Source: a virus
Lineage: Duplodnaviria; Heunggongvirae; Uroviricota; Caudoviricetes
Reading direction: 5' to 3' (one strand)
Length of the DNA stretch: 32,182 bases
IMG/VR virus record: IMGVR_UViG_2870464427_000001
In this document: positions 1 through 32,182 of the stretch, in pieces
Position numbering within the stretch: position 1 is the first letter of the stretch
Layout: every line of letters begins with the position of its first letter
Program-made: the position numbers and the translations under genes
The notes under the pieces: model-generated
What the model saw: the letters and a program-made list of their open reading frames with translations, nothing else
Databases searched by the model: none
Told to the model about the DNA's origin: nothing

Positions 1-278
1 GGGTGCGAATCGGCGGGAAGGTCCACAGGTATTTTACGATTATTTTAAGATTAGTTATAGGAAAGAAATTAAACGAAAAAACTCGTTTATTTTCACAAAA
101 TCAGTAACCTACCCACAATCTGTGAGTTTGCAGGCACAACAAGAACCACAATTTTATGAAGCATAATAGTGGACTATTATTACCTTTTGGGTAAAATTAA
201 CTTGCTGCTTGTGCTTGCGTGGTTGTTTATACAACAACGTAATGCTGAAAGGACCGCGAATCCGATCAGCACGAAAGA

Positions 279-304
279 ACCGTCCTCAATAGGGCGGTTT
301 TTTT
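279..304 (+). terminator. rho-independent terminator-like hairpin
   Basis: 8-bp stem (279-286 pairs with 291-298, one G-U) with 4-nt loop, followed by a run of seven T (298-304). No credible ORF spans it. Confidence 0.4.
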
Positions 305-451
305 GTTTCTGCCTACCAATAAACCCACACTATGTGGTTGTCTCTGTTAAAATCCCGCCGTATTGACATAAATGCGCCATTGGTGGACACTTTCCGAGCC
401 GTAGCAAAATCTACGGCCGGGATTAGCCTCCTGAATAACACGATGGCGCAT

Positions 452-471
452 ACCGCGTTAGCGGTTTTTTT
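452..471 (+). terminator. rho-independent terminator-like hairpin
   Basis: accgc/gcggt 5-bp stem with gtta loop followed by a 7-T run; a second hairpin (gccgtag..ctacggc) lies at about 403-422. Confidence 0.4.
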
Positions 472-633
472 ATGCGTAGAGCACTGTTACGCCCAAATTA
501 TGGTGGGTCGTACAGGGGCGGAGAAATCCGCGCCGGTTCGTCATTGTGTCCGGTAAGGCTAACCCTGTACGGCTCACCACCATTTGATTAGCCTCGAATG
601 GCGGTGATAGTTCCATATACTGGAGATATCACA

Positions 634-825
634 ATGACAAACCTACCCCATGACTATTACGTCAACCTCGTAAAGATCCTTCTCAAGAAAGCCTCATACG
701 CCGATAAATTCCGCCTGGCTGAAATCATCGAGCGCGAAGCTATGCGCATCGCCAGCAACGATAACGCTGTTTCTGACGCAAAAATCTCCCTCGTAACCAA
801 AGTAGTTATGGGAGGTGCAAAATGA
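634..825 (+). CDS. small hypothetical protein translationally coupled to the downstream antirepressor-like gene
   Basis: ORF 598..825; the internal ATG at 634 has a GGAG Shine-Dalgarno 8 nt upstream. Its stop overlaps the next gene's start (ATGA at 822-825). Confidence 0.45.
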   Translation: MTNLPHDYYVNLVKILLKKASYADKFRLAEIIEREAMRIASNDNAVSDAKISLVTKVVMGGAK

Positions 826-1964
826 AAACGCTTCCGACCGTTAACACCCTACAGCCTATCCTGCATAACCAGATCCCCGTTATCACCACGGAGCTGCTTG
901 CCAAACTATATGGCTGTAGCGTCGAATGTCTTCACAGAAATCACCACCGTAATAAGTCCCGGTTTACAGAAGGAAAACATTTCATAGTTGTAAAAGGTAC
1001 AGATCTCCAAAGTTTGAAAATCTCTTTAAGAGATTTTCAAACCATCGCGAATAACGTTAGAAAACTAATCCTCTGGACCGAACGCGGGGCTGCACGTCAC
1101 GCTAAAATGCTCGAAACCGATCAGGCGTGGGATGTATTCGAACGGCTGGAAGACTGCTACTTCAACCAGAACGCGCAAACGGCCGCGACCGTAACCGTCT
1201 CACCAAACAATGCTCGTGAGGTTGTCGATACGCTCAACGCTAAACCAATGTATTACGTTAAGGTGTGCAACAACGAGCCACTCACAACCTCAGCCGATGT
1301 TGCCCAGGCATTCAGCACCACAAACAATTCCATCGTTATGGCCATCGATGCGTTACGCATTCCTCGCACAGCTGCGGCGCGTCACTTCTTTAAAGAACAA
1401 CGACCGCTGGAAGGAAGCGACCGCGAAATAACAATCTATCGCATGACAAAAGACGGATTTACCTTGCTCATGGAAAGTATCGACGGTCCAGGCGTGAAGG
1501 ATATCAAGCTGGCCTACATTGAAGCCTTTAACGCTATCAGCAGCGTGTTAAAAACACAGTACGAGCGTGATCTGGCTAAACGACTGTACCAGGAAAAAAC
1601 GATTATCCGCGCGGCAACAGAGCATAATCGGCTATTAACGGAACCGAACTACAGGAAGGAACTAATCAAGGAGTTTGACAAGGCAACAGGGAAAACCAAA
1701 GCGGCGCTAAATCTGCCAGCAATGACTCAGGAAAATGTGATATCAGCCTTACTTCTTGATCTGCTCAGAAACGCCAGAGCACTTATCAGCTTTGACGAAA
1801 ACCTGAATCCTCAGCTCAAGCTACTACCACCGACAGGCAAAGTAGTCGACCAGGCTGATCACAACAGCATACTCAGCGTTCTGGATGCAAACCTGCCAGC
1901 CAGGACACTACAGGATCTGATAAAAACATGTGCTGATAAGCTGGCACAGAAAAGCAGACCATAA
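822..1964 (+). CDS. phage antirepressor-like protein with N-terminal ORF6N-type domain
   Basis: 380-aa ORF with GGAGG RBS at 811-815. The N-terminal segment (LPVITTELLAKLYG .. RNKSRFTEGKHF .. LWTERGAARHAKMLETDQAWDVFERLEDCYF) matches the ORF6N/antirepressor signature as I recall it. Confidence 0.7.
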   Translation: MKTLPTVNTLQPILHNQIPVITTELLAKLYGCSVECLHRNHHRNKSRFTEGKHFIVVKGTDLQSLKISLRDFQTIANNVRKLILWTERGAARHAKMLETDQAWDVFERLEDCYFNQNAQTAATVTVSPNNAREVVDTLNAKPMYYVKVCNNEPLTTSADVAQAFSTTNNSIVMAIDALRIPRTAAARHFFKEQRPLEGSDREITIYRMTKDGFTLLMESIDGPGVKDIKLAYIEAFNAISSVLKTQYERDLAKRLYQEKTIIRAATEHNRLLTEPNYRKELIKEFDKATGKTKAALNLPAMTQENVISALLLDLLRNARALISFDENLNPQLKLLPPTGKVVDQADHNSILSVLDANLPARTLQDLIKTCADKLAQKSRP

Positions 1965-1968
1965 CTAC

Positions 1969-1982
1969 AAGGGGCTACGGCC
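1969..1982. terminator. GC-rich hairpin between convergent genes (bidirectional terminator candidate)
   Basis: ggggc-tacg-gcccc hairpin immediately after the 822..1964 stop, followed by T-rich sequence. Confidence 0.35.
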
Positions 1983-2163
1983 CCTTACTCTTTTCTCTCT
2001 TATCAACGCCAGAGACTTTCTGAAAATCCTTTCGAATAGCGTCAGCGTCACACGCCAAGCCCATACTGGAACGTGTCGCCATATGACGAAAATGATCAAC
2101 TGCCGGAAACAAAGAAATAATGGACCCAATAGCTTGCAGCAAACTCGCTTTTCTACGCATCAT
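1975..2163 (-). CDS. hypothetical small protein (uncertain)
   Basis: ORF 1975..2187 (70 aa); the first ATG pair is at 2163. No recognisable motif and only a weak RBS. Confidence 0.3.
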   Translation of the reverse strand: MMRRKASLLQAIGSIISLFPAVDHFRHMATRSSMGLACDADAIRKDFQKVSGVDKREKSKGP

Positions 2164-2699
2164 AATTCCACCATAACTGATAACCACCCTTCAGACACAA
2201 CCCCCCTCCCCCCATACAGGGTGCCCTTTACCGGAGTTCCGGCCCCTTCTCAAAAGCATCAAAAAAAGCTCGAGATCGAGTACCGGAACTCATGCCACCA
2301 GATAGCTCCACATCGTTTCCAATGCTTCGCCGCCGTGTGCGCCCTGTGGCCCACAATCATGCCATTGGTCGTCTGATATACCTTCTTCTGCTCATAGAGC
2401 ACAGGCGAGTTGTCGCACTCCTGCCTTTCTCAGACTCGACTTAGTTTAGATCGCTGTTCCTGGCTTGCGTCAGCACACTTTCCCCTTGTACGCATACCCG
2501 CGCGCCACTTCGCCCAAAAACACCGAACCCAACGAAGTGGCAAAGACAACGACGCGAGCGTGAGTCTGAAATGGGCACCAGTAAAAAAGGGGTTGCAGGC
2601 GCAAAAAGATTTGATTATCTTTAGACGCAAGAAAGCCGCCCCAATCAAGAGGTGTCTTTTTAAATCCAGCCTACCAAGCAAGATTTAAATTTCAGACTG

Positions 2700-2724
2700 A
2701 AAACCGCCCGGCAAGGCGGTTTTT
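2700..2724. terminator. rho-independent terminator-like hairpin (A-tract/T-tract flanked, bidirectional type)
   Basis: accgcc (2702-2707) pairs with ggcggt (2714-2719), 6-nt loop, T-run 2719-2723 and A-tract before; about 50 bp downstream of the minus-strand HTH gene stop. Confidence 0.45.
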
Positions 2725-2772
2725 GTCTTTCTGGCGCTTACATTACACCACCATAAAACGATCCGTAAAGGA

Positions 2773-3045
2773 TCATTTGATCCCTTGTTCCAATTCTGAC
2801 GACACTTTAACCTTTTCCCATACAAGGGTTTGCAGCCTTAACAGAATCGCGTCTTTATCAAGGTGTGAAAGATCCTTCACCATATCGTCAAACGACAGAA
2901 CGCGAATGGCCATCTCAATGACCCTCGGCGGCTCCCCCTTCTCATATCGCTTATATGTAGCCAACGATATCCCAAATTCTTCGGCGGCTCGCTCCTGCGT
3001 CCAGTTCATCCCACGACGCCATAATTTCAATTCATAACCCGTCAT
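2773..3045 (-). CDS. XRE/Cro-CI family helix-turn-helix transcriptional regulator
   Basis: 90 aa from the ATG at 3045, which has a GGAGG RBS; HTH motif MNWTQERAAEEFGISLATYKRYEKG. The longer 3078 start lacks an RBS and would overlap the palindrome. Confidence 0.7.
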   Translation of the reverse strand: MTGYELKLWRRGMNWTQERAAEEFGISLATYKRYEKGEPPRVIEMAIRVLSFDDMVKDLSHLDKDAILLRLQTLVWEKVKVSSELEQGIK

Positions 3046-3073
3046 AGCACCCTCCTCGCACAATATTAACACT

Positions 3074-3100
3074 CGCAAAGTGTCAAAATGACACTTTGCG
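3074..3100. promoter_or_regulatory. perfect 12-bp inverted repeat (operator candidate)
   Basis: cgcaaagtgtca (3074-3085) aaa tgacactttgcg (3089-3100), about 30 bp upstream of the HTH start at 3045 and just downstream of the 3109..3489 gene stop. No T-run follows, so an operator is more likely than a terminator. Confidence 0.5.
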
Positions 3101-3108
3101 CATTGTGT

Positions 3109-3489
3109 TTACTTAACGAGGAATAAAAATGGTTTATTGTTCGGCGGTGTAATCGGGGCTGGCTCGCTTTTGCTCATGCGATCAGTGTACCAAGCCAACT
3201 CCTTGTCAAAGTAAGCCTGATTAAAATAGGCCATGAATGTAGTTTCAAATCCATAACGACCGCTAATACGCAGCATCTGATTGCCGTTCTCTGTTTCCAG
3301 ATATACCTGGGCACGTTCCTGATTCTCCTTCAGCCAGGTTAAAGCCTCATCGCATGAGGACACACGATACTCATCATCGTAGCCGTCATCGATGCGGCTT
3401 GAGGAAGAACGGCAAATCACGCCAACAGAACCAGCCAGGATAGTTTGAATTTTAAGGAAAGCGTTTTTGCGGATTTTAATCATGCTCAT
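3109..3489 (-). CDS. hypothetical protein
   Basis: 126-aa ORF with GGAG RBS 8 nt upstream of the ATG at 3489. No motif recognised. Confidence 0.55.
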   Translation of the reverse strand: MSMIKIRKNAFLKIQTILAGSVGVICRSSSSRIDDGYDDEYRVSSCDEALTWLKENQERAQVYLETENGNQMLRISGRYGFETTFMAYFNQAYFDKELAWYTDRMSKSEPAPITPPNNKPFLFLVK

Positions 3490-3756
3490 CGGGTTATCTC
3501 CGGTTTAACCAGGGCGGGTATCGCTCGGTTTCGGGTATAACCTTAGGAAATTTTTTCCCGCCTGTAAAGCACTTTTTATATAAATCTATAATTATATAAA
3601 TAATAGTAACTGGTGTTTTTTTAGGCGAAGCATTAAACATTTTTGTTTAGCTTATTGGCAAGGTCTTGAAAAAGACATTTCAGCAATGCTATACCATTGA
3701 ACATGGTATCGGCTGAATTTTGTAATTAACACATTTTAAACAATTTGAGGTGCCAA

Positions 3757-4041
3757 ATGGCTAAACAAAAATCTGAAATTGATGCTATTCGAGCATTAAC
3801 AGAAGTAACAATTAAAGGTTTTGAGCAGGTTGCTCAGGCATTAGTTGATATGAGAGAAGCTCAGGGAAAAGTCGTACGAGCAACATATAATGGATTAACC
3901 TCCTCAGGAAAATCTCGCTATGTTGCATCGCTAGTAGAGGAAGTAGGATCACAAGCTGAAGTAAGCCGCATGTTAAATATCACACCAGGGCGCGTTAGCC
4001 AGCTTATGAAGTCCGAAAAAAACCGCAAAAATGGAAAGTAA
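3757..4041 (+). CDS. small putative DNA-binding protein (C-terminal helix-turn-helix)
   Basis: 94 aa from the ATG at 3757 (GAGG RBS 6 nt upstream); C-terminal segment GSQAEVSRMLNITPGRVSQLMK looks like an HTH. Divergent from the 3109..3489 gene across an AT-rich promoter region. Confidence 0.55.
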   Translation: MAKQKSEIDAIRALTEVTIKGFEQVAQALVDMREAQGKVVRATYNGLTSSGKSRYVASLVEEVGSQAEVSRMLNITPGRVSQLMKSEKNRKNGK

Positions 4042-4045
4042 ATAA

Positions 4046-4068
4046 GTAAGGCCCCAATGGGGCCTTAC
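4046..4068. terminator. hairpin between convergent genes (bidirectional terminator candidate)
   Basis: gtaaggcccc (4046-4055) pairs with ggggccttac (4059-4068). Confidence 0.45.
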
Positions 4069-4074
4069 ATTATG

Positions 4075-4374
4075 TTAGACATGGAACGCTACTCGCTTTC
4101 CTGTAGGAAGCTCAACATCCAGGCTTAATTTGCCTCCCATAGCTTCAACGTAACGCTTTAATGTCGCCAGCTTTAAATCATTTCCGCGCTGCTCCAGCTT
4201 TGTTACTGCTGGCTGGCTTATACCCATCGCCTCAGCAACCTGTTTTTGTGATAACTGGAGTTCTTCACGCATCATCTGCAAGCCGACCTCAAGAATCATC
4301 TCATCTGCCATTTCTTTAATTCGCGCCTGGCTTTCAGGTGAACGGCTGGCAATCACCTCATCTAATGTTCTCAT
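4075..4374 (-). CDS. higA: HigA-like antitoxin (XRE-family HTH)
   Basis: 99 aa with HTH LSQKQVAEAMGISQPAVTKLEQ; start overlaps the upstream toxin stop (TAATG at 4372-4376). Confidence 0.75.
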   Translation of the reverse strand: MRTLDEVIASRSPESQARIKEMADEMILEVGLQMMREELQLSQKQVAEAMGISQPAVTKLEQRGNDLKLATLKRYVEAMGGKLSLDVELPTGKRVAFHV

Positions 4375-4727
4375 TACTTGCTCTCCAGTGTGTTCAGATG
4401 TGCTGCAAACTCATCCTCAGCTATACGCACCAGTTTTTCATAAAACCGTTTATCGTTACTTTTGTCTCCTGCACAAAGAACGATGGCCCGGCGAATCGGA
4501 TCGAACGCATAAAAGGCTCTTATCGGACGGCCAGAAAACTGAACGCGAAGCTCTTTCATATTTTTGTACCGAGAACCTTTTACGGTATCGGCATATGGCC
4601 TGGGTAACTCAGGTCCGTAAACCTGTAGCTTTTTCAAATCAGCCAAAACCTTTTCCTGAAGAGCGTCTTCTTGCTCATTTAGCCAGTCGTCAAATCGCTG
4701 GCTAAAAAGTACCGTCCACATGCTCAA
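4374..4727 (-). CDS. higB: HigB-like toxin (RelE/ParE superfamily, Gp49-like)
   Basis: 117 aa; toxin-first gene order and translational coupling typical of HigBA; sequence (RFDDWL .. KELRVQFSGRPIRAFYAFDPIRRAIVLCAGDKSNDKRFYEKLVRIAEDEF) matches the family as recalled. Confidence 0.75.
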   Translation of the reverse strand: MSMWTVLFSQRFDDWLNEQEDALQEKVLADLKKLQVYGPELPRPYADTVKGSRYKNMKELRVQFSGRPIRAFYAFDPIRRAIVLCAGDKSNDKRFYEKLVRIAEDEFAAHLNTLESK

Positions 4728-4740
4728 TCCTATAACCTGT

Positions 4741-4785
4741 AGTTTATATCACTAACTATATAACCTGTGAGTTATAATTTCAAGA
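4741..4785. promoter_or_regulatory. tandem operator-like repeats upstream of higB
   Basis: Two copies of tataacctgt(a/g)gtt(t)ata at 4741-4758 and 4768-4785; the second contains the palindrome ATAAC-N6-GTTAT. Confidence 0.4.
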
Positions 4786-4964
4786 AAAACGGGGCTATTT
4801 AACATAATGGACGTTATCGGCACCACCGGATCACCGTTCATTGTCGGATCTAAAAAATCCGCTCAAAAGATCATGTTTTCCTGGGCGTTTTCCACCGTTT
4901 TTATGTTGCTTATTTGTTAATGAAATCTCGTTTTCAGTTTCGCCTCATTTTCGACGCGAAAGCC

Positions 4965-5255
4965 CTATTTTTGTGACTTTACTCCTGGCATATGGACTTC
5001 CCAGCGACGAATCCCCATAGCTGCGCAAAAATCAGCCACATAATTCAATCCCGCCCATTCGCGGATACCACCACGGGCTTTTTCAATGAAAACGGCAATC
5101 CCTTTTTTATTGAGAGCAAAAAGCCGCCAGCTTTTTGTCACTTCGTCCTGGGTAGCCACAACACAAGTGAAAGCTCCCATGCGATACAGGTCCAAGAACT
5201 CTTTGCGTGTTTTGCGTACAAGTTCCATAACAAACCTCATATTTGCATGTTTCAA
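4965..5255 (-). CDS. hypothetical protein (second gene of a two-gene module)
   Basis: 96-aa ORF whose start overlaps the upstream gene by ATGA (5252-5255). No motif recognised. Confidence 0.45.
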   Translation of the reverse strand: MKHANMRFVMELVRKTRKEFLDLYRMGAFTCVVATQDEVTKSWRLFALNKKGIAVFIEKARGGIREWAGLNYVADFCAAMGIRRWEVHMPGVKSQK

Positions 5256-5551
5256 ACATCTGTTTTGTTATCAATGAAGATTAACCCTAACCCAGCGAAG
5301 TAACACAGCAGCGCCCAGGCTGCATACGGAATGCTGGATCTGGATGTGGACTCCTTTAACATCTGCCAGTTGCGAACATTGCGACTATCTTTTAAGCCTA
5401 GTTTTTTGGCCAACTGCGAGCCGCTCATTCCAGTCAGGCCAATGACTGCCCGAACTTCTCCACATGTAGGAGATTCCCATTCATCCGCTTTTTTTAAACA
5501 AGCCGGATTCAACATTTTTAAAACAGTATCTTTATCCATAACCATCTCCAT
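5252..5551 (-). CDS. putative HTH DNA-binding protein with C-terminal hydrophobic segment
   Basis: 99-aa ORF; HTH-like VIGLTGMSGSQLAKKLGLKDSRNVRNWQ followed by a hydrophobic stretch IPYAAWALLCYFAGLGLIFI. Confidence 0.5.
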   Translation of the reverse strand: MEMVMDKDTVLKMLNPACLKKADEWESPTCGEVRAVIGLTGMSGSQLAKKLGLKDSRNVRNWQMLKESTSRSSIPYAAWALLCYFAGLGLIFIDNKTDV

Positions 5552-5785
5552 TTATTATATCTACGATGGTAGGAAATCTTTTCCTATGTGGCAATAGAAA
5601 TTTACTACATTGCGTATAAGACAAGTTTTCTATGTCTAATAGGAAATGATGTTTCTTACGTTTTATCGCGTTCTGATGGCTACTGTGTGCGTATTTATCG
5701 ACGTTTATTGATAAGGCTCGCCCCTTCCTCCTGCAAAGCCCGGCCGTAGGCCTTATTTCGGCCTTATATAAATTGATTTTGTATA

Positions 5786-5897
5786 GTTCGAAACGTGCCG
5801 TTTCGAAAAGGATGATCAGGCTGCTCCATGCCTCCGGCAAGTGCCGGAGGAGGTATATTTGAGCGTAGCGACTCGAACCGGCGCGAGCTTTAGCTCG
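5786..5897. other. cluster of three perfect short hairpins in an intergenic region
   Basis: ttcgaaacg-tgc-cgtttcgaa (about 5788-5808), cctccggca-ag-tgccggagg (5830-5849), gcgagc-ttta-gctcgc (5882-5897). The only ORF here (5532..5903) is low-complexity and rejected. Confidence 0.3.
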
Positions 5898-5929
5898 CTG
5901 CAAGGGCGAACATATTCACAGGCAAAGCC

Positions 5930-6130
5930 TGCGTAAGTTAAATAAAGAAAGTCTTAATAAAAGAAAGTGATTTTGCATTTATTTGTTTAGTGCATCTATT
6001 ATAAAAAACCATTTGCATATACATATCAAAACTGTGGATAACTTTATTAGCCGATGCCTGTGAAGGCGATATTTTTGCTGTGTTCAGGTTTAGAGAAAAT
6101 TAATTTAGATTGTTTTTTGAACAGATATTT
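5930..6130. other. origin-like AT-rich region downstream of repA (oriR candidate)
   Basis: About 200 bp of strongly AT-rich sequence starting roughly 50 bp after the repA stop, no ORF. The position matches IncFII oriR, which lies downstream of repA1. Confidence 0.5.
6033..6041 (-). promoter_or_regulatory. DnaA box (perfect TTATCCACA on minus strand)
   Basis: Plus strand tgtggataa at 6033-6041 is the reverse complement of the consensus DnaA box TTATCCACA, inside the AT-rich region. Confidence 0.5.
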
Positions 6131-6182
6131 TATTGCGACGTAGATAATCCTCCGGTAAAACCGGATTCATCATTCAGGTGGG

Positions 6183-7031
6183 TTAATGTTGGAGTGATTT
6201 CCAGGTCTTTCTTAACCTGTTATAACGCTGCTCAACGAGGGATCGTAAATATGCAAGGTCAGCACCAGGATACATGCCATCAGCAAATTCCTGGCTAACC
6301 TCTCTAGTGATTTGATGACGAAGTTCGGCCTCTCCCTTTTCCTGAACAAGACGCGCAGCTCTCTCCGCTGCTTTCTGTTTTGCCTTTATCTCTCTGGCTG
6401 TCTTCCTCTGACGCCATACATTCTCCATCTGCTCCTGAATAACAATACGCTTATAATCAGCCTCCGTTATCGCTTTTTTAAGCCGTTCGCTATTCTTCGC
6501 ATTGAAGTAATTAAGTTTCTGGCTAACCGCACGTCTCCATGCTTGTTCAGTAATACCAACGGTTTCCAGCAGTTGATCACGAATCTCTATTTTCGCTGGC
6601 CAATACTGTTTATTCACCCGATCCCAGCGACGTTCATAATCAATAAAACCTAACGCTTTCAGTTGCGACAACGCCCTTGTACAGCGTGTTATAGACTTGT
6701 TCCCAGCTTCGGATACGGTAGACAGGCCGCAAAAATCAGCCAACGCCTCAGCACTGGCCAGAACCCGCTTAGAAATGATGTTTACATGGTGCAAAATCGC
6801 AGCAATCACAGCATTAATCGCCCGACGACGATGCTCGTTTATCCGGCGCTTCCGCTCTGACGGCTGATTAACGTAGAACGCAACCTCACACGTAAGATCA
6901 CGACCATTAATGCGCTGTAAAGCATCAGATAACACTAGCGGCAGCTTGTGCGTATGGTGCTTTGGAGGCTGGAACTCCGGCGACAAATTACAAACGTAAG
7001 CGGAACGTAGAGACGGCATTGGTCTATCCAT
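6183..7031 (-). CDS. repA: IncFII-family replication initiator RepA (RepA1-like)
   Basis: 283 aa from the ATG at 7031. Segment RRRAINAVIAAILHHVNIISKRVLASAEALADFCGLSTVSEAGNKSITRCTRALSQLKALGFIDYE aligns with R100/R1 RepA1 as recalled. The in-frame upstream extension to 7163 runs through leader stem-loops and is rejected as the start. Confidence 0.8.
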   Translation of the reverse strand: MDRPMPSLRSAYVCNLSPEFQPPKHHTHKLPLVLSDALQRINGRDLTCEVAFYVNQPSERKRRINEHRRRAINAVIAAILHHVNIISKRVLASAEALADFCGLSTVSEAGNKSITRCTRALSQLKALGFIDYERRWDRVNKQYWPAKIEIRDQLLETVGITEQAWRRAVSQKLNYFNAKNSERLKKAITEADYKRIVIQEQMENVWRQRKTAREIKAKQKAAERAARLVQEKGEAELRHQITREVSQEFADGMYPGADLAYLRSLVEQRYNRLRKTWKSLQH

Positions 7032-7046
7032 ATGTTCGCTCTTGCG

Positions 7047-7117
7047 TCCACGGAAAACCAACGTATAATGGGAGTTGTCGAGGCGCCCATGGATTGTTGT
7101 TGTTGGTTTTCCGTGGA
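7047..7117. promoter_or_regulatory. 16-bp perfect inverted repeat in the repA leader, 15 nt upstream of the repA start
   Basis: tccacggaaaaccaac (7047-7062) and gttggttttccgtgga (7102-7117) with a 39-nt spacer; could sequester the repA RBS region. Confidence 0.45.
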
Positions 7118-7158
7118 TGTCGCAAGAAGCCCGCAGATTTATCTGCGGGCTTTTTGTT
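7076..7158 (+). ncRNA. candidate CopA-like antisense RNA opposite the repA leader
   Basis: Plus-strand promoter-like -35 TTGCGT (7043-7048) and -10 TATAAT (7064-7069), then about 80 nt ending in a terminator (gcccgcaga / tctgcgggc stem 7128-7149 plus T-run 7150-7158). Size and position resemble CopA of IncFII replicons. Boundaries are inferred. Confidence 0.35.
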
Positions 7159-7344
7159 TCCATATCTGGTCAGTTTCCAACCAGACACCCACAATCATAA
7201 CCACGTTACGTGGTTTTAAGAGAACTCTACCACAACACTTTCGGTCATGCACGAAGTCTCTCACTGATCGAACGATAATCCACCAGTAAAAGGATCTAAA
7301 TTGGATCTCGTTTTGCGAGCATCATACTACTGGCCTAACTCCAG

Positions 7345-7899
7345 TCAATGATTCCCAGCCGGAAACCTGCGGTAAAGCGTGGATAAGGTAACATCGAAGA
7401 TAATCGCTATCCGCTTACGTGAAACACCATTCGCAATAAGTCTTCCGATCTGTTCCCATTGCTCTGGTGCCAGCTTTGAGCGGCGTCCTCCTATCCTGCC
7501 GTTAGCCCTTGCCACCGCCAATCCTGCACGCGTTCTTTCAAGCATATTTTCCCGCTCCATCTCTGCGACTGCACTCAGCATCGTGTAGGCAAAGCGGCCA
7601 ATTGAAGTGCTAATTTTTATCCCTTCCGTAATCGAAATAAACTCAATGTTGTTTGATAAAAAATAGTTAAGAAAATCAACAAGATGAATCAGGGAACGCC
7701 CCATTCGGTCCAGCTTCCAGACAATAACCGTATCGCCCGGCCGTAACACCTTAAGTAGCTTATCAAGTCCTGGTCGTTTTGATTTAGCACCGGATATTTT
7801 ATCTTCAAAAATCCGGTCACATCCTAAACTCCTGAGCGCCTCCAGTTGTAATTCCAAATTCTGGTCAAAAGTTGACACCCTCGCATAACCATATTGCAT
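7345..7899 (-). CDS. serine-recombinase DNA invertase (Gin/Cin/Pin/Hin family)
   Basis: 184 aa; YARVSTFDQ catalytic-serine motif, VWKLDRMGRS, GRIGGRR, C-terminal HTH; aligns closely with Mu Gin as recalled. Confidence 0.9.
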   Translation of the reverse strand: MQYGYARVSTFDQNLELQLEALRSLGCDRIFEDKISGAKSKRPGLDKLLKVLRPGDTVIVWKLDRMGRSLIHLVDFLNYFLSNNIEFISITEGIKISTSIGRFAYTMLSAVAEMERENMLERTRAGLAVARANGRIGGRRSKLAPEQWEQIGRLIANGVSRKRIAIIFDVTLSTLYRRFPAGNH

Positions 7900-7963
7900 A
7901 CTTTCTAAACCGCGATTGTTGCTAAAAGCGGGAAAAAATATCGTTCAGACGACACAGAGGCAA

Positions 7964-7989
7964 TTCGCAAAAACCTCGGTTTGCAGGAA
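7964..7989 (+). other. gix/cix-like inversion crossover site (left)
   Basis: ttcgcaaaaacctcggtttgcaggaa resembles the gix consensus TTATCCAAAACCTCGGTTTACAGGAA. A 25-bp stretch (7973-7997) is identical to the reverse complement of 10902-10926. Confidence 0.7.
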
Positions 7990-8877
7990 ACGGTAAACAA
8001 GGCTGGTAACGCCGTTCAGCGTTCCGGTGATAAAATGACCGGAGAACTGAAAATTGGCACGGTGAATGCGCTGCGAATTTTCAATGATGCCTTCGGTCTT
8101 ATTTTCCGTCGTTCAGAAGATTTTCTTCATTTCATTCCGACGGCTGAAGGACAAGGCGAAAACGGTGATATCGGCCCATTAAGGCCATTCGCTATAAATC
8201 TGAGAACAGGTGCTATATCTGTCAGCCACGGGGCCAAAATTGAAGGAGGTCTAGCTATTGGAGCTACTGATAACGCACTGGGTGAAAACTCCATTGTTCT
8301 GGGAGATAACGACACCGGATTTAGGCAAGATGGAGATGGTATTATTAGCTTCTATTCAAATGGTTCGCGCATCGGACATATTGATGAGTTAGGATTACAT
8401 ATTTATAAAGATATTGAATCTAATGGCAGCAATTTTAGATTAAAAGGTAATTACCGCCACCACATTACATTCGCCAACGAAGACGGAAGTATTCGTATGT
8501 TTTTGTGGAAAGATAAAGATGGTGATGGTGTTCATATTAATAATGGTTCAAGCGGTGGCGGTGATTTCGTTTTTAAAACAGATGGGGGATTTGCGCTGGG
8601 AAGTGGTGCGCAAGTTGCGTCTAATGGCGATATTTATGGTTCAGTGTGGGAAAACAACTGGTTAAGCACATGGCTGCATAATCATGTCGTTCGGGATATT
8701 CGTCTTGGCAGCATTGAATATAAAAACGTATGGCGCGACTCCGGCTTTGGCGATGCGTCAGGTTATGTTTTAACAGCCGCAATTAACAGCAATGCGGATG
8801 ATATTGTCGACACTGTTGCCAGAAGGCCAATTCAGAAATTGATTGGGGGAATATGGTATAACGTGGGGAGTGTTTAA
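7981..8877 (+). CDS. alternative tail-fibre C-terminal cassette (silent in this orientation; no own start)
   Basis: 298-aa ORF opening exactly at the crossover site (QETVNKAG..). Its C-terminus ([18 protein letters not shown]) parallels the active fibre C-terminus (ARPIQYCINGTWYNAGSI). Confidence 0.65.
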
Positions 8878-8878
8878 G

Positions 8879-9406
8879 ATGATGCACCTGAAAAATATTA
8901 AGGCCGGGAATCCGAAAACACCGGAACAATACCAGCTAACTAAAAAAGCGGGCGTGGTATGGCTCTTTTGTGAAGATGGCAAAAACTGGTATGAGGAACA
9001 AAAGAATTTTCAGCCAGACACCATAAAAATTGCTTACGATGAGAACAACATCATCGTTGCTGTCAGTAAAGACGTTTCAACTATTAATCCTGAAGGGCTA
9101 AGCATAGTTGAAGTTCCTGATATTACGGCAAATCGTCGCGCAGACAATAACGGAAAATGGATGTTTCTGGATGGTAAAGTAGTAAAGAGGGAATATACAG
9201 AACAGGAACTGCAACAACAGGCCGAATCACAAAAGGCCGCATTGCTTTCCGAAGCTGAATCAGTCATCCAGCCGCTGGAACGCGCTGTCAGGCTGAATAT
9301 GGCAACAGACGAGGAACGCACACGACTGGAAGCATGGGAACGCTACAGTGTTCTGGTCAGCCGTGTGGATACGGCAAATCCTGAATGGCCACAAAAGCCT
9401 GAATAA
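8879..9406 (+). CDS. tail-fibre assembly protein (alternative, U'-like)
   Basis: ATG at 8879 directly after the cassette stop (8875-8877); [14 protein letters not shown].. is paralogous to the 9435..9968 product. Confidence 0.75.
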
Positions 9407-9411
9407 AAATT

Positions 9412-9431
9412 AAGGCCCGATATCGGGCCTT
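9412..9431. terminator. perfect hairpin between the convergent tail-fibre assembly genes
   Basis: aaggcccg-atat-cgggcctt at the centre of the invertible segment. Confidence 0.45.
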
Positions 9432-9434
9432 CTC

Positions 9435-9968
9435 TCATTCTGGTTGTTCGGGAAACGTTACTGGCAGGCTGGAAGTGTCTGTAGATTCGACTTTCTGCGC
9501 AAAGAGCATCCACTCTGTTAATTTTTGTTTATTCTCGTCGGAAATGATGCCCAGCCGTAGCTGTGAGTCCCATAGCAGGGTTTTATCCCTGACAAGTTGC
9601 AACAGGCTTTGCTTTTCATTCTCTGCCTGCTGCCTCTGTTCCTCCTCGGTATAAGTTCGCTTTATCACTACGCCATCTTTGAACATCCATTTACCCGAAA
9701 TATCAGCCCGGCGATTTGCTGTAATATCAGGAACCTCAACGACGCTTGCGCCTTCTGGATTAATTGCTGAAACATCCTTTTCAATACAAATAATAACGCC
9801 GTTGTGGTCATAGACCATTTTCAACGTATCAGTCTGGAAATTCTTTTGTTCCTCATACCAGTTTTTTCCATCCTCTGAATAAAGCCATTTGATGTTAAAT
9901 TGTTTCGTTAGCTGGTACTGCTCCACTGTTTTAGGATTACCAGCGGTAATGTTTTTTAAGTGCATCAT
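9435..9968 (-). CDS. tail-fibre assembly protein (U/G-like)
   Basis: 177 aa, MMHLKNITAGNPKT..; immediately downstream of the tail-fibre gene. Confidence 0.8.
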   Translation of the reverse strand: MMHLKNITAGNPKTVEQYQLTKQFNIKWLYSEDGKNWYEEQKNFQTDTLKMVYDHNGVIICIEKDVSAINPEGASVVEVPDITANRRADISGKWMFKDGVVIKRTYTEEEQRQQAENEKQSLLQLVRDKTLLWDSQLRLGIISDENKQKLTEWMLFAQKVESTDTSSLPVTFPEQPE

Positions 9969-9970
9969 AA

Positions 9971-12247
9971 TTAAATACTTCCCGCGTTATACCAAGTCCC
10001 ATTAATGCAATACTGAATTGGCCTTGCCTGAGTTGTATCAATTAATTCGTCACGGTTCCCGTTAACTGAACCCGTAACGACATAACCTGACCTGTCAGAC
10101 CAGCCGGGACCATTCCATGTCTGAACAGATGACAGACCGCCAAGGCGAATACCTGTAATAAACCTTGAGTTACATTCTGCCTGCGTGTATGCACCAACAT
10201 CTCCCGCAGAGGGTTTGCGGGTCGTGGTGTAAAACTCTGACCAGTCAGCCTCAAATCCGTAACCATCACGCGCTGAACGATAATAAATACCGCCGTTCTT
10301 ATAATTCACACGGAACTGTACGGCAGGGCAACTCCCCTCGCTCATATTGAAATGGAGGATTAATGTCGATGCGCCACCAATATTTGCTTGATAGACCCCG
10401 CTATTCCAGTTCCAGCCAACAGCTTTATCATTTCCGACAGTGCTTCCTGTTTTCCCTAAAGCAAATGCAGGCTGCTGGTTTTTCGTGTTGTAGTCACGTC
10501 GCCAGCCAGGTAAATACCCTGAACCGTGGTTAATATATATAAATTGCGCATTCGTAGTGCCACCACCGCTAGAGGTACTCGGTGTGGTTATACGAATGGT
10601 CATGGCGCCTTTATTGCCCATAACTTCAATAACGCAACCCGCAAGGTGAATAAGTCCACATCCGGTGTCAGTAATAATTTTATTATTGCCGTATGACCAT
10701 GAGCATTTACACATCCAGTATGGATGATTGAAGGCCCACTGAGATTCCAGCCATTCAATAAATTGCGCCGTCGTCCAGTTTCCTGCACCTGTGCTAATAG
10801 AGCCATGAAAAGAGCGGCAAGCACCTATTGTTTGCGTAAATTTATCTTTGTTTGGAATATCTGCGCCGTTCTGGTTTTTCTGCAATGCGCCAGCAGCCTG
10901 ATTTACCGTTTCCTGCAAACCGAGGTATTCGATAACGGCGGAAACGGTCGCTTGAGCCAGAATATCCCGCCCGACTTTTGTCAGAGTTGCCAGGCTGGCA
11001 GTGTCATTCCCCGTAAAATACGGAAACCTGTCTGCCGCAGTAGCAAGCCCGGCCAGCGCCGTCAGGGTGGCATCTTTCGGTTGCTTACCCGCAAGCGCGT
11101 TAGTCATGGTGGTCGCAAAATTCGGGTCGTTGCCCAACGCCGCAGCCAGCTCGTTTAGCGTATTCAGTGCGTCAGGCGACGAGTCCACGAGGGCAGCGAT
11201 CGCAGCCATAACATAAGCCGTGCTTGCGATCTGAGTATTGTTAGTACCTTTTGGCGCAGTTGGTGTTGTTGGTGTTCCGCTCAGCGCCGGACTGTTCAGG
11301 GGCGCTTTCTTGTTCGTTTCATCCATTACCACCTTTACAGCTTTTGATGTCGCGGCCAGTGTTTCAGACGTGCTGTTGGTGGCGCTACTGAGCTGAACAA
11401 TCCCTTTTCGCGCTGTGGTAGCGTCCTGTGCGGTGTATTTAGCGTTAGCAAGGTCATATGCTGCCTTTACCGCCTTTGGCGTTGCTGCCAGCGTCTCAGA
11501 ATCGCTGTTAGTTGCGCTACTAAGCTGAACAATCCCTTTTCGCGCCGTGGTAGCGTCCTGTGCGGTGTATTTAGCGTTAGCCAGGTCATATGCTGCCTTA
11601 ACAGCCTTAGGCGTCGCAGCAAGCGTTTCAGACGTGCTATTGGTGGCGCTGCTAAGTTGAACAAAGCCTTTTGAGGTTAAAGTTGCATCAGGATGATTAC
11701 GTGATTGCTCATGTTTCACAATGGCTTGCTTAAGCCGCTTTGCTGAAACAGCAAGGGAATCATCTGTACCTGCATCAATTTCTTGTTCATTAGCAAATCT
11801 TGCAACCCCAACAACAGTTTCGGTCGCGGGAGGATTAATAAACTCAATATCACCAAATGTAATATTTTTAGTATCAAGAGTCTTAATTGCTATGTCACTT
11901 GATATTAAAGCAATAGTAGATGATGCTTTATTTATTATTGCTTGTTCTTGCGAGTATACAGCAAACAACGTTCCCTTATTTGTATACAATCCTATTGTAT
12001 GGACAACATACTCATCTTTACTATCATCCTTCGCCGTTACATGAATTGTATCAGGGGAAACAACTTTGCCACCTATTGTGGTAAGTCGTTTTATTTCGTC
12101 TGTTATATTTGTTTGTGAGGTTGACGTGACATAATATCTACTACCTAAACCAACAGAAACAATCTCAACTTTATTTGTTCCTGTTTTGTTGGCATTAACC
12201 AACTCCTGACGCCCGGCGTCAGTCATCGTAAATAATAATTTACTCAC
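9971..12247 (-). CDS. tail-fibre protein (P2 H / Mu S-like constant N-terminal part fused to a variable C-terminal cassette)
   Basis: 758 aa; long stretches match P2 gpH as recalled (DATLTSKGF..QLSSATNSTSETLAATPKAVKAAYDLANAKYTAQDATTARKG .. [13 protein letters not shown]); crossover site at codons 442-449. Confidence 0.9.
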   Translation of the reverse strand: MSKLLFTMTDAGRQELVNANKTGTNKVEIVSVGLGSRYYVTSTSQTNITDEIKRLTTIGGKVVSPDTIHVTAKDDSKDEYVVHTIGLYTNKGTLFAVYSQEQAIINKASSTIALISSDIAIKTLDTKNITFGDIEFINPPATETVVGVARFANEQEIDAGTDDSLAVSAKRLKQAIVKHEQSRNHPDATLTSKGFVQLSSATNSTSETLAATPKAVKAAYDLANAKYTAQDATTARKGIVQLSSATNSDSETLAATPKAVKAAYDLANAKYTAQDATTARKGIVQLSSATNSTSETLAATSKAVKVVMDETNKKAPLNSPALSGTPTTPTAPKGTNNTQIASTAYVMAAIAALVDSSPDALNTLNELAAALGNDPNFATTMTNALAGKQPKDATLTALAGLATAADRFPYFTGNDTASLATLTKVGRDILAQATVSAVIEYLGLQETVNQAAGALQKNQNGADIPNKDKFTQTIGACRSFHGSISTGAGNWTTAQFIEWLESQWAFNHPYWMCKCSWSYGNNKIITDTGCGLIHLAGCVIEVMGNKGAMTIRITTPSTSSGGGTTNAQFIYINHGSGYLPGWRRDYNTKNQQPAFALGKTGSTVGNDKAVGWNWNSGVYQANIGGASTLILHFNMSEGSCPAVQFRVNYKNGGIYYRSARDGYGFEADWSEFYTTTRKPSAGDVGAYTQAECNSRFITGIRLGGLSSVQTWNGPGWSDRSGYVVTGSVNGNRDELIDTTQARPIQYCINGTWYNAGSI
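10910..10935 (-). other. gix/cix-like inversion crossover site (right, inside the tail-fibre gene)
   Basis: Minus strand reads ttatcgaatacctcggtttgcaggaa (23/26 to the gix consensus), inverted relative to the left site. Confidence 0.7.
11320..11680 (-). repeat. in-frame tandem repeat (about 129 bp unit, roughly 2.7 copies) encoding phage-fibre repeats
   Basis: Near-identical DNA blocks visible directly; encode the repeated peptide KGIVQLSSATNS.SETLAATPKAVKAAYDLANAKYTAQDATTAR. Confidence 0.7.
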
Positions 12248-12277
12248 GCTTAATTCCTTGAATTAACAAATTGCGAA

Positions 12278-12859
12278 TTAGCACTCGCCAATTAATCGTA
12301 CATAGGACACCGGCTGACAAGCACCAACAATACCAACACCACCAGAAACATTGGCAGCTTGCGAAAATGTAAATAATGTTCTTGCCGACTTTGCGCTCTT
12401 GATACTTCTTAACGTATCTTCCAACATCTCTTTCGAAGGAACGGCACCATCAAAAGAGTTAATCGAAGCAACAATTGAGGCTGTATATGGTTCGCCAGGT
12501 GGTGATGTTTCAAACCATTCTGTTATGTTTACCTCTCCACCCAAGCTATTTACTACATCTTCAACCGCTGCCCTTGTACCCTTTATTCGCTTTGTTCGTA
12601 TTATTGATTTAAAAACAGAACGCTTTAACGATACAGGCCAACTATCCCTCCATGTATCAGCATTCCATTGCCAGGCTAAATGATCGAGAACAACTGAGTC
12701 CAGGTTATCAACAACGCTATATATTTCTGTCTTATATATTAAATTGTTAATTGCTTGTAGTTCATCATCGATAGCTTTCGACATAGCTATCACGTTGGGA
12801 TCTCTAGCTAAGTTAGGAGGTAAAACATCCAACAAGCTAACATTAAAGATATCAGCCAT
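12278..12859 (-). CDS. baseplate/tail-fibre attachment protein (P2 gpI / Mu gp48-like)
   Basis: 193 aa; LAWQWNADTWRDSWP .. NITEWFETSPPG parallels P2 gpI motifs (LAWAFSVDRWDEKWP .. NVTEWWENSDPPG). Confidence 0.7.
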   Translation of the reverse strand: MADIFNVSLLDVLPPNLARDPNVIAMSKAIDDELQAINNLIYKTEIYSVVDNLDSVVLDHLAWQWNADTWRDSWPVSLKRSVFKSIIRTKRIKGTRAAVEDVVNSLGGEVNITEWFETSPPGEPYTASIVASINSFDGAVPSKEMLEDTLRSIKSAKSARTLFTFSQAANVSGGVGIVGACQPVSYVRLIGEC

Positions 12860-13975
12860 CCTCTAACCCCGCATACTGGCAATTTACATTTCTCTCTCTG
12901 GCGACCTGCGTCTCTCCAACCACAGTAAATACAGGACTTGATATTTCTAATCTTTTAGCCCCGGCATTTTTTAAACGTTGAATAATTTCATCTGGATTTA
13001 TATCTCTTCCCATAACCGAACGTTGCCATTGTTTATACTCATCAATAGCTTTCTCAACCTCACTTTGAATTAATGTTGTTCTGTTTTTGTCCGATGAGTT
13101 AATCCAGTATTTAATTATTATATCGTATTCAATGCTCTCTGGTTTCTTAACAAGAACTTTATCTGTGAATGGTCGAATATTAGTTGCAGAGAGAACGCTA
13201 TTTATCTGCTCCAATAGTTCATCAGAAGGTATATCTCCGTTCTCTAACAAAGAACGGATTTCTACAGTTCCGGGCGATGGTGTATATACATTCACATCTT
13301 TTATATTCTGATTGGCTGTTCTTGTCCAATATTTATAAGAATCCTCCGGCCCTGCTGTAGACAGTTTTTCCGGCGACAGTTTTATTCTTTCAGCATAATT
13401 ATCATCTGACTCTGTATCAGCACCAGAATTAGATGTTGTTAGATTCCTTACGCTGGAAACATACGGCAACGGAGTCACCAACTCATTTATTTGCCCTGGT
13501 AAAAAGCCATTCCCCGATAAACCAGGTATAACAGCATATCCTGAGACTGTACCAACTGTTTTCCCAGCAGGTATTTCCAACAAAACATCTGTTTGGAAAA
13601 TAACACCATTTCCAGTTGAAACTTGAGTGCCAGAAGGTATTGTATATATCCCGATAATTTTGTTGACAGATTAAACTCAAATGTAGTCAAGGCAGATTGA
13701 GCTTCCAGCCTAGGCGTATCCGTCAGATAGCCTATATGATCGAGATATTCACCCCCACCATATGTAAGAAGGTTTTGTTTTGCAGAAAAATCGATAGCTT
13801 TTCTTTGCTGTATAATAATCTCACACAATGACAAGATGAATAATCTACGTGGATCAGCAGGTGCTAATGTTTCACCTGTTATACTCTCAAAAGCCCTGAT
13901 TGAACGAGTTGTTATATCAGTCGGGTTAGAATCTGCGAAAGTAATATCTGGCAAACCACCGCGCGGCAACGTCAT
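12852..13975 (-). pseudogene. baseplate J-like protein (P2 gpJ / Mu gp47-like) interrupted by a single-base frameshift
   Basis: Two overlapping ORFs (13487..13975 and 12852..13583). The upstream frame turns to junk after ..TTFEFNLS while the downstream frame reads good protein from 13670. One extra A in the A4 run (plus-strand T-run 13658-13661) would give one roughly 375-aa protein. Confidence 0.6.
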
Positions 13976-14292
13976 TCTCTAACTCCTATCACAAGTTTTG
14001 GCCTAATAAAACCATCAGAAACGTCCGTTCTTTCAAAAGTAACAGAATGGATAATCGCTCTAGGCTCAAACTCACTAATTTTTTGAATTATTTCTCGTGT
14101 TGCTGTAGCAATAAAAATTGGGCTGGGGCTGTCAACAAGACTTGAATTAACTCCTAATTTTCTGGCATATGGTACAGTGCCAATCTGAGTATTAATAATA
14201 GTAGAGACATTTTGCAAAACTTCTTCTACAACTGTTTTGGGCGACCAATCAATCGAGTAAGAAGGTGATGATATGGTAAACGTATTATTCAT
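13972..14292 (-). CDS. baseplate wedge protein (GPW/gp25-like)
   Basis: 106 aa, position between V-like and J-like genes; start overlaps the upstream gene. Confidence 0.6.
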   Translation of the reverse strand: MNNTFTISSPSYSIDWSPKTVVEEVLQNVSTIINTQIGTVPYARKLGVNSSLVDSPSPIFIATATREIIQKISEFEPRAIIHSVTFERTDVSDGFIRPKLVIGVRE

Positions 14293-14756
14293 AATAATTT
14301 ACCTAACGCACTTCTAGTTTTTGACTCTATATTGCCAGCAATATCAACTAATGCTTCTTTCAGAGAGGTCTGTCCGACTTCCTGTAATTTAATGCCGACG
14401 ATAATCACTCGTGGATTCCCAGTTGGACCGAAATAAGTCCATGATTCCTCTATATCTGTAATTATAAAATTACCAAAATACTGAATACCAATTACAACAG
14501 GATTTACTTCCTGAATTGATTGCATTGTCCTAAGTAATGAAAGCGCAGCCAATGGAACAATGCCAAGTGTTGTATCCAACCGCATATTAAAACTAACTTC
14601 ATCCAGATCTGGACCTATATCCTCCAGAACAGGTTTAAGCCCAATAACATCATGGCGCGCTACACGACGCTTTGACGTCCTTTTAAAATTGTTGAACGTA
14701 TTCACCACTATTGATGAGGCAACAAAAGGCATTGTACCAAGCATACCCACAATCAT
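14289..14756 (-). CDS. hypothetical baseplate-module protein
   Basis: 155-aa ORF with overlapping start and stop inside the baseplate operon. No motif recognised. Confidence 0.5.
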   Translation of the reverse strand: MIVGMLGTMPFVASSIVVNTFNNFKRTSKRRVARHDVIGLKPVLEDIGPDLDEVSFNMRLDTTLGIVPLAALSLLRTMQSIQEVNPVVIGIQYFGNFIITDIEESWTYFGPTGNPRVIIVGIKLQEVGQTSLKEALVDIAGNIESKTRSALGKLL

Positions 14757-15373
14757 GCCTGAGCCTCCGTTGTCGGAGCGTATTCCCCCTGAGCTGTGTG
14801 ATGGTGGCCTTTAGATTTAATCCCATCAACATCTATATCACCACCAACAACCTTAACATCCCCAGAAATTGTAGCTGCAACACCTCCAGCAGAAGATCCT
14901 TTCATTCCACCTTTGAAGGTTAGTAATCCTTCAACTGTAGCATTTCCGGTAATGATGGTTTCTGGAGCATCAATAGTTACGGTTCCTGTAGCCTTAACGG
15001 TTACATCTCCGACAGCATCAACAAGGAGTAAATTAGATTCTCTGTCTACCTCAATACGAGTTCCGTTATTAAATCTAATGACGCGTTTATTAACCGTATT
15101 AGATGGTGGCTTCTGTGTTTCATCATAAAAACTACCAAGAATAAAACCTTGTTGCGGCCCTGCGGGATGAAAGATACACAAAACTTGCTCACCAATATCT
15201 GGCATCCAGTAATCAGCATTCTTATCCGTATTTTTCACAATAACTGATAACTTTGCCGAAGTGACGTTATCCTGATCATCGAAAGTAACTCTTGCTGTAA
15301 CATCACCATCATCAATATCAGAAACAACGCCAACTCTTATAGTCTGACGTAATAATGTTTCTAAATCATTCAT
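14753..15373 (-). CDS. baseplate spike/assembly protein (P2 gpV-like)
   Basis: 206 aa; GEQVLCIF and a C-terminal HHHT motif parallel P2 gpV (GEQVLILA .. HTHKH). Confidence 0.7.
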   Translation of the reverse strand: MNDLETLLRQTIRVGVVSDIDDGDVTARVTFDDQDNVTSAKLSVIVKNTDKNADYWMPDIGEQVLCIFHPAGPQQGFILGSFYDETQKPPSNTVNKRVIRFNNGTRIEVDRESNLLLVDAVGDVTVKATGTVTIDAPETIITGNATVEGLLTFKGGMKGSSAGGVAATISGDVKVVGGDIDVDGIKSKGHHHTAQGEYAPTTEAQA

Positions 15374-15375
15374 AA

Positions 15376-16377
15376 TTAATACCCATTAATTACTCTTCGG
15401 ACATCAATCGAGGTGGTATAACCACTAGCCCCAATTGAATGCACAGCTTTCGATATAAGATATTTTCCAGAAAATGAACCGAATCCGTCCAGATTTATAG
15501 TTACACCAGCTACCAATCTGGTGTCTCCAACCAATACTAAAGATCCTGTATTTTGATATCTATTTTTAAGCCGCAAAGCAGCCTTTGCCTTACGTTTTGC
15601 TTCATCTAAATTAGCTACCAGTTTTCTTATCTTAAGATTCGACCCTTCTTCTACGGATGGATCTACCCAAGTATACGAAAGCGACTTTCTTTTTTTAGGT
15701 ACGCGATATTTGCACGTGCAACTTTTATACAAATCTGTAGATTGTGTGCTAAAGCTATATCTGATTATCTCATCAATACCTAACGTAAGCGTAGCGATAG
15801 GATCTTTTTGCTCAAACATCTCTTGAGCAAATATTATTAATTGGCTATCAGTGACCTTTAACGACAACCCTTCATCCTGGCAAAGTCGATGGAGAAATTT
15901 TAAATCGCTTTCCTCCATTTGATCTTCGCGCGCATAATATGGATTACTATCACCATCAATAAGAAACAACAGTTCAAGGTTAGCTAATTTAGCTATAGAA
16001 GTTGCTATATCTTTAAGAGTTGTTTTTTCCCATGCATTACTTTTTAAATCACGTCTAATGCCTGATGAAACAGGAACAGAAACAGCAGTCACCTCAACAA
16101 CAGAAGGTGGTCCAGAGCAAGTTATGCCATCTACCTGGAATTTCCCGCACTCAAGGACGATTTGATTTATAGGCTTAAAGCTCAAATCAATAAAATCACC
16201 CTTTTTAGGTGTCCAGTCTCCAGACCATTTCCCATCATCATTTTTTAATATAATAGAAATATCATCGACCTGACCATCTTCATTATCTGTATAAGACATT
16301 GACAAAACATCAGGTGACATATGAGCGGTAATATTTACATTCTGATATATAACATCAAAAAGCGTTTTACGTAACAC
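15376..16377 (-). CDS. tail protein D-like (baseplate hub / late control gene D family)
   Basis: 333-aa ORF after the tape measure and X-like genes; assignment by size, position and general resemblance. Confidence 0.6.
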   Translation of the reverse strand: MLRKTLFDVIYQNVNITAHMSPDVLSMSYTDNEDGQVDDISIILKNDDGKWSGDWTPKKGDFIDLSFKPINQIVLECGKFQVDGITCSGPPSVVEVTAVSVPVSSGIRRDLKSNAWEKTTLKDIATSIAKLANLELLFLIDGDSNPYYAREDQMEESDLKFLHRLCQDEGLSLKVTDSQLIIFAQEMFEQKDPIATLTLGIDEIIRYSFSTQSTDLYKSCTCKYRVPKKRKSLSYTWVDPSVEEGSNLKIRKLVANLDEAKRKAKAALRLKNRYQNTGSLVLVGDTRLVAGVTINLDGFGSFSGKYLISKAVHSIGASGYTTSIDVRRVINGY

Positions 16378-16585
16378 TATTGCGTCTCCACGGAGGCAAA
16401 TTGTTTACTGATATTGGCATAACCGGAGCATCAGGAACTTTAAGAATAATTCCCGCAGAAAAAAGCACCGTGAAGCGGTGCTCAGTATTAGCATCAATAA
16501 GAAGATAAGACAGGTACTCATTACCATACAACTTTAACGCGATACTATCCCATGAGTCCCCTTGAACCGTTCTATAATCATCCAA
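16367..16585 (-). CDS. tail protein X-like (LysM-like small tail protein)
   Basis: 72 aa; YRTVQGDSWDSIALKLYG .. ILKVPD pattern resembles P2 gpX. Confidence 0.6.
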   Translation of the reverse strand: MDDYRTVQGDSWDSIALKLYGNEYLSYLLIDANTEHRFTVLFSAGIILKVPDAPVMPISVNNLPPWRRNSVT

Positions 16586-19370
16586 AACTTAATCTCCGTT
16601 GTTGGAACATATGAGCACTCAATTTCTTCTCAAAATCAGAATATCCCGCATCTAATGCTCTTTTAGCTGCCGCCTCAGTTTCCTTTGGTGAACCAGCCGG
16701 AAGATTGATTACAGGTGAATAGGTTATTCCACCAGTCACAGCGTTAACGTTCTGGCGAGGTCCAGAAGTCCCGGCGGCAGATATCCCGTGAGGTGATAAA
16801 TTTGATTGCCCGAACTTGGTTGCTATTGCATTCTGTAAGCTGTTATTCCTGCTAACACCTGATGCCAGAGTAGTCATTATTGCACCACCTGACTTTGTTA
16901 GCTGTGAGAATGGACCTTTTTTCGCGTCAGAGAACGGTAAATACTCACGTACAGAAGAAAAAACGCCTTTCACTTCATTAATTAAAGCATTTGCTTTTGA
17001 TTTTATCCCAGTGATTAACGTCTCAATTATTTTTGCACCTGACTCACTCCAGTTTATTCCAGATAAATAAGCCGTTACAGATTGGAATGCTCTTATAAAG
17101 AGTCCAACTGGTGAAAAACGCATAAAAACAGATACCAGTGTATCTATGATTTTCTTTCCTGTTTCGCTCCAGTTAATGCCAGAAAGGTAATTTGTTGTAA
17201 GTTTAAATGCTTTAATTAAGAACGGAAGCGGAGACATCCATTTAAAAGCACTAATTAATGTACTGTAAATTCTTACTCCTGCCGAACTCCAGTTTATGTT
17301 GGAAAGATAATCCCATGCTTTACCAAACATAGATATAATCCATCCATTGAGGTCAAAGTTTAAGATAAAGTTTTTTATAGCCTCAAATGATTTAACTGTA
17401 TATTCCTTAACAGAAGGCCAAACTCTGACAGCATAATCTCTGATCTTATCCCAATTCTGATAGAGCAATATTCCTGCGGCAACCAGTGCAGATATAGCCA
17501 TCTGAATCCACCCGAAGGGTGTTAGCTTTGTCGCTACAGATAAAGCCAGCATAGCTACCCTACACGCTATAACCACACTTTTCATGGTTAGAAACGCACC
17601 TGCCGCCATCACAATCTGAGACACAAAATTGGGGTTGTTAGCTACAAATTCACTAATTTTTGTAATCAGCGGAACCAAAACACTAAGCGCGGCATTCAAA
17701 GCTGGTTGCAAGGCCTGACCAAAACTTAATGATGCATTGCTAGCCTGAATACGTAATTGTTTCAATCGCTCCGCATTGTCTTTCGTTATGTTGGCAAAAT
17801 CGCGGTCAATAACAGCACTTCCAGCCCCAAGAGATGTTGCTTTGATTCTCTGGTATTCCTTCCAGTTTTGAATCATCGGACGAACAAAGTTCTGAACCTG
17901 CATATCGCCAAATAGCTCACCAAGTAACTTCTGATCTCCGTTCTTAGTCATTTTCATGACAGAATGCATTGCAGCTTCGAATGGATTCTTCCCTTTTTTC
18001 TGCGCTGTTGTGACAATTTTATATAAATCTACACCGAAATTTTTCTTTGCTTTTTTTAGTGTTTCAGGGGAAAGTATTTTCGCCAAAAAGTTGTTCATAT
18101 TATTAGCAGCCTCATCCGAAGTTGCAGCACCTTTGCGAGCTATCTGCAAAGCTGCCCCCATCGTCGCGGCGGCTTCTTTACCTCCCATTTTTAATGCCTG
18201 GAACTGAGCACCAAGCACAGGAAGATTTTTGGCCATATCTTTAAATTCAAAGTTTCCCTCTTTCCCTGCCTGAACCAGAATCCCCATTGCAGACTTCATT
18301 TGAGATGGATCAATCTTCAATGAGTCACTTAATGTAAATGATGCTTTCGAGACATCGAGGATATCAGAGCCAGTAGCTGTAGCTGTTCGCCCAATAGTTA
18401 GTAGATTCGCCTGAGCCTCTTTATAATCCTGCCCAGCAGCGACGAGAAAACCCTGAGCGGCCTGAATATCAGATGCAAACTGGTTGGTGGCTGTTCCGGT
18501 AACAAGCATCGCCTGCCCCATCGCCTGAACTTCTTCCGGCTTCATATCTGCCGTAAGACCAATCATTTTGTTTTCACGATTGAAATTTGCTGCATTGTTA
18601 GCAGCAGCAAATGCACCAGCCGCTACAGCACCAGTTTGTAATCCTGACCTTACAAGTTGACTCTTTGCCTCACCAAGATGCTCTCGCTTCAATTCACGCT
18701 GCCTTTCCAACGCGCGGTTTAACTCCTCCTGAGCACGTTTTACTGCAAGAACATTTTTCCGTGCTTCAGCCAACGCATTTTTATAGCTGTTAATTTTATC
18801 AATACGTTGTTTTTCTAATGCCCGGTTAAGTTCCTCCTGCTGTTTTTTCACTTGCTGAACATTTGCTCTGGCTAAAGCCAAAGCCGTTCTGTAGCGGTTA
18901 ACCTGCTCAACGCTACGGGCCTGAGCCTCACGATTACGATCAATGCTGGCTTTAAGCTCTTTCTCTCTTGAGGCCAAAGCTCTGGCAGATGTATCAGCTC
19001 CCTGATAGGCAGACTTTAAAGCGGCCAGTTCTTCACGCTGAGAACGTAGTGATGCTCGTAAATTCGATGAATGTGTTTTTGCCTTCTCAAAGTCACGAAG
19101 CATCGCTCTGGTTGGATTGGCCGTGTTTTTTATTTGCTTCTGTAACTCTTCAACGCGAGCGGCAGCTTTATGATATTCGAGGGCAGTCTGTCCAACCTTT
19201 ACTTTTACAGATTGTAGCTTTTGAATTTCCCCATGTTCTTTCGTTAATCCAGCAAGCTCGGCATTTAATTTAGCAACAGCCTGATTAGCTGTAGTAAAAC
19301 TTTTGGGGAGAGAGGCGGCAACTTTGCCGCCAATTTCAAAAGCCAGCTTAAAGTTCTTATTGCTGGCCAT
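16578..19370 (-). CDS. tail tape measure protein
   Basis: 930 aa, coiled-coil-rich N-terminus and hydrophobic central segments; lies directly after the E/E' chaperone pair. Confidence 0.85.
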   Translation of the reverse strand: MASNKNFKLAFEIGGKVAASLPKSFTTANQAVAKLNAELAGLTKEHGEIQKLQSVKVKVGQTALEYHKAAARVEELQKQIKNTANPTRAMLRDFEKAKTHSSNLRASLRSQREELAALKSAYQGADTSARALASREKELKASIDRNREAQARSVEQVNRYRTALALARANVQQVKKQQEELNRALEKQRIDKINSYKNALAEARKNVLAVKRAQEELNRALERQRELKREHLGEAKSQLVRSGLQTGAVAAGAFAAANNAANFNRENKMIGLTADMKPEEVQAMGQAMLVTGTATNQFASDIQAAQGFLVAAGQDYKEAQANLLTIGRTATATGSDILDVSKASFTLSDSLKIDPSQMKSAMGILVQAGKEGNFEFKDMAKNLPVLGAQFQALKMGGKEAAATMGAALQIARKGAATSDEAANNMNNFLAKILSPETLKKAKKNFGVDLYKIVTTAQKKGKNPFEAAMHSVMKMTKNGDQKLLGELFGDMQVQNFVRPMIQNWKEYQRIKATSLGAGSAVIDRDFANITKDNAERLKQLRIQASNASLSFGQALQPALNAALSVLVPLITKISEFVANNPNFVSQIVMAAGAFLTMKSVVIACRVAMLALSVATKLTPFGWIQMAISALVAAGILLYQNWDKIRDYAVRVWPSVKEYTVKSFEAIKNFILNFDLNGWIISMFGKAWDYLSNINWSSAGVRIYSTLISAFKWMSPLPFLIKAFKLTTNYLSGINWSETGKKIIDTLVSVFMRFSPVGLFIRAFQSVTAYLSGINWSESGAKIIETLITGIKSKANALINEVKGVFSSVREYLPFSDAKKGPFSQLTKSGGAIMTTLASGVSRNNSLQNAIATKFGQSNLSPHGISAAGTSGPRQNVNAVTGGITYSPVINLPAGSPKETEAAAKRALDAGYSDFEKKLSAHMFQQRRLSFG

Positions 19371-19375
19371 TAGTA

Positions 19376-19806
19376 TTAATCCTCATTAAACACGTCAATC
19401 CATGCGACGATTCGCCTCAACCGAAGCGAAAGCCAGTAGGATATAGGTGTTGATTGAGATGATTGAGATAGAGAACTCGCGGCCCTCATTATTTGCTTAT
19501 CAATAGGTTTTTGCTCATCAAAACCTACGAGAGCAAAAAATTCTGTACCTTTTGACAAACTTTAACAAAGTCTTTCGCTGGTAATCCATTCAGATACTCT
19601 ATTGGACGACCAATACAGCGAGCAGCCAAGGCTGCATGGACTTTATTATCAAGTGATGTTTGAACTGAAACATGCCCTTGAGATTGCAGTAAGTCCGATA
19701 CCTCTAAAATATCACTGCCTTTTAGGTTGTCTAAATCAAGGTTGAGTTCAGTCACCGGTTCAAAGTCTTCAAAACGATATTCTTTACTTAATTTAACGGT
19801 TTCCAT
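19376..19806 (-). CDS. tail assembly chaperone E+E' fusion product (needs a -1 ribosomal frameshift)
   Basis: The ORF at 19376..19558 overlaps the E ORF in the -1 frame; the overlap contains the slippery heptamer TTTTTTG (minus strand; plus-strand caaaaaa at 19534-19540). Confidence 0.6.
19525..19806 (-). CDS. tail assembly chaperone (P2 gpE-like)
   Basis: 93-aa ORF between the tail tube and tape measure genes, ending ..QNFLLS just past the slippery site. Confidence 0.7.
   Translation of the reverse strand: METVKLSKEYRFEDFEPVTELNLDLDNLKGSDILEVSDLLQSQGHVSVQTSLDNKVHAALAARCIGRPIEYLNGLPAKDFVKVCQKVQNFLLS
19534..19540 (-). promoter_or_regulatory. programmed -1 frameshift slippery site (T_TTT_TTG)
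   Basis: Zero-frame codons aaT TTT TTG; the -1 frame continues EFFALVGFDEQ.. to the stop at 19376. Confidence 0.6.
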
Positions 19807-19815
19807 TTTGTCACC

Positions 19816-20337
19816 TTATAAACCTAAATCATCACGAACGCTTTTTAATATATCTTCACCATCAAAGATACAAATAAAGTTCAACTTATCAATTTCCAGG
19901 ACTTCTTTTCCATCAATAAATAATTTGATATAGAGAACTTCAAATTCATTCTCTGAATCAGTAGCCTTTGCCACCTGTAGCGAACCTAAATCCAGTTTTT
20001 TAGGGTTTAGCTTCATTGAAGCCCGAATAGGAACCGTTTTATATTTTCCTGTTCCTGCATCATAAACCTGCTGGCTACCGCGAAAATCTACCTGATGCGA
20101 TGAGGATAGAAATAATTTTGTACCAGCAGAGGTCAGAGTTCGCCATTTAAGAGAGACAGTCATTGGTTTGAAATGCCCCAGCGTTCCGCTCTCAAGCTCT
20201 CCAGCGATACCTGCACCACTAACAGTTTCTGTCATCATCTCAATTGATGGCAGCTTTGCGTCAGCAACACCGATAATACGGTTTCCCTCACCGTATACTG
20301 TAAAGTTAATAAGTCTCTCAGGAATTTGATTGCTCAA
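19816..20337 (-). CDS. tail tube protein (P2 FII-like)
   Basis: 173 aa; C-terminal DGKEVLEIDKLN .. DGEDIL resembles P2 FII (DGKELVEIDTIN..). Confidence 0.85.
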   Translation of the reverse strand: MSNQIPERLINFTVYGEGNRIIGVADAKLPSIEMMTETVSGAGIAGELESGTLGHFKPMTVSLKWRTLTSAGTKLFLSSSHQVDFRGSQQVYDAGTGKYKTVPIRASMKLNPKKLDLGSLQVAKATDSENEFEVLYIKLFIDGKEVLEIDKLNFICIFDGEDILKSVRDDLGL

Positions 20338-20353
20338 AGCAACCTCCTATTAT

Positions 20354-21817
20354 TTATTCAGAAAACAAGTTCAGCAGATAATCAGGATTATATTCCATGA
20401 CGAACTCAATATCTCTGGCAGGTGAGAATGGTGTCATTTTTACATGGAATTTAACAATCCCGTCCATTAATGACGTAATCGTGTTTTCAGACTGATCAAA
20501 GGTAACAACACCACCTGCAATATCCTGATTACCTGTGAGGCCGTTAAGCCAAATATTCGCACTTGTAACAATCGATTCAATTAATCGACGGTTTGCAGGA
20601 TTGTCTATTTTTGACCAATGCGAAAGAATTAACGTATTACCCACCCAGTTAAACATACGTCGGCAAACACGAAATGCGTCTTTGGGGTCTGTAGATGTTG
20701 GATAAATAGCATTACGGTTTCCCCATGATTTCCAACCATCAAAATTAAGGCTTGTTACAATCCCCTGTCCATTTAAGTAGTTTGCCTGGCTAATGTTAAG
20801 CCATACTTCACTGCCATCTTTACGTACAGCACCGTCCATCTGTAGTTTTATATTTGACGGAGAACGTGATGGAATATCACCATACTGACTATCCAGCAAG
20901 CATGTTGCGGCCGCTAAATGGGTTGAGTGATGGTAAATATTGTCACCAAGTTTCACCATCGGCCAGCACACTGTCTGGTTAGCGGCCATGTGATTATTGT
21001 TCTGTTTCCATTCAGGAACAGCCGAGTAATCACTGATAGTAGATTTATCGGTCGGCGCATCCGTTATAGCTTCTGCTTTGAACAATTCACTAATCAGCGC
21101 GGCTTTAGCCGCCATTAGCTGACCAACTTCACTATCAGAACTAAATCCAGGTGCAATCACTTGTCCAGGAACTAACTTGAAGCGGGGATACACATCTGAC
21201 AGTAACTCAAGCCCTGTATTGGCTTTAGTGTTGGAATCCACACCACCGATAATGTCATTTTTAGTTACGGCACCGGGATCAAGATGCGTATAACTAACCT
21301 TAAGAGTAGCGTCTTTTTCGGTAATTTTTCCTCCGCTAATAGCGGTAATGACCGTATAGCCATTATCATCCAGCGCCAGCACATAATCGGTATCAAGCGT
21401 TAACCCAGGCGAATCACCATCTGCTTTTTTCACAACAACAGATTTATATAAGACACCATCGTTAGAGAGCGTACCTTTCCCGCCAGAAAGTTTTACTAAC
21501 TCATCAGTAACGTCTTTCTTATGCTTTGCTGGATCAAGCACATTGATAAATACAACTGGCGCAACACCATATATTCCAAATGCGACTTTAATTACTTCGC
21601 TTAAAGTATATTTCTCGAAGTTTGTGCTATATCCTATTTTAGATACGGCCTCTGCGTATGTATAAGCAATGATAGGTTTATTTACCGCTGAGGCTGGATC
21701 TTCTAACTGATTAACAGGAGCCGTACCAAATGCGACAATCAACCCAGCACTAACTTGCACTGGAGGAGTTATAGATGTAGCCAGTTCAGATATATAAATA
21801 CCGTGGCGATATCCCAT
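20354..21817 (-). CDS. contractile tail sheath protein (P2 FI-like)
   Basis: 487 aa; N-terminal GYRHGIYISE and internal GWKSWGNRN parallel P2 FI (DYHHGVQVLE, GFRFWGNRT). Confidence 0.85.
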   Translation of the reverse strand: MGYRHGIYISELATSITPPVQVSAGLIVAFGTAPVNQLEDPASAVNKPIIAYTYAEAVSKIGYSTNFEKYTLSEVIKVAFGIYGVAPVVFINVLDPAKHKKDVTDELVKLSGGKGTLSNDGVLYKSVVVKKADGDSPGLTLDTDYVLALDDNGYTVITAISGGKITEKDATLKVSYTHLDPGAVTKNDIIGGVDSNTKANTGLELLSDVYPRFKLVPGQVIAPGFSSDSEVGQLMAAKAALISELFKAEAITDAPTDKSTISDYSAVPEWKQNNNHMAANQTVCWPMVKLGDNIYHHSTHLAAATCLLDSQYGDIPSRSPSNIKLQMDGAVRKDGSEVWLNISQANYLNGQGIVTSLNFDGWKSWGNRNAIYPTSTDPKDAFRVCRRMFNWVGNTLILSHWSKIDNPANRRLIESIVTSANIWLNGLTGNQDIAGGVVTFDQSENTITSLMDGIVKFHVKMTPFSPARDIEFVMEYNPDYLLNLFSE

Positions 21818-22107
21818 TATTTAATCTCCATGATAGAAGAAGAAACTCTAGAGTACATTACATACTCGACACTGGTTTTATCAGAAAGTCTTTTCTCTGC
21901 ATCTGCAAAATCACTGGTTGCCACAAACAAACACTTTGCACCAGGAATATGTGATATTAATTTTTTACACTCTGGAGATAAGCCATTCTTAAATAGTTTA
22001 TGCTTCAAAATTGAGAGTTGAGGGATTGTTGGTCCTATATATACAAATGTTTGAGCAACATCTTCCTTCTTTTCTATATCTTCTTTACTACTTTTCTTAT
22101 TAGCCAT
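21817..22107 (-). CDS. hypothetical protein
   Basis: 96-aa ORF whose stop overlaps the sheath start. Confidence 0.4.
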   Translation of the reverse strand: MANKKSSKEDIEKKEDVAQTFVYIGPTIPQLSILKHKLFKNGLSPECKKLISHIPGAKCLFVATSDFADAEKRLSDKTSVEYVMYSRVSSSIMEIK

Positions 22108-22593
22108 TTAGATAAACTCCTGAGACTGAATATTCTGAGGCTTTAATACTATCCACGTTCCAGTTGCTTCCGTTATCCAATATGGATACGGTTGATCATC
22201 AAACATTCGCCATCTGATATCGCCCTGAAAGAGAAATTTCTCTTCAAGTAAAGGCTTCTCCTGAAAATGAAACATCATCCTTTCAAGAAGAGCCATTACC
22301 CATTCATATCCAGTATGGTCCTCACAAAAACCACCTAGAAGAAACTTAACCTTAACTTCATCCGTTTCAGGCTGCATTCCTCCTTCCGTGGGCCTGATAA
22401 TCACATGAGGAAATTCTGGCGGTTTATCTGGAGATGGTTGTGATTTAGGAGGCAAGTACCCTTTAAATATTGTTGGAACAAACAATTTAATATCGCTGTC
22501 TGTTTCATCATAAGGAGGTCCCTGCACTAATAAATCATGGAAAACCTCATGTTCCAACCGATTTTTTATTGCATCTATCAAAAGATTAATCAA
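22108..22593 (-). CDS. hypothetical protein (neck/tail-completion position)
   Basis: 161-aa ORF between head-completion and tail genes. Confidence 0.5.
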   Translation of the reverse strand: MINLLIDAIKNRLEHEVFHDLLVQGPPYDETDSDIKLFVPTIFKGYLPPKSQPSPDKPPEFPHVIIRPTEGGMQPETDEVKVKFLLGGFCEDHTGYEWVMALLERMMFHFQEKPLLEEKFLFQGDIRWRMFDDQPYPYWITEATGTWIVLKPQNIQSQEFI

Positions 22594-22934
22594 ATCGGCA
22601 TTCCTCTGTTAGTATTAACAGTGAGAGTTATTTCCAATACACCAACATTATCTGATACTTCATCAACAATATAATTTTTACCGTTGATTTTCATTGACTG
22701 GTCTTTGACAGGGAGAACAGGAAAATCTTTTCTTGAAACAAATAATATTATTTGCCCCTGATTTATTCCCTCTGCAAACTCAGCATATGAGCGTTTATTC
22801 CGCTCATGAATAAGGTCTGTATCAATAACGGCAAGAATATCCTTGCCGTCTATGTTATATGTATCGGCAAACTCTTTTTCATTGAGGAATATTGCAGAAA
22901 TATCTTGCGCTATAACCTCTTTGAAGGAGTTCAT
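22590..22934 (-). CDS. head-tail joining protein (lambda FII-like by position and pattern)
   Basis: 114 aa, overlapping starts and stops with neighbours; weak resemblance to gpFII. Confidence 0.45.
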   Translation of the reverse strand: MNSFKEVIAQDISAIFLNEKEFADTYNIDGKDILAVIDTDLIHERNKRSYAEFAEGINQGQIILFVSRKDFPVLPVKDQSMKINGKNYIVDEVSDNVGVLEITLTVNTNRGMPI

Positions 22935-23326
22935 TACTTCTTATTACCTTTCTTTTGCGTTGATTTTTTCGCATTACTGGTATCAGAAGTAGCTACAGAT
23001 TCAGATGAATCATCAGCAACCATTTCCTCATTGCCGCCATCATCCTCAAACTCAACCTCGAATACACAGCTACCCGCCTCCGTTCGCGTAATCAACCCCG
23101 CGTCCACAGCATCATTAACAGCAGATGCGTATCCATGCTCAAAAGCTAACTTAGCAGCATCATAGCCCCCAGCCGATGCCAAATCACCATCCTCTTCGGT
23201 GGCAATAGCATGTCCTGACGCAATCAGTTCGGCAATTCTGGAGTTATCCATTAGCCCATTAAGCAAACGGCCCGCTTTTAGCGAGCCGTGGCTTATCGTA
23301 TCAATGTTTTTAATCAGTCTGGCCAT
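22934..23326 (-). CDS. hypothetical head-completion protein (acidic C-terminus)
   Basis: 130-aa ORF immediately after the major capsid gene. Confidence 0.5.
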   Translation of the reverse strand: MARLIKNIDTISHGSLKAGRLLNGLMDNSRIAELIASGHAIATEEDGDLASAGGYDAAKLAFEHGYASAVNDAVDAGLITRTEAGSCVFEVEFEDDGGNEEMVADDSSESVATSDTSNAKKSTQKKGNKK

Positions 23327-24370
23327 TTAAACCACCTTAGCCACCAGATAGGCATCAGCCACACCAGGATTAGGCAGTGGAGATGACTTCATGGCAACAT
23401 AACGGCCAGCCGGCTTACGAGTTACCCAGGTGTCTGGAACTCGTGGTGACTCAACAATCGTTAGAGTCTTTTCGGCGTCATCTACAAGCTCTACAGCACC
23501 ATACAGCATCGTTCCTCGACCAGGAGAGCCAAAGAGGATCTTATCTTCCGGTACTAATGGTTCTGGTTTTCCTGTTTTATCATTGCGAATAAGTTCGTCG
23601 TAACCATAAAAATCGACACCTTCAAGATTGCCATAATGAGTTACGCCTTCTTCTAACTCCTTAGGCTCAATATACCCAAGCTCTTTTCGGCGATTATCAA
23701 GATATTTAGTTACTGCTTCATTTTTAACGAAAGCATCAACAACTTTTGCGCCCATTACGGCAACACGAGGTGTAAAACCTGAAGTTAGTGATACCCGACG
23801 TTTCCAGTTGCGAACATTGACCAACGGATCTGATTTTGCTGCACTCCATAAATCATCACCTGTCAGTTCAAGATATGGTTTATCTCCTTCCTCTTCAGGC
23901 CAAAAATAAACTGTGTCATCCACACCTTCACCAACAATATCAACCTGCCCCGTAAACAAGACTTGTGCACACATCCATTCTTCACGGCGATTAACCATTT
24001 CATCAAGCTCAAGCAAATCTTTACCTAATTGCTCGGCAGCTCGTTCTGCTGGCGATTTTGCGTTGTAAATATTCTCACCCGGAAGCCTGTTTAAAAGCAT
24101 CTCTGCTGTTGTTACCAAATCAGGTGCAACAAGTGGTGGCTCCAGAGTTCTCGTTACAAAGCCGCGTCGCTCAACGGTTTTTGAGCCAAAACCTTTACCA
24201 ACAAACGGAGCCATAGTACGGCCACCGCGAACAAAATCCAGATCAACTTTCTTTGTATTAAAGGTCTGAACACCAGGAAAAAAGGTACGAAGAAGAAAAC
24301 GACGAGCCTTGAAATTCTGAATAACAGGCTCAAGCATTGTACGTCGTTCAAAAATATCAATATTCGGCAT
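23327..24370 (-). CDS. major capsid protein (lambda E family)
   Basis: 347 aa, size and position as for lambda gpE, downstream of protease and decoration genes. Confidence 0.8.
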   Translation of the reverse strand: MPNIDIFERRTMLEPVIQNFKARRFLLRTFFPGVQTFNTKKVDLDFVRGGRTMAPFVGKGFGSKTVERRGFVTRTLEPPLVAPDLVTTAEMLLNRLPGENIYNAKSPAERAAEQLGKDLLELDEMVNRREEWMCAQVLFTGQVDIVGEGVDDTVYFWPEEEGDKPYLELTGDDLWSAAKSDPLVNVRNWKRRVSLTSGFTPRVAVMGAKVVDAFVKNEAVTKYLDNRRKELGYIEPKELEEGVTHYGNLEGVDFYGYDELIRNDKTGKPEPLVPEDKILFGSPGRGTMLYGAVELVDDAEKTLTIVESPRVPDTWVTRKPAGRYVAMKSSPLPNPGVADAYLVAKVV

Positions 24371-24390
24371 AAAAATACGACCTCTTTATA

Positions 24391-24774
24391 TTATGCAGAT
24401 GGATTTTGTTGTGCGGTGTTAAGGAATATCCCAACCTTCCGGCAAGCCAGATATACATCGGCAATCTTTGCTGATTCAGGAAGGATAACCGCATGTGCAT
24501 TGAACATTCCGGTCAGCCATGCTGTTCCAACTTGCGCTGAATCAGTCGCATCAATACTGTGTTGAGCGATACAATACGGTTCTTTTGCCACCCCCTCACC
24601 AGAGAGATTTATTGGTGCTACAGTGACAACATTTGTTGTCTGATCAATACTGACAAAAGCAAGCAACTCACCTCGATTTACTTTACCGCTGGCAAGTTTA
24701 ATACTTGTTGTAATTGCTGGCATACCACCAGAAATAATCAGATTATCTGGTTCAAATGAAAAAGACTCTCGCAT
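24391..24774 (-). CDS. putative head decoration protein (gpD-like position)
   Basis: 127-aa ORF between the protease/scaffold and capsid genes; weak pattern resemblance only. Confidence 0.45.
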   Translation of the reverse strand: MRESFSFEPDNLIISGGMPAITTSIKLASGKVNRGELLAFVSIDQTTNVVTVAPINLSGEGVAKEPYCIAQHSIDATDSAQVGTAWLTGMFNAHAVILPESAKIADVYLACRKVGIFLNTAQQNPSA

Positions 24775-24783
24775 AAACTCACC

Positions 24784-25872
24784 TTAATTTTTATCGCGGT
24801 TTTTAAATACTGACCCAATAACATTTTTTACTACTTCAGCTTGTTTATCGCCGTTGTTTTCTGGTTGATTAACATCAACTGAATCATTCACCTCATTTGC
24901 GTCTTCTTGCCGTTGATTAAGAAAGTTTTTGTTACGCGCTCGCTCTGCATTCATAATTTCCAAAGCAAGTTCAGCCGCAGAAACTCCCGTTTTGAATTTT
25001 GCATTCTTAACCAGGTCGTCATGACCTGGAATCACGCTATTCTCGATTGTTTCAATGCGCTCACGTTCTGATTTAACGCCCTCGTCTTTACCAGCATTAA
25101 AAACCTGATTGTATAATTCTGGATGTTTATTTTTTAATTCATCAAGAGTCACAACATCGTCCTCGGTTTGTTCATTTAATTCAGTAGATAATTCATTTTT
25201 ATTTTGTGGCAACTTTGCGAGCGAATCAGGTAATTTTGAAAACCTTGATGCTTCAAAAGTTATTCCATTGAGCGAAAGCATCCCTTCCTTTATAGAAGCG
25301 GATAAACGCATTGGTTTTTCAACTTCGTCAGCAAACCCAAGCTCAACAGCTTCTTCTGCATTTAGCCAAGTTTCCTGATCCATTAGTTCAATTAACTTAT
25401 CTTCAGAAAGTCCTGTCTTCTCCTTATATGCAGATAAAATACTATTTCGTATCTTATCCATCATCTCAGCAATATCACGCAATTCATCCGCATCCCCCAT
25501 TGCCCATGTCCACGGATTATGTATCATCATCATAGCATTAGATGGGATAACAACTTTATCACCTGCCATTGCAATAATGGTTGCAGCCGATGCAGCAATA
25601 CCATCAATATAAACTGTAATATTAGCCTTATGACGTTTTAATGAAGAAAGAATAGCTTGAGCTGTAAAAACAGAACCACCATAACTATTAATTTTTACGT
25701 TGATAGCATTCGATGAAATATCCTTTAACTTATTAACTATGTCAGAAGAAGAAACCTCATCAAATTCACCAATATACCCGTATATTAAAAGCTCAGCCGG
25801 AGTGTCATCTTCACCCGTGCTATTTTTTATTTCCCACCAATTAGGCATCATCAGTCTCCATATTTTGTTCAT
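24784..25872 (-). CDS. prohead maturation protease (ClpP/S49-like) with C-terminal scaffold-like region
   Basis: 362 aa; protease core pattern (YGYIGEFDEVSSSD .. NSYGGSVFTAQAI .. IDGIAASAATIIAMAGDK .. MMMIHNPW) and coiled-coil acidic C-terminus. Start is uncertain (ATGs at 25872, 25851 and 25848); overlaps the portal stop. Confidence 0.75.
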   Translation of the reverse strand: MNKIWRLMMPNWWEIKNSTGEDDTPAELLIYGYIGEFDEVSSSDIVNKLKDISSNAINVKINSYGGSVFTAQAILSSLKRHKANITVYIDGIAASAATIIAMAGDKVVIPSNAMMMIHNPWTWAMGDADELRDIAEMMDKIRNSILSAYKEKTGLSEDKLIELMDQETWLNAEEAVELGFADEVEKPMRLSASIKEGMLSLNGITFEASRFSKLPDSLAKLPQNKNELSTELNEQTEDDVVTLDELKNKHPELYNQVFNAGKDEGVKSERERIETIENSVIPGHDDLVKNAKFKTGVSAAELALEIMNAERARNKNFLNQRQEDANEVNDSVDVNQPENNGDKQAEVVKNVIGSVFKNRDKN

Positions 25873-27415
25873 TTACCTCAGAAACAGGAGGATTAATAAG
25901 CCCCAACTCACGGCGAGCATTCTCTTCTCTGCCACAAATTTGTGCGGTTTCTTCCCAGTTAAGACCTGACATTTCAGCCGCTTCCTTTTCACGGGTAGAG
26001 AATGTTTCCTCAACACGCAGTTTTGCAGCTTTGACTTCTTTAAGGGGATCTAATTGGCCTTGTGATGGGCCATACCATTGAGCGCCACTCCATGCAGCGC
26101 GATATTCAGGCCCATAAAAAAAACCAGGGGCAATAACACGACCTTTAGCCACGGCTTCGGCCAACCATTCCTCATAGATCGGTTGGCAAAATGACTGAAC
26201 CATCCAGTCACGTCGCATACGGAACATTTTCCAGGCTTCAAGTAATGCGGCCCTGCTTGCGCTATAACTTGCTGTAAAATGCTTTACCAAGAGTTCGTAA
26301 GGGAGTTCTAAAGCAGCCCCAATTTGACGGCATATGGCGACAACAAAACCATCAAATGCCGTATTTGGTCGCCCGGGATTTGCTGTATCTATCGACTCAC
26401 CTTCACCCAAACTTACTATGGAGCCATTCCCCATTTCTTGGGTGTTATCATCATGGTTATCGATCTGCTCGTACTGAGGGATACCCGATTCACCGACTGG
26501 TCCATCAGGAGCCTCTGTTTTAATAAAGACAGTAAACATCCCTGACACAACCGCAGCAACCAATTCAGCATCGGTGTATCGTCCTAACTGCTTCAATGCT
26601 TCAATTACAGGAGCAAGGACAGGAACGCCACGGCGTTGCCCAGGCCTTTCAAAATCCTGCATGACATGCAGAATATTTCTTCTTCCTGTTTTACTCCCAT
26701 ATGCGGGAATACGTTCCCACTTGCGGGTTACAAAACCAGAAGTCCCGGCTGGGTGATGTTTTGCAACCCAGTACGCCACAGGCTCGCTAAATTCACCAAC
26801 CTCTACGCCACCGTAAAGATTTGGTATAAAACGATCCTCTGGATTGCAAACACGATCACCTTCAATTAAATAGACGCACAAATCATATATAACACCCTTA
26901 CGCTTAATAACTGGTAGCGCAGCAAATATATCGCCAGATGTTAACGCAGATATTTGGACCAATGATTGCAATTGTCCAAAAGTACACATTCTTGATGCAT
27001 CACAATTTGGAGAATCAGCCCATAATCTAAACTCACGCTCAACATGCTTTTCCCATGCTCGCGCTTCTTCCTGCGTCATCCCCAAGAAATCGGCATCAAT
27101 GTTCGCATTTAGTTTTAAACCGGAACCAACAACGTTTGTCCTGATAGTTTTTATTGCGCCAACCGATAGCGGGTTTCCCATGAAGAGATCACGAGAACGC
27201 TCACGCAATTTATCTATATTTTTAACAATATCATCATCAGGAGAACCAGCTTTACTAAACCAACCCCTTAATGATTTTTTATGAGTGCTTGCACCATGAC
27301 GTGAATATCCAAGGTTATTAATACCTTCAAGTGCCTCTAACCGTTTTCTTGCCAAAGCTCGATTTAATGCCCTCTGAGGTGAAAACGGCGCAATAACTCG
27401 ATCAAGAATATTCAT
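25841..27415 (-). CDS. portal protein (lambda B family)
   Basis: 524 aa, between the gpW-like and protease genes; size and position as for lambda gpB. Confidence 0.85.
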   Translation of the reverse strand: MNILDRVIAPFSPQRALNRALARKRLEALEGINNLGYSRHGASTHKKSLRGWFSKAGSPDDDIVKNIDKLRERSRDLFMGNPLSVGAIKTIRTNVVGSGLKLNANIDADFLGMTQEEARAWEKHVEREFRLWADSPNCDASRMCTFGQLQSLVQISALTSGDIFAALPVIKRKGVIYDLCVYLIEGDRVCNPEDRFIPNLYGGVEVGEFSEPVAYWVAKHHPAGTSGFVTRKWERIPAYGSKTGRRNILHVMQDFERPGQRRGVPVLAPVIEALKQLGRYTDAELVAAVVSGMFTVFIKTEAPDGPVGESGIPQYEQIDNHDDNTQEMGNGSIVSLGEGESIDTANPGRPNTAFDGFVVAICRQIGAALELPYELLVKHFTASYSASRAALLEAWKMFRMRRDWMVQSFCQPIYEEWLAEAVAKGRVIAPGFFYGPEYRAAWSGAQWYGPSQGQLDPLKEVKAAKLRVEETFSTREKEAAEMSGLNWEETAQICGREENARRELGLINPPVSEVNEQNMETDDA

Positions 27416-27651
27416 AAATCTCTTATCACCACTCGTTTAATTCGTGGGCTTCGGCGTATACCTGCTGATAATCTTTCTACTTCATTACGCCAGTAATCCA
27501 TCTCTTTTCTGACTTCTGATAAATCCGCACGAGTTAACTGCCGCGTACCAAATTTATATGACTGACCGCCAATAGCAATAGCGCGATATGCTTCCCGCCA
27601 GACAGATAACATCTCTCTGGCTTCAGTCAGAGAAAATGCTTCATTGTTCAT
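27412..27651 (-). CDS. head-tail joining protein (lambda gpW-like)
   Basis: 79 aa between terminase and portal; pattern resembles lambda W. Confidence 0.6.
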   Translation of the reverse strand: MNNEAFSLTEAREMLSVWREAYRAIAIGGQSYKFGTRQLTRADLSEVRKEMDYWRNEVERLSAGIRRSPRIKRVVIRDL

Positions 27652-27662
27652 TTATATTTCCT

Positions 27663-29518
27663 CTATATGGTTACGCCTTTACTTATAACTCTACGGCGTC
27701 TTCTACGTATACCTGACGAGTTCTGCACATACACATTACCTCGCATTTCCTGTTCGGCAAGCCAGTTAAAATTAGGGTTCAGAATTTCCATCGCGGCAGT
27801 TGCATAGTTACGGCAATCAAGAGGCTCGTTACGCTCGTAGACTTTCACCCACTTTTCTTTTGTCTGCCCATTTTTATATTCAAATATTTTTTTCTCTGAT
27901 AATAATCCTTTAAAGTATTCGGTATCATATCCTCTGTCAGAATCTAATGGGAAATGCATATAACCAGGACCAGGATCATGTAGTTTAATTCTTGCCATGA
28001 TGGTCCCTTTACCATCATCAACCCCAAATTAAACAACATAGCCCCCACACGGTTATTATTACTTGGCTTTCCTATAAATGGTAAACCTACCCCACCACGC
28101 CCCCTGATAGAGTATATTCGCCTTGATTCTCTCGGCTTAGTAAAGCGATATACCTCTGTCGTAAAATGCCCACCAGAGTCAATACAAACGGAAGAAATCT
28201 GTAATTTTCGACCGTCACGGAATGACCAGCTACGGAGTAAGTATTCATCAAGTTGTTTCCAGACAACATCTTGTGCGGGATCACCTGGGAATATTTTATA
28301 TTCTATCCCCCATGACTCCTTACCTTTTCCCCAACCGACCAATTCACAAACTAAATACGTGTCCTGTACGTCAACACCAGCACTTAACAATAAAACATCA
28401 TCTGGTAAAAACTCTTCAAACCTTATTCTGCGTTGCAACAAGTATTCAGGATCGATATCGTCTTTAGCATCCTCTTTCCATGGCTCACCCAGCTTAAGGT
28501 TAATAAACTCCATTAATCCATTTTTATCGCGGTTTCTGGTTGCTTCCGTAAATTCTTCAACCAGCTCTGACAATGCAACCCACGGGGAGTAAAGACTGTT
28601 AATATGAAAACCAACAATACCTTTAACTCCAGTATGTTCAGCTATCCATACCCCCTTCGCCAACCAATCAACGTCTGGTTTACCAGATCCGCGCATAATC
28701 CCGCCGCACTCACAGCACTCATATCTGGCCGTTTCCGGTAACGCCTCACCTGAATCGCTCTTATCCCATCTGACTTGCGACCATTTCATCACCTGCATGG
28801 TGCCACAACATGGGCAAGGAACATGGTAGTAACGCTGATCGGAGAGCTTAAACCACTTGTGGATTTTGCTCGTTTCCTCCAAAACAGGAGTAGAAACAAA
28901 AACTTTCTTACGATTATGAAAGTTGGTAGTACGCTGAATACCTAGTTTTAGTGGGTCGCCCTCCTGCGTCACACCGTAACGATCAATCTCATCAGCTAAC
29001 AGTATTCGAATTGGCCTGGATGCAAGACCTGCTGGGGAATTAGCACCAACAAGTGCTATATATCCACCAGCGTAATGCTTCATACGTATAGTCGTGCTGG
29101 ACTTTTTGGCTGCACCGCGCCCCTCTTTCCCTTCATGCAGCTTGTGTTTCAAACCTGGGGAATATTTGAACGTCGGATCAATACGCTCTTTTGAAAAAGC
29201 CTCAGCCGCCTCTACCGTTGGATAAATCATCAACTGAGGAGATGGCTCCTGATCTGCAAAGTAACCCATAACATTTAGCTGTAATTCGGATTTACCAATT
29301 TGCGAGCTACATTGCATCACTACTGTTTCTGTATCAGCGTCACCAATAACATCCATTGGTTCACGCAAATATGGCACTCGGCTTGTACGCCACGGCCCTG
29401 GCTCTGGAGACGTTCCCGGCGCTACATGACGATACTTATCAGCCCATTCGGAAACAGTTAGCCGTGATTTAGGGCGAAGCGCACGGAAAAAAGCGGTGCT
29501 CCATACTGTTTCGCCCAT
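27663..29518 (-). pseudogene. terminase large subunit (lambda gpA family) split by a single-base frameshift
   Basis: ORFs 27944..29518 and 27663..27998 overlap. The first frame turns to junk after ..SNNNRVGAMLFNLG and the second reads ..VDDGKGTIMARIKLHDPGPGYMHFP. One extra G in the G4 run (plus-strand C-run 28022-28025) would give one roughly 619-aa protein. Confidence 0.75.
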
Positions 29519-29523
29519 GAGGT

Positions 29524-30075
29524 TTATTCTTCCTGCTTAATAAATCGGGATTCCTGGAGCGCCTGAAGCGCAAAATTAATCTCGTCTTCAATAATGCGTT
29601 CGATCTCCCTGGCTGTTTTGCCTTCACAACGGGGAGCTGCTCTTGGAGCAATACTAAATAAGCGGCTACGCAATTCATTAGCTGCCAGAAATGCATCATC
29701 CCTGACCGCATCTTTAGCGATGAGAGAGCCTTCCTTTTCTTCAAATTCAAGGCGTTTCAGCTTTGCCTGATAAATTTTTTCTGCAGTCTTAGCCTTGTTG
29801 AATTGCACCGCAACACCGGAAGTACCACCAGCTAATCCGGCATCATCAGCGGGTAACTCTGGTTGTTCCGAAGATATCCCATGCCCTCTTTTTCCGTTTT
29901 CAGCAGATACCTCACGACCAACCTGTCGGCTCGCTTCATAAGCCGCACTAGCTTTATCAAAATCCAGCTTGCCGCTTTTCAGCACTGGAATGCGACCGGA
30001 ACGACAGAGCTTCGTAACCATTGCCGGAGAAATACCTTTCCGGCGGGCAAACTCTGACTTACTGACGATGGCCAT
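29524..30075 (-). CDS. terminase small subunit (Nu1-like, N-terminal HTH)
   Basis: 183 aa from the ATG at 30075, overlapping the ParB-like stop as TAATG; HTH-like segment EFARRKGISPAMVTKLCRSGRIPV. Confidence 0.65.
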   Translation of the reverse strand: MAIVSKSEFARRKGISPAMVTKLCRSGRIPVLKSGKLDFDKASAAYEASRQVGREVSAENGKRGHGISSEQPELPADDAGLAGGTSGVAVQFNKAKTAEKIYQAKLKRLEFEEKEGSLIAKDAVRDDAFLAANELRSRLFSIAPRAAPRCEGKTAREIERIIEDEINFALQALQESRFIKQEE

Positions 30076-30665
30076 TACTTGCAACCATTAGCAAGATACT
30101 GAACAAATCCCTCATGCGTTTCATGCGCGTCGTGGTACTGACGATAAACATCCAGCAACAATGCAATTTCCATATCCGTCGCGGGAATACGTTCTTTATC
30201 AATAGCCAGGTACTTAATTTGAACAACAGGGGAAGAATTATCGTCTTCTTCCTGCGGCTGTTCATCGCTTAACATTTCGTCAAGCTCTGCATCATTAAAC
30301 CCAAGCAGATCAATATCAAAATCATCATCCATTAACTCTTTGACTTCTTCGGCCAGAAGCTGCATATCCCAGCCAGCATTTAAGGCCAGCTTGTTATCTG
30401 CAATCCTGTAAGCCTTCTTCTGTTTTTCAGAAAGGTTACTCAACCGAATCGCCGGAACTTTATCCATTTCCAGAATTTCGGCTGCTGCAAGCCGCCCATG
30501 CCCCGCAATCAGTTCATTCTTTTCATCGATCAGCACAGGATTAGTGAAACCGAACTCACGGATACTGTTCACCAACTGTTCAACCTGCTCATCTGAATGA
30601 GTCCGTGAATTTTTGGCGTATCTGAGCAGCTTACCGACTGGTAAATATTCGATTTTTAGAGCCAT
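30075..30665 (-). CDS. ParB-like nuclease domain protein (ParB/Srx N-terminal fold)
   Basis: 196 aa; YLPVGKLLRYAKNSRTHSDEQVEQLVNSIREFGFTNPVLID .. LIAGHGRLAAA matches the ParB N-terminal domain pattern; acidic C-terminus. Confidence 0.75.
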   Translation of the reverse strand: MALKIEYLPVGKLLRYAKNSRTHSDEQVEQLVNSIREFGFTNPVLIDEKNELIAGHGRLAAAEILEMDKVPAIRLSNLSEKQKKAYRIADNKLALNAGWDMQLLAEEVKELMDDDFDIDLLGFNDAELDEMLSDEQPQEEDDNSSPVVQIKYLAIDKERIPATDMEIALLLDVYRQYHDAHETHEGFVQYLANGCK

Positions 30666-31030
30666 TTTTTAACCGCCATAACACAACAGGTTAAAGAAAA
30701 CTGTTTAACTTATTGATACTAAAAGAGAAAAATGACGATCTTTTTACTCATAAAAAAATCACACAAACCAGCATAATCATCTGATTTTATTAAGTTTTTA
30801 TAAGTAAAAAGGATCTTGCAATGGTGTTTTGGTTAAAAGATTGGATGTATTTGCATGATTTATAACGATTTTTATCAAAACAGCCTTACATTGGTTAAAG
30901 ATCTGCGCGTATCTTGATGATCTAAAAGAAAATTCTCTACTTTCTTTTCACCATCACAAGCACAGCAAAAAATCACGTTTTCCCGATATTTTTCAATGAG
31001 ATGAGTAAATTTCTTTTACCGCAACTTTTA
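30666..31030. promoter_or_regulatory. AT-rich intergenic region with clustered GATC sites upstream of the packaging operon
   Basis: About 365 bp with no credible ORF; GATC at 30737, 30812, 30900 and 30919. Position is compatible with a late promoter and/or a packaging-recognition site. Confidence 0.35.
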
Positions 31031-31223
31031 ACCTAACTTTTTTCACGTTTAGCTAGCCGAACATCGGGGTTCGAATGACCCGCATCCAACGCTTTTGGCC
31101 AGAAGGACCCAATTCTGCCGGACGATGAAACGATGCTCGTGCCCACCCACAGACAGCCAGTGAGCAACGCTACAGAACACAGTGAATACACCCTGCATAA
31201 CAACACCATCAACCACACGATGG

Positions 31224-31943
31224 TTAACGAGAGAACGTCTTAGAAAGAATGTCATCAATAGCCTTTGTGACTTCATCAGCAAACGCATCCTCACCAGCAC
31301 GCAGCGCCACGCCATGCCAATCAAGACGCTGAGAATAGTTAGGTTGCTGGATAAACGTAAGGATCAACGTAGGACGCCGCCCAACGCGCTGCCAGACGCC
31401 TGGTTGAAGCGGGTTACTTGTACCAGGTCGAACAACAAAAAACTCCGTAGGCTTGCCCTGACGGCGATTTTGATGCGCATCTCGCTGAACTCTTAGGCCA
31501 GATAAGACCTGCTGTAATTGCCCCCGCGAAATATTCCCGTATTTGTCCAGCTTTGCGCCGGGACCAGGAGCAAGCTGCCAGCCGTTAGGCAAATATCCAC
31601 CAGCCCTTAGTGCCCCTTCTGAGCGCTTGTACTGTCGTTGACCGCCTTCGATTTGCGGAGTCAACGTTACAGGGGCTGGCGTTCCACCCCATTCACGAGC
31701 ATACACAATGGCTGTAGGATCACTCTTCTTTGCGGCCAAAACGTAAGTAGAGTTCTGAATCCACGGCGTGGGCCTGTCAAATACCCGATTAATTTCATTC
31801 TTAATCGCGGCCTGAGAAGCCTTTGCCGTTCTGGTTGCCGTAAGCGCCATTGCGAACGGCAATTCGCGTTCTTCAAGGCGCTGGAGTTGTCGTTGAATAT
31901 CCTGAGAAGAAAAATCCATCTTTAGCTCAATTCTATCAGCCAC
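31224..31943 (-). CDS. hypothetical protein
   Basis: 239-aa ORF with a GTG start preceded by AGGAGG 5 nt upstream. No motif recognised. Confidence 0.55.
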   Translation of the reverse strand: MADRIELKMDFSSQDIQRQLQRLEERELPFAMALTATRTAKASQAAIKNEINRVFDRPTPWIQNSTYVLAAKKSDPTAIVYAREWGGTPAPVTLTPQIEGGQRQYKRSEGALRAGGYLPNGWQLAPGPGAKLDKYGNISRGQLQQVLSGLRVQRDAHQNRRQGKPTEFFVVRPGTSNPLQPGVWQRVGRRPTLILTFIQQPNYSQRLDWHGVALRAGEDAFADEVTKAIDDILSKTFSR

Positions 31944-31959
31944 CAGCGCCTCCTACACA

Positions 31960-32182
31960 CTACTTAATCAACGGCCGGAAAGCCGCCAGCACATCATCGG
32001 AGCGACCGATTGTTGAACCACCAGGCAACGGCAACTCAAACTCAAAACGAACAGCTTTCTCCAGACTCGTCCAACTAAGGGAATCATCGTTAATGACGTG
32101 CAAATACCAGCTCTTACAGTTGAATATTGACCGCTTAATCCTGAAACCATGTACACGACACAACTGCTTCACTTCCTCATCA
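31960..32182 (-). CDS. hypothetical protein, 3' part (runs off the window edge)
   Basis: ORF ends at 31960, 17 bp upstream of the next gene; a competing overlapping frame exists, so frame choice is uncertain. Confidence 0.3.
   Translation of the reverse strand, partial: DEEVKQLCRVHGFRIKRSIFNCKSWYLHVINDDSLSWTSLEKAVRFEFELPLPGGSTIGRSDDVLAAFRPLIK

Follow-up and report, generated by a model that had tools for sequence, protein, structure and literature searches.

Organization of the locus

The window analysed here is the whole 32,182-nt stretch of a tailed-phage genome (Caudoviricetes; IMG/VR record IMGVR_UViG_2870464427_000001). It belongs to a 48-kb phage-plasmid bearing P2-like tail genes. Near the left end of the window, a group of small RNA features precedes a 63-aa open reading frame (ORF) and an antirepressor-like gene, ant, with ParA, a small ORF and timP as upstream neighbours and HTH and hypothetical genes on the other side. 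Of 5,426 complete E. coli genomes, 64 contain at least 80% of the 2.4 kb used as query. The RefSeq record annotates no RNA gene at this locus. The features considered, with the evidence for each, are the following.

325-337, no strand assigned: operator-like palindrome CCACACTATGTGG, with a degenerate copy at 113-125
345-353, plus strand: candidate extended -10 element TGtTAAAAT, read from the sequence
363-391, plus strand: putative promoter, TTGACA (363-368), 17-nt spacer and GACACT (386-391), read from the sequence
398-471, plus strand: isrK / c4-a1b1 RNA (Rfam RF01394, 68 bits against a threshold of 50)
398-417, plus strand: isrK hairpin 1 (fold)
418-435, plus strand: isrK hairpin 2, with target b1 TTAGCCT (423-429) in its loop (fold)
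438-445, plus strand: target a1 ACACGATG, with one G.U pair to C4 (complementarity, covariation)
452-471, plus strand: isrK terminator, stem 452-465 and T run to 471 (terminator scan; inside the RF01394 match)
496-584, plus strand: C4 antisense RNA (Rfam RF01695, 70.8 bits against a gathering score of 45)
540-548, extendable to 535-548, plus strand: C4 segment a', the hairpin-2 loop GUCAUUGUG
556-562, plus strand: C4 segment b', the 3' single strand AGGCUAA
586-595, plus strand: downstream repeat copy, with target b2 TTAGCCT at 588-594 starting 4 nt past the end of the C4 match (584)
606-643, plus strand: translation initiation region of the 63-aa ORF, with Shine-Dalgarno (SD) sequence GGAG (622-625) inside a local hairpin (604-632)
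630-638, plus strand: target a2 CACAAUGAC, covering the AUG (634-636) of the 63-aa ORF (13/14 matches when extended to 643)
634-825, plus strand: 63-aa leader ORF, PHROG 7886 (function unknown), preceded by GGAG at 622-625
811-825, plus strand: coupling junction, with SD GGAGG (811-815) inside the small ORF and ATGA at 822-825
822-1964, plus strand: antirepressor-like gene, 380 aa (Pfam and PHROG matches)
1969-1996, plus strand: terminator-like hairpin AAGGGGCTACGGCCCCTT followed by a T-rich tail, closing the operon

The original prediction, made from the sequence without database searches, described a non-coding leader with three hairpins and a direct repeat, followed by a small ORF coupled to an antirepressor-like gene, and likened this layout to P1 immI. 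The two terminator-like hairpins that it listed are present (stem 278-299 with a T run to 304, and the isrK terminator), and the 10-bp repeat GATTAGCCTC lies at exactly 421-430 and 586-595. The perfect hairpin placed at about 403-422 is also real (GCCGTAG/CTACGGC), but its coordinates shift to 398-417, where it is hairpin 1 of the isrK match. None of these flagged hairpins is the C4 antisense RNA; the regulator is the long stem-loop at 496-584, which had been overlooked. Positions 1-600 contain no credible ORF, as had been stated; the only ORFs listed are short and lack family support, and RNA genes account for the region. Treating the first 600 bp as a single leader nevertheless merged two modules: up to position ~305 the sequence, with the terminator at 304, forms a timP(ryfA)/TimR-like module of its own, described in the last section.

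The leader ORF and the antirepressor gene

The coupling proposed originally between the 63-aa ORF (ATG 634 to 825) and the 380-aa ORF (822-1964) takes the form of an ATGA at 822-825, where the stop codon of the small ORF overlaps the start codon of ant. This junction is kept in six relatives (L002, L003, L010, L013, L014 and L015) and is also found at P7 icd/ant1. Compared with relatives, synonymous and non-synonymous codon changes in the 63-aa ORF stand at 22:10, 17:6, 23:17 and 21:18; it is under purifying selection and conserved as a protein. Its homologues form 39 protein clusters, every named one of which is from Enterobacterales. A BLASTP comparison of the 63-aa protein with P7 Icd gave no alignment at E values up to 100, and a Pfam search of the protein gave no match. 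The ORF occupies the icd position and, as judged from these comparisons, is an analogue of Icd and not a homologue.

The description of the 380-aa protein as antirepressor-like holds: it carries ORF6N (PF10543, residues 12-96, E 7e-18) and Phage_pRha (PF09669, residues 155-239, E 4e-12) domains and matches PHROG anti-repressor families, while its C-terminal region has no Pfam match. Over residues 1-150, the N-terminal domain, it is 49% identical to AnrP of Gifsy-1 (E 5e-46), and PF10543 is found in both proteins. It gave no significant alignment with P7 Ant1, which carries PF03374 instead. Ant is an analogue, not a homologue, of P1 Ant, and is related instead to AnrP. The protein searches proposed with the original prediction, against the Icd and Ant families, thus found no similarity to Icd or P7 Ant1 but did find a relationship to a phage antirepressor.

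The isrK match and the C4 RNA

The upstream hairpins are matched by isrK over its curated threshold, and the related family RF03163 (c4-a1b1) covers the same hairpins at 36.7 bits, under its threshold of 46.7. The C4 RNA sits between the two repeat copies, without a terminator of its own, and has a minimum free energy (MFE) of -46.6 kcal/mol (z -6.7). Across 37 distinct homologues, 99.6% of the cells in the C4 helices are paired and 14 of the 27 pairs have changed on both sides; about 40-48% were paired when, as a control, the partners were slid by 1-3 columns. The CCACC 3' tail of C4 is invariant in the homologue alignment. By homology to the c4 annotated in the P7 record, where the equivalent RNA is 77 nt long, mature C4 is predicted to span ~502-581 (~80 nt). 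Excision from the precursor transcript, an RNase P step in P1, is likewise predicted here.

A conserved helix, CACCACC/GGYGGTG, in which 575-581 pairs with 601-607, would be incompatible with the closing stem of C4, and none of the models considered here accounts for it. RNAalifold on eight relatives recovered only this invariant helix, with zero covariation. It did not recover the SD-sequestering hairpin seen in the fold of the window itself (604-632, -11.6 kcal/mol), and we do not put that hairpin forward as a conserved element. Two further repeats, a 19-nt repeat at 96-114/630-648 (15/19) and a 9-nt inverted repeat at 372-380/443-451, are within chance for 900 nt by our own estimate and were set aside.

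Pairing and covariation of antisense and target sites

Each of the two C4 segments is complementary to one site upstream and one site downstream: a' to a1 and a2, and b' to b1 and b2. The site lettering follows what we take to be P1 nomenclature, together with the annotation of the P7 record. The 10-bp repeat described originally is the b1/b2 target pair. Within the window, 535-548 and 630-643 form an inverted repeat that is complementary at 13 of 14 positions, so that the search for complementarity to the ribosome-binding region (600-640) suggested with the original prediction has a positive result; 556-565 and 420-429 are complementary at 9 of 10. Site duplex energies are -16.2 kcal/mol for a'-a2, -13.5 for a'-a1, -9.3 for b'-b2 and -11.7 for b'-b1. 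Only these site-level values are used, and whole-molecule duplex energies were discarded because they ignore intramolecular structure.

We estimate that 900 nt should contain about 0.4 exact 10-mer repeats by chance, so the 10-bp repeat would not be significant by itself; what makes it so is the three-way covariation seen in relatives. As a scan of genome contigs for the 63-aa ORF returned one locus only, cassette diversity was taken from IMG/VR. The 55 distinct cassettes contain 10 b' variants and 21 a' variants in 29 combinations, and antisense and target sites co-vary three and four ways. Cognate b'-b1 complementarity is 7-8 nt in 54 of 55 cassettes, at a fixed offset of -72 to -79, and cognate b'-b2 complementarity is 7-8 nt in all 55, at an offset of 0 to +5 (mostly +2 to +5). 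For non-cognate b pairs the mean is 2.7-3.2 nt, and no more than 0.05% of the comparisons attain 7 nt. For a'-a2 the cognate mean is 7.4 nt, with a minimum of 6, compared to a non-cognate mean of 4.5. The exact-match score of a1 in the window is low because of its G.U pair. Overall, the covariation of C4 with the downstream sites a2/b2 is as strong as that with a1/b1.

Putative promoters and an operator-like palindrome

The transcription start predicted for the promoter at 363-391, ~398, is the first base of the isrK match. The position of this promoter is kept in relatives, two of which (L003 and L016) have TTGAC...TATATT there, and it was not among the promoters listed by the scan tool. Further upstream, the candidate -10 element at 345-353 is conserved in close relatives but not in L013; the palindrome at 325-337 would lie over its -35 region, and it may be an upstream promoter under repressor control. 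No LexA box of the kind present in N15 lies near the promoter: CTGT-N8-ACAG with at most one mismatch does not occur in 1-700.

The palindrome motif CCAC-N5-GTGG occurs six times in the record containing the window (L001), compared to 0.3 expected. The XRE/S24-like repressor gene has three of these copies around it; another is the copy at 325-337, and a further one lies 38 nt upstream of repA (window 7201-7213). The Yersinia phage vB_YpM_41 has palindromes at the same positions; its repressor is 99% identical, so this is not a covariation test. The palindrome at 325-337 is a candidate operator to which the primary repressor may bind.

Comparison with known systems

Order and spacing are those of immI of P1/P7 (Op51, a1b1, c4 RNA, icd, ant1/2). 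In both systems, an operator, a candidate one in the window, lies ~60-75 nt upstream of the a1b1 hairpins, a C4-family RNA follows, about 50 nt separate the C4 end from the first cistron, and this small first cistron (63 aa here, 73 aa in P7) overlaps an antirepressor gene by ATGA. Two antisense segments, each with one upstream and one downstream target, are likewise common to both, as is a downstream target over the initiation region of the first cistron, here a2 on the AUG. The differences are in the parts: the leader protein is not Icd; the antirepressor carries ORF6N and Rha domains, whereas P7 Ant1 has ANT/KilAC; a2 lies on the AUG at +45 from the C4 end, compared to +29 in P7; the primary repressor is XRE/S24-like with the CCAC-N5-GTGG palindrome, not C1; and the element is a 48-kb phage-plasmid with P2-like tail genes.

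The isrK-orf45-anrP locus of Gifsy-1 (IsrK, STnc1160, AnrP) has isrK and C4 Rfam matches in the same order, a terminator after the a1b1 hairpins and a homologous antirepressor, with 49% identity over the ORF6N domain. In Gifsy-1, translation of the antirepressor depends on an upstream ORF joined to it by AUGA (PMC4825925). In that prophage and about 70 related IMG/VR loci, however, the ant start lies ~52 nt beyond C4 and the coupling ORF, orf45, shares sequence with C4, whereas a distinct 63-aa gene lies between C4 and ant here. A Gifsy-type orf45 inside C4 was considered and rejected, as the ATG at 500 opens only 18 codons, with a stop at 554-556 within C4, and is a dead end not joined to ant. 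The Ant of the window also has an extra Rha domain and C-terminal region, and, unlike in Gifsy-1, the gene list and Rfam matches contain no antQ (Q-type antiterminator) or isrJ neighbour at this locus.

The CI RNA of satellite P4, with its seqA and seqC sites, is also a processed small leader RNA with complementary sites on both sides. P4 CI acts through premature transcription termination upstream of the replication genes. The distal target here instead covers the start codon of an antirepressor operon. This likeness is drawn from the description of P4.

A probable secondary-immunity operon of the P1/P7 type

We interpret window positions 363-1996 as a secondary-immunity operon of the P1/P7 immI type on a 48-kb phage-plasmid, with a probability of roughly 85%. 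In the immI design, a small, processed antisense RNA (C4) keeps a short leader gene and its coupled antirepressor gene from being translated, and the E. coli phage-plasmid locus is an ordinary yet complete instance of it. This interpretation is directly supported by matches to RNA families, by the complementarity and covariation of the sites, by the geometry of the coupling and by the relationships of the proteins. The guess of a P1 immI-like layout is borne out by the C4 and isrK matches, the complementarity and the covariation over 55 cassettes; the proposal that RNA controls the antirepressor by way of the coupled small ORF gains support from the C4 match, the complementarity to the start region and the covariation of the sites.

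According to this model, the promoter at 363-391 would start transcripts at ~398, most of which would end at 452-471 and yield a ~74-nt IsrK-like RNA exposing b1 and a1. Read-through transcripts would hold the C4 stem-loop (496-584), from which a ~80-nt RNA would be excised. The a' and b' segments of this RNA would pair with a2 (630-638) and b2 (588-594) on the same kind of transcript, and the pairing would block translation of the 63-aa ORF because a2 covers its AUG. With the ATGA overlap, ant should be expressed only when that ORF is translated, so Ant would be off and the primary XRE/CI-like repressor, its presumed target, would be active. The terminated a1b1 RNA could compete for C4 because it carries the same sites, and an excess would switch Ant on, an effect demonstrated for IsrK in Gifsy-1. 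The a and b sequences would set immunity specificity. In Gifsy-1, IsrK-dependent and coupling-dependent translation of AnrP, as well as prophage induction, were shown experimentally (PMC4825925).

Some observations count against this model. With a strong SD of its own, GGAGG at 811-815, Ant need not depend on translation of the small ORF. Neither the small ORF nor Ant is related to its P1 counterpart (Icd and Ant, respectively), and later steps may not be the same as in P1. The low exact-match score of a1 and the competing CACCACC/GGYGGTG helix also weigh against the model. In addition, the published emphasis for Gifsy-1 is on activation by IsrK and not on repression by the C4-like RNA (PMC4825925).

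An alternative that we consider possible although doubtful is mainly positive control as in Gifsy-1, in which the short, terminated IsrK-like RNA pairs in trans with the read-through transcript, remodels an intrinsically closed leader and opens the ribosome-binding site, while the C4-shaped segment is chiefly a structural element in cis and not a diffusible repressor. IsrK of Gifsy-1 raises translation of orf45/anrP at least 100-fold, and compensatory mutants back the pairing (PMC4825925). In the window, the isrK match has its own terminator, Ant is AnrP-like, and the leader SD lies within a local hairpin of -11.6 kcal/mol. However, orf45 of Gifsy-1 lies inside the C4 segment, where the equivalent here is the unjoined 18-codon frame that ends in C4, and the coupled ORF of the window, like that of P1/P7, follows C4 as a gene of its own, with a conserved protein product. 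Nor does a purely IsrK-centred model need a covariation between C4 and a2/b2 that is equally strong. Such positive control is also compatible with the immI-type model, in which IsrK could be a decoy for C4.

A second alternative is transcriptional control like that of P4, with C4 acting on a1/b1 and a2/b2 of the nascent RNA to enforce termination at 452-471 or, through Rho, further downstream. According to the authors of the IsrK study, IsrK is a structural homologue of P4 seqA and the C4-like STnc1160 may modulate termination at the IsrK terminator (PMC4825925); in the window, a1 (438-445) lies immediately 5' of the terminator stem (452-465). We nevertheless consider this alternative unlikely, as the placement of a2 exactly on the start codon suits a translational block and is not needed for a terminator switch, the terminator scan found no terminator-like hairpin between b2 and the ORF, and constitutive STnc1160 failed to counteract IsrK in the Gifsy-1 experiments (PMC4825925). 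It is highly improbable that the hairpins and repeats arose by chance or are degenerate relics, functionless at present: the 10-bp repeat alone is within chance for 900 nt by our own estimate and the RefSeq record is silent about RNA genes, but two Rfam matches exceed curated thresholds, the C4 helices contain compensatory changes, and antisense and target sites co-vary three and four ways in 55 cassettes.

Specificity of the proposed immI-type operon

Between the window and phage vB_YpM_41, the RNA cassette is 64-88% identical, compared to 99.5% for the small ORF and 98.5% for ant; among phage-plasmids, cassettes of 64-88% identity accompany small ORFs of 99-99.5% identity. A divergent RNA cassette beside near-identical genes is the pattern that would be expected of a specificity determinant. 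Variants of a and b reassort, giving the 29 combinations in the 55 cassettes. We lean, with limited confidence, towards the view that the isrK-C4-initiation segment is a cartridge that sets specificity through a two-site (a x b) code and can be exchanged, being replaced as a whole by sRNA-Xcc1 in some relatives. The codes of the window (TTAGCCT/CACAATGAC) and of vB_YpM_41 (TTGGCGT/TCATCATGA) differ. The a and b sequences predict cross-immunity among family members, which bears on phage-plasmid incompatibility and induction, and the 55 cassettes provide a clean set of natural covariation data for a two-site RNA-RNA recognition code. The RNA annotation missing from RefSeq is now supplied for the secondary-immunity switch of widespread ~48-kb phage-plasmids of E. 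coli, Salmonella and Yersinia. Current understanding of P1-type immunity is left standing by these results.

In two relatives (L014 and L015), sRNA-Xcc1 (RF02221) takes the place of C4 in front of the same 63-aa ORF and an ant coupled to it by ATGA. The topology of sRNA-Xcc1 is like that of C4, with a closing stem, two hairpins, a 3' single strand and a CACC tail, and its cassettes contain two segments that are each complementary to one upstream and one downstream site. The genes downstream of sRNA-Xcc1 cassettes are of antirepressor types. The two RNAs differ in that sRNA-Xcc1 belongs to another Rfam family that is not linked to C4 by a clan, gives no C4 match even below threshold, has a shorter closing stem and has no isrK match upstream. 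The literature that we found presents sRNA-Xcc1 as an sRNA of Xanthomonas and Xylella that acts in trans and is linked to virulence. If the cartridge view is right, this RNA would be a second family of phage immunity antisense RNAs, and many of its genomic copies would mark antirepressor switches. The observation could thus alter the reading of a separate Rfam family.

A timP(ryfA)/TimR-like module to the left

Window positions 1-305 are a type I toxin-antitoxin module that resembles timP(ryfA)/TimR. It lies outside immI, and the first terminator belongs to it. Its features are the following.

1-26, minus strand: 5' end of the timP/ryfA toxin mRNA (RF00126); the gene continues past the left edge of the window
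170-197, plus strand: promoter-like TGGACT-16-TAAAAT of the TimR-like sRNA
204-304, plus strand: TimR-like antitoxin sRNA (complementarity, terminator fold)

The ryfA match scores 142 bits at 19730-20026 of L001, minus strand, and reaches into the window up to position 26. The RNA contains a 40-aa hydrophobic ORF starting at its nt 147. The 5' end of the sRNA, GCUGCUUGUGCUUGC (204-218), is perfectly complementary over 15 nt to a site in the ryfA 5'UTR (nt 66-80) that precedes the toxin start codon by more than 60 nt. In L013 and L002 the sequences differ, yet the two sites are still complementary. The segment 200-306 folds with an MFE of -43.2 kcal/mol (z -5.5), including the strong 3' hairpin that forms the terminator at 304. 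RNAI-like (26.7 bits) and Phe-leader-like (23.1 bits) Rfam matches at 195-306 are far under threshold, and a TimR-like sRNA fits better.

The published timPR arrangement matches this layout (PMC7667032). Common to both are the ryfA match, a small hydrophobic ORF, a divergent sRNA pairing with the toxin 5'UTR and an intrinsic terminator. The module described here differs in being carried on a plasmid/phage rather than on a chromosome, and in having ~178 nt between the two predicted transcription starts, with an operator-like half-palindrome between them.

A C4-type antisense RNA precedes the coupled small ORF and ant

The best-supported reading of this region is that a C4 antisense RNA blocks translation of the 63-aa small ORF and, with it, of the coupled 380-aa antirepressor-like gene, ant. 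The original prediction of P1 immI-type control is supported by a C4-family RNA, its complementarity to a start codon, and covariation in relatives. Exactly two Rfam matches in the whole window exceed curated thresholds, namely isrK and C4 antisense RNA; under more permissive settings c4-a1b1 ("a1, b1 targets of C4") is also matched, and it covers both isrK hairpins. In the list below, "a" denotes the loop of C4 hairpin 2 together with the sites it targets, and "b" does the same for the 3' single strand; these labels are our own, and P1 lettering may differ.

Features of the immunity operon (window positions)
363-391: predicted promoter, TTGACA (363-368), 17-nt spacer, GACACT (386-391); position conserved in relatives
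385-437: c4-a1b1 (RF03163), 36.7 bits, below the threshold of 46.7
398-471: isrK (RF01394), 68 bits, threshold 50
423-429: b1, within the six-base loop of isrK hairpin 2
438-445: a1, ACACGAUG, pairs with a', including one G.U pair
496-584: C4 antisense RNA (RF01695), 70.8 bits, threshold 45
540-548: a', GUCAUUGUG, C4 hairpin-2 loop
556-562: b', AGGCUAA, pairs with TTAGCCT within each copy of the GATTAGCCTC repeat
588-594: b2, starting 4 nt past the end of the C4 match
630-638: a2, CACAAUGAC, pairs with a'
634-825: small ORF
822-1964: ant, overlapping the small ORF via ATGA

All features listed in the original prediction are present, including terminator-like hairpins ending at 304 and 471, a perfect hairpin (398-417), and the direct repeat (421-430 and 586-595). 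Given the isrK and c4-a1b1 matches, the perfect hairpin and the second terminator are parts of the upstream target RNA; the leader role holds for the terminator at 471, the end of isrK, but not for that at 304, which belongs to the separate module described below. The regulator itself, the long C4 stem-loop between the two repeat copies, had not been flagged. In its predicted fold, a closing stem of 17 bp encloses two hairpins (minimum free energy -46.6 kcal/mol, z -6.7). Across 37 distinct homologues, 99.6% of cells in the helices are paired, compared to only 40-48% when partners are slid by 1-3 columns, and both sides have changed in 14 of 27 pairs.

The proposed complementarity between a candidate RNA and the ribosome-binding region was found at C4 535-548 and 630-643 (13/14), spanning the AUG of the small ORF (634-636). 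For the individual sites, the duplex energy lies between -9.3 and -16.2 kcal/mol. The position of this distal target differs among relatives: in the window and its closest relatives it covers the start codon, and in two other relatives (L003 and L016, both +29), in P7 and in Gifsy-type loci (+28 to +35) it falls just 5' of the Shine-Dalgarno sequence.

Separately, an invariant helix, CACCACC (575-581) with GGYGGTG (601-607), encloses b2 in 8/8 small-ORF relatives and would compete with the C4 closing stem at its 3' strand. In the fold of the window sequence, the same GGUGAUA strand also pairs with UAUCAC just 5' of the AUG. This helix may act as a processing-dependent structural switch.

Covariation of C4 and its targets

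By our estimate, chance can account for one exact repeat of 10 nt within 900 nt, so the meaning of GATTAGCCTC comes from comparison across relatives rather than from the repeat alone. We gathered 14 loci via the 63-aa ORF and 80 via the AnrP-like N-terminal domain, placed C4 in nearly all of them by covariance model, and set each C4 against its own flanks (cognate) and against those of other loci (non-cognate). The 55 distinct cassettes contain 10 b' and 21 a' variants in 29 combinations. Cognate b' matches of 7-8 nt occur at a fixed offset upstream in 54/55 and downstream in 55/55 cassettes; for non-cognate pairs the mean is about 3 nt, and no more than 0.05% of comparisons attain 7 nt. The a'-a2 match averages 7.4 nt for cognate pairs (minimum 6), compared to 4.5 for non-cognate pairs. 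In the closest relatives, the b-site reads TTAGCCT, TTGGCGT, TTGGAAC or TTCGAAC, with the identical choice at all three positions, and the loop/start-codon pairs are GTCATTGTG/CACAATGAC, TCATGATGA/TCATCATGA or CATGGTGA/TCACCATG. Between the window and Yersinia phage vB_YpM_41, the cassette is 64-88% identical, compared to 99.5% for the small ORF and 98.5% for ant. Judged by sequence comparison, this pattern is the signature of an immunity-specificity determinant. In L016 (2501-2690), the small ORF is broken by a stop after 23 codons, and isrK, C4 and matching sites are intact.

Proposed mechanism and alternatives

In the P1 C4 pathway, control involves RNase P processing and Rho-dependent polarity. 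In the window, transcription would start at about 398 from the predicted promoter, and the majority of transcripts would stop at 471 to yield an IsrK-like RNA. C4 would derive from read-through transcripts, with a mature form predicted at about 502-581 from the P7 annotation. Its pairing with b2 and a2 would occlude the start codon of the small ORF, and the coupled ant would therefore not be made. The terminated a1b1 RNA could titrate C4, which fits the experimental observation that overexpressed IsrK stimulates translation of AnrP and causes Gifsy-1 induction (PMC4825925). Purely IsrK-type activation is a plausible but less probable alternative, and is itself partly compatible with the C4 model. 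P4-type termination control is unlikely, although it too is partly compatible.

P1-like gene plan, Gifsy-like antirepressor

The window operon follows the plan of P7 immI, where a C1 operator and a1b1 precede c4, and a gap of about 50 nt separates c4 from icd (73 aa), which overlaps ant1 by 4 nt. The proposed searches against Icd and Ant families had a mixed outcome. The antirepressor-like call stands, with ORF6N and Phage_pRha domains and matches to PHROG anti-repressor families, and Gifsy-1 AnrP is 49% identical to the window Ant over the ORF6N domain (E 5e-46). Protein comparison found no similarity of the 63-aa product to P7 Icd or of the 380-aa product to P7 Ant1, which carries an ANT/KilAC domain instead.

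Gifsy-1 also has isrK followed by C4, as in the window. However, in Gifsy-1 and about 70 IMG/VR loci ant starts about 52 nt past C4, whereas a separate ORF intervenes in the window. The Gifsy-1 coupling ORF, orf45, starts at an AUG in the C4 5' stem and is conserved in nucleotide but not amino-acid sequence (PMC4825925); the equivalent frame in the window has 18 codons and stops inside C4. In the window, the ORF coupled to ant is a gene in its own right, in which synonymous exceed non-synonymous differences and the ATGA junction is conserved; its homologues form 39 clusters. The window therefore joins a gene plan of the P1 kind to an antirepressor of the Gifsy kind, and is best described as a P1/P7-type c4 immunity element whose antirepressor is Gifsy-type and whose leader protein is novel.

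Some annotations over-extend the small ORF so that it starts inside C4 (proteins P0001, P0003, P0008), including a 95-aa CDS in vB_YpM_41 (L002 7052-7339), and some are named "ash family protein". Pfam Phage_ASH (PF10554) matches residues 2-39 only, the part overlapping the C4 3' half and its targets, so what this model captures may in part be C4-type RNA genes in translation.

Host element, operator-like palindromes and neighboring module

Window 1-2400 is 100% identical to pP136-7, a 48-kb circular plasmid of E. coli O141:H4. Identity of this stretch is 95.5% with the Yersinia phages vB_YpM_41 and vB_YpM_44, and 94.4% with vB_YpM_39. The pP136-7 record describes a phage-plasmid, with terminase, baseplate and tail-fibre genes, holins, RepA and ParA; it annotates zero RNA genes in the 1.1-kb gap 5' of the 63-aa ORF. 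Its primary repressor is an XRE-type protein of 218 aa with a weak S24 peptidase match.

The palindrome CCACACTATGTGG (325-337), upstream of the isrK promoter, fits CCAC-N5-GTGG, which occurs six times in the plasmid stretch L001, compared to 0.3 expected. Around the repressor gene there are three copies; a further one is at 325-337, and another is located 38 nt 5' of repA.

CCAC-N5-GTGG sites
Window: 325-337; 113-125 (1 mismatch); 7201-7213; 12069-12081
Further L001 sites: 17135, 17237, 17988

The same sites and repressor occur in vB_YpM_41. The motif is probably the operator of the primary repressor; if so, lysogeny control would be tied to immI and plasmid replication. A candidate extended -10 (TGtTAAAAT, 345-353) would put the 325-337 palindrome at the -35 region. 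P1 immI has an upstream promoter under repressor control, which such an arrangement would resemble; the -10 is not conserved in the relative L013. No LexA box was found in the immunity region (1-700 scanned).

The first 305 nt, adjoining the operon on its upstream side, are, by sequence and layout, a distinct module, a plasmid-borne timP(ryfA)/TimR-like type I toxin-antitoxin pair, matching the published timP/TimR arrangement (PMC7667032). A full minus-strand ryfA/timP match (142 bits, L001 19730-20026), whose RNA has a 40-aa hydrophobic ORF, reaches window position 26, and the window's left edge truncates the toxin gene timP (1-26, minus strand). On the plus strand, the first 15 nt of 204-304, which ends at the first predicted terminator, are perfectly complementary to nt 66-80 of the ryfA/timP 5'UTR. 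This complementarity is maintained despite changed sequence in L013 and vB_YpM_41. In some relatives, including the Yersinia phages as well as several E. coli plasmids, an additional minus-strand gene for a 190-aa HTH (XRE-type) protein separates the TimR-like sRNA from the operator palindrome (L002 6125-6697, with an equivalent in L004); the window lacks this gene.

sRNA-Xcc1 in place of C4

In two relatives (L014 2379-2464, L015 2376-2460), sRNA-Xcc1 (RF02221) rather than C4 precedes the same small ORF and coupled ant. It has the same topology as C4, with two segments each complementary to one upstream and one downstream site, and the target sites show compensatory differences between the two loci. 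Rfam lists no clan for RF02221, and we found no link of sRNA-Xcc1 to C4-type control in the literature searched. A 14-mer search of IMG/VR returned at least 120 contigs, and 11/11 tested were RF02221 above threshold. Among 42 distinct phage cassettes, which contain 27 variants of hairpin 2, the mean complementarity is 7.0-7.4 nt for cognate pairs, compared to 4.5-5.1 for non-cognate pairs. The genes 3' of sRNA-Xcc1 were antirepressor types in 8/8 sampled, namely AntA, KilA-N, P22_AR, Rha, ORF6N and Bro-N.

What the first reader, a model, noticed from the sequence alone, without database searches (positions are those of the whole stretch)
2773..3489. Uncharacterised two-gene module: 126-aa protein plus XRE regulator separated by a perfect palindrome
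An unrecognised 126-aa protein is followed, on the same strand, by a small XRE-family HTH gene, with a perfect 12-bp inverted repeat between them. A small unknown protein with a cognate HTH and operator in a phage accessory region is the typical shape of a toxin-antitoxin, abortive-infection or anti-defence module. The function is not inferable from sequence alone.
Basis: inference. Interest (0 to 1): 0.5.

Follow-up and report, generated by a model that had tools for sequence, protein, structure and literature searches.

The report
Orphan phage-plasmid gene beside self-regulating repressor
The two genes and the palindrome are real, but they look like two separately controlled units in the maintenance arm of a 48-kb E. 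coli phage-plasmid rather than a toxin-antitoxin pair. One unit is an uncharacterised mobile-element protein driven by a promoter cassette the element reuses, and the other is a common plasmid repressor with its own operator.

Summary
On the minus strand, a 126-aa ORF (3109-3489) is followed by an XRE-type HTH gene (2773-3045, 90 aa). A perfect 12+12-bp inverted repeat (3074-3100) lies between them. The window is a ~48-kb E. coli phage-plasmid.

The "cognate pair" reading is weak:
- **HTH unit:** HTH, palindrome and a conserved extended -10 form a self-contained unit. Full-length homologues in IncI1 and IncL/M plasmids carry similar palindromes and no 126-aa gene.
- **126-aa promoter:** it has its own ~110-bp promoter-operator-leader cassette, repeated at 95% identity before two other operons. 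The operator also sits in the promoter of a second, Aca1-like HTH gene (5252-5551). Marine phage-plasmids use a similar cassette before their homologues.
- **126-aa protein:** a confident model with no significant fold match, no Pfam family, and about 36 clusters among 1.84 billion representatives. Relatives sit in plasmid-maintenance or phage-early regions, and some are fused to LPD25.
- **Against toxin-antitoxin:** two natural lesions hit the HTH gene (IS110, MITE) while the 126-aa gene stays intact.

Most likely this is an early or establishment accessory protein, possibly counter-defence. Function is unproven. Interest is moderate.

The parts
3109..3489 (-). 126-aa protein gene (RefSeq WP_000061763.1, PHROG 8090). 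It has a globular alpha/beta core (residues 1-107), a Pro-rich linker and a short hydrophobic C-terminal motif, PFLFLVK.
   Evidence: ORF. phrog_8090 E 8e-90. AF2 pLDDT 82.8, pTM 0.74. dN/dS 0.06-0.08. Family alignment.
2773..3045 (-). 90-aa XRE-type HTH repressor gene (HTH1, WP_000148348.1, PHROG 6962).
   Evidence: HTH_3 29.5 bits. phrog_6962 E 2e-45. RefSeq start. 35% identity, E 4e-16, to the IncI1 83-aa HTH. dN/dS 0.12-0.22.
3074..3100 (.). Perfect 12+12-bp inverted repeat with a 3-nt spacer. Inferred operator of HTH1, centred about -31 relative to the inferred HTH1 transcription start.
   Evidence: The core AAAGTrTCA-N3-TGAyACTTT is near-invariant in 5 diverged loci (one arm substitution each in L017 and L026), and the outer arm positions change symmetrically. 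Similar palindromes lie upstream of the IncI1 and IncL/M homologues.
3063..3071 (-). Extended -10 element TGTTAATAT of the inferred HTH1 promoter. The SD GAGGAGGG follows at 3057-3050.
   Evidence: TGnTAnnAT is conserved at the same position in all 5 aligned loci. The IncI1 homologue has TGATAAAAT. The promoter role is inferred.
3490..3598 (-). Portable promoter-operator-leader cassette ending at the ATG of the 126-aa gene. It begins with the AT-rich TTATATAA-N8-TTATATAA.
   Evidence: About 95% identical copies with sharp boundaries lie upstream of two other operons of the same plasmid. About 90% conserved in L017, where the coding sequence is 66% identical. The same layout occurs in marine phage-plasmids.
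3540..3568 (-). Inferred sigma-70 promoter inside the cassette: -35 TTTACA (3568-3563), a 17-bp spacer holding the palindrome GGAAA-AAA-TTTCC (3558-3546), and -10 TAAGGT (3545-3540).
   Evidence: The positions align with TTGCAA-N17-TATTAT in L007 and TTGCCA-N17-TACCAT at the HTH2 promoter. The -10 matches consensus at only 3 of 6 positions, and the consensus scanner did not call it.
2698..2725 (.). GC-rich hairpin flanked by A and T runs. Likely bidirectional terminator ending the unit after HTH1.
   Evidence: Conserved after the HTH gene in L017 and L001.
5252..5551 (-). Second HTH gene (HTH2, PHROG 8351). Candidate repressor of the cassette promoters. It is followed in the same direction by a 96-aa gene at 4965-5255.
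   Evidence: 39% identity, E 5e-18, to the HTH gene that follows the 126-aa homologue in L007. Its profile matches anti-CRISPR-associated Aca1 of phage JBD30 at hhalign probability 90.9, E 1.1e-6.
5566..5594 (-). HTH2 promoter with the same architecture as the cassette: -35 TTGCCA, a 17-bp spacer holding TAGGAAA-AGA-TTTCCTA (5586-5570), and -10 TACCAT.

Best explanation
The locus is two adjacent but separately controlled transcription units in the plasmid-maintenance and accessory arm of a ~48-kb Enterobacteriaceae phage-plasmid. The arm runs repA - HTH2 operon - higBA - this locus - antirepressor - parA.

**Unit 1, the 126-aa gene.** It is transcribed from a portable ~110-bp promoter-operator-leader cassette that the element also places in front of a DUF3560/primase-like gene and an 89-aa gene. 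The cassette's operator, GGAAA-N3-TTTCC, lies in the -35/-10 spacer and recurs in the promoter of a second, Aca1-like HTH gene (HTH2, 5252-5551). I infer that HTH2 is the autoregulated repressor of this small regulon. That design would give a burst of expression on entry or induction, followed by shut-off.

**Unit 2, HTH1.** It is a self-contained autoregulated XRE repressor. It has its own extended -10 promoter just downstream of the palindrome. An HTH1 dimer bound to the palindrome (about -44 to -18) would occlude that promoter. HTH1 is also made by read-through from unit 1.

**The 126-aa protein.** It is a non-enzymatic binder: a compact alpha/beta domain with no significant fold match, a disordered Pro-rich linker, and a short C-terminal peptide motif. 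It belongs to a small family restricted to phages, phage-plasmids and conjugative plasmids. Its most likely role is an early or establishment accessory factor that acts on a host or rival-element protein, with counter-defence as one possibility. It is not a toxin held in check by HTH1.

**Shown:** gene reality, the palindrome, the cassette repeats, the homology and distribution data, and the two natural HTH lesions. **Inferred:** promoter positions, which repressor binds which operator, and the biological role.
For: **Element identity.** The query region is 100% identical to pGMI14-004_3, a plasmid with phage head, tail and lysis genes plus repA and parA. It is found in 71 of 5,426 complete E. 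coli genomes, almost always on plasmids. It also occurs in Yersinia phages vB_YpM_39, 41 and 44.

**Cassette.**
- Window 3486-3599 recurs at 95% identity before the DUF3560 gene and the 89-aa gene, with sharp edges ending at each ATG.
- The same operator sits in the same spacer position in the HTH2 promoter.
- Marine phage-plasmids L004, L007, L008 and L003 have 64-89-bp cassettes of the same layout and a recognisably similar SD end. These are repeated before the 126-aa homologue and neighbouring genes, including the HTH2 homologue's operon.
- HTH2 resembles Aca1: hhalign probability 90.9.

**HTH1 unit.**
- The palindrome core and the extended -10 are conserved across 5 loci whose proteins are 65-71% identical, while the flanks diverge.
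- The palindrome is unique in the plasmid.
- Full-length homologues in IncI1 (35% identity) and IncL/M (42% identity over 84 of 90 residues) carry AAAGTG- or AAATGT-type palindromes upstream and have no 126-aa partner.

**126-aa protein.**
- The model is confident: pLDDT 82.8, with the tail below 50.
- Only 36 of 1.84 billion cluster representatives match.
- In the alignment, most distant members keep the linker plus a C-terminal motif (NVVSLCAYRxR...).
- Relatives are fused to, or adjacent to, other small domains, including LPD25 of conjugative-element polyvalent proteins (PMC5512222).
- Contexts include sites next to rep or par genes, next to SSB and Rad52 in a phage early operon, and between parAB and TraM/relaxase.

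**Against a toxin role.** IS110 truncates the HTH gene at about codon 31 while the 125-aa gene is intact. A ~316-bp MITE-like insertion separates the SD from the ATG of HTH1 in vB_YpM_41, and vB_YpM_44 has the same two-piece match.
Against: - There are no expression data. All promoters and operator-repressor assignments are read from sequence.
- The cassette -10 (TAAGGT) matches consensus at only 3 of 6 positions, and the consensus scanner did not call it.
- The HTH2-Aca1 match is a one-to-one profile comparison, and the pairwise BLAST is only E 0.006. It does not establish membership.
- The LPD25 hits are at or below Pfam's cut-off (19-27 bits against 27) and occur only in distant relatives.
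- The pair 126-aa + HTH1 is syntenic in every enterobacterial relative examined, so some functional coupling cannot be excluded.
- Both HTH lesions are single lineages, seen in a short contig from a highly fragmented assembly and in lytically propagated phages.
- Nothing identifies the target of the 126-aa protein. A replication or maintenance role fits the context about as well as counter-defence.
Confidence: 0.45

Rival explanations
1. Reverse-order type II toxin-antitoxin module. The 126-aa protein is a new toxin and HTH1 is its DNA-binding antitoxin, made from an internal promoter as in higBA or mqsRA. The palindrome is the autoregulatory site.
For: The gene order, the small sizes, the XRE partner with weak sub-threshold hits to the MqsA, HipB and Y4mF antitoxin models, and an internal promoter for the downstream gene all fit this pattern. 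The pair is syntenic across the enterobacterial clade. A genuine higBA pair lies 0.6 kb away, so the arm does collect such modules.
Against: - No toxin family or fold matches.
- The HTH gene is disrupted by IS110 in L026 and uncoupled from its SD in vB_YpM_41 and 44, with the upstream gene intact.
- The HTH family occurs without this partner in IncI1 and IncL/M plasmids.
- Distant 126-aa homologues lack this HTH.
- The upstream gene is driven by a promoter cassette shared with unrelated operons, not by an HTH1-controlled promoter.
Confidence: 0.07
2. Defence or superinfection-exclusion module. The 126-aa protein is an abortive-infection or exclusion effector expressed from the resident phage-plasmid, with HTH1 as its regulator or sensor.
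For: It lies in an accessory arm of a temperate element beside a toxin-antitoxin pair and an antirepressor. The family is restricted to mobile elements. One relative sits in an array of small cassette-like genes in a Photobacterium chromosome.
Against: - There is no PADLOC hit for the 126-aa protein.
- It has no enzymatic or membrane features. It is a small soluble binder with a disordered tail.
- The repressor-controlled burst design and the company it keeps (a DUF3560/primase-like gene; SSB/Rad52 early operons; fusion to a polyvalent-protein domain) point to the incoming element's side of the conflict.
Confidence: 0.12
3. Plasmid replication or maintenance accessory factor. The 126-aa protein would be an adaptor that tethers a host replisome or segregation component to the phage-plasmid through its C-terminal peptide. 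HTH1 would be a separate backbone regulator.
For: Homologues repeatedly lie next to rep, par, kfrA-like or dnaB genes. The cassette's upstream AT-rich 8-mer array also flanks the parA promoter. The domain-linker-peptide build is typical of recruiters.
Against: - Some relatives are in non-plasmid phage early operons or in a chromosome.
- There is no similarity to known Kfr, Kle, Klc or Psi proteins.
- No partner has been identified. The weak clamp and PCNA fold hits have TM scores of about 0.3 and are not meaningful.
Confidence: 0.2
4. The inverted repeat works as an RNA hairpin between the two cistrons, as an mRNA stabiliser, processing site or partial terminator, and not as a protein-binding operator.
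For: The sense-strand RNA forms a 12-bp stem. The 67-nt segment folds at -23.3 kcal/mol with z = -3.45. Outer arm positions change on both sides and preserve pairing.
Against: - No U-tract follows the hairpin on the sense strand. The terminator-like call was for the antisense orientation.
- The 9-bp core is conserved in sequence, not merely in pairing, and L026 has an A-C mismatch in it.
- It abuts a conserved extended -10.
- Homologous HTH genes that are not preceded by a co-directional gene have similar palindromes.
Confidence: 0.15

Closest known systems
Anti-CRISPR operons controlled by Aca repressors (for example acrIF1-aca1 of Pseudomonas phage JBD30)
   Same: A small protein of unknown fold in a mobile element lies immediately upstream of a small HTH gene. 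A strong promoter carries a palindromic operator for an autoregulated HTH repressor. The second HTH of this element (HTH2) matches Aca1 at hhalign probability 90.9.
   Different: The palindrome next to HTH1 lies between the genes and can only govern HTH1. The putative Aca1-like repressor is encoded 1.8 kb away and would act in trans on several cassette copies. No inhibition of any defence system is known. The 126-aa profile shows no similarity to AcrIF1.
kil-kor regulons of IncP-1 plasmids (klcA-klcB-korC and the kle operons of RK2/R751)
   Same: Accessory backbone genes of unknown role sit in several operons that share operators for small plasmid repressors. A repressor gene is the last gene of an accessory operon. 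The genes lie near rep, par and kfrA.
   Different: HTH1 has no detectable similarity to R751 KorC. The 126-aa profile has none to KlcA, KlcB, KleA, KleE or KfrA-C. Here the whole promoter-leader is a repeated cassette, not only the operator.
Reverse-order type II toxin-antitoxin systems with XRE antitoxins (HigBA, MqsRA)
   Same: The gene order is small protein then XRE HTH. The downstream gene has an internal promoter, and there is a palindromic site.
   Different: There is no toxin fold. The HTH is dispensable in natural variants, the partners are not co-inherited outside one clade, and the upstream gene is under a foreign promoter.
Small XRE regulators of conjugative plasmids (the IncI1 83-aa HTH between oriT and ardA; the IncL/M pOXA-48 82-aa HTH)
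   Same: They are homologous to HTH1 over nearly the full length at 35-42% identity. They carry similar AAAGTG- or AAATGT-type palindromes and an extended -10 upstream.
   Different: As far as I could find, these homologues are uncharacterised too, and their neighbours differ. In pOXA-48 the HTH lies inside an operon with a secreted protein and a nuclease-like gene.
Repeated leading-region promoters of conjugative plasmids (Frpo1/Frpo2 of F)
   Same: Near-identical promoter elements are repeated in front of several early accessory operons of one element (PMC9849209).
   Different: Frpo elements are long single-strand hairpin promoters. The cassette here is a short ordinary duplex promoter with an operator, and its RNA fold is not exceptional (z = -1.6). 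The element enters cells as phage DNA.

Membership tests
Type II toxin-antitoxin (reverse order, XRE antitoxin) | The upstream protein belongs to a toxin superfamily or fold. | tested here: not met
Type II toxin-antitoxin (reverse order, XRE antitoxin) | The antitoxin is indispensable while the toxin gene is intact. | tested here: not met
   Natural variants: IS110 truncates the HTH gene in L026 with the 125-aa gene intact. A MITE-like insertion lies between SD and ATG in vB_YpM_41, with the same two-piece match in vB_YpM_44. Caveat: these are single lineages with no growth data.
Type II toxin-antitoxin (reverse order, XRE antitoxin) | The two partners co-occur as a unit across their families. 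| tested here: not met
   tblastn finds the HTH in 3,781 plasmid records and the 126-aa protein in 62. Distant 126-aa homologues have other neighbours. The pair is linked only within the enterobacterial clade.
Type II toxin-antitoxin (reverse order, XRE antitoxin) | Toxicity of the first protein, neutralised by direct binding of the second. | not testable with these tools
   Needs expression and interaction assays.
acr-aca type anti-defence operon | A small accessory gene directly upstream of a small HTH gene on the same strand in a mobile element. | tested here: met
acr-aca type anti-defence operon | The HTH belongs to a recognised Aca family. | tested here: inconclusive
   HTH1 against Aca1: BLAST E 0.007 over 45 residues. 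HTH2 profile against Aca1: hhalign probability 90.9, E 1.1e-6. Only Aca1 was compared. No Aca HMM library was available.
acr-aca type anti-defence operon | The repressor's operator lies in the promoter in front of the accessory gene. | tested here: inconclusive
   The HTH1 palindrome lies downstream of the accessory gene, so this is not met for HTH1. The cassette promoter has a different palindrome, shared with the HTH2 promoter. Binding is untested.
acr-aca type anti-defence operon | The accessory protein inhibits a defence system. | not testable with these tools
   Needs phage or plasmid challenge assays.
XRE / HTH_3 DNA-binding regulators | A Pfam HTH_3 domain above the gathering score. | tested here: met
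   29.5 bits against 23. HTH_31 scores 27.2 against 27.
IncP KorC repressors | Sequence similarity to KorC. | tested here: not met
   No BLASTP alignment to R751 KorC at E<=100.
PHROG 8090 / PHROG 6962 (phage protein families of unknown function) | A full-length profile match. | tested here: met
   E 8.4e-90 over 1-126 of 126. E 2.2e-45.
LPD25-containing polyvalent proteins of conjugative elements | Presence of an LPD25 domain in the protein. | tested here: not met
   The window protein has no Pfam hit. Only distant relatives P0058, P0062, P0061 and P0064 carry borderline LPD25 matches, 19-27 bits against a cut-off of 27.
Controller (C-protein) of restriction-modification systems | An adjacent restriction endonuclease or methyltransferase gene under the HTH's control. 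| tested here: not met
   HTH1 is followed by a terminator-like hairpin at 2698-2725, and no R-M gene is adjacent. Only the IncL/M homologue is followed by a nuclease-like gene.

The most novel reading that the evidence does not exclude
The 126-aa family is a new counter-defence or establishment effector with a previously unseen fold. It would be one output of a small regulon in which an Aca1-like repressor shuts off a portable promoter-operator-leader cassette. That cassette is conserved from enterobacterial to marine phage-plasmids, so it would itself be a search handle for finding further early effectors (DUF3560/primase-like, 89-aa, 76-aa, 108-aa and 96-aa genes) by association.
Probability: 0.3. 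Interest if true: 0.7.

Novelty: new member of a known kind. Interest (0 to 1): 0.42.

Why it matters
About 1% of complete E. coli genomes, including the reference strain ATCC 25922, carry this phage-plasmid. Its maintenance arm is almost entirely hypothetical.

Separating the locus into a self-regulating repressor unit and a cassette-driven gene removes a tempting but probably wrong toxin-antitoxin label. It also points to a testable regulon: one repressor and four promoters with the same operator.

If the cassette marks early or establishment genes, it offers a sequence tag for finding new effectors in phage-plasmids of distant genera. The 126-aa family would then be a small, structurally new binder worth a target hunt.

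If not, the locus is an ordinary pair of accessory genes.

Tried and rejected
- **Family scans of the 126-aa protein.** Pfam, NCBIfam and PADLOC gave nothing.
- **PDB sequence searches.** The 126-aa profile and HTH1 both gave nothing.
- **Comparison with known accessory proteins.** hhalign of the family profile against 31 known leading-region, kil-kor and Acr proteins all gave probability below 1%. These included F PsiB, SSB, DUF905, DUF1380, DUF932, YgeA and the antirestriction protein; R751 KlcA, KlcB, KleA, KleE, KfrA-C, KorA and KorC; IncI1 ArdA; and AcrIF1. A six-frame version of this comparison timed out.
- **HTH1 against named regulators.** There was no similarity to R751 KorC or to F YgeA. 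The 'ygeA' label on one IncI1 record is therefore a different protein from F YgeA.
- **pOXA-48 neighbour.** The 153-aa gene upstream of the pOXA-48 HTH homologue is unrelated to the 126-aa family.
- **RNA element in the cassette.** Rfam found no family, and the leader fold gave z = -1.6, which is unremarkable.
- **HTH1 palindrome elsewhere.** No other copy exists in the plasmid. Half-site matches are at chance level.
- **Literature.** There were no hits for the protein accession, and nothing functional on DUF3560 or LPD25 beyond the original domain survey.
- **Genome-collection scan.** It returned only 3 loci, and the first attempt failed for lack of a conserved stretch.
Full report
**1. What is in the sequence**

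Both genes lie on the minus strand. The 126-aa ORF is 3109..3489. The HTH ORF is 2773..3078 as the longest ORF.

RefSeq and all relatives start the HTH at ATG 3045, giving 90 aa beginning MTGYELK, behind the SD GAGGAGGG. A terminator-like hairpin flanked by A and T runs follows at 2698-2725.

The inverted repeat CGCAAAGTGTCA-AAA-TGACACTTTGCG lies at 3074-3100 in the 63-nt spacer. Perfect repeats of this size occur at three places in the window, against 0.05 expected. This one is unique in the window and in the complete plasmid.

Both ORFs are real genes. dN/dS is 0.06-0.08 for the 126-aa gene, with synonymous sites saturated against the window copy. It is 0.12-0.22 for the HTH gene.

**2. What the window is**

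The query region (window 2700-3560) is 100% identical to pGMI14-004_3, a 48.7-kb circular E. coli plasmid. That plasmid carries terminase, portal, capsid, sheath, tube, baseplate, tail-fibre and lysis genes together with repA and parA, so it is a phage-plasmid.

The locus is present in 71 of 5,426 complete E. coli genomes, and 207 of 209 matching places are on plasmids. In PLSDB it is in 61 plasmids, most of those listed 46-52 kb and all typed non-mobilisable. It is also in three Yersinia pestis phages.

The local gene order is repA - a two-gene HTH operon - higBA - (a variable 94-aa gene) - this locus - antirepressor - parA and a CI-like repressor.

**3. The HTH and the palindrome are a self-contained unit**

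I aligned the spacer from five loci whose 126-aa proteins are 65-71% identical to the window's (window, L017, L025, L026, L027).

- The core AAAGTrTCA-N3-TGAyACTTT is near-invariant, with one arm substitution each in L017 and L026.
- The outer arm positions change on both sides together (GCG:CGC, GCT:AGC, GTG:CAC). L025 has 15-bp perfect arms.
- An extended -10, TGnTAnnAT, is kept 5 nt downstream, while the rest of the spacer diverges.

Taking TGTTAATAT (3071-3063) as the -10 places the palindrome at about -44 to -18. That is a position for repression, not activation. This step is inferred.

HTH1 passes Pfam HTH_3. tblastn finds matches in 3,781 plasmid records, 3,303 of them conjugative, against 62 for the 126-aa protein. 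Most of the HTH matches are below 60% identity, so part of that count may be generic XRE similarity. Full-length homology was confirmed for two groups:

- **IncI1.** An 83-aa homologue (35% identity, E 4e-16) stands alone between the oriT region and ardA. It is preceded by AAAAGTGAA-N5-TTCACTTTT, then TGATAAAAT, then a second AAAGTGA...TCACTTT repeat.
- **IncL/M (pOXA-48 type).** The 42%-identical homologue lies in an operon preceded by AAAATGTTCA-N4-TGAACATTTT.

A 53%-identical IncFII homologue has two different palindromes upstream. The family therefore looks like autoregulators, each with a palindrome in front of its own transcription unit, whatever lies upstream.

HTH1 is not similar to R751 KorC or to F YgeA.

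The repeat would also fold as a strong RNA hairpin. However, it has no U-tract on the sense strand, and its core is conserved in sequence rather than only in pairing. I rank the RNA reading second.

**4. The 126-aa gene has its own, reused promoter cassette**

Window 3486-3599 is the ~110 bp ending at the ATG. It recurs at about 95% identity at two other places in the plasmid, outside the window, each ending exactly at a start codon. One precedes a 355-aa DUF3560 gene and the other an 89-aa gene. The C-terminal half of the DUF3560 protein matches a PHROG annotated as primase.

In L017 the cassette is about 90% conserved although the coding sequence is only 66% identical.

Read by alignment, the cassette contains, in order:
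- an AT-rich TTATATAA-N8-TTATATAA block;
- -35 TTTACA (3568-3563);
- a 17-bp spacer holding GGAAA-AAA-TTTCC (3558-3546);
- -10 TAAGGT (3545-3540);
- a ~45-nt leader and the SD.

The same palindrome sits in the same spacer position, between TTGCCA and TACCAT, in front of a second HTH gene, HTH2 (5252-5551).

Marine phage-plasmids show the same design. They use 64-89-bp cassettes with TTGCAA-N17-TATTAT, a spacer palindrome TAGGAC-N5-GTCCTA, and a nearly identical SD end (AAACCGAGATAA..CGATG). In L004, L007 and L008 the cassette is repeated before the 126-aa homologue, before a 76-aa gene followed by an HTH2 homologue, and before a 108-aa gene. L003 has two copies.

HTH2 is 39% identical to that marine HTH (E 5e-18). 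Its family profile matches Aca1 of phage JBD30 at hhalign probability 90.9.

I infer that HTH2 is the autoregulated repressor of the cassette promoters and that the 126-aa gene is one member of its regulon. There is no binding or expression evidence. The E. coli -10 is weak, and the consensus scanner did not call this promoter.

**5. The 126-aa protein**

The AlphaFold model is confident, with pLDDT 82.8, pTM 0.74, and most of the core above 90. The topology is beta-alpha-beta-beta-alpha-beta-beta-beta-alpha up to residue 107. A disordered Pro-rich stretch follows, ending in PFLFLVK.

The word-indexed search found only close enterobacterial relatives. An exhaustive profile search of 1.84 billion cluster representatives found 36 hits. 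The distant ones are 25-43% identical, and those traced to a source come mostly from marine Gammaproteobacteria such as Pontibacterium, Paraglaciecola, Enterovibrio, Vibrio and Photobacterium.

Conserved features are IRKNAxKKI at the N-terminus, a DDSYD loop and a WL pair. In the alignment, most members also have a linker plus a C-terminal motif such as NVVSLCAYRxR. The protein is neither acidic nor basic overall (16 acidic and 16 basic residues by my count from the sequence) and has no catalytic-looking motif.

Some relatives carry a ~76-aa C-terminal domain that is a separate adjacent gene elsewhere. More distant ones carry a borderline LPD25 domain. [quoted passage not shown]

Observed contexts are:
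- next to rep genes in phage-plasmids;
- near parA;
- between parAB and TraM/relaxase in a conjugative plasmid;
- directly after SSB in a phage Rad52/NinG/Dam early operon;
- next to a DUF3560 gene in Enterovibrio;
- in an array of small same-strand genes separated by a 30-bp repeat in a Photobacterium chromosome, near a Lar-type restriction-alleviation gene.

**6. Why not a toxin-antitoxin pair**

- There is no toxin fold.
- In L026 an IS110 element truncates the HTH gene at about codon 31, while the 125-aa gene is intact.
- In vB_YpM_41 a ~316-bp element lies between the SD and the ATG of HTH1. It has 27-bp terminal inverted repeats and a 5-bp duplication. vB_YpM_44 shows the same two-piece match.
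- The partners are not co-inherited outside the enterobacterial clade.

These points are suggestive but not conclusive, because the lesions are single lineages with no growth data. I leave 7% for this reading.

**7. Verdict**

The shape is real, but it is better read as a cassette-driven accessory gene beside an independent autoregulated repressor.

The most likely role of the 126-aa protein is an early or establishment binder, possibly counter-defence. A replication or maintenance adaptor is the main alternative.

The family and fold are uncharacterised, while the regulatory logic is of a known kind. The most interesting by-product is the portable promoter-operator-leader cassette, apparently tied to an Aca1-like repressor and conserved across distant phage-plasmids.

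Noticed in passing
window 4965-5594 (minus strand): A two-gene operon: HTH2 (99 aa, PHROG 8351, Aca1-like by profile comparison) followed by a 96-aa gene (PHROG 4595, unknown). Its promoter carries the same spacer palindrome as the cassette in front of the 126-aa gene.
   Followed up: partly
L002 23418-23529 and 30667-30779 (same plasmid, outside the window): Two further ~95% identical copies of the promoter-leader cassette. One lies in front of a DUF3560 protein whose C-terminal half matches a PHROG annotated as primase. The other lies in front of an 89-aa unknown gene, immediately after an MT-A70 methyltransferase gene.
   Followed up: partly
L002 14036, 19585, 19650, 23417, 24626, 29523, 30667: The AT-rich array TTATATAA-N8-TTATATAA (8-bp periodic units) occurs at 7 sites against 0.05 expected. 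The sites examined are intergenic, and two flank the parA promoter. It could be an UP-like element or the site of the small ParG-like partition protein.
   Followed up: partly
L001 8652-8967 (Yersinia phage vB_YpM_41; the equivalent insertion point is window 3044-3048): A ~316-bp MITE-like insertion with 27-bp terminal inverted repeats (GGGGTTCCGTGGGCATTTCTGCGATAA) and a 5-bp target duplication. It separates the HTH1 start codon from its SD.
   Followed up: partly
window 3757-4041 (+), with hairpin 4046-4068: A 94-aa gene divergent from the cassette, with a weak sigma-70 region-4-like HTH match. It is absent from the Yersinia phage version of the locus, so it is a variable insert. A perfect GC-rich hairpin follows it.
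   Followed up: no
window 4075-4727 (minus strand): A RelE/ParE-family (HigB-like, annotated HigB2 in the Yersinia phage record) toxin gene of 117 aa, overlapping a 99-aa HTH antitoxin-like gene. This is a genuine-looking toxin-antitoxin pair 0.6 kb from the finding.
   Followed up: no
window 1012-1042: A perfect inverted repeat with 15-bp arms and a 1-nt centre (GTTTGAAAATCTCTT-T-AAGAGATTTTCAAAC), lying inside the 380-aa antirepressor-like ORF (822-1964).
   Followed up: no
window 7127-7152: A perfect 12-bp-arm inverted repeat (AAGCCCGCAGAT-TT-ATCTGCGGGCTT) about 110 bp upstream of the RefSeq repA start.
   Followed up: no
window 7345-10929: A DNA invertase gene (7345-7899) next to a tail-fibre region bounded by inverted repeats (7970-8019 / 10880-10929 and nested pairs). 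This is an invertible host-range segment of the Cin/Hin type.
   Followed up: no
window 11332-11727: Three tandem copies of a 132-nt unit, with identities to the first copy of 100, 88 and 61%.
   Followed up: no
L020 5435-13597 (Photobacterium kishitanii chromosome): A 26-32-bp repeat occurs at 8 or more sites within an array of small same-strand unknown genes. The array includes a 126-aa-family member and a Lar-type restriction-alleviation gene, and it resembles an integron cassette array.
   Followed up: no
L007 5536-5766 and P0018/P0023 C-termini: A ~76-aa domain (…YWEMFTDNASRRAYRG…KSWRG…) is a separate gene right after the 126-aa homologue in marine phage-plasmids and is fused to it in other relatives. 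It has no Pfam or PHROG match.
   Followed up: partly

Follow-up and report, generated by a model that had tools for sequence, protein, structure and literature searches.

A KorC-type repressor homologue, its candidate operator and a small accessory gene beside the replication origin of an Escherichia coli phage-plasmid

Results

Organization of the locus and of its host element

The DNA analyzed here (hereafter, the window) is a 32,182-nucleotide stretch of a Caudoviricetes virus record (IMGVR_UViG_2870464427_000001). Two co-directional open reading frames on the minus strand, designated ORF-A and ORF-B, fill positions 4965-5551 of the window (longest forms 5252-5551 and 4965-5255). Both are genuine genes, and in this respect the original prediction, made from the sequence before any database was searched, was borne out. 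The features of the locus are listed in Table 1. The start of ORF-A most likely lies at 5539, as indicated by a GGAG element 6 nt upstream, by the PGAP annotation and by the corresponding PHROG. For ORF-B, an ATG at 5228 is preceded by GAGG-TTTGTT, an element that was conserved as GGAGGTTTGTTT in the relatives from Serratia and from locus L010. The same ATG was chosen by PGAP; moreover, the profile of PHROG 4595 begins at residue 10 of the long reading frame, and all intact ORF-B homologues begin at the position equivalent to this ATG. It had been proposed that the two genes overlap by ATGA and that the second encodes 96 aa. However, the ORF-A stop codon is the TGA at 5254-5252 and the longest downstream reading frame opens with TTG at 5255, so that the shared letters read TTGA; according to PGAP, PHROG 4595 and the homologues, this TTG is not a conserved start. 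Because the conserved start is the ATG at 5228 rather than the TTG at 5255, ORF-B encodes 87 aa and, with the conserved starts of both genes, begins after a gap of 23 nt. A hairpin across the ORF-A stop and the ORF-B start (5227-5271) was considered as a coupling device and rejected, given that its folding energy (-13.2 kcal/mol, z -0.4) was no better than that of shuffled sequences.

Table 1. Features of the ORF-A/ORF-B locus and of the second operator-bearing promoter (window coordinates)
Feature	Positions	Strand	Remarks
ORF preceded by second promoter	3109-3489		126 aa
-10 of second promoter, TAAGGT	3540-3545	minus
Degenerate KorC-type operator	3544-3560	minus	CGGGAAAAAATTTCCTA
-35 of second promoter, TTTACA	3563-3568	minus
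Second promoter, whole	3540-3568	minus	contains KorC-type operator
HigA	4075-4374		downstream of pair, after HigB
HigB	4374-4727		directly downstream of pair; Gp49 family, E 6e-23
ORF-B	4965-5228	minus	identical to WP_000424604.1; PHROG 4595
Shine-Dalgarno GAGG of ORF-B	5235-5238	minus	6 nt before ATG; read from sequence
ORF-A	5252-5539	minus	95 aa (longest ORF, to 5551, 99 aa); identical to WP_000356589.1 ("hypothetical protein")
-10 of ORF-A/ORF-B promoter, TACCAT	5566-5571	minus	consensus scan
KorC-type operator (candidate)	5570-5586	unstranded	TAGGAAATCTTTTCCTA; perfect 17-bp palindrome TAGGA-N7-TCCTA; sequence motif, same motif and position in Serratia, L010 and Salmonella relatives
-35 of ORF-A/ORF-B promoter, TTGCCA	5589-5594	minus	consensus scan; TTGC invariant in four diverged relatives (alignment)
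DnaA box	6033-6041		within origin between RepA and ORF-A
IncFII RepA	6183-7163		upstream of pair; E 1e-43

The 1.1-kb region around the pair was 99.8% identical to an E. coli ATCC 25922 plasmid of 48.5 kb, as it was to dozens of similar non-mobilizable E. coli plasmids of 46-51 kb. It was also 99% identical to three vB_YpM-group phages of Yersinia, which had been deposited as phage genomes. In the annotated records, an IncFII-type repA and a gene for ParA accompanied those for terminase, portal, capsid, tail and lysis functions; given this combination of phage structural and lysis genes with repA and ParA, the source element is a phage-plasmid, of ~48 kb and from E. coli, and the window is part of it. 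Membership in the pSLy3 group was considered for this element and the name was dropped; pSLy3 belongs to the SSU5 supergroup. The pair had been described as lying next to a HigBA module and the replication origin, a placement that was confirmed by the matches to HigB, HigA and IncFII RepA and, in the origin between RepA and ORF-A, by the DnaA box and by blocks conserved in four relatives.

ORF-A is a homologue of KorC

When ORF-A was compared with KorC of IncP-1 plasmids (WP_010890115.1) by BLASTP, the two proteins were 52% identical over 77 aa (E 5e-23). In a tblastn search of plasmids with ORF-A, which proved decisive, 3,927 records were matched, and the best matches outside the phage-plasmid family were genes annotated as korC or KorC on IncP plasmids. 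The C-termini of the two proteins were nearly identical (IPYAAWALLCYFAGLGLIF in ORF-A versus IPYAAWALLCDYAGLGLIW in KorC), and the motif IPYAAWALLCxxAGLGLI, which is present in IncP-1 KorC, was invariant across the ORF-A homologues. The AlphaFold2 (AF2) model of ORF-A was that of an XRE-type helical domain (pLDDT 83.6) with helices at residues 26-36, 40-46, 53-60 and 72-81. Among solved structures, a sequence search of the PDB returned the C-terminal helix-turn-helix (HTH) domain of AcrIF24 (E 1.5e-5, 31-33% identity) and Aca3 (E 0.017), and a Foldseek search with the model returned AcrIF24 (TM 0.70), Aca1, HipB, Aca2 and the controller (C) proteins of restriction-modification systems. The model and the Foldseek matches thus confirmed the XRE-like HTH that had been noticed in the first reading frame. 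No significant match to ORF-A was found in Pfam, NCBIfam or PADLOC. IncP-1 KorC itself matched no model in Pfam or NCBIfam either, which accounts for the label "hypothetical protein" carried by ORF-A. Taken together, these data make ORF-A a clear, previously unannotated homologue of the KorC-family repressors with a predicted XRE-type HTH. Although the HTH protein had been presented as uncharacterised, it is therefore not so in kind, being a clear homologue of the experimentally studied KorC and having a KorC-type operator (see below).

The C-terminal segment of ORF-A had been described as hydrophobic, as possibly membrane-associated and as unusual for a simple repressor. Its strong hydrophobicity was evident, the Kyte-Doolittle mean over 19 residues reaching 1.77 at residues 71-89 and thereby exceeding the classical threshold of 1.6, as would be expected if ORF-A were a regulator anchored by a C-terminal membrane span. 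However, in the model residues 72-81 make up the final helix of the globular HTH domain, and they aligned with the corresponding part of the AcrIF24 sequence, for which a structure is solved. Residues 82-89 were non-helical and of lower confidence (mean pLDDT 72 for the block 81-90), and the ~8 hydrophobic residues that follow the helix are too few to cross a bilayer; nowhere in the AF2 model did ORF-A have a hydrophobic helix of ~20 residues outside the globular domain. Moreover, the motif is also found in KorC, a repressor that binds operators according to the cited papers. A membrane anchor was rejected on these grounds, with the last HTH helix at 72-81 and a remaining AGLGLIF too short to span the membrane, and we consider it extremely improbable. 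The segment is instead a hallmark of the KorC family, formed in part by the last HTH helix, and as a conserved KorC C-terminus it is not unusual for a repressor of this type. As a guess, the non-helical tail AGLGLIF might serve as a dimer or partner interface.

A candidate KorC-type operator lies in the promoter of ORF-A and ORF-B

A sigma-70-like promoter was predicted upstream of ORF-A (minus strand, 5594-5566), in which TTGCCA and TACCAT are separated by a 17-nt spacer. The palindrome TAGGA-N7-TCCTA occupies the whole of this spacer and extends over the first two bases of the -10 element, and its exact form was found at no other place in the window. Near the ORF-A start, TTGC and TAGGA...TCCTA were the sole blocks conserved in four diverged lineages; upstream of the ORF-A homologues of Serratia, L010 and Salmonella, both half-sites and the TTGC of the -35 element were kept and the central 7 nt varied. 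On an IncP-1 plasmid, a motif of the same type (TAGGACATTTTGTCCTA) was found upstream of klcA and kleA, whose promoters are repressed by KorC in IncP-1 (PMC12365149, PMC7314908). On pOXA-48, the motif TAGGACAAAATGTCCTA was found between TTTACA and the -10 element of the orf24-korC promoter, and the single KorC site of pOXA-48 has been published at this very position, within the -35/-10 interval of the promoter of the korC operon (PMC12365149). Three sites of the KorC-type motif were found on pHNFP671. Among 98 fetched loci, the exact motif was confined to phage-plasmid loci (all but six of them) and KorC-plasmid loci, and it was absent from all of the ~70 lambdoid prophage loci. A second palindrome (TAGGAAAtgatgTTTCTTA, 5640-5658) was rejected as an operator, as its spacing was wrong (19 bp) and it was not conserved in the relatives. 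The palindrome at 5570-5586 is a candidate KorC-type operator of ORF-A, an assignment which, like all operator assignments in this study, was made from sequence alone.

Candidate operators at further promoters

Operator sites were then counted in three complete relatives and compared with the number expected by chance. The E. coli ATCC 25922 plasmid contained 4 sites with at most 1 mismatch (0.81 expected), the Salmonella Weltevreden plasmid 4 perfect sites (0.73 expected), and Serratia pJSRIV006_2 4 perfect sites plus 1 one-mismatch site in its portal gene (0.66 expected); in each of the three plasmids, none of 100 shuffles reached the observed count. The additional Serratia match, inside the portal gene, was taken as a chance occurrence. 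All four counted sites of each plasmid were intergenic, with a co-oriented gene ~30-80 nt downstream. Those of the ATCC 25922 plasmid precede ORF-A, a 124-aa ORF, a DUF3560 operon and an operon that follows an MT-A70 methyltransferase gene, and in the Salmonella plasmid the four sites occupied the same positions. One of the Serratia operators stands at the head of an operon with a Lar restriction-alleviation gene. On the E. coli plasmid, another operator is followed, after a few genes, by a ParB_N-methyltransferase gene.

Three of the E. coli sites sit in a near-identical promoter cassette of ~120 bp, whose core (aaagtgcTTTACAgg-operator) resembles the klcA promoter of IncP-1 (aaagtgcTTGACAggt-operator). 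The second operator-bearing promoter of the window (Table 1) is one copy of this cassette and lies 55 nt upstream of the 126-aa reading frame at 3109-3489. The orthologous site reads TGGGACAATATTTCCTA in the ATCC 25922 plasmid and is a perfect TAGGAAAATATTTCCTA in the Salmonella relative. In the window, however, its distal half-site is degenerate, with CGGGA in place of TAGGA, so that regulation at this promoter may be weak here. The window thus holds one perfect and one degenerate site, and the other two sites, which lie outside it, are known from the near-identical complete plasmids. Given that the operator occurs in at least three further promoters, ORF-A would be a "kor"-type repressor of a small regulon rather than the private partner of ORF-B. 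As judged by sequence and model, ORF-A thus has the attributes of a KorC-family member, namely similarity to KorC, a single HTH with the C-terminal motif, an operator in the promoter spacer, and several operators per replicon including that of its own operon. KorA or KorB partners were not seen here.

ORF-B is a small basic protein that occurs independently of ORF-A

ORF-B is a basic protein (pI 9.9) for which AF2 predicted a beta-alpha-beta-beta-beta-alpha-beta arrangement (pLDDT 88). Its conserved residues cluster in a (K/A)ARGGxREW(S/A)GL loop and in a C-terminal WEVH. A search of 1.84 billion representative proteins returned only 27 matches, some of them frameshifted or fused fragments, and the family as a whole comprised 183 clusters at 90% identity. 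All named source organisms were Enterobacterales, and the members were labelled hypothetical or "bacteriophage protein". No relative of ORF-B was found in Pfam, NCBIfam or PADLOC, nor was there any match in the PDB to the single sequence or to a 14-sequence profile. Fold matches, an eL38-like fold among them, were uninformative. PHROGs yielded only families of unknown function for both proteins. The sole other result of the family-library scans of the two proteins was a weak match to mob_myst_A. The statement that the second reading frame has no recognisable motif consequently held in the Pfam, PADLOC and PDB searches. The profile searches that had been suggested at the outset, with homology of both proteins to characterised regulators as the outcome that would speak against the prediction, connected ORF-A with KorC and left ORF-B without a characterised relative, so that such homology applies to ORF-A only. 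We conclude that ORF-B is a small basic alpha/beta member of an Enterobacterales phage family; our best guess is that it has an early accessory function directed at the host or at nucleic acids.

The distribution of the two genes was then compared and proved to be the most informative evidence. The order repA-origin-ORF-A-ORF-B was found in the E. coli, Serratia and L010 relatives, and locus L032 carried the ORF-A/ORF-B pair as these do. In addition, ~70 lambdoid prophage loci, as well as phages of Klebsiella and of Salmonella, carried ORF-B without an ORF-A-like gene and with variable neighbours; a detailed reading, made of one locus (L033), placed ORF-B in the nin region. Conversely, ORF-B was missing, as a clean indel of ~290 bp, from the Salmonella-type relatives and from the Enterobacter and Klebsiella aerogenes homologues, all of which kept repA and the origin as well as higBA, ORF-A and the ORF-A operator. 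Given that ORF-A is found without ORF-B and ORF-B without ORF-A, the two genes are separable in both directions.

This separability bears on the possibility that the pair is a type II toxin-antitoxin or addiction module, in which ORF-A would be an HTH antitoxin and ORF-B a toxin, stabilizing the plasmid from its place beside the origin. Like HigBA and HipBA modules, the locus combines a small HTH gene with a small partner, an apparently autoregulated promoter and an origin-side location; the HTH gene is first and the small gene second, and a place next to the origin and HigBA is typical of such modules. Moreover, Kor-controlled genes were historically known as "kil" genes, lethal to the host if derepressed (PMC12365149). 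Unlike HigBA and HipBA, however, ORF-A and ORF-B do not occur together obligatorily: ORF-B homologues lack an ORF-A-like gene in the ~70 lambdoid prophage loci, and the Salmonella-type relatives retain ORF-A without ORF-B. Because the genes are separable both ways, the pair is not an obligate toxin-antitoxin module. ORF-B neither belongs to nor folds like a known toxin family, matching none in Pfam, PADLOC or the PDB; the genes are separated by 23 nt rather than overlapping; and ORF-A has candidate operators at three other promoters. With separable partners, extra operators, no overlap and no toxin similarity, a toxin-antitoxin module is disfavoured, and we regard it as very improbable. Of the coupling originally proposed, shared transcription with the HTH gene in first place was upheld, whereas the implied coupling for toxin-antitoxin action or stability was contradicted, given that each gene occurs alone.

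The conserved neighbourhood also raised the question of whether ORF-B might be a partner of the repressor or of the IncFII origin, such as a co-repressor or anti-repressor, or an accessory factor for replication or copy number, comparable to KfrC downstream of korC in RA3. E. coli, Serratia and two metagenomic relatives share the order repA-ori-ORF-A-ORF-B, and the basic charge and modelled eL38-like fold of ORF-B are compatible with nucleic-acid binding; in addition, the lambdoid ORF-B lies in the nin region, read here as following the replication genes. However, relatives with the same repA, origin and ORF-A are without ORF-B, ORF-B also occurs with unrelated replicons, and it resembles neither KfrC nor any known replication factor. 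There is, in our estimation, little probability that ORF-B is such a partner.

Discussion

From the homology, the fold, the sequence and position of the operator, the distribution and the independence of the two genes, we propose that ORF-A is probably the autoregulated KorC-family repressor of a small regulon and that ORF-B is dispensable cargo of its operon. A dimer of ORF-A would bind the 17-bp TAGGA-N7-TCCTA palindrome in the -35/-10 spacer of its own promoter, and the bound repressor would block RNA polymerase, resulting in autoregulation of the bicistronic ORF-A/ORF-B transcript. Through the same type of operator in at least three more promoters, one upstream of the reading frame at 3109-3489 and two outside the window, ORF-A would govern a small regulon. 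If its feedback resembles that of KorC and Aca proteins, these operons would be expressed in a burst upon entry into a repressor-free cell, and after the burst they would be kept low during plasmid maintenance. ORF-B, located between ORF-A and the higBA intergenic region, would be a dispensable accessory gene whose activity, whatever it may be, is exerted independently of ORF-A.

KorC was described in the kil-kor system of the IncP-1 plasmids RK2/RP4, and RP4 KorC represses klcA, kleA and kleC (PMC12365149, PMC7414963, PMC7314908). ORF-A resembles IncP-1 KorC in its single XRE-type HTH, in size (95 aa, as compared with 85 aa for KorC) and in the C-terminal motif. The likeness extends to the regulon, with the same type of palindrome between -35 and -10 and several operators per replicon, and to the promoter flanks, which are similar in IncP-1 and the phage-plasmids (aaagtgcTT(G/T)ACAgg). 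However, the hosts differ, in that ORF-A is found on a phage-plasmid with an IncFII-type RepA and KorC on a conjugative IncP plasmid. ORF-A is also the first gene of its operon, directly behind its own operator, whereas korC of IncP-1 is the last gene of klcA-klcB-korC, and the candidate target genes of ORF-A are unrelated to the klc and kle genes of IncP-1. In gene order, ORF-A is like korC of the IncU plasmid RA3, which opens a bicistronic operon, korC-kfrC, and whose product is a global regulator of several modules (PMC7414963), although ORF-B is unrelated to KfrC. In the IncL plasmid pOXA-48, the KorC site is located in the spacer of the korC promoter, as in ORF-A; however, ORF-B is unrelated to the JAB-domain protein of orf24, and ORF-A and pOXA-48 KorC are only ~34% identical. 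Relatives of KorC are already known to be widespread on plasmids; what appears to be new here, as predicted from these comparisons, is an unannotated phage-plasmid member of the family together with a conserved candidate regulon of four promoters. Our literature searches returned no paper that links kil-kor control to phage-plasmids, and searches on both protein accessions and on the Yersinia phages returned nothing.

A refinement of the proposed explanation is that the pair forms an anti-defence operon of the acr-aca type, with ORF-A as an Aca-like autorepressor and ORF-B as a new inhibitor (anti-CRISPR, anti-restriction or other) made in an early burst. Autorepressors of the Aca type bind, as HTH dimers, to an inverted repeat within the promoter of their operon; a small accessory gene is thereby expressed early and subsequently switched off (PMC9638941, PMC9001735). 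The same inverted-repeat logic would apply to ORF-A, whose nearest solved relatives are the Aca-type HTH domain of AcrIF24, Aca3 and Aca1, and at the level of sequence and structure an Aca-like HTH does coincide with an inverted repeat in the operon promoter. ORF-B is, moreover, a small and mobile phage accessory gene with variable neighbours, and one KorC-type operator of the Serratia relative heads the Lar-containing operon. KorC itself controls the antirestriction gene klcA, which on RP4 is induced 120-220-fold in new transconjugants (PMC7314908). Against this, ORF-B is basic, unlike the inhibitors that mimic DNA; it resembled no solved Acr or antirestriction protein in PDB sequence and fold searches; and no co-occurrence with a particular defence system was observed. 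The gene order points in the same direction, as acr-aca operons with the HTH gene in first place are atypical. The locus further differs from AcrIF24 and the Aca systems in that ORF-A lacks an Acr domain, ORF-B is no known Acr, and apparently four promoters rather than one carry the operator. ORF-B may have an anti-defence role, with which the data are compatible; that the pair is an operon of this type we consider unlikely. A bolder reading strikes us as distinctly unlikely. In it, the KorC-type repressor would be the establishment switch of this phage-plasmid family, controlling from four promoters a regulon of entry and anti-defence genes that would fire in a burst after infection, and ORF-B would be the first known of a family of small basic effectors for anti-defence or host takeover, shared by phage-plasmids and lambdoid nin regions.

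Under the proposed explanation of a KorC-family repressor with a dispensable accessory gene, two "hypothetical proteins" carried by dozens of phage-plasmids of E. coli, Salmonella, Serratia and Yersinia become a testable circuit that consists of a KorC-type repressor, a 17-bp operator and four candidate promoters. KorC relatives evidently escape annotation, given that neither Pfam nor NCBIfam had a model that matched genuine KorC in our scans. As candidates for entry or anti-defence genes, ORF-B and the remaining operons behind such operators are singled out. In practical terms the interest is moderate: clinical E. coli commonly carry these elements, and pOXA-48 requires its KorC homologue for plasmid maintenance (PMC12365149). 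More generally, our findings suggest that the kil-kor logic of broad-host-range conjugative plasmids may operate in phage-plasmids too.

Repeated promoter cassette and probable autoregulation of higBA

In the complete ATCC 25922 plasmid (L096), a promoter and 5′ untranslated cassette of ~120 bp was found in three almost identical copies, and one copy lies in the window (see table). Each copy carries the KorC-type operator, the leader ccgaaaccgagcgatacccgccctggttaaaccGGAG, which is conserved among them, and the AT-rich palindrome TATAATTATA. The core of this cassette resembles the klcA promoter of IncP-1 plasmids. The palindrome is positioned upstream of the −35 and could be a second operator, for which the KorA site at IncP-1 klcAp would offer a parallel.

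A predicted promoter directly upstream of higB is overlapped by an 18-bp element that occurs twice, as TATAACCTGTAGTTTATA and as TATAACCTGTGAGTTATA. These elements are probably HigBA autoregulatory operators, and higBA would therefore be under its own control, separate from ORF-A and ORF-B. In the window, 585 nt separate HigA from the minus-strand gene that follows; the corresponding interval measures only 169 nt in the plasmid of ATCC 25922, and Yersinia phage vB_YpM_41 has 163 nt there. Within the extra segment are a 98-aa ORF and a GC-rich inverted repeat, GGCCCCAATGGGGCC.

Features and their coordinates (window, except where L096 is named)
Feature	Position	Strand	Remark
isrK	398-471	+	Rfam match, 68 bits, above gathering score
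C4 antisense RNA	496-584	+	Rfam match, 70.8 bits, above gathering score
380-aa ORF	822-1964		ORF6N-domain in ATCC 25922 record annotation
~120-bp cassette	3484-3610
~120-bp cassette, L096	about 16206-16330; 25900-26015; 32530-32645
Additional ~416 bp	within about 3561-4074		longer gap than in ATCC 25922 plasmid and vB_YpM_41
98-aa ORF	3745-4041	+	weak Sigma70_r4 and YdaS HTH matches
GC-rich inverted repeat	about 4051-4065
18-bp element, two copies	4731-4748 and 4759-4776
Predicted higB promoter	4783-4755	-
Origin region, repA to ORF-A	5552-6182
Exact DnaA box, TTATCCACA	6033-6041	-
Serine recombinase	7345-7899		hin DNA-invertase by annotation in phage record
Serine recombinase with adjacent tail-fibre and tail-fibre-assembly genes	7345-9968

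Origin, accessory loci and phage-plasmid backbone

The origin region contains repeats of an ATGCAAA(T/A) motif and a GC-rich block, GTCCGCCCTTGCAGCGAGCT...GCGCCGGTTCG, and its blocks are kept in four diverged relatives. Three matched proteins (P0047, P0051, and P0052) appear to join the C-terminal ~30 residues of the ORF-B family, REWSGL..FC..CGISLWE(V/I)HNK, to N-termini that are unrelated to it, and the N-terminus of P0047 is similar to one recurrent upstream neighbour of ORF-B in prophages. All three are probably deletion fusions from decaying prophages.

At the left end of the window, the 380-aa ORF lies directly downstream of the isrK and C4 antisense RNA matches; together they look like what we take to be an antisense-RNA/antirepressor immunity module of the P1/P7 immI type. 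The serine recombinase adjoins tail-fibre and tail-fibre-assembly genes in opposite orientation, an arrangement suggestive of a Cin/Gin/Hin-type invertible host-range segment.

The E. coli phage-plasmid L096 and its diverged Serratia relative L097 (pJSRIV006_2) have a common backbone of repA-origin-ORF-A-ORF-B, ParA, Ref, and DUF1064, and both carry KorC-type operators. They differ in the tail module, which has lambda-like minor tail proteins in L097 and contractile-tail baseplate genes in L096. Structural genes appear to have undergone modular exchange, while the two elements share a core of regulatory and plasmid functions.

Follow-up and report, generated by a model that had tools for sequence, protein, structure and literature searches.

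The segment from position 5880 to position 7348 of the DNA analysed here (a window of 32,182 nucleotides, IMG/VR virus record IMGVR_UViG_2870464427_000001) is, with a probability that we put at about 85%, the plasmid-maintenance replicon of a phage-plasmid: a temperate myophage of ~48 kb that is kept in the cell as a free, circular plasmid. The phage-plasmid reading is in itself already ordinary, the element having been deposited publicly both as a plasmid and as a phage. An earlier note on this DNA had placed the replicon at 5930-7160; the functional unit is wider, reaching from ~5880, where the origin hairpins begin, to 7348, at the end of the candidate repA promoter.

Results

The window is 98–99.9% identical to members of a family of ~48-kb circular, non-mobilizable E. 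coli plasmids (e.g., that of strain ATCC 25922, NZ_CP009073). The complete ATCC 25922 plasmid of 48,488 bp served as the reference element, the window being a 32-kb fragment of ~48 kb. PLSDB holds 62 matching records, all non-mobilizable and most of them circular and 46–52 kb long, and the replicon is present in 70 of 5,426 complete E. coli genomes (~1.3%), including the quality-control strain ATCC 25922. An integrated prophage, with its integrase and attachment sites placed beyond the window, could be entertained because the window shows only 32 of ~48 kb. We find this scarcely credible. Of the 81 places that the replicon occupies in those genomes, every one is on a plasmid and none lies in a chromosome. 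The reference element supplies the part beyond the window, and its complete 48,488 bp contain no annotated integrase. The window also follows the closed circular 48.5-kb record of that plasmid colinearly, crossing the record's coordinate origin uninterrupted. Among the open reading frames of the window, too, no integrase was found by size or by family, in agreement with the earlier note, which had reported none in 32 kb and had proposed extrachromosomal replication. Such upkeep without integration holds for the family of this element.

The ATCC 25922 plasmid encodes ParA and a full head, tail and lysis set, so that a plasmid replication module and a complete virion gene set are found on one molecule (the virion genes in the window, the lysis genes in the reference). 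Three phage records of 49 kb from Yersinia, vB_YpM_39, vB_YpM_41 and vB_YpM_44, deposited in GenBank with Yersinia pestis EV76 as host, are 98–99% identical to the window, repA included, and this repA also turns up on viral contigs in IMG/VR. These near-identical GenBank phage records lend indirect support to the idea that the element can form infectious virions. One might object that the element does replicate as a plasmid but that this copy, or the E. coli family as a whole, is a defective phage, in which case the term phage-plasmid would be overstated. In the window copy, the large terminase gene (at 28025) and the baseplate J gene (at 13649) have each lost 1 nt from a homopolymer and are thereby split into two ORFs as compared with the ATCC 25922 reference, and a preprint describing two related induced-prophage contigs, vB_EcoM-613R2 and vB_EcoM-473R2, lists both as ParB carriers and infers no plasmid stage for them. 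However, single-base differences in homopolymers are typical of sequencing errors, both genes are intact in the reference and in most family members, the complete virion, lysis and immunity gene set is kept, and the genomes deposited as phages are those just described. We therefore regard a defective family as unlikely, while the window copy itself, given its two frameshifted structural genes, may be plasmid-only.

Other searches returned little. A scan of species-representative genomes gave only a spurious Streptomyces match, a search of solved structures gave nothing useful, MOB-suite assigned the reference plasmid no replicon type, and a literature search on vB_YpM_44, CP009073 and ATCC 25922 together with phage-plasmids found no description of this family, the list of ParB carriers in the preprint noted above being the sole related mention.

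The initiator gene was read as follows.

6183-7031, minus strand: repA, encoding a replication initiator of 282 aa from the IncFII/IncL-M superfamily, its start placed by alignment with 277-aa homologues
ATG at 7019, minus strand: alternative repA start, giving 278 aa

The 282-aa reading corresponds to the protein that had been described earlier as a 283-aa RepA. The longest ORF at this place (6183-7163, minus strand) gives 326 aa from its first ATG, and the 277-aa homologues begin at the position of its M49 (ATG 7019). Its first 44 to 48 codons are unconserved and overlie conserved RNA hairpins, while a conserved Shine-Dalgarno-like AAGAG (7039-7043) stands 7 nt ahead of ATG 7031; the 326-aa RepA model in RefSeq is thus probably over-extended. 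The protein matches Pfam PF02387 (IncFII_repA) with E = 1e-43 and 150 bits (cut-off 22.9; residues 53-319 of the 326-aa ORF), covers all of NCBIfam NF040977 (RepA_IncFII_LM; profile positions 1-266 of 266) with 232.2 bits (cut-off 70), and matches phrog_7060 at 5e-123. It scores 78.8 bits with TIGR03474, the IncFII RepA equivalog, which is below the cut-off of 446.9, and tblastn against plasmids annotated as having an incFII family RepA gives alignments of ~31% identity that span 45% of the query (E ~1e-7). By these profile scores RepA falls within the IncFII/IncL-M RepA superfamily, yet is no classic IncFII RepA1; the designation "IncFII-type" used in the earlier note stands for the superfamily, where the similarity is significant, and fails in the strict sense, the window having neither CopA nor copB. 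PHROGs labels this RepA as of "unknown function", and phage annotators have called it a "hypothetical protein".

Downstream of repA lies a region with the layout of an origin.

6151-6165, minus strand: hairpin TCCGG-TTTTA-CCGGA, ~20 nt past the repA stop, at the position of the IncFII CIS region
6033-6041, minus strand: perfect DnaA box TTATCCACA, 142 nt past the repA stop, the sole exact copy in the window
5935-6032, no strand: AT-rich part of the origin, with a GC content of 0.214 (0.431 for the whole window)
6014-6018, 5991-5995 and 5974-5978: three ATGCA motifs in the AT-rich part, conserved across 12 replicons
5938-5968: tandem A/T repeat of 15-16 nt in the AT-rich part
5917-5933 and 5883-5898, minus strand: two conserved GC-rich hairpins, flanked by invariant TGTGAATATG, CGCCCTTGCAGCG and GCGCCGGTTCG

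The post-stop hairpin is conserved across 8 replicons, with changes from CCGG/CCGG to CCAG/CTGG, and a similar CCGG...CCGGAGG hairpin is found at +22 in a classic IncFII locus (L010) that served as a control. The DnaA box is not significant by itself, as chance alone would give 0.4 copies and at least one copy appeared in 31 of 100 shuffles; it gains meaning because its offset from the repA stop is conserved in related replicons (+133 to +143 in relatives with 58–85% RepA identity, and +176 in the classic IncFII locus). The AT-rich region with a perfect DnaA box that had been noticed downstream of repA is thus upheld, and with it a conserved layout. The AT-rich part is presumed to be the site of RepA binding and DNA melting; no iterons, in the sense of multi-copy direct repeats, were found in the origin. 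In the two GC-rich hairpins, compared across 12 related replicons, 5 of 13 pairs have changed on both sides and 96% of cells remain paired; none of 500 shuffles matched the observed score or pairing, and shifted controls were 17–47% paired. This block is conserved even in L011, a replicon with 37% RepA identity. It lies at the origin's edge and is a candidate signal for priming or for single-strand initiation. Compared by BLAST, this origin has no significant similarity to the classic IncFII origin, the resemblance being one of layout only.

Upstream of repA, the leader and both of its strands were annotated as follows.

7321-7348, minus strand: candidate repA promoter (-35 TTGACT at 7343-7348, 16-nt spacer, -10 TATGAT at 7321-7326)
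7032-7314, minus strand: repA leader of ~280 nt (sense strand -118 kcal/mol, z = -7.3)
7303-7307 and 7292-7296, minus strand: two GATCC motifs in the leader
7199-7215 (small), 7129-7150 and 7044-7120 (long), minus strand: leader hairpins, conserved in the leader alignment
7042-7069, plus strand: candidate antisense RNA promoter (-35 TTGCGT at 7042-7047, 16-nt spacer, perfect -10 TATAAT at 7064-7069)
7074-7159, plus strand: predicted antisense RNA (countertranscript) of ~85 nt (-41.1 kcal/mol, z = -6.4)
7129-7159, plus strand: predicted terminator of the antisense RNA (GCCCGCAGA at 7129-7137, TTTA, TCTGCGGGC at 7142-7150, then TTTTTGTTT at 7151-7159)

The candidate repA promoter, immediately past the invertase stop codon, matches 10 of 12 consensus positions, and both of its hexamers are kept in five of six related leaders. 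The base of the long hairpin takes in part of the Shine-Dalgarno AAGAG. On the plus strand, the stretch 7036-7168 folds into two hairpins (-68 kcal/mol, z = -8.4), and a U-run (7151-7159) follows the 7129-7150 hairpin on this strand only; the predicted RNA would have one hairpin at its 5' end and a second acting as terminator. Its candidate promoter, TTGCGT-16 nt-TATAAT, aligns at one position across the window, L003, L009, L006 and L021, and L008 (58% RepA identity) retains the TATAAT as well; its -35 matches only 3 of 6 consensus positions and was therefore missed by a consensus scanner that required at least 4 of 6 per hexamer, being found with a looser -35 threshold. Three compensatory pairs were seen in the leader, an A:U to G:C change in the terminator stem and two more in the long hairpin, in an alignment of only five sequences that are ~90% identical. 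The antisense-like leader architecture proposed earlier is thus borne out in its fold, its one-strand U-run, its compensatory pairs and its conserved promoter-like site; together, the conserved plus-strand promoter and the intrinsic terminator predict, in silico, an antisense RNA of ~85 nt.

An Rfam scan of the leader gave no family at threshold and no antisense or pseudoknot family even at E ≤ 10. CopA (RF00042) was absent from the window leader both at the gathering score and at E ≤ 10, the control L010 scoring 90.4 bits, and the PK-repBA pseudoknot (RF01089) was absent from the window at E ≤ 10, with 49.3 bits in L005 and 56.7 bits in L011. A candidate leader ORF of 56 codons runs from TTG 7194 to TAG 7024 and has no ATG start; its frame is unconserved in L003, L006 and L009, and start codons vary among close relatives. 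The stop of the leader ORF and the start of repA overlap as ATGA in L003, L009, L008, L004, L007 and L005; the window lacks this overlap, its stop falling 5 nt before ATG 7019.

The genes around the replicon include the following.

7345-7899, minus strand: serine DNA invertase of the Hin/Gin/Cin type (Pfam Resolvase 4e-44, HTH_7 3e-13)
4374-4727, minus strand: Gp49/HigB-like toxin (Pfam Gp49 5.7e-23)
4075-4374, minus strand: HTH antitoxin (Pfam HTH_3 4e-10)

As had been described, the replicon sits beside invertase, tail and head genes: beyond the invertase the window carries tail, head, portal, protease and terminase genes, and the interval 7164-7344 holds only short unconserved ORFs. The invertase acts on an invertible tail-fibre segment, with 50-nt inverted repeats at 7970-8019 and 10880-10929, and has no role in integration. 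The toxin/antitoxin pair, which RefSeq annotates as a RelE/ParE toxin and an HTH protein, is likely a post-segregational killing module that aids plasmid maintenance (4075-4727).

It could also be argued that repA and its origin are an inert passenger, a remnant of recombination with a plasmid, and that another, unrecognised module replicates the element. The replicon clade is found in differing contexts, beside a P2-like tail module in the window, beside unrelated Mu-like tail modules in L004, L008 and L023, and on a conjugative T4SS plasmid in L005 (63% RepA identity); the repA module is mobile, because its relatives sit in such places, and many early genes of the element are without known function. 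We nevertheless consider a passenger very improbable. RepA is intact and its 90% cluster counts 525 member sequences on 505 contigs, and the origin and the leader, both non-coding, are conserved and show compensatory changes, which points to selection. Moreover, the annotation of the 48.5 kb names no second plasmid initiator. For the early genes, PHROG shows no more than a resolvase-like protein and a partial match of primase type.

Discussion

If this segment is the maintenance replicon, one could envision its operation as follows. A sigma-70 promoter at 7321-7348 would drive a repA transcript through the structured leader of ~280 nt, with which a constitutive plus-strand countertranscript of ~85 nt (promoter 7042-7069, terminator 7129-7159) would pair. 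By analogy with IncFII and I-complex plasmids, the countertranscript would limit RepA synthesis and so set the copy number; the step blocked could be translation directly, translation by way of the leader ORF, or the stability of the transcript. RepA, which we infer to act in cis, and host DnaA bound at 6033-6041 would open the adjoining AT-rich DNA (5935-6032), after which replication would proceed unidirectionally, probably primed at or near the hairpins at 5883-5933.

In P1 and other classical cases, the plasmid and lytic origins are separate. A more speculative possibility, which we think doubtful, is that here the IncFII-superfamily RepA and its origin are the phage's only initiator, serving low-copy maintenance and lytic amplification alike, with the antisense brake lost upon induction to give a runaway origin. 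In a related and equally tentative vein, the replicon clade seems to pass between phages of unrelated tail type and a conjugative plasmid, and may therefore be a shuttle module on the border of the two kinds of element.

The finding leaves the known workings of such elements unchanged. Phage-plasmids are frequent carriers of resistance and virulence genes, and typing tools cover few of their groups; a map of this replicon, from the origin hairpins and the DnaA box to the true start of RepA and the candidate antisense RNA, would let surveillance pick out the family and would make it easy to test at the bench.

Among plasmids, the closest parallels are with IncFII R1/R100 and with the I-complex and IncL-M replicons. 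As in IncFII, RepA belongs to the same Pfam family, iterons are lacking, and the origin lies downstream of repA in an order shared with the control L010 (post-stop CCGG hairpin, A-run, TTATCCACA, AT-rich DNA, GC-rich hairpins); a short two-hairpin countertranscript of a size near that of CopA is predicted in the repA leader of the window. Unlike in IncFII, that candidate countertranscript is non-homologous to CopA, no clear tap is recognisable in the window, and in place of copB a phage invertase sits upstream, where the control L010 is annotated with a regulatory repA. The I-complex and IncL-M systems (pMU604 repBA, pMU720, ColIb-P9 repYZ) combine an antisense RNAI with a leader peptide and a pseudoknot. 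The window RepA passes the NF040977 profile and the origin hairpin block is common to L011, and both this relative and L005 carry a PK-repBA leader and leader ORFs ending in ATGA over the repA start; the window leader differs from theirs in its lack of PK-repBA and in the spacing of its candidate leader ORF from ATG 7019.

None of the eight curated phage-plasmid groups (P1, N15, SSU5_pHCM2, pKpn, pSLy3, pMT1, pCAV and AB) includes this family; they span 55–111 kb (Table 1 of PMC11652158), as compared with ~48 kb for this element. P1 replicons are IncY or p0111 (PMC7969092), whereas the replicon here is neither. The PlasmidFinder identity "p0111" was rejected, p0111 being a replicon of P1-like elements of ~95 kb, as was identity with the AnCo3/pSTM_phi family, whose members are SSU5-like; the pseudolysogenic Yersinia phage HQ103 was likewise set aside as a relative, since it has an unrelated genome of 32 kb.

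Like P1, N15 and SSU5, the element is a temperate tailed phage kept extrachromosomally with its own replicon, ParA and a toxin-antitoxin pair. It further shares with P1 a C4-type antisense RNA beside an anti-repressor, as well as an invertible tail-fibre segment of the Cin/Gin type with ~87% DNA identity, but no DNA similarity to P1 extends outside the tail-fibre segment. In a megablast comparison with phage records, the tail-fibre and invertase segment alone was common to P1, P7, D6 and Mu, amounting to 8–9% of the query.

Identity of the element

Whether the element is integrated or extrachromosomal is decided by a search for its replicon among 5,426 complete E. coli genomes, 70 of which carry it, at 81 places that all lie on plasmids and never on a chromosome. 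The replicon region matches 62 plasmid records in PLSDB at 98–99.9% identity; every one is typed as non-mobilizable, and most are circular and 46–52 kb long. They include the ATCC 25922 plasmid (NZ_CP009073, 48,488 bp). The region is also 98–99% identical to three 49-kb records deposited as Yersinia phages (vB_YpM_39, 41 and 44; host given as Y. pestis EV76), whose genomes cover 86–91% of the window's first 25 kb. The repA gene also occurs on IMG/VR viral contigs. The window aligns colinearly with the ATCC 25922 plasmid, passing position 1 of that record without a break; this complete reference plasmid carries a full virion module and genes for lysis, ParA and ParB-like proteins, and its annotation contains no integrase. 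The 81 plasmid locations and the integrase-free reference thus support the earlier note, which saw no integrase in the 32 kb and proposed an extrachromosomal prophage. The layout it described is also as we found it: upstream of repA lies a serine invertase gene (7345–7899), followed by an invertible tail-fibre segment and then by tail, head, portal and terminase genes. Interpretation of the element as a phage-plasmid is supported.

The element belongs to a known kind and is already abundant in databases; our contribution is a precise map of its replicon rather than a new principle. The eight curated phage-plasmid groups range from 55 to 111 kb (PMC11652158), and none of the eight matches this ~48-kb element; IncFII types are already on record for some members of the P1 and pMT1 groups (PMC11652158; PMC7969092). 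Our literature search found no paper describing the 48-kb family, and the preprint from which partial relatives were deposited makes no inference of a plasmid stage.

Two single-base homopolymer deletions distinguish this copy from the ATCC 25922 plasmid. One, at 13649 (CCC versus CCCC), splits baseplate J into ORFs 12852–13583 and 13487–13975; the other, at 28025 (CCCC versus CCCCC), splits the large terminase into ORFs 27663–27998 and 27944–29518. They could be sequencing errors; if they are instead inactivating mutations, this may be a copy that persists solely as a plasmid.

The repA gene and its class

The ORF at 6183–7163 (minus strand) matches Pfam IncFII_repA (E = 1e-43). RepA homologues with 58–86% identity are 277 aa long and start at the position of M49 (ATG 7019), and the 44–48 codons 5' of this start are unconserved in the alignment. 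These unconserved codons, together with a Shine-Dalgarno-like AAGAG (7039–7043) that lies 7 nt ahead of ATG 7031 and is kept in the closest relatives, point to 6183–7031 (282 aa) as the most likely coding region, close to the 283 aa read previously. The RefSeq model (e.g., in NZ_CP009073) has 326 aa and starts at ATG 7163, within the conserved leader hairpins, and is probably too long. In PHROGs the gene is phrog_7060, of "unknown function", and phage records label it "hypothetical protein".

The earlier description of RepA as IncFII-type stands at the level of the superfamily and fails at that of the classic group. RepA passes Pfam PF02387 and scores 232 bits with NCBIfam NF040977 (RepA_IncFII_LM; cut-off 70), but reaches only 78.8 bits with the IncFII equivalog TIGR03474, far under the cut-off of 446.9, and its identity to the RepA of IncFII-annotated plasmids is only ~31%, across 45% of its length. 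The control locus L010, a classic IncFII replicon, is annotated with copB, tap and repA and matches the Rfam CopA model at 90.4 bits, whereas the window replicon has no copB and the window gives no CopA match, whether at the gathering score or with E ≤ 10 allowed. The window's own leader gave no match to PK-repBA, the Rfam pseudoknot of IncL-M type replicons; it is present in two loci with related replicons.

Relatives with a PK-repBA leader
L005, leader 9869–9989: T4SS conjugative plasmid, RepA identity 63%
L011, leader 4855–4969: KPC-carrying Citrobacter plasmid, RepA identity 37%

The leader of the phage-plasmid subclade is a different one, so the control region has been exchanged, with RepA and the origin hairpins retained. 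MOB-suite assigns the reference plasmid no replicon type. From the family-level matches, the sub-threshold TIGR03474 score and the lack of CopA, copB, PK-repBA and a MOB-suite type, we conclude that the replicon is a distinct, untyped clade within the IncFII/IncL-M superfamily.

Relatives at 80–85% RepA identity (L003, L006, L009, L020 and L021) come from elements of this kind in Salmonella and Klebsiella aerogenes. At ~60%, L004, L008 and L023 adjoin Mu-like baseplate/tail modules on ~45-kb contigs and L007 is a Citrobacter contig, and the T4SS plasmid L005 stands at 63%; the replicon module has evidently passed from one phage or plasmid to another. In the Mu-like-tail relatives L004 and L007 (9516–10004), a 162-aa ORF lies directly 5' of repA and ends in ATGA over the repA start. 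It has a weak IncFII_repA Pfam match, is similar to central RepA, and appears to be a partial paralogue of RepA that takes the place of a short leader peptide in translational coupling to repA.

Leader and origin

Promoter-like sites of the leader
7321–7348, minus strand: candidate repA promoter, TTGACT-16 nt-TATGAT, 3' of the invertase stop, conserved
7042–7069, plus strand: antisense promoter-like site, TTGCGT-16 nt-TATAAT, conserved in all five close relatives

The TATAAT of the second site is also retained in L008, one of the ~60% relatives. On the sense strand the leader hairpin at 7129–7150 is preceded by AAAACAAAAA, so the intrinsic terminator with its U-run (7151–7159) exists on the plus strand only. 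The predicted antisense RNA would run from ~7074 to 7159 (~85 nt, plus strand) and form two hairpins (−41 kcal/mol, z = −6.4); the larger interval 7036–7168 folds at −68 kcal/mol (z = −8.4), and in a comparison of five sequences three leader pairs carry compensatory changes. The antisense-RNA-like architecture noted earlier is thus borne out in silico. A long sense-strand hairpin (7044–7120) takes part of the Shine-Dalgarno into its base, which would fit control of the R1 type, where the antisense RNA blocks an event upstream on which repA translation depends. Close relatives differ in the frame and start codon of their candidate leader ORFs. Two GATCC motifs (7303–7307 and 7292–7296, spacing 11 nt) follow closely after the −10 hexamer of the repA promoter; they are kept in six of six related leaders and might serve as an operator or as Dam/SeqA sites.

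Origin elements in order from the repA stop
6151–6165: CCGG hairpin, followed by an A-run
6033–6041: DnaA box TTATCCACA, at +142 from the repA stop
5935–6032: AT-rich stretch, 21% GC, with three conserved ATGCA motifs
5917–5933 and 5883–5898: two GC-rich hairpins amid invariant blocks

This confirms the AT-rich region with a perfect DnaA box reported downstream of RepA. The 9-mer alone is not significant (0.4 copies expected by chance), but it recurs at +133 to +143 in relatives with 58–85% RepA identity and at +176 in classic IncFII. The classic locus has its origin elements in identical order, and BLAST between the two origins found no similarity. Across 12 replicons, 96% of cells in the origin hairpins are paired, against 17–47% in shifted controls, and 5 of 13 pairs show changes on both sides; none of 500 shuffles reached the observed score or pairing. 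There are no iterons. Because priming signals occur near IncFII origins, we propose by analogy that the GC-rich hairpins may serve priming.

Other modules

A Gp49/HigB-like toxin and HTH antitoxin pair (4075–4727) lies 1.5 kb from the origin, and HicAB or ParE-type pairs occupy the same position in relatives, suggesting an interchangeable slot for addiction modules next to the replicon. Just upstream of an ORF6N/Rha-type anti-repressor gene (822–1964) are an isrK-like RNA (398–471, 68 bits) and a C4 antisense RNA (496–584, 70.8 bits); this layout is that of the P1/P7 immI immunity region (c4-icd-ant), although the element is otherwise unrelated to P1. Inverted repeats of 50 nt (7970–8019 and 10880–10929, 82% complementary) bound a ~2.9-kb segment adjoining the serine invertase gene; the segment holds alternative C-termini for the tail fibre and tail-fibre assembly genes in opposite orientations. 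This invertible segment is a host-range switch of the Mu G/P1 C type, ~87% identical to those of P1, Mu and D108.

Follow-up and report, generated by a model that had tools for sequence, protein, structure and literature searches.

A predicted cis-antisense RNA opposite the repA leader of a p-p47-family phage-plasmid and a proposed hairpin switch in the control of RepA translation

Results of our analysis indicate that the plus strand of positions 7042-7159 of the DNA stretch analysed here (32,182 nucleotides, hereafter the window) probably encodes a cis-antisense RNA of about 84 nt, which would act as a negative regulator of copy number by way of RepA translation, and for which a hairpin switch is proposed as the mode of action. 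An earlier, sequence-only reading of this DNA had recognized in the repA leader the layout expected of antisense copy-number control. The observation is real and its outline correct, and the layout is supported by conservation, by covariation, by G.U pairs specific to the plus strand, and by copy-up mutations selected in a plasmid of the p-p47 family. The regulation itself is of an ordinary kind, namely the antisense copy-number control of an IncFII-family replicon. The features to which we refer below are the following:

7042-7069, plus strand: predicted antisense promoter, read from the sequence (-35 TTGCGT at 7042-7047, 16-nt spacer, -10 TATAAT at 7064-7069)
7076-7159, plus strand: predicted antisense RNA of about 84 nt, from folding and conservation, with the start assumed from the -10 element
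7094-7109, plus strand: 16-nt loop of stem-loop I (UUGUUGUUGUUGGUUU), candidate kissing loop and specificity determinant, from its variability
7127-7152, minus strand: HP1, the mRNA-sense complement of the terminator hairpin, from folding and one compensatory change of an A-U to a G-C pair
7041-7126, minus strand: HP2, long hairpin of the repA leader, from folds and covariation
7017-7063, minus strand: HP3, predicted alternative hairpin with the target occupied, from constrained folds
7039-7043, minus strand: Shine-Dalgarno-like (SD) motif AAGAG, 7 nt upstream of the AUG at 7031
7017-7031, minus strand: two start codons in frame, AUG1 (7031-7029) and AUG2 (7019-7017), from the RepA alignment
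6183-7031, minus strand: repA, initiator of the IncFII_repA family, from Pfam PF02387
7321-7348, minus strand: candidate repA promoter TTGACT-16-TATGAT, from a consensus scan (10 of 12 matches)
5950-6050, strand not assigned: likely origin region, from a DnaA box and an AT-rich stretch

Sequence comparison assigns the window to the 'p-p47' family and shows it to be a piece of an E. coli phage-plasmid of 48 kb. Plasmids of about 48 kb from E. coli, among them that of ATCC 25922, share 99.8-99.9% identity with the region 5900-7400, which is also 99.4% identical to Yersinia phage vB_YpM_44, and the region 6990-7345 is 100% identical to CP032086.1. A 2026 preprint, in its accessible text, newly defines p-p47 as a family of phage-plasmids, names CP032086 among its members, and states that the family groups with none of the ten known phage-plasmid types (10.64898/2026.08.19.745698). 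The backbone of the window is near-identical to that of the named p-p47 members, and the element, of about 47-49 kb, carries phage genes together with repA. The pSLy3 group of phage-plasmids was also considered and rejected; the literature places pSLy3 in the SSU5 supergroup.

The existence of the regulator is not new, as according to the accessible preprint text it has been predicted and genetically supported for the p-p47 family. High-copy mutants were selected there of p-p49, a blaTEM-1-carrying member of this family, and 14 of the 15 mutants had one of six G/C-to-T/A SNPs or a 3-bp deletion, located 58-86 nt upstream of repA in a predicted CopA/CopT; the copy number in such mutants was up to 175-fold higher, with the level of repA transcript unchanged (10.64898/2026.08.19.745698). 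If counted from the ATG at 7031, the interval of 58-86 nt corresponds to 7089-7117, in stem-loop I of the RNA described here, and if counted from 7019, to 7077-7105, the repA start varying by record. The predicted CopA/CopT of p-p49 and the window RNA, which belong to the same plasmid family, are most probably the same RNA. By analogy with R1 the preprint uses the label 'CopA loop II', and the missing Tap and CopB, the HP2/HP3 anatomy, and the hypervariability of the loop are not addressed in its accessible text (10.64898/2026.08.19.745698).

The placing of these mutations depends on where repA begins. The RepA protein matches the Pfam profile PF02387 with E = 6e-44 and 151 bits over profile positions 2-272 of 275; it is 282 aa long from AUG1 and 278 aa from AUG2, and the alignment of RepA proteins indicates that AUG2 (7019) corresponds to their conserved N-terminus. 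AUG1 is in frame with repA in the window and in its relative L021 and out of frame in other subgroups, where the offset is 17 (L009 and L030) or 13 (L010, L024, and L025). The SD-like motif reads AAGAG or AAGGG in the relatives. The repA starts assigned by PGAP vary by record and are the equivalents of 7163, 7031, or 7019. The first of these would make the interval coding and RepA a 326-aa protein initiated at the ATG at 7163, and indeed an open frame spans 7163 to 6183 in the window and the 326-aa form is annotated by PGAP in NZ_CP009073. However, the Pfam match begins at residue 9 of the 282-aa form, every homologue has 277-284 aa, the ATG at 7163 is missing in L009 and L021, and loop indels break the frame in near-identical plasmids, in which the PGAP starts are the equivalents of 7019 or 7031. 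Because of the homologue lengths, the absent ATG, and the indels, we rule out the 326-aa form as an artefact that reads through the RNA gene, and the probability that we leave to a coding role of the interval is close to nil.

A -35/-10 pair had been placed opposite repA by the sequence-only reading. TATAAT is present at 7064-7069 as given, and TTGCGT lies at 7042-7047 and not at 7043-7048. This -35 element matches the consensus at three of six positions, which is below the threshold of our scan, and the consensus scan called neither this promoter nor its terminator; with the match weak and the promoter not called, the claim of a promoter rests on conservation. The intrinsic terminator that had been read on the plus strand is there: the hairpin AAGCCCGCAGAT..ATCTGCGGGCTT (7127-7152), with a stem of 16 bp once G.U pairs are counted, is followed by TTTGTTT up to 7159, and the hairpin together with the T-run spans 7122-7159. 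Its absence from the scan is, we think, due to a stem that reaches into the T-run. To judge by the way the T-run is oriented, the terminator acts on the plus strand; in the mRNA, HP1 is followed by CUUCUUG, which is a poor U-run. The perfect 16-bp inverted repeat was also read correctly, its arms being TCCACGGAAAACCAAC (7047-7062) and GTTGGTTTTCCGTGGA (7102-7117), and the minus-strand ATG at 7031-7029 lies 15 nt from the end of the left arm. In the whole window only five inverted repeats of 14 nt or longer occur within 120 nt, and two of them belong to this module.

The plus-strand transcript proposed for this interval was expected to fold, and 7076-7160 is indeed predicted to form two adjacent hairpins of -41.1 kcal/mol (z = -6.4), with none of 200 shuffled sequences as good. 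The predicted RNA comprises a 5' tail UGUCGA, stem-loop I (7082-7121), the terminator stem-loop II (7122-7157), and a U-run. Stem-loop I has a folding energy of -12.3 kcal/mol on the plus strand vs. -5.3 kcal/mol for its mRNA complement. It holds three invariant G.U pairs, which are C.A mismatches in the mRNA, and it is therefore stable on the plus strand only. At the level of sequence, the interval thus has the composition of an RNA gene with its own promoter and intrinsic terminator opposite the repA leader.

The relatives used for comparison were obtained from RepA searches, namely from viral contigs and exact-protein look-ups, and a scan of genome contigs gave one Buchnera locus only. They fall into three sets: the window group (RepA 80-100% identical, plus L021, which has a RepA of 60% identity and a leader of the window type), the distant group (58-60%), and L015 (63%). 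The antisense module is shared by all loci of the window and distant groups; read in the antisense sense, it consists of TTGC[GA]T, a spacer of 16 or 18 nt, TATAAT, and GG(A/T)G(T/G)TGTCGAGGC, followed by a stem-loop and by a terminator hairpin with its T-run. The -35 element is TTGCGT in the window group, whereas the distant group has TTGCAT. In 20 distinct relatives with RepA identity down to about 58%, the invariant TATAAT recurs together with the conserved 5' tail UGUCGAGGC, a terminator, and a covarying stem-loop whose loop is hypervariable; TATAAT and the GGGAGTTGTCGAG just after it are invariant or nearly so. The predicted RNAs of the relatives, of 76-88 nt and -35 to -47 kcal/mol, all fold as a 5' tail, stem-loop I, and a terminator.

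Covariation was counted inside the window group only, since MAFFT leaves stem-loop I of the two groups out of register, and the support across groups comes from separate folds. In this group, whose sequences are few and closely related, 99% of the alignment cells of stem-loop I and the terminator pair, compared to at most 52% when the partners are slid, and three pairs are changed on both sides; for HP1 and HP2, the respective values are 97% and at most 46%, with four pairs changed on both sides (three in the main stem of HP2 and one in HP1). The distant group makes equivalent hairpins from unrelated arm sequences. A covariance model of the window group finds exactly one copy in the window, on the plus strand, and finds the RNAs of the distant group on the expected strand with 32-34 bits; it has no match in R100 or L015. 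As judged from these sequences, both strands appear to be under selection for a fold of their own, as expected of an antisense/target pair, because the G.U pairs favour stem-loop I of the plus strand and HP2 can form in the mRNA only, its arm 7047-7062 lying in the spacer of the antisense promoter.

These patterns also bear on the possibility that no antisense transcript is made at all, that the hairpins serve the mRNA only, for example as a terminator or attenuator after the invertase gene upstream of repA and as a translational operator, and that TATAAT is coincidental. It would agree with the failure of the scan to call the plus-strand promoter and with the very high stability of HP1 and HP2 in the mRNA sense. 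It does not account for a T-run that follows the hairpin on the plus strand only, nor for three conserved G.U pairs that in the mRNA would be C.A mismatches, and the gene upstream of repA varies among the relatives. In addition, TATAAT and the 5'-tail sequence are invariant at a RepA identity of about 58-60%, though they lie in the loop of the mRNA hairpin, and the copy-up mutations reported in the preprint cluster in this interval (10.64898/2026.08.19.745698). We consider the absence of the transcript highly improbable and retain the antisense RNA as the preferred explanation.

The most variable part of the module is the loop of stem-loop I. In nine leaders that are at least 97% identical, 12 of the 29 variable columns of 6890-7345 fall in 7093-7106, and the loop differs in every subgroup, with constant flanks. 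Such variability would be expected of a determinant of specificity (incompatibility), and slippage in (TTG)4 (7094-7105) may add to it. Natural variants of the loop include the window type, the L035 type (UUAGUUGUUGGUUU), the L033 type, and the L009 type.

Folding of the repA leader, from which stem-loops complementary to the antisense RNA had been anticipated, gives HP1 and HP2, both stable. The minus-strand leader 7020-7165 has a folding energy of -59.6 kcal/mol (z = -9.0), and the z values of the leader folds overall are -8 to -9; HP2 folded alone has -36.5 kcal/mol. It is built of a basal helix, CUUGCG (7126-7121) paired with CGCAAG (7046-7041), and a main stem of 16 bp (7117-7102 paired with 7062-7047). 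Its 39-nt loop exposes, in single-stranded form, complements of the antisense loop (AACAACAAUCC) and of the antisense 5' tail (GGCGCCUCGACA), which are plausible kissing and nucleation sites. HP2 reaches over the repA ribosome-binding site, as the CGCAAG strand of its basal helix covers the first 3 nt of the SD-like AAGAG. A pseudoknot between GGCGCCUCGACAACUCC of the HP2 loop and UUGUCGCCGGAGUU in the repA coding sequence, about 45 nt into the gene, was considered and rejected, its partner not being conserved in the relatives upon inspection by eye. If transcription began at the candidate repA promoter 7348-7321, the leader would be about 280 nt long; TTGACT..TATCAT is kept at the equivalent place in L009, L021, L024, and L025.

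The antisense RNA is complementary to 7159-7076 of the mRNA, that is to HP1, the 5' arm of HP2 in its basal and main parts, and the greater part of the HP2 loop. A direct block of the ribosome is not possible, since 45 nt separate the 5' end of the RNA from AUG1. In the mechanism that we propose, the antisense RNA would be transcribed from a promoter of constitutive type and end at the intrinsic terminator. In the free mRNA, HP2 would hold the strand GUUGGUUUUCCGUGG (7062-7048). The antisense RNA would kiss the HP2 loop and then pair along the 5' arm (7126-7076), upon which the released 3' arm would refold onto 7032-7017 to form HP3 and bury both AUGs, and the synthesis of RepA would drop.

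In the predicted HP3 of the window, 7063-7049 pairs with 7032-7017 and both AUGs are buried, with a folding energy of -18.6 kcal/mol (z = -4.3; one of 500 shuffled sequences as good). Fold calculations with the target blocked lead, in every relative, to pairing between the start region and the 3' arm that HP2 has given up. For the distant group this pairing joins CCUGGCU of the arm to GGCCAGG of the SD region, and the energy needed to open the start site of the leader ORF rises upon blocking from 4.5-9 to 13-21 kcal/mol. In the relatives of the window group, the corresponding values for the AUG2 site are about 3-5.6 kcal/mol in the free and 6-11 kcal/mol in the blocked state. The change in the window itself is negligible at AUG2 (from 5.6 to 6.0 kcal/mol), and the AUG1 site requires about 10 kcal/mol in the free and blocked states alike; it is closed in both, because part of the SD is already taken up by the HP2 basal helix. 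Hairpin exchange is thus our best inference from modelling and not a demonstrated mechanism, its energetics being good in the distant relatives and weak in the window. These switch energetics, together with the weak -35 element and the AUG1 that is out of frame in some relatives, count against the explanation that we favour.

The main alternative to hairpin exchange is cleavage by RNase III, i.e., an antisense RNA that acts mainly through cleavage or decay of the mRNA in a duplex of about 83 bp, or else through premature termination. The weakness of the energetic switch in the window speaks for it, as does the complementarity itself, which over its full length of about 83 nt would give a substrate for RNase III, as is known for CopA-CopT. 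On the other hand, the preprint text reports a level of repA transcript that is unchanged in copy-up mutants (10.64898/2026.08.19.745698), and for premature termination, no terminator-like alternative structure with a U-run is seen after HP3. An effect mainly on the mRNA is therefore, in our assessment, unlikely, and control of RepA translation is preferred.

Another way in which the antisense RNA might act is that of R1 and R100 in the strict sense, where it would block a Tap-like leader ORF that runs through HP2, the translation of this ORF would open the hairpin, and that of repA would be coupled to it. The candidate ORF begins at the UUG at 7125 or at an upstream start and ends at the UAG at 7026-7024. 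A frame of 56 codons (7194-7024) does exist, its UAG stop lies 2 nt past AUG1 (AUGGAUAG), part of the SD is covered by a hairpin, and the arrangement in R100, where tap overlaps repA, is alike. However, the relatives do not preserve the ORF: in L009, reading from the UUG equivalent meets a stop after four codons, loop indels of 1-2 nt shift the frame among plasmids that are at least 97% identical, and no SD precedes any of its candidate starts. Moreover, the antisense 5' end is 45 nt from AUG1, compared to 18 nt from the tap AUG in R100. The Tap-like ORF was rejected for its lack of conservation, and we regard control through it as very unlikely.

The description of the RNA as CopA-like, given in the sequence-only reading, holds in the functional sense and not as a match to the Rfam CopA family or as an arrangement with a Tap-type ORF. 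The covariance-model search that had been suggested as a check returned no CopA, PK-repBA (RF01089), or PK-repZ (RF01087) at the gathering threshold in the whole window and none of the three at E<=10 over 6900-7450; the only matches of the window leader in Rfam were generic, terminator-shaped, and partial (Thr_leader and CsrC). In R100, used as a positive control, CopA (RF00042) was found with 106.3 bits and E = 2.7e-21, and copB, tap, and repA are all annotated, with the CopA 5' end 18 nt from the tap AUG. The absence of a visible copB, remarked on earlier, was confirmed: the gene upstream of repA encodes a serine invertase (Resolvase and HTH_7 domains), and the genes at this place differ among relatives (tail-fibre assembly, acyltransferase, or invertase). 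No conserved small ORF was found in 7164-7344.

The similarity to R1 and R100 nevertheless extends to several elements. The window, too, encodes an initiator of the IncFII_repA family, a predicted antisense RNA with two stem-loops and a length of about 85-90 nt is located opposite the repA leader, a hairpin lies over the repA ribosome-binding site, and a DnaA box with an AT-rich region is present downstream of repA. Copy-up mutations in the antisense/target stem-loop are reported for the same plasmid family in the preprint (10.64898/2026.08.19.745698). The differences concern the arrangement of the hairpins, since the window RNA has its large loop on the 5' hairpin and a loop of 4 nt on the 3' terminator hairpin, whereas in CopA of R1 and R100 the large 3' hairpin carries the CGCCAA loop. 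The window also differs from R1 and R100 in having no conserved Tap ORF and no CopB, and from R100 in the distance of the antisense 5' end (45 nt from the start codon vs. 18 nt from the tap start).

As far as can be judged from sequence, the design of the window looks closer to the I-complex/IncL-M type than to CopA. In I-complex, IncB, and IncL-M plasmids, RepA is of the same Pfam family, a short antisense RNA is located opposite the rep leader and no repressor of CopB type is present, and a distal sequence adjacent to the rep start has two alternative partners: it pairs with the loop of the antisense target, forming an activating pseudoknot, or with the start site, which it then closes. In the window, the target loop and the 5' stem pair with a distal strand that lies 15 nt from AUG1, and the result is a hairpin of 16+6 bp; this strand may compete with the antisense RNA and have an activating role. 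By analogy, HP2 can be read as an enlarged form of the activating contact between target loop and distal sequence in the I-complex. The differences from the I-complex are as follows: the 16+6-bp hairpin HP2 replaces the short pseudoknot of loop and distal sequence, the target loop contains no UUGGCG (the loop UUGUUGUUGUUGGUUU shares only UUGG with it), the leader ORF is cut to four codons and fused in frame to repA, and a separate terminator hairpin is present besides the interaction hairpin.

The proximity of the lineage to the I-complex/IncL-M type is indicated by its nearest outgroup, L015, the leader of which matches PK-repBA of Rfam with 49.3 bits (gathering score 45); its matches to PK-repZ and CopA are weak. 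L015 has CGCCAA in the antisense loop, as R100 does, and its antisense -10 element (GGAUUAUA in the mRNA sense) is at the corresponding place. It also has a leader ORF of 15 codons with a GUGA overlap with the GUG of repA, as read by eye. In the distant group, the leader ORF encodes 33-162 aa, and its stop overlaps the repA start as AUGA in seven of eight loci, which is a likeness of these relatives to the I-complex. The long form of this ORF is a diverged copy of the N-terminal half of RepA (27% identity, E = 4e-10). The AUG1 context AUGGAUA of the window aligns with the leader-ORF start of the distant group (AUGGAAAAC), and AUG1 is four codons upstream of AUG2 and in frame with it, giving no separate peptide. 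The window type thus has the look of a form whose coupled leader ORF was reduced to four codons.

The window RNA, CopA- or Inc RNA-like by functional analogy, is a member of neither family and is not in Rfam. We put forward only tentatively, as a possibility somewhat short of even, that the module represents a separate branch of IncFII-family antisense control, so far uncatalogued, in which hairpin exchange stands in place of the pseudoknot, new incompatibility types arise, and a leader ORF derives from RepA. If so, HP2 would hold an 'anti-start' strand, which the antisense RNA would free to bury both start codons. Fast evolution of the kissing loop, partly by (TTG)n slippage, would lead to new incompatibility types among near-identical phage-plasmids. 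The coupled leader ORF of the sister lineages would be a diverged copy of the N-terminal domain of RepA. The regulation described here is, in biological terms, a variation on a textbook theme with no new principle; its anatomical departures from CopA may be of interest to plasmid specialists and are of use in annotation.

The p-p47 phage-plasmids are common in clinical E. coli, and the accessible preprint text attributes piperacillin-tazobactam heteroresistance to copy-up mutations in the control region (10.64898/2026.08.19.745698). The correct anatomy of this region tells which copy-up mutations are to be expected, in terms of the RNA, loop, hairpins, and start codon concerned, and predicts loop variants that are mutually compatible. 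It also mends the annotation of repA in records with the 326-aa PGAP call. The antisense RNA itself is missed by annotation pipelines because it is in no Rfam family.

Downstream of repA, an exact-match search found the sole perfect DnaA box of the window (TTATCCACA, 6033-6041, minus strand), within an AT-rich stretch located 142 bp past the repA stop; the GC content is 0.23 at 5950-6049. The combination of a DnaA box with an AT-rich stretch downstream of repA presumably fits an oriR of the R1 type. An invertible tail-fibre segment adjoins repA, and P1-type C4 and isrK RNAs are also present in the window.

The start of repA, the minus-strand gene of the IncFII_repA-family replication initiator, differs between public records, including NZ_CP009073, NZ_CP139394, NZ_CP035864 and others, with window equivalents at 7163, 7031 and 7019 (genes of 981, 849 and 837 bp, respectively; interval 7019-7163). 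The 981-bp call reads through the gene of the predicted antisense RNA, and the homologues give no support for a start at 7163.

In loci L016, L019, L013, L022 and L012 of the more distant relatives (RepA 58-60% identical), the antisense-control module is separated from repA by an ORF of 158-162 aa (L016:2028-2504; L019:2016-2504). With 27% identity (E = 4e-10) to the N-terminal, winged-helix half of RepA, the ORF is a diverged paralogue of that half, and its stop codon overlaps the repA start (AUGA). The same ORF is shortened to 33-63 aa in L020, L027 and L023, the AUGA ending being retained in the first two of these. The ORF may encode a truncated-RepA regulator, or it may serve merely as a coupling device.

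The leader of another relative, the metagenomic locus L015 (RepA 63% identical), matches the Rfam leader pseudoknot model PK-repBA at L015:2363-2489 with a score of 49.3 bits, above the gathering threshold. Additionally, the loop of the L015 antisense hairpin, CCGCCAAGUUGAGAAGAUGAU, is close to the CopA loop of the IncFII plasmid R100, UCGCCAAAGUUGAAGAAGAU. The PK-repBA match and the CopA-like loop together connect the lineage of the window to the classical antisense families.

Features of the window outside the antisense-control module are as follows:
398-471, plus strand, isrK (Rfam match at gathering level, 68 bits)
496-584, plus strand, C4 antisense RNA (Rfam match at gathering level, 70.8 bits)
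1012-1042, perfect palindrome of 15 nt, GTTTGAAAATCTCTT/AAGAGATTTTCAAAC, spacer of 1 nt
3632-3779, inverted repeat of 29 nt, 79% complementary, with 90 nt between the arms
about 4074-4720, RelE/ParE-family toxin gene and HTH antitoxin gene (placed from 2175-2821 of locus L001)
6033-6041, minus strand, DnaA box TTATCCACA
7345-7899, minus strand, Cin/Hin-type serine invertase gene
8843-9406, plus strand, and 9435-9968, minus strand, tail-fibre / tail-fibre-assembly genes

The DnaA box, the sole perfect one in the 32-kb window, lies 142 bp past the repA stop codon in DNA with a GC content of 23%, and the region 5950-6050 is probably the replication origin. On the promoter side of repA, three GATC sites occur within 7266-7307 (at 7266, 7293 and 7304), two of them spaced by 11 bp and situated just past the point at which repA transcription is predicted to begin. 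Relatives L009, L010 and L012 have similar clusters at the equivalent place, and through such a cluster the expression of repA may be tied to Dam methylation or to SeqA.

The invertase gene is directly upstream of repA and adjoins the tail-fibre and tail-fibre-assembly genes, which have opposite orientations, the whole (7345-9968) resembling an invertible host-range segment. The gene upstream of repA is not constant among the relatives. At the left end, isrK and C4 (398-584) are the P1/P7-type immunity (immI) RNA pair and suggest that the phage-plasmid has an antirepressor control region like that of P1. The toxin and antitoxin genes, located downstream of the replicon according to the annotation of the identical ATCC 25922 plasmid, are likely an addiction module.

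Follow-up and report, generated by a model that had tools for sequence, protein, structure and literature searches.

Two DNA inversion systems that switch phage tail fibers provide the textbook background for the locus described here. The G segment of phage Mu is bounded by the sites gixL and gixR and is arranged as Sc-[Sv U U' S'v]-gin, and the C segment of phages P1, P7, and D6 is served by the invertase Cin at the sites cixL and cixR. The P1 C segment has a length of 4.2 kb with 0.6-kb inverted repeats, which fits the coordinates of the P1 record. In D6-like phage-plasmids, the module that diverges most is that of the tail-fiber inversion regions (PMC6799933). The Fis- and enhancer-dependent DNA invertases (Gin, Cin, Pin, and Hin) are small serine recombinases of about 180–200 aa, with a resolvase-type catalytic domain at the N-terminus and an HTH DNA-binding domain at the C-terminus; their cis-acting enhancer has 2 Fis sites in the 5' part of the invertase gene. 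Roles have been described for the catalytic serine (S9 of Gin, S10 of Hin) and for the E-helix residue Met114 of Gin (PMC3575834). In Hin, Q151, R154, and L155 in helix 1 of the DNA-binding domain contact Fis and are conserved in invertases, not in resolvases, and a helix-B patch facing the enhancer DNA consists of K47 (“always lysine” in 15 aligned invertases), K/R48, and K/R51 (PMC3798978).

We analyzed a window of 32,182 bases, that is, the whole stretch of phage DNA. It belongs to an E. coli phage-plasmid of ~48 kb that encodes an IncFII-family RepA and has a P2-like baseplate. The analysis indicates that this element very probably carries an invertible host-range switch of the Mu G-segment/P1 C-segment type. 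The mechanism of such a switch is already well known from the Mu G and P1 C arrangements.

Crossover sites and the segment between them

The left arm of the inverted repeat (ACCTCGGTTTGCAGGAAACGGTAAA) and the right arm are exact reverse complements over 25 bp (Table 1), as the original prediction stated, and 100 dinucleotide-preserving shuffles gave a chance expectation of 0.00. A search of the window at up to 3 mismatches returned these 2 matches only, and the similarity of the arms reaches 50 nt at 82% (7970–8019 and 10880–10929). The repeat had been assigned to codons 442–449 of the fiber gene, which is correct to within a partial codon; it actually runs from the second base of codon 441 to the second base of codon 449.

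The 2 inverted 26-bp sites are imperfect palindromes with the same 2-bp core, and the resemblance to gix that had been proposed for them extends to this core. Read from the segment outward, the left site is TTCCTGCAAACC-GA-GGTTTTTGCGAA and the right site is TTCCTGCAAACC-GA-GGTATTCGATAA; the Mu gix reference taken from NC_000929 is TTCCTGTAAACC-GA-GGTTTTGGATAA, and the GA core is identical in all 3. The left core appears as TC at 7976–7977 (GA on the opposite strand), and the right core GA (10922–10923) is located inside the Leu442 codon. The outer half of the left site adjoins the invertase gene, and GGTTTTTGCGAA is kept with the invertase flank in 6 of 6 relatives, the inverted isomer included; GGTATTCGATAA, which has a single mismatch to the outer half of P1 cixR, accompanies the Sc flank in every relative. 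The right boundary first given for the switch, 10935, is the outer end of the right site. No further crossover site was found in the window, either with the AAACCNNGGT core or with the repeat when as many as 3 mismatches were allowed. Multiple-inversion systems such as p15B Min and the shufflons are ruled out by the presence of just 2 sites and 2 cassettes.

Table 1. Coordinates of the features of the inversion locus (strand “.”, feature without strand).
Feature	Position	Strand	Basis or remark
repA	6183–7163		invertase gene lies between repA and the fiber module
DNA invertase gene, 184 aa, small serine recombinase (Gin/Cin/Hin subclass)	7345–7899	-	domains and structure match
Candidate recombinational enhancer (putative)	7810–7881	-	invertase gene nt 19–90, as in P1 cin
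Left 26-bp gix-like crossover site	7964–7989	.	22/26 identical to Mu gix
Left arm of exact 25-bp inverted repeat	7973–7997	.	sequence comparison
Sv'-type silent C-terminus, 299 codons up to stop	7978–8877	+	PHROG 454 tail fiber, E = 8.5e-85
Silent-cassette tail-fiber assembly gene, U type, 175 aa	8879–9406	+	Pfam Caudo_TAP, E = 9e-37
Palindromic G+C-rich hairpin	9412–9431	.	between convergent assembly genes
Expressed-cassette tail-fiber assembly gene, U' type, 177 aa	9435–9968	-	Pfam Caudo_TAP, E = 1.5e-35
Sv, variable C-terminus now expressed, residues 443–758	9971–10921	-	Pfam gp37_C, E = 7e-5
Right arm of exact 25-bp inverted repeat	10902–10926	.	sequence comparison
Right 26-bp gix-like crossover site, within fiber gene	10910–10935	.	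23/26 identical to Mu gix
Sc, constant N-terminal fiber part, residues 1–442	10922–12247	-	outside segment; Pfam Phage_fiber_2, E = 1.3e-60

The invertible segment between the 2 sites (7978–10921; 2,944 bp) contains 2 convergent cassettes, each made up of a variable fiber C-terminus and, behind it, the cognate assembly gene. The original prediction of 2 divergent C-terminal cassettes with an assembly gene each is confirmed by Sv', Sv, and the 2 Caudo_TAP genes. The tail-fiber ORF (9971–12247, minus strand), which has a GTG start 7 nt 3' of AAGGA, is the final structural gene of a minus-strand late operon. Its constant N-terminus lies outside the segment, and the 2 opposed C-termini lie inside. 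Within the constant part, a 3 × 132-nt tandem repeat (11332–11727) gives rise to three Phage_fiber_2 repeats of 44 aa. The silent cassette, which also matches Pfam gp37_trimer (E = 1.3e-5), does not have its own start codon in this context; inversion would be needed for its expression.

The present orientation encodes a fiber of 758 aa. In silico inversion at the core fused the alternative cassette in frame to the 442 constant codons and yielded a fiber of 741 aa; the fusion is in frame both ways, and the first 449 aa of the 2 isoforms are the same. Comparison of the cassettes with known fiber C-termini, as had been suggested, revealed that the expressed tip resembles P1 Sv' (90.6% aa identity) and Mu S'v (85.5%). 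For the silent tip, the nearest phage relative is vB_YpM_3/23 at 46%, with no closer sequenced phage fiber. The silent and expressed cassettes can be aligned with each other over the first ~35 aa (39%) and the last 67 aa (42%) only. Because the tips are unrelated across the central ~200 aa, they likely recognize different receptors.

The assembly chaperones encoded behind the 2 C-termini are related to those of P1 and Mu. The U-type protein shares 85% identity with U of P1 and 83% with U of Mu, and the U'-type protein shares 96.6% with U' of Mu and 94.9% with U' of P1; the 2 Caudo_TAP proteins are 56% identical to one another. The hairpin between the 2 genes is terminator-like, with a T-run confined to the minus strand.

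The invertase and a proposed mechanism of inversion

The invertase that had been proposed to lie next to the switch contains a Pfam Resolvase domain (residues 3–135, E = 4e-44) and an HTH_7 domain (residues 138–181, E = 3e-13), and it matches PHROG 125 “DNA invertase” (E = 2e-79). Its top PDB matches are Gin structures, of which 3uj3 (E = 1.9e-60) aligns ungapped with residues 2–181. The 5' end of the gene faces the segment, as that of Mu gin does, with the left site 64 bp away. Ser9 is present in the motif YARVST and Met114 in AEMERE. Gln150, Arg153, and Leu154, which are equivalent to Hin Q151, R154, and L155, are present in the motif WEQIGRLI; this register was set by the alignment with PDB 1hcr, in which query residues 141–182 correspond to chain residues 4–45. 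These features identify the gene, as read from its sequence, as intact and of the Gin type.

The helix-B patch of the invertase reads D46-K47-..-K50 (PGLDKLLK) and is basic at 2 of the 3 positions, with Asp46 where Lys is invariant. Asp46 is present in 6 of 6 family members, whereas Gin, Cin, and 3 other invertases have Lys. The enzyme is ~55% identical to Gin (54.5%), Cin (55%), and the invertase of P2-like prophages (55%); Gin and Cin are 77% identical, and Gin, Cin, and the Gin-like prophage enzymes are 72–82% identical among themselves. By these identities, the invertase is a deeper branch than Gin and Cin. We raise only tentatively, as a doubtful reading, that it may be a separate uncharacterized branch, perhaps with a relaxed or altered need for Fis and the enhancer, because the helix-B Lys is lost yet gix-type sites are still served, and that the silent tip may be one without a characterized relative. 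If true, the silent tip would give a widespread phage-plasmid family a second, uncharacterized host range.

In the P1 record, the cin enhancer is annotated at nt 19–90 of the gene. The corresponding candidate enhancer of the window includes 2 Fis-like 15-mers, at 7864–7878 (GTGTCAACTTTTGAC; invertase gene nt 22–36) and at 7815–7829 (GTTTAGGATGTGACC; nt 71–85), both of which have G at −7, C at +7, and an A/T-rich center. Both occur at matching gene positions in gin, cin, and 3 other invertase genes, and this conservation overlaps, and is inseparable from, that of the codons for RVST.DQN and GC..IFED. The left crossover is ~105 bp away from the center of the proximal site, and the corresponding distance in the Hin system is about 100 bp (PMC3798978). 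A consensus sigma-70 promoter was not detected in the interval from the left site to the invertase ATG.

We propose that invertase dimers would bind both sites and then synapse them, probably on an enhancer to which Fis is bound and which lies at the 5' end of the invertase gene, ~105 bp from the left site. Ser9 would then cut the GA core, half of the tetramer would rotate by 180 degrees, and religation would invert the segment. The present orientation would provide a U'-type chaperone and a 758-aa fiber whose tip resembles P1 S' and Mu S'; the inverted segment would provide a U-type chaperone and a 741-aa fiber with a different, uncharacterized tip. With these 2 fiber forms, a lysogen population would release 2 kinds of virions that differ in receptor specificity. 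In this scheme, we infer catalysis by the invertase, dependence on Fis and the enhancer, the inversion rate, and the receptors.

Orientation isomers and rival explanations

Both orientations of the element occur in nature, because 2 near-identical public plasmids differ only in the orientation of the segment. The E. coli plasmids CP099296.1 and CP057727.1, of 48,056 bp each, are ~99.9% identical block by block and 98–99% identical to the window. CP099296.1 is collinear with the window (98.9%), and CP057727.1 aligns with CP099296.1 in 3 blocks, the middle one inverted, with no other difference in arrangement. The annotated 734-aa fiber of CP057727.1 is the predicted inverted isoform read from Met8. 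Together, the in-frame fusion and this pair of plasmids agree with the claim that inversion would swap the fiber tip. In 3 family members (L002, L005, and L006), homologs of the expressed cassette of the window occupy the silent position. Infectious virions are represented in the family by the Yersinia phages vB_YpM_39, vB_YpM_41, and vB_YpM_44, the backbone of which is 97–98% identical. The baseplate J gene of the window lacks 1 nt within a run of G residues; if this deletion is real, no virions would be produced from this copy, and its switch would have no phenotype.

The orientation difference between the plasmids could have arisen by RecA recombination at short repeats, or by misassembly, the recombinase being unrelated to it. 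The isomeric assemblies checked in detail are 2 only, the exchange is located to the ~33–36-bp overlap of the block ends within the repeat and not to the GA core, and the homology of the repeat reaches the 50 nt given above, all of which suit such an origin. However, 25 bp of exact identity is very short for RecA, the repeats fall on a 26-bp site that is almost the same as Mu gix, and a Gin-type invertase is encoded 64 bp off, placed relative to the segment as it is in Mu. The same architecture is also found in Mu, P1, P2-like prophages, and the 48-kb family, and we regard this origin as very improbable. The 2 database isomers could represent a rare RecA event, or the assembler could have selected one form where both were present in the population, and the latter would still support flipping. 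It is improbable, too, that the switch is a fossil or locked in this copy or lineage, with a dead invertase or enhancer, the fiber fixed in its P1 S'-like form, and the silent cassette decaying. The Asp in place of the invariant helix-B Lys that contacts enhancer DNA, the lack of a detected consensus promoter for the invertase, and the baseplate J frameshift, which suggests that this copy may be degenerating, are what such a fossil would be expected to show. By contrast, the invertase ORF is intact with all checked catalytic and Fis-contact residues, and intact reading frames are also retained by the silent cassette, which fuses in frame, and by its chaperone gene. Asp46 is found in all 6 relatives, including the 99.9%-identical orientation isomers, and because both members of this pair carry it, Asp46 is compatible with recent inversion.

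Small serine recombinases of plasmids are often resolvases, and this one is encoded between repA and the fiber module on a plasmid replicon. Its main role might thus be the resolution of plasmid multimers, the inverted repeats being a coding motif common to both fiber cassettes; gamma-delta and Tn3 resolvases are indeed significant PDB matches (E ~1e-30 to 1e-26). In the same search, however, Gin exceeds every resolvase by about 100 bits (207 versus 108 for the best), and the Q, R, and L of helix 1 in the DNA-binding domain, “uniquely conserved among DNA invertases” (PMC3798978), are present. The 2 sites of the window are inverted, not direct, and no three-subsite res-like array was seen, which leaves a role as a resolvase exceedingly improbable. 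An invertible host-range switch is the reading that we retain.

Comparison with known inversion systems

The locus has the same gene order and orientation as the Mu G segment, and as in Mu, the invertase gene has its 5' end toward the segment and is transcribed away from it. The sites lie within the same ..LGLQETVN.. coding motif, and the segments are of 2.94 kb in the window and ~3.06 kb in Mu (annotated Mu boundaries). The differences from Mu are that (i) the invertase is 54.5% identical to Gin, with Asp46 in place of Lys46; (ii) the constant part of the fiber has 442 aa compared with about 169 aa in Mu, with an unrelated N-terminus; (iii) this constant part, unlike that of Mu, has P2-like baseplate attachment and Phage_fiber_2 repeats; (iv) the second tip is not Mu S-like, the ends alone being alignable; and (v) the window belongs to a plasmid prophage, whereas Mu is a transposable phage. 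Residence on a plasmid prophage is shared with the C segment of P1, P7, and D6. P1 cin is transcribed toward its segment and overlaps cixL with its 3' end, whereas the invertase gene of the window is transcribed away; the core dinucleotide is TT/AA in P1 cix and GA in the window.

Salmonella Hin belongs to the same invertase subclass and shares with the window the 26-bp site architecture and the Fis-contact residues Q, R, and L, in a comparison made over the DNA-binding domain alone (PDB 1hcr, E = 3e-6). Inversion by Hin moves a promoter and the hin gene itself, which lies inside the H segment, whereas the segment of the window contains coding cassettes. Outside the 48-kb family, the nearest invertases are “pin” of Salmonella phage SJ46 (86.7% aa identity) and that of Escherichia phage Eeyore (80.9%). 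In SJ46, a 103-kb P1-like phage-plasmid, the invertase gene is annotated beside a tail-fiber gene; the backbones of SJ46 and Eeyore differ from that of the window, and the comparison with these 2 phages covered the invertases.

P2-like (Peduoviridae) prophages of E. coli, for example that of strain 2015C-3163, contain a nearly identical segment with both cassettes (93.9% nt identity), and they share with the window the same gix-like sites and a context of P2-type tail protein I and baseplate J. Their invertase shares 82% identity with Gin but only 55% with that of the window; in these prophages, Gin-like invertases serve segments with the sites of the window. The P2-like prophages are chromosomally integrated, whereas the element of the window is plasmid-borne.

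Crossover sites and anatomy of the invertible segment

The 25-bp sequence ACCTCGGTTTGCAGGAAACGGTAAA at 7973–7997 has an exact reverse-complement copy at 10902–10926, as the original prediction had stated, and its assignment of the right arm to codons 442–449 of the tail-fibre ORF was essentially right (the arm runs from the second base of codon 441 to codon 449). With up to 3 mismatches allowed, the repeat occurs twice in the window and in none of 100 dinucleotide-preserving shuffles; the complementarity extends, less identically, to 50 nt at 82% (7970–8019 and 10880–10929; inverted repeat I4). Reference crossover sites were taken from the annotated Mu G-segment boundaries (NC_000929) and the P1 cix sites (NC_005856), and the site halves were written from the segment interior outward. 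The Mu gix site reads TTCCTGTAAACC-GA-GGTTTTGGATAA, and the predicted resemblance to gix amounts to 23 of 26 shared positions for the right site and 22 of 26 for the left site. The outer half of the right site differs from P1 cixR at 1 position. The GA core is non-palindromic and the same in both sites, which is a requirement for inversion, and lies at 7976–7977 (as TC) and 10922–10923 (within the Leu442 codon). Therefore, the invertible unit is 7978–10921 (2,944 bp); residues 443–449 (GLQETVN) are coded within the segment, yet are unchanged by its orientation.

When the window was searched with the AAACCNNGGT core and with the repeat (up to 3 mismatches), no crossover sites beyond these two were found. 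The occurrence of the AAACCNNGGT core at only two sites points to a simple two-state switch, and a Min- or shufflon-like multiple inversion or a third cassette was rejected on the same count. Among 6 relatives (L001–L006), position 7 of the inner half-site is polymorphic (TTCCTG[C/T]AAACC), with either variant on either side, and the outer half-sites are bound to their flanks in all 6: GGTTTTTGCGAA stays with the invertase and GGTATTCGATAA with the constant fibre N-terminus (Sc). This pattern of variable inner and flank-fixed outer halves fits an exchange at the core. The C/T polymorphism was not consistently linked to cassette type, and thus the crossover is mapped no finer than the ~33–36-bp overlap.

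Features of the fibre region, ordered along the minus strand
Feature	Position	Strand	Remarks
Tail protein I	12278–12859	−	Pfam Tail_P2_I
Tail-fibre gene, 758 aa	9971–12247	−	three Phage_fiber_2 repeats, weak gp37_C match
Right crossover site	10910–10935		TTCCTGCAAACC-GA-GGTATTCGATAA
Assembly gene of expressed tip	9435–9968	−	Caudo_TAP
Palindromic hairpin	9412–9431		perfect palindrome AAGGCCCGATATCGGGCCTT, between convergent assembly genes
Second assembly gene	8879–9406	+	Caudo_TAP
Silent fibre C-terminus ORF	7981–8877	+	fibre C-terminus character, without context of its own; 5' of second Caudo_TAP gene
Left crossover site	7964–7989, reversed		TTCCTGCAAACC-GA-GGTTTTTGCGAA
Invertase, 184 aa	7345–7899	−	Resolvase + HTH_7; start 64 bp beyond left repeat arm
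Fis-like 15-mer, proximal	7864–7878 (gene nt 22–36)		GTGTCAACTTTTGAC
Fis-like 15-mer, distal	7815–7829 (gene nt 71–85)		GTTTAGGATGTGACC
repA, IncFII-family	6183–7163	−	Pfam E=1e-43; directly adjoins invertase

The late operon lies entirely on the minus strand, and the fibre ORF starts with GTG, 7 nt 3' of AAGGA. Two divergent cassettes, each with its own assembly gene, had been predicted and were found: the two assembly proteins share 56% identity, and alignment of the two variable fibre ends is confined to ~35 residues at the start (39%) and 67 at the end (42%). These similarities explain the long imperfect inverted repeats I1–I3. The hairpin between the assembly genes has a T-run on the minus strand only; the present orientation may therefore give stronger termination downstream of the chaperone gene than the inverted one, with a possible effect on read-through into the co-directional invertase gene. 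The constant fibre shaft carries a 132-nt unit in three tandem copies (11332–11727; 100/88/61% identity) that code for the 44-aa Phage_fiber_2 repeats. The fibre genes of relatives vary from 2,235 to 2,388 nt (about 744–795 aa), and differences in repeat number might be the source of this variation.

No tRNAs were found, and Rfam at gathering thresholds gave no RNA elements at 7300–12300. The sole Rfam hits, at 398–584 on the plus strand, are an isrK Hfq-binding RNA (398–471, 68 bits) and a C4 antisense RNA (496–584, 70.8 bits); just 3' of C4, an ORF at 822–1964 (+) encodes a 380-aa ORF6N + Phage_pRha protein, and the region looks like a P1/P7-type immI (c4-icd-ant) immunity module. The long repA ORF contains at its 5' end a 16-nt perfect inverted repeat (7047–7062/7102–7117) and a terminator-like hairpin (7123–7156). 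The repA gene of some relatives is annotated shorter (837 nt), so these structures may precede the real start and serve copy-number control. A Gp49-like/HigB-type toxin gene (4374–4727, −; Pfam Gp49 E=6e-23) is paired with an antitoxin-like HTH_3 protein gene (4075–4374, −); relatives annotate the pair as RelE/ParE-family toxin and HTH protein, and it is probably a plasmid addiction module. The baseplate J/gp47 gene (12852–13975, −) is 1,124 nt long compared with 1,125 nt in NZ_CP032086.1: a GGGG run at nt ~323 (near 13653) has one G fewer, which splits the gene into ORFs 13487–13975 and 12852–13583. The missing G reflects either a sequencing error in the homopolymer or a true frameshift; in the latter case, the window copy would be unable to build tails and the switch would be phenotypically silent.

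Predicted products of inversion and natural orientation isomers

Inversion of 7978–10921 in silico yielded an uninterrupted 741-aa fibre, the first 449 residues of which are those of the present 758-aa fibre, in agreement with the predicted swap of tips. The gene 3' of the new C-terminus then encodes a U-type chaperone, which is 85% identical to P1 U. The expressed tip (residues 450–758) shares 90.6% identity with P1 Sv' and 85.5% with Mu S'v, and its chaperone shares 96.6% with Mu U'. Particles of Mu G(−), with S'/U', have a host range that includes Citrobacter freundii, Shigella sonnei and E. coli C rather than K-12. The silent tip is without a close phage relative: its best match is to the Mu-like Yersinia phages vB_YpM_3/23 (46%), the 67% identity to phiP27 covers the first 125 aa only, and alignment with Mu or P1 S is confined to the ends. 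The fibre parts gave no hits in NCBIfam. The comparison with known fibre C-termini, which had been proposed as a way to predict receptor specificity, places the expressed tip near P1 Sv' and Mu S'v; for the silent tip, a homology-based receptor assignment was rejected because the best phage match is too distant to carry over specificity.

The relatives of the window form a family of ~46–50-kb non-mobilizable Escherichia plasmids (the 48-kb family). With the first 25 kb of the window as query, 526 plasmid records were matched, 22 of them with at least 80% query coverage. Some virions of the family are known as Yersinia phages vB_YpM_39/41/44, which were isolated on Yersinia pestis and match the backbone at 97.6–98.5%. 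Two candidate affiliations were rejected: pSLy3 is a member of the ~100-kb SSU5 supergroup, and the Yersinia phage HQ103 is a peduovirus of 32 kb. Between 6000 and 13500, the window and CP099296.1 are collinear (99.0%), and in CP057727.1, equal to CP099296.1 in length (48,056 bp), the segment is reversed relative to both flanks. These two plasmids align in three blocks, each at least 99.9% identical; the middle one, of 2,957 bp, is inverted, and the ends of the blocks overlap by 33–36 bp, inside the repeat. The annotated fibre of CP057727.1 (734 aa) is the in-silico inverted isoform counted from Met8, and three further family members carry homologues of the window's expressed cassette in the silent position. 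These comparisons support flipping of the segment at the population level, from relatives rather than from the window's source sample. Near-identical public sequences carry the annotations recombinase, tail fibre and assembly proteins; we found no paper describing the switch of this family.

Invertase, candidate enhancer and alternative explanations

The adjacent invertase of the original prediction is a Resolvase + HTH_7 protein with Gin as its best solved-structure matches (3uj3, E=1.9e-60; 4m6f, E=4.9e-59; both without gaps over residues 2–181), and PHROG 125 'DNA invertase' matches it at E=2e-79; NCBIfam gave sub-threshold hits only. The nucleophile Ser9 is kept, as is Met114, the residue at which M114V renders Gin Fis-independent (PMC3575834). 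The proposed Fis contacts Hin Q151/R154/L155, which lie in helix 1 of the DNA-binding domain and are described as 'uniquely conserved among DNA invertases' (PMC3798978), have their equivalents in Q150/R153/L154. The helix-B position (Hin K47/Gin K46), 'always a lysine' across 15 aligned invertases (PMC3798978) and Lys in Gin, Cin, Kp4867-2, mEpX1 and 503046, departs from this rule, with Asp46 (codon at 7762–7764, −) in the window and in 6 of 6 family members. The invertase shares 54.5–55.2% identity with Gin, Cin and a Gin-like P2-prophage invertase, which are 72–82% identical among themselves; its nearest counterparts outside the family are SJ46 'pin' (a P1-like phage-plasmid; 86.7%) and that of phage Eeyore (80.9%). 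This pattern indicates a distinct, though not unique, branch of the subclass. A consensus scan of the stretch from the left site to the ATG revealed no invertase promoter; by eye, the only candidate is a weak TTGCCT-15 nt-GATATT.

We infer a candidate recombinational enhancer in the 5' part of the invertase gene. Its two Fis-like 15-mers have G at −7, C at +7 and an A/T-rich centre, and their positions match the P1 cin enhancer, which the P1 record places at cin nt 19–90. The left crossover and the centre of the proximal 15-mer are ~105 bp apart, compared with about 100 bp in the Hin system (PMC3798978). Counterpart 15-mers are present in gin, cin and three other invertase genes; they overlap the conserved codons for RVST.DQN and GC..IFED, and their conservation is therefore no independent evidence.

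A resolvase role for the serine recombinase is disfavoured by the invertase-specific residues, by the inverted arrangement of the two sites and by the much higher Gin score, with resolvase structures ~100 bits below. Inversion by RecA, or an apparent inversion arising from assembly, is unlikely, since the exact homology spans 25 bp and falls on a gix site next to the gene for a Gin-type enzyme. That the switch is locked or a fossil is likewise improbable: the ORFs are intact, and the near-identical orientation isomers both carry Asp46. Site-specific inversion by the adjacent enzyme is the reading that we prefer.

Apparent module exchange and comparison with known switches

The two-cassette segment also occurs in P2-like chromosomal prophages of E. 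coli, one of which (NZ_CP027219.1, 1348028–1352785) matches window 7970–11544 at 93.9% nucleotide identity and has the same gix-like sites. The invertase of this prophage is 82% identical to Gin and 55% identical to that of the window; thus, segment and invertase appear to have been exchanged independently. Among 5,426 complete genomes of E. coli, 1,902 have matches to parts of the segment. The module is therefore common and portable. The same module beside a different invertase presents the gix junction as a portable joint for swapping receptor-binding tips.

Tail-fibre inversion regions are already known on phage-plasmids such as P1, D6 and pYU39_89 (PMC6799933). The switch described here places a Mu-type host-range switch in a common ~48-kb E. 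coli/Escherichia phage-plasmid family. Its practical value is modest: host-range prediction, phage typing and assembly comparison in this family must take account of two fibre isoforms and of a 2.9-kb block whose orientation varies. As to mechanism, no new question is opened. As far as sequence can tell, the switch operates as the Mu G segment does, with every testable sequence-level feature of the tail-fibre switch family present. The testable features of the Fis-dependent invertase subclass are likewise present, except for the helix-B lysine, which is replaced, and the enhancer, which is a candidate. Compared with these known systems, the switch is mildly unusual only in its divergent invertase lineage with Asp46 and its uncharacterised second tip.

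Follow-up and report, generated by a model that had tools for sequence, protein, structure and literature searches.

Is a large terminase gene that reads through in two frames a sign that a phage-plasmid has lost the ability to package its DNA, or only a sign that one base was lost on the way from the molecule to the database? The question is posed by the 32,182-nt stretch analysed here in full (the window, IMG/VR record IMGVR_UViG_2870464427_000001), whose source is a ~48-kb E. coli myovirus phage-plasmid. Its family, to which the 48.5-kb plasmid of E. coli ATCC 25922 also belongs, consists of circular E. coli plasmids of ~47–50 kb that carry a whole module of myovirus structural genes. The head genes of the module encode the large terminase (TerL), DUF6148, a lambda-type portal, a ClpP-like protease and the decoration and capsid proteins; the tail genes encode the sheath, tube, tape measure, gpD/V/W/J/I-like baseplate proteins, tail fibres and a Hin-type invertase; and the plasmid functions comprise RepA (IncFII_repA), ParA, several ParB-like proteins and a RelE/ParE toxin-antitoxin pair. 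Five relatives were deposited as phage genomes (Yersinia phages vB_YpM_39/41/44 and Escherichia phages vB_EcoM-613R2/473R2), and from these deposits we infer that intact family members are able to form virions. Two elements considered as kin were dropped as unrelated: pSLy3 is a 114-kb SSU5-supergroup element and Yersinia phage HQ103 a 32-kb Peduovirus. The window also carries a Hin/Cin-type serine invertase (7345–7899) adjoining alternative tail-fibre C-termini in opposite orientation and two tail-fibre assembly genes; 7345–9968 is an invertible host-range segment. The same segment in NZ_AP022814.1 (L004) is full of indels and PGAP pseudogene calls, which is probably a mixed-orientation assembly problem.

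The terminase gene lies on the minus strand and is divided as follows:

27944..29518, minus strand: upstream TerL open reading frame of 524 aa, from the ORF listing
27663..27998, minus strand: downstream TerL open reading frame of 111 aa, from the ORF listing
28022..28025, minus strand: TerL frameshift site, a C4 run on the plus strand (G4 on the coding strand); the run is five bases long in clean relatives

The two frames differ and overlap by 55 nt. The 524-aa ORF spans the ATPase domain and most of the nuclease domain: Pfam places the full GpA_ATPase profile (PF05876, positions 1–247, 4.9e-76) at residues 37–291 and positions 1–207 of the GpA_nuclease profile (PF20454) in this same ORF (29518..27944), with profile positions 219–290 in the second ORF (27998..27663), which encodes the C-terminal part of the nuclease domain. 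Because the domain pieces are spread over both ORFs, this is one gene that has been split and not two chance ORFs. The nuclease profile is complete in neither frame and becomes whole only when one G is added. The plus strand at 28015–28032 reads TCATCAACCCCAAATTAA, which places the C4 run exactly at 28022–28025. The coding strand here reads ...aat ttg ggg ttg atg atg gta aag..., and insertion of one G there gives a 1857-nt ORF of 618 aa reading ...N L G V D D G K G T I M A R I K L.... The 524-aa ORF follows the true frame through G499 and then runs over 25 out-of-frame codons to its stop, and the true frame resumes at 28021, upstream of the first ATG of the 111-aa ORF. The ORF listing, the Pfam matches and the effect of the inserted base all bear out the original prediction of a gpA-like terminase split by a single-base frameshift at this run; that one extra base would restore the gene is likewise correct, the expected length of roughly 619 aa needing a change to 618.

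The restored gene is that of an intact lineage. Its protein matches WP_001406385.1, the TerL encoded by E. coli plasmid pZ0117EC0148-4, at 100% identity, and its DNA has one difference from that plasmid's gene, which is synonymous. Intact TerL of the same lineage (WP_001406385.1 or WP_024227016.1) is found in pZ0117EC0148-4, pHN68-3, the ATCC 25922 plasmid and vB_YpM_39/41/44, with 99.8–99.9% DNA identity across the gene and an identical protein once the window's copy is restored. The order of the neighbours is also shared (ParB/Srx-like gene, 183-aa ORF, TerL, DUF6148, lambda-type portal, ClpP-like protease). In the window TerL is directly followed by DUF6148, a lambda-family portal (PF05136, 5.6e-101), the ClpP-like protease and the capsid genes. 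What sets the window apart from this lineage is that it is one G short in the G5 run, and this puts the gene into two frames.

How damaging would such a break be? Like lambda gpA-type large terminases, the window's terminase has both Pfam domains (PF05876 and PF20454) in the expected order, whereas, unlike in these enzymes, the last third of its nuclease domain falls out of frame. Alignment A1, of 35 homologues (55–90% identity), shows conservation of the Walker-type residues K76, S77, D176 and E177 and of the acidic nuclease residues. Beyond the shift point at G499, D501 is nearly invariant and G503, K504, G517, H522, F536, E542, W557, K559, R563, N564, E565, D568 and Y572 are invariant. An AlphaFold2 model was made on P0001, a full-length homologue 89% identical to the window TerL (pLDDT 82). 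It has a two-domain terminase fold with an RNase H-like nuclease, and Foldseek matched it with probability 1.0 to the D6E, T4 gp17 and HK97 terminases and to the SPP1 and G20c nuclease domains; at the sequence level the restored TerL matched no PDB chain. In this model a beta strand (495–499) is followed by a helix (500–511) within the C-terminal domain, and the shift point falls between these two elements of the nuclease fold. By analogy with RNase H-like nucleases, the acidic residue at the start of the helix may serve as a metal ligand. A 524-aa product, if real, would then keep its ATPase domain and lose the integrity of the nuclease and the C-terminus, with no DNA maturation or packaging expected, and the position of the shift in both alignment and model suggests that the truncation would be disabling. 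Among the homologues, P0097 and P0117 are gpA-type terminases of about 1015–1024 aa with LAGLIDADG_3 (PF14528), which suggests intein or homing-endonuclease insertions in TerL.

It could also be that the gene truly has four Gs and that ribosomes reach full-length TerL by slipping back one base (−1) on U_UUG_GGG, polymerase slippage being a second possible route. The 0-frame text aat ttg ggg ttg does form a formal X_XXY_YYZ heptamer (U_UUG_GGG, 28028–28022 on the coding strand), and a −1 slip on it yields exactly the ancestral ...NLGVDDGKG... and an intact protein. Nevertheless, we regard recoding as highly improbable. The two-frame layout is not conserved, TerL being a single 1857-nt ORF in every clean relative, and the 87 nt downstream do not form a stimulatory structure (MFE −18.9 kcal/mol against a shuffle mean of −18.45, z = −0.13). 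A run of four Gs is too short for efficient transcriptional slippage. In E. coli the background of frameshifting without a stimulator is about 0.05% and most motifs reach only 2–10 times that, U_UU.G_GG.G not being among the motifs with more than 0.1% shifting without a stimulator and thus being a weak one (Sharma et al., 2014; PMC4066793). The resemblance to the −1 frameshifts of tail chaperones (lambda G/GT, P2 E/E') is confined to the X_XXY_YYZ heptamer and the overlapping frames; the TerL split occurs in this record only, in contrast to the T_TTT_TTG of the chaperone, which is conserved in all relatives. The window has its own site of the latter kind:

19540-19534, minus strand: slippery heptamer T_TTT_TTG of the tail assembly chaperone, with ORFs 19806..19525 and 19558..19376

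This heptamer lies where the 93-aa tail assembly chaperone gene ends; a −1 extension of that gene reaches the tape measure gene, and the site is a conserved programmed frameshift of the P2 E/E' (lambda G/GT) type.

Is the four-G run found elsewhere? A 69-nt query centred on the frameshift site was run against several collections. In the complete E. coli genomes the site is present in 70 records at 95–99% identity, none of them exact, and 69 of these span 70 nt, that is, they carry the extra base. The lone exception lies at the error-ridden end of NZ_CP032086.1, where the match covers 69 nt with a single mismatch; it is an indel-ridden second copy in a misassembled dimer. The extra base is present in all 57 PLSDB plasmids, all five phage genomes from INPHARED (vB_YpM_39/41/44 included) span one base beyond the query, and with a pattern allowing either G4 or G5 the run is G5 in each of four IMG/VR contigs and eleven metagenome contigs; the GTDB representative genomes gave no match to the site. 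All fetched loci taken together, 44 have G5 and two have G4 (L002 and L020), both of the latter being indel-ridden, so that a clean G4 allele was not found among about 145 relatives. Among 153 billion gene positions no record matches exactly either the 524-aa TerL or the 162-aa baseplate fragment (see below). Two apparent parallels did not hold up. The 111-aa C-terminal ORF is called separately on six contigs, none of which is a clean G4 allele, the calls being traceable to contig ends, to a stretch of Ns (L021, whose run is G5) or, in L020, to a noisy assembly. Also, P0003 (526 aa, 99% identical), considered as a second truncated allele, keeps the normal frame through the site and ends differently (…GPGYYYLAFL) on a 2.7-kb contig.

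The two assemblies that do have four Gs are instructive in themselves. L002 comes from the end of a linear 94-kb assembly in which the ATCC 25922 plasmid is apparently present as a dimer, with 12 gap openings in 4.1 kb and PGAP notes calling the terminase and the portal 'frameshifted', and four other assemblies of the same strain have the extra base at the TerL site. In L020 (GCA_949768915.1) TerL is broken into four pieces, with 22 gap openings over 6.4 kb. Single-base deletions make up about 90% of the indels across both assemblies. Since G4 recurs in just these noisy assemblies, the TerL run is demonstrably prone to undercalling. In the 21-kb module only 11 G/C runs reach five bases, this one included, and none exceeds that length.

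The terminase is not the only broken gene. The original prediction had overlooked a second frameshift at 13650–13652, which is the most informative additional fact about this stretch:

12852..13975, minus strand: baseplate J/gp47 gene, 374 aa and unbroken in relatives; one added G repairs it here
13650..13652, minus strand: baseplate J frameshift, C3 on the plus strand against C4 in relatives

The missing base splits baseplate J/gp47 into ORFs 13975..13487 and 13583..12852, and the restored protein of 374 aa has one amino-acid difference from WP_024227022.1. C4 is found at this site in each of the 27 fetched loci and throughout the 69 E. coli records. There is no slippery motif at the break (TTA TCG GGA TAT), so a lesion of this kind could not be rescued by recoding. 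The TerL and baseplate J frameshifts are the only two lesions in the window, all other structural genes being full length. In one relative (L029, NZ_CP172338.1, 2309–3475) the annotation makes the baseplate assembly gene 1167 nt, longer by 42 nt, with a 52-nt overlap with the gpI-like gene, which may reflect a C-terminal frame change in that record.

The close relatives allow indels to be weighed against substitutions. Over 10894–32182 the window aligns to pHN68-3 (L003) and JE86-ST02_p3 (L004) at 99.6–99.7% identity with only three gaps (13652, 28025 and 30758), each of one base in a mononucleotide run. Exact-protein look-ups with the tape measure, tail fibre and capsid proteins reached closer relatives in draft genomes and in assemblies of read sets; across the 22 places they returned, TerL is always called with 618 aa and baseplate J with 374 aa. 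The nearest relative, L049 (GCA_008463925.1), covers window 13328–31142 (17.8 kb) with two substitutions (14424 and 22836), and its gaps are exactly the missing TerL and baseplate J bases. L043 (GCA_002464115.1) covers 1–22246 with 12 substitutions and gaps at 2206 and 13652. Once shared alleles are removed, the private events in the structural module come down to about one substitution (22836, synonymous) and two frameshifting deletions. Private indels equal or outnumber private substitutions, even if they number only 2–3 in 32 kb. In mutation-accumulation studies the indel-to-substitution ratio of spontaneous E. coli mutation is roughly 1:10, and the clean relatives show 0 indels against pHN68-3 over 5–21 kb despite up to 200 substitutions. 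The private excess being so far from this ratio, and the clean kin having no indels, undercalls fit better than evolution.

Three intergenic runs complete the list of length differences. The 30758 gap is in the run 30752–30758 upstream of the ParB/Srx-like gene, which is A7 in the window and A6 in all 69 complete-genome records; it was considered as a third private indel and rejected as such, since A7 is common to the two nearest relatives, L048 and L049, and is therefore a genuine polymorphism and a lineage marker. At 4898–4902 the window has T5 against T6 in most relatives, and this candidate was likewise set aside as two E. coli records have the same T5 (e.g. NZ_CP098182.1). At 2201–2206 the window has C6, against C7 in L003, L004, L043 and three E. 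coli records.

The original prediction offered two ways of reading the split, a sequencing or assembly error and a real inactivation of packaging. Both survive testing, and the comparison with relatives favours the former. Real inactivation would mean that replication slippage removed, very recently, one G from the G5 run of TerL and one from the G4 run of baseplate J, which we consider unlikely. The 524-aa product would then be without D501, G503, K504 and about 15 further invariant nuclease residues, concatemers would not be cut nor packaging completed, the baseplate would be unable to assemble, and the element would persist only as a plasmid via RepA, ParA/ParB and the RelE/ParE toxin-antitoxin pair. 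The sequence as it stands does contain the lesion, assembly looks sound over the rest of the window, homopolymer slippage is the standard natural route to such lesions (at G/C runs it is the commonest natural mechanism of frameshifting), and a second hit is plausible because one dead structural gene relaxes selection on the others. Genuine loss of packaging genes also occurs in relatives: IS1203, of the IS3 family, interrupts TerL in NZ_CP173475.1 (16468–19782), and the defective relative pGF31-D is a 39-kb deletion derivative. Against this stand two independent frameshifts where only about two substitutions separate the window from its nearest relative, the absence of downstream decay in either gene, and an allele that is found in none of about 145 relatives while the same site is miscalled in two noisy assemblies.

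The split is most probably a homopolymer undercall in the assembly, as far as a technical cause can be read from the sequence. One G of the coding-strand G5 run of TerL would have been undercalled in sequencing or assembly, and one G of the baseplate J G4 run likewise. We favour this because the G4 allele is private, its other copies being only in indel-ridden assemblies; because baseplate J is broken by another lesion of this type; because both genes are otherwise pristine, with TerL at 100% and baseplate J one residue off after restoration; and because L049 is otherwise only two substitutions away in 17.8 kb. The indel lies inside a mononucleotide run and is absent from independent assemblies of near-identical DNA. 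In a transmissible phage, selection would purge frameshifts in terminase and baseplate genes. The private single-base deletion in such a run is what is seen in the homopolymer errors of long-read or flow-based assemblies (PGAP 'frameshifted'); in contrast to such error-prone assemblies, the indel density of the window is low and its long A/T runs are correct, with none miscalled among 28 of length 6, four of length 7 and one of length 8 in the module. These runs count against the artefact, as many platforms with homopolymer errors fail there first.

What the finding means depends on which of the two holds, and either way nothing new is involved. Should both breaks be real, the plasmid would be unable to form infectious particles, and we would be looking at a phage-plasmid in its first steps towards a pure plasmid, with a trace of TerL rescue by −1 slippage possible; this picture we think improbable. 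Packaging and baseplate would have been lost by slippage in short G runs, with replication, partition and toxin-antitoxin functions intact, adding one more case to the well-known loss of virion production via homopolymer frameshifts, with no new mechanism. If, as we consider probable, the bases were undercalled, the importance is mainly one of annotation hygiene: at face value the element would be scored as defective and its terminase as a pseudogene, and surveys of how phage-plasmids decay would miscount it. The element itself would then have an intact 618-aa gpA-type large terminase and would be an ordinary ~48-kb E. coli myovirus phage-plasmid, probably a viable one.
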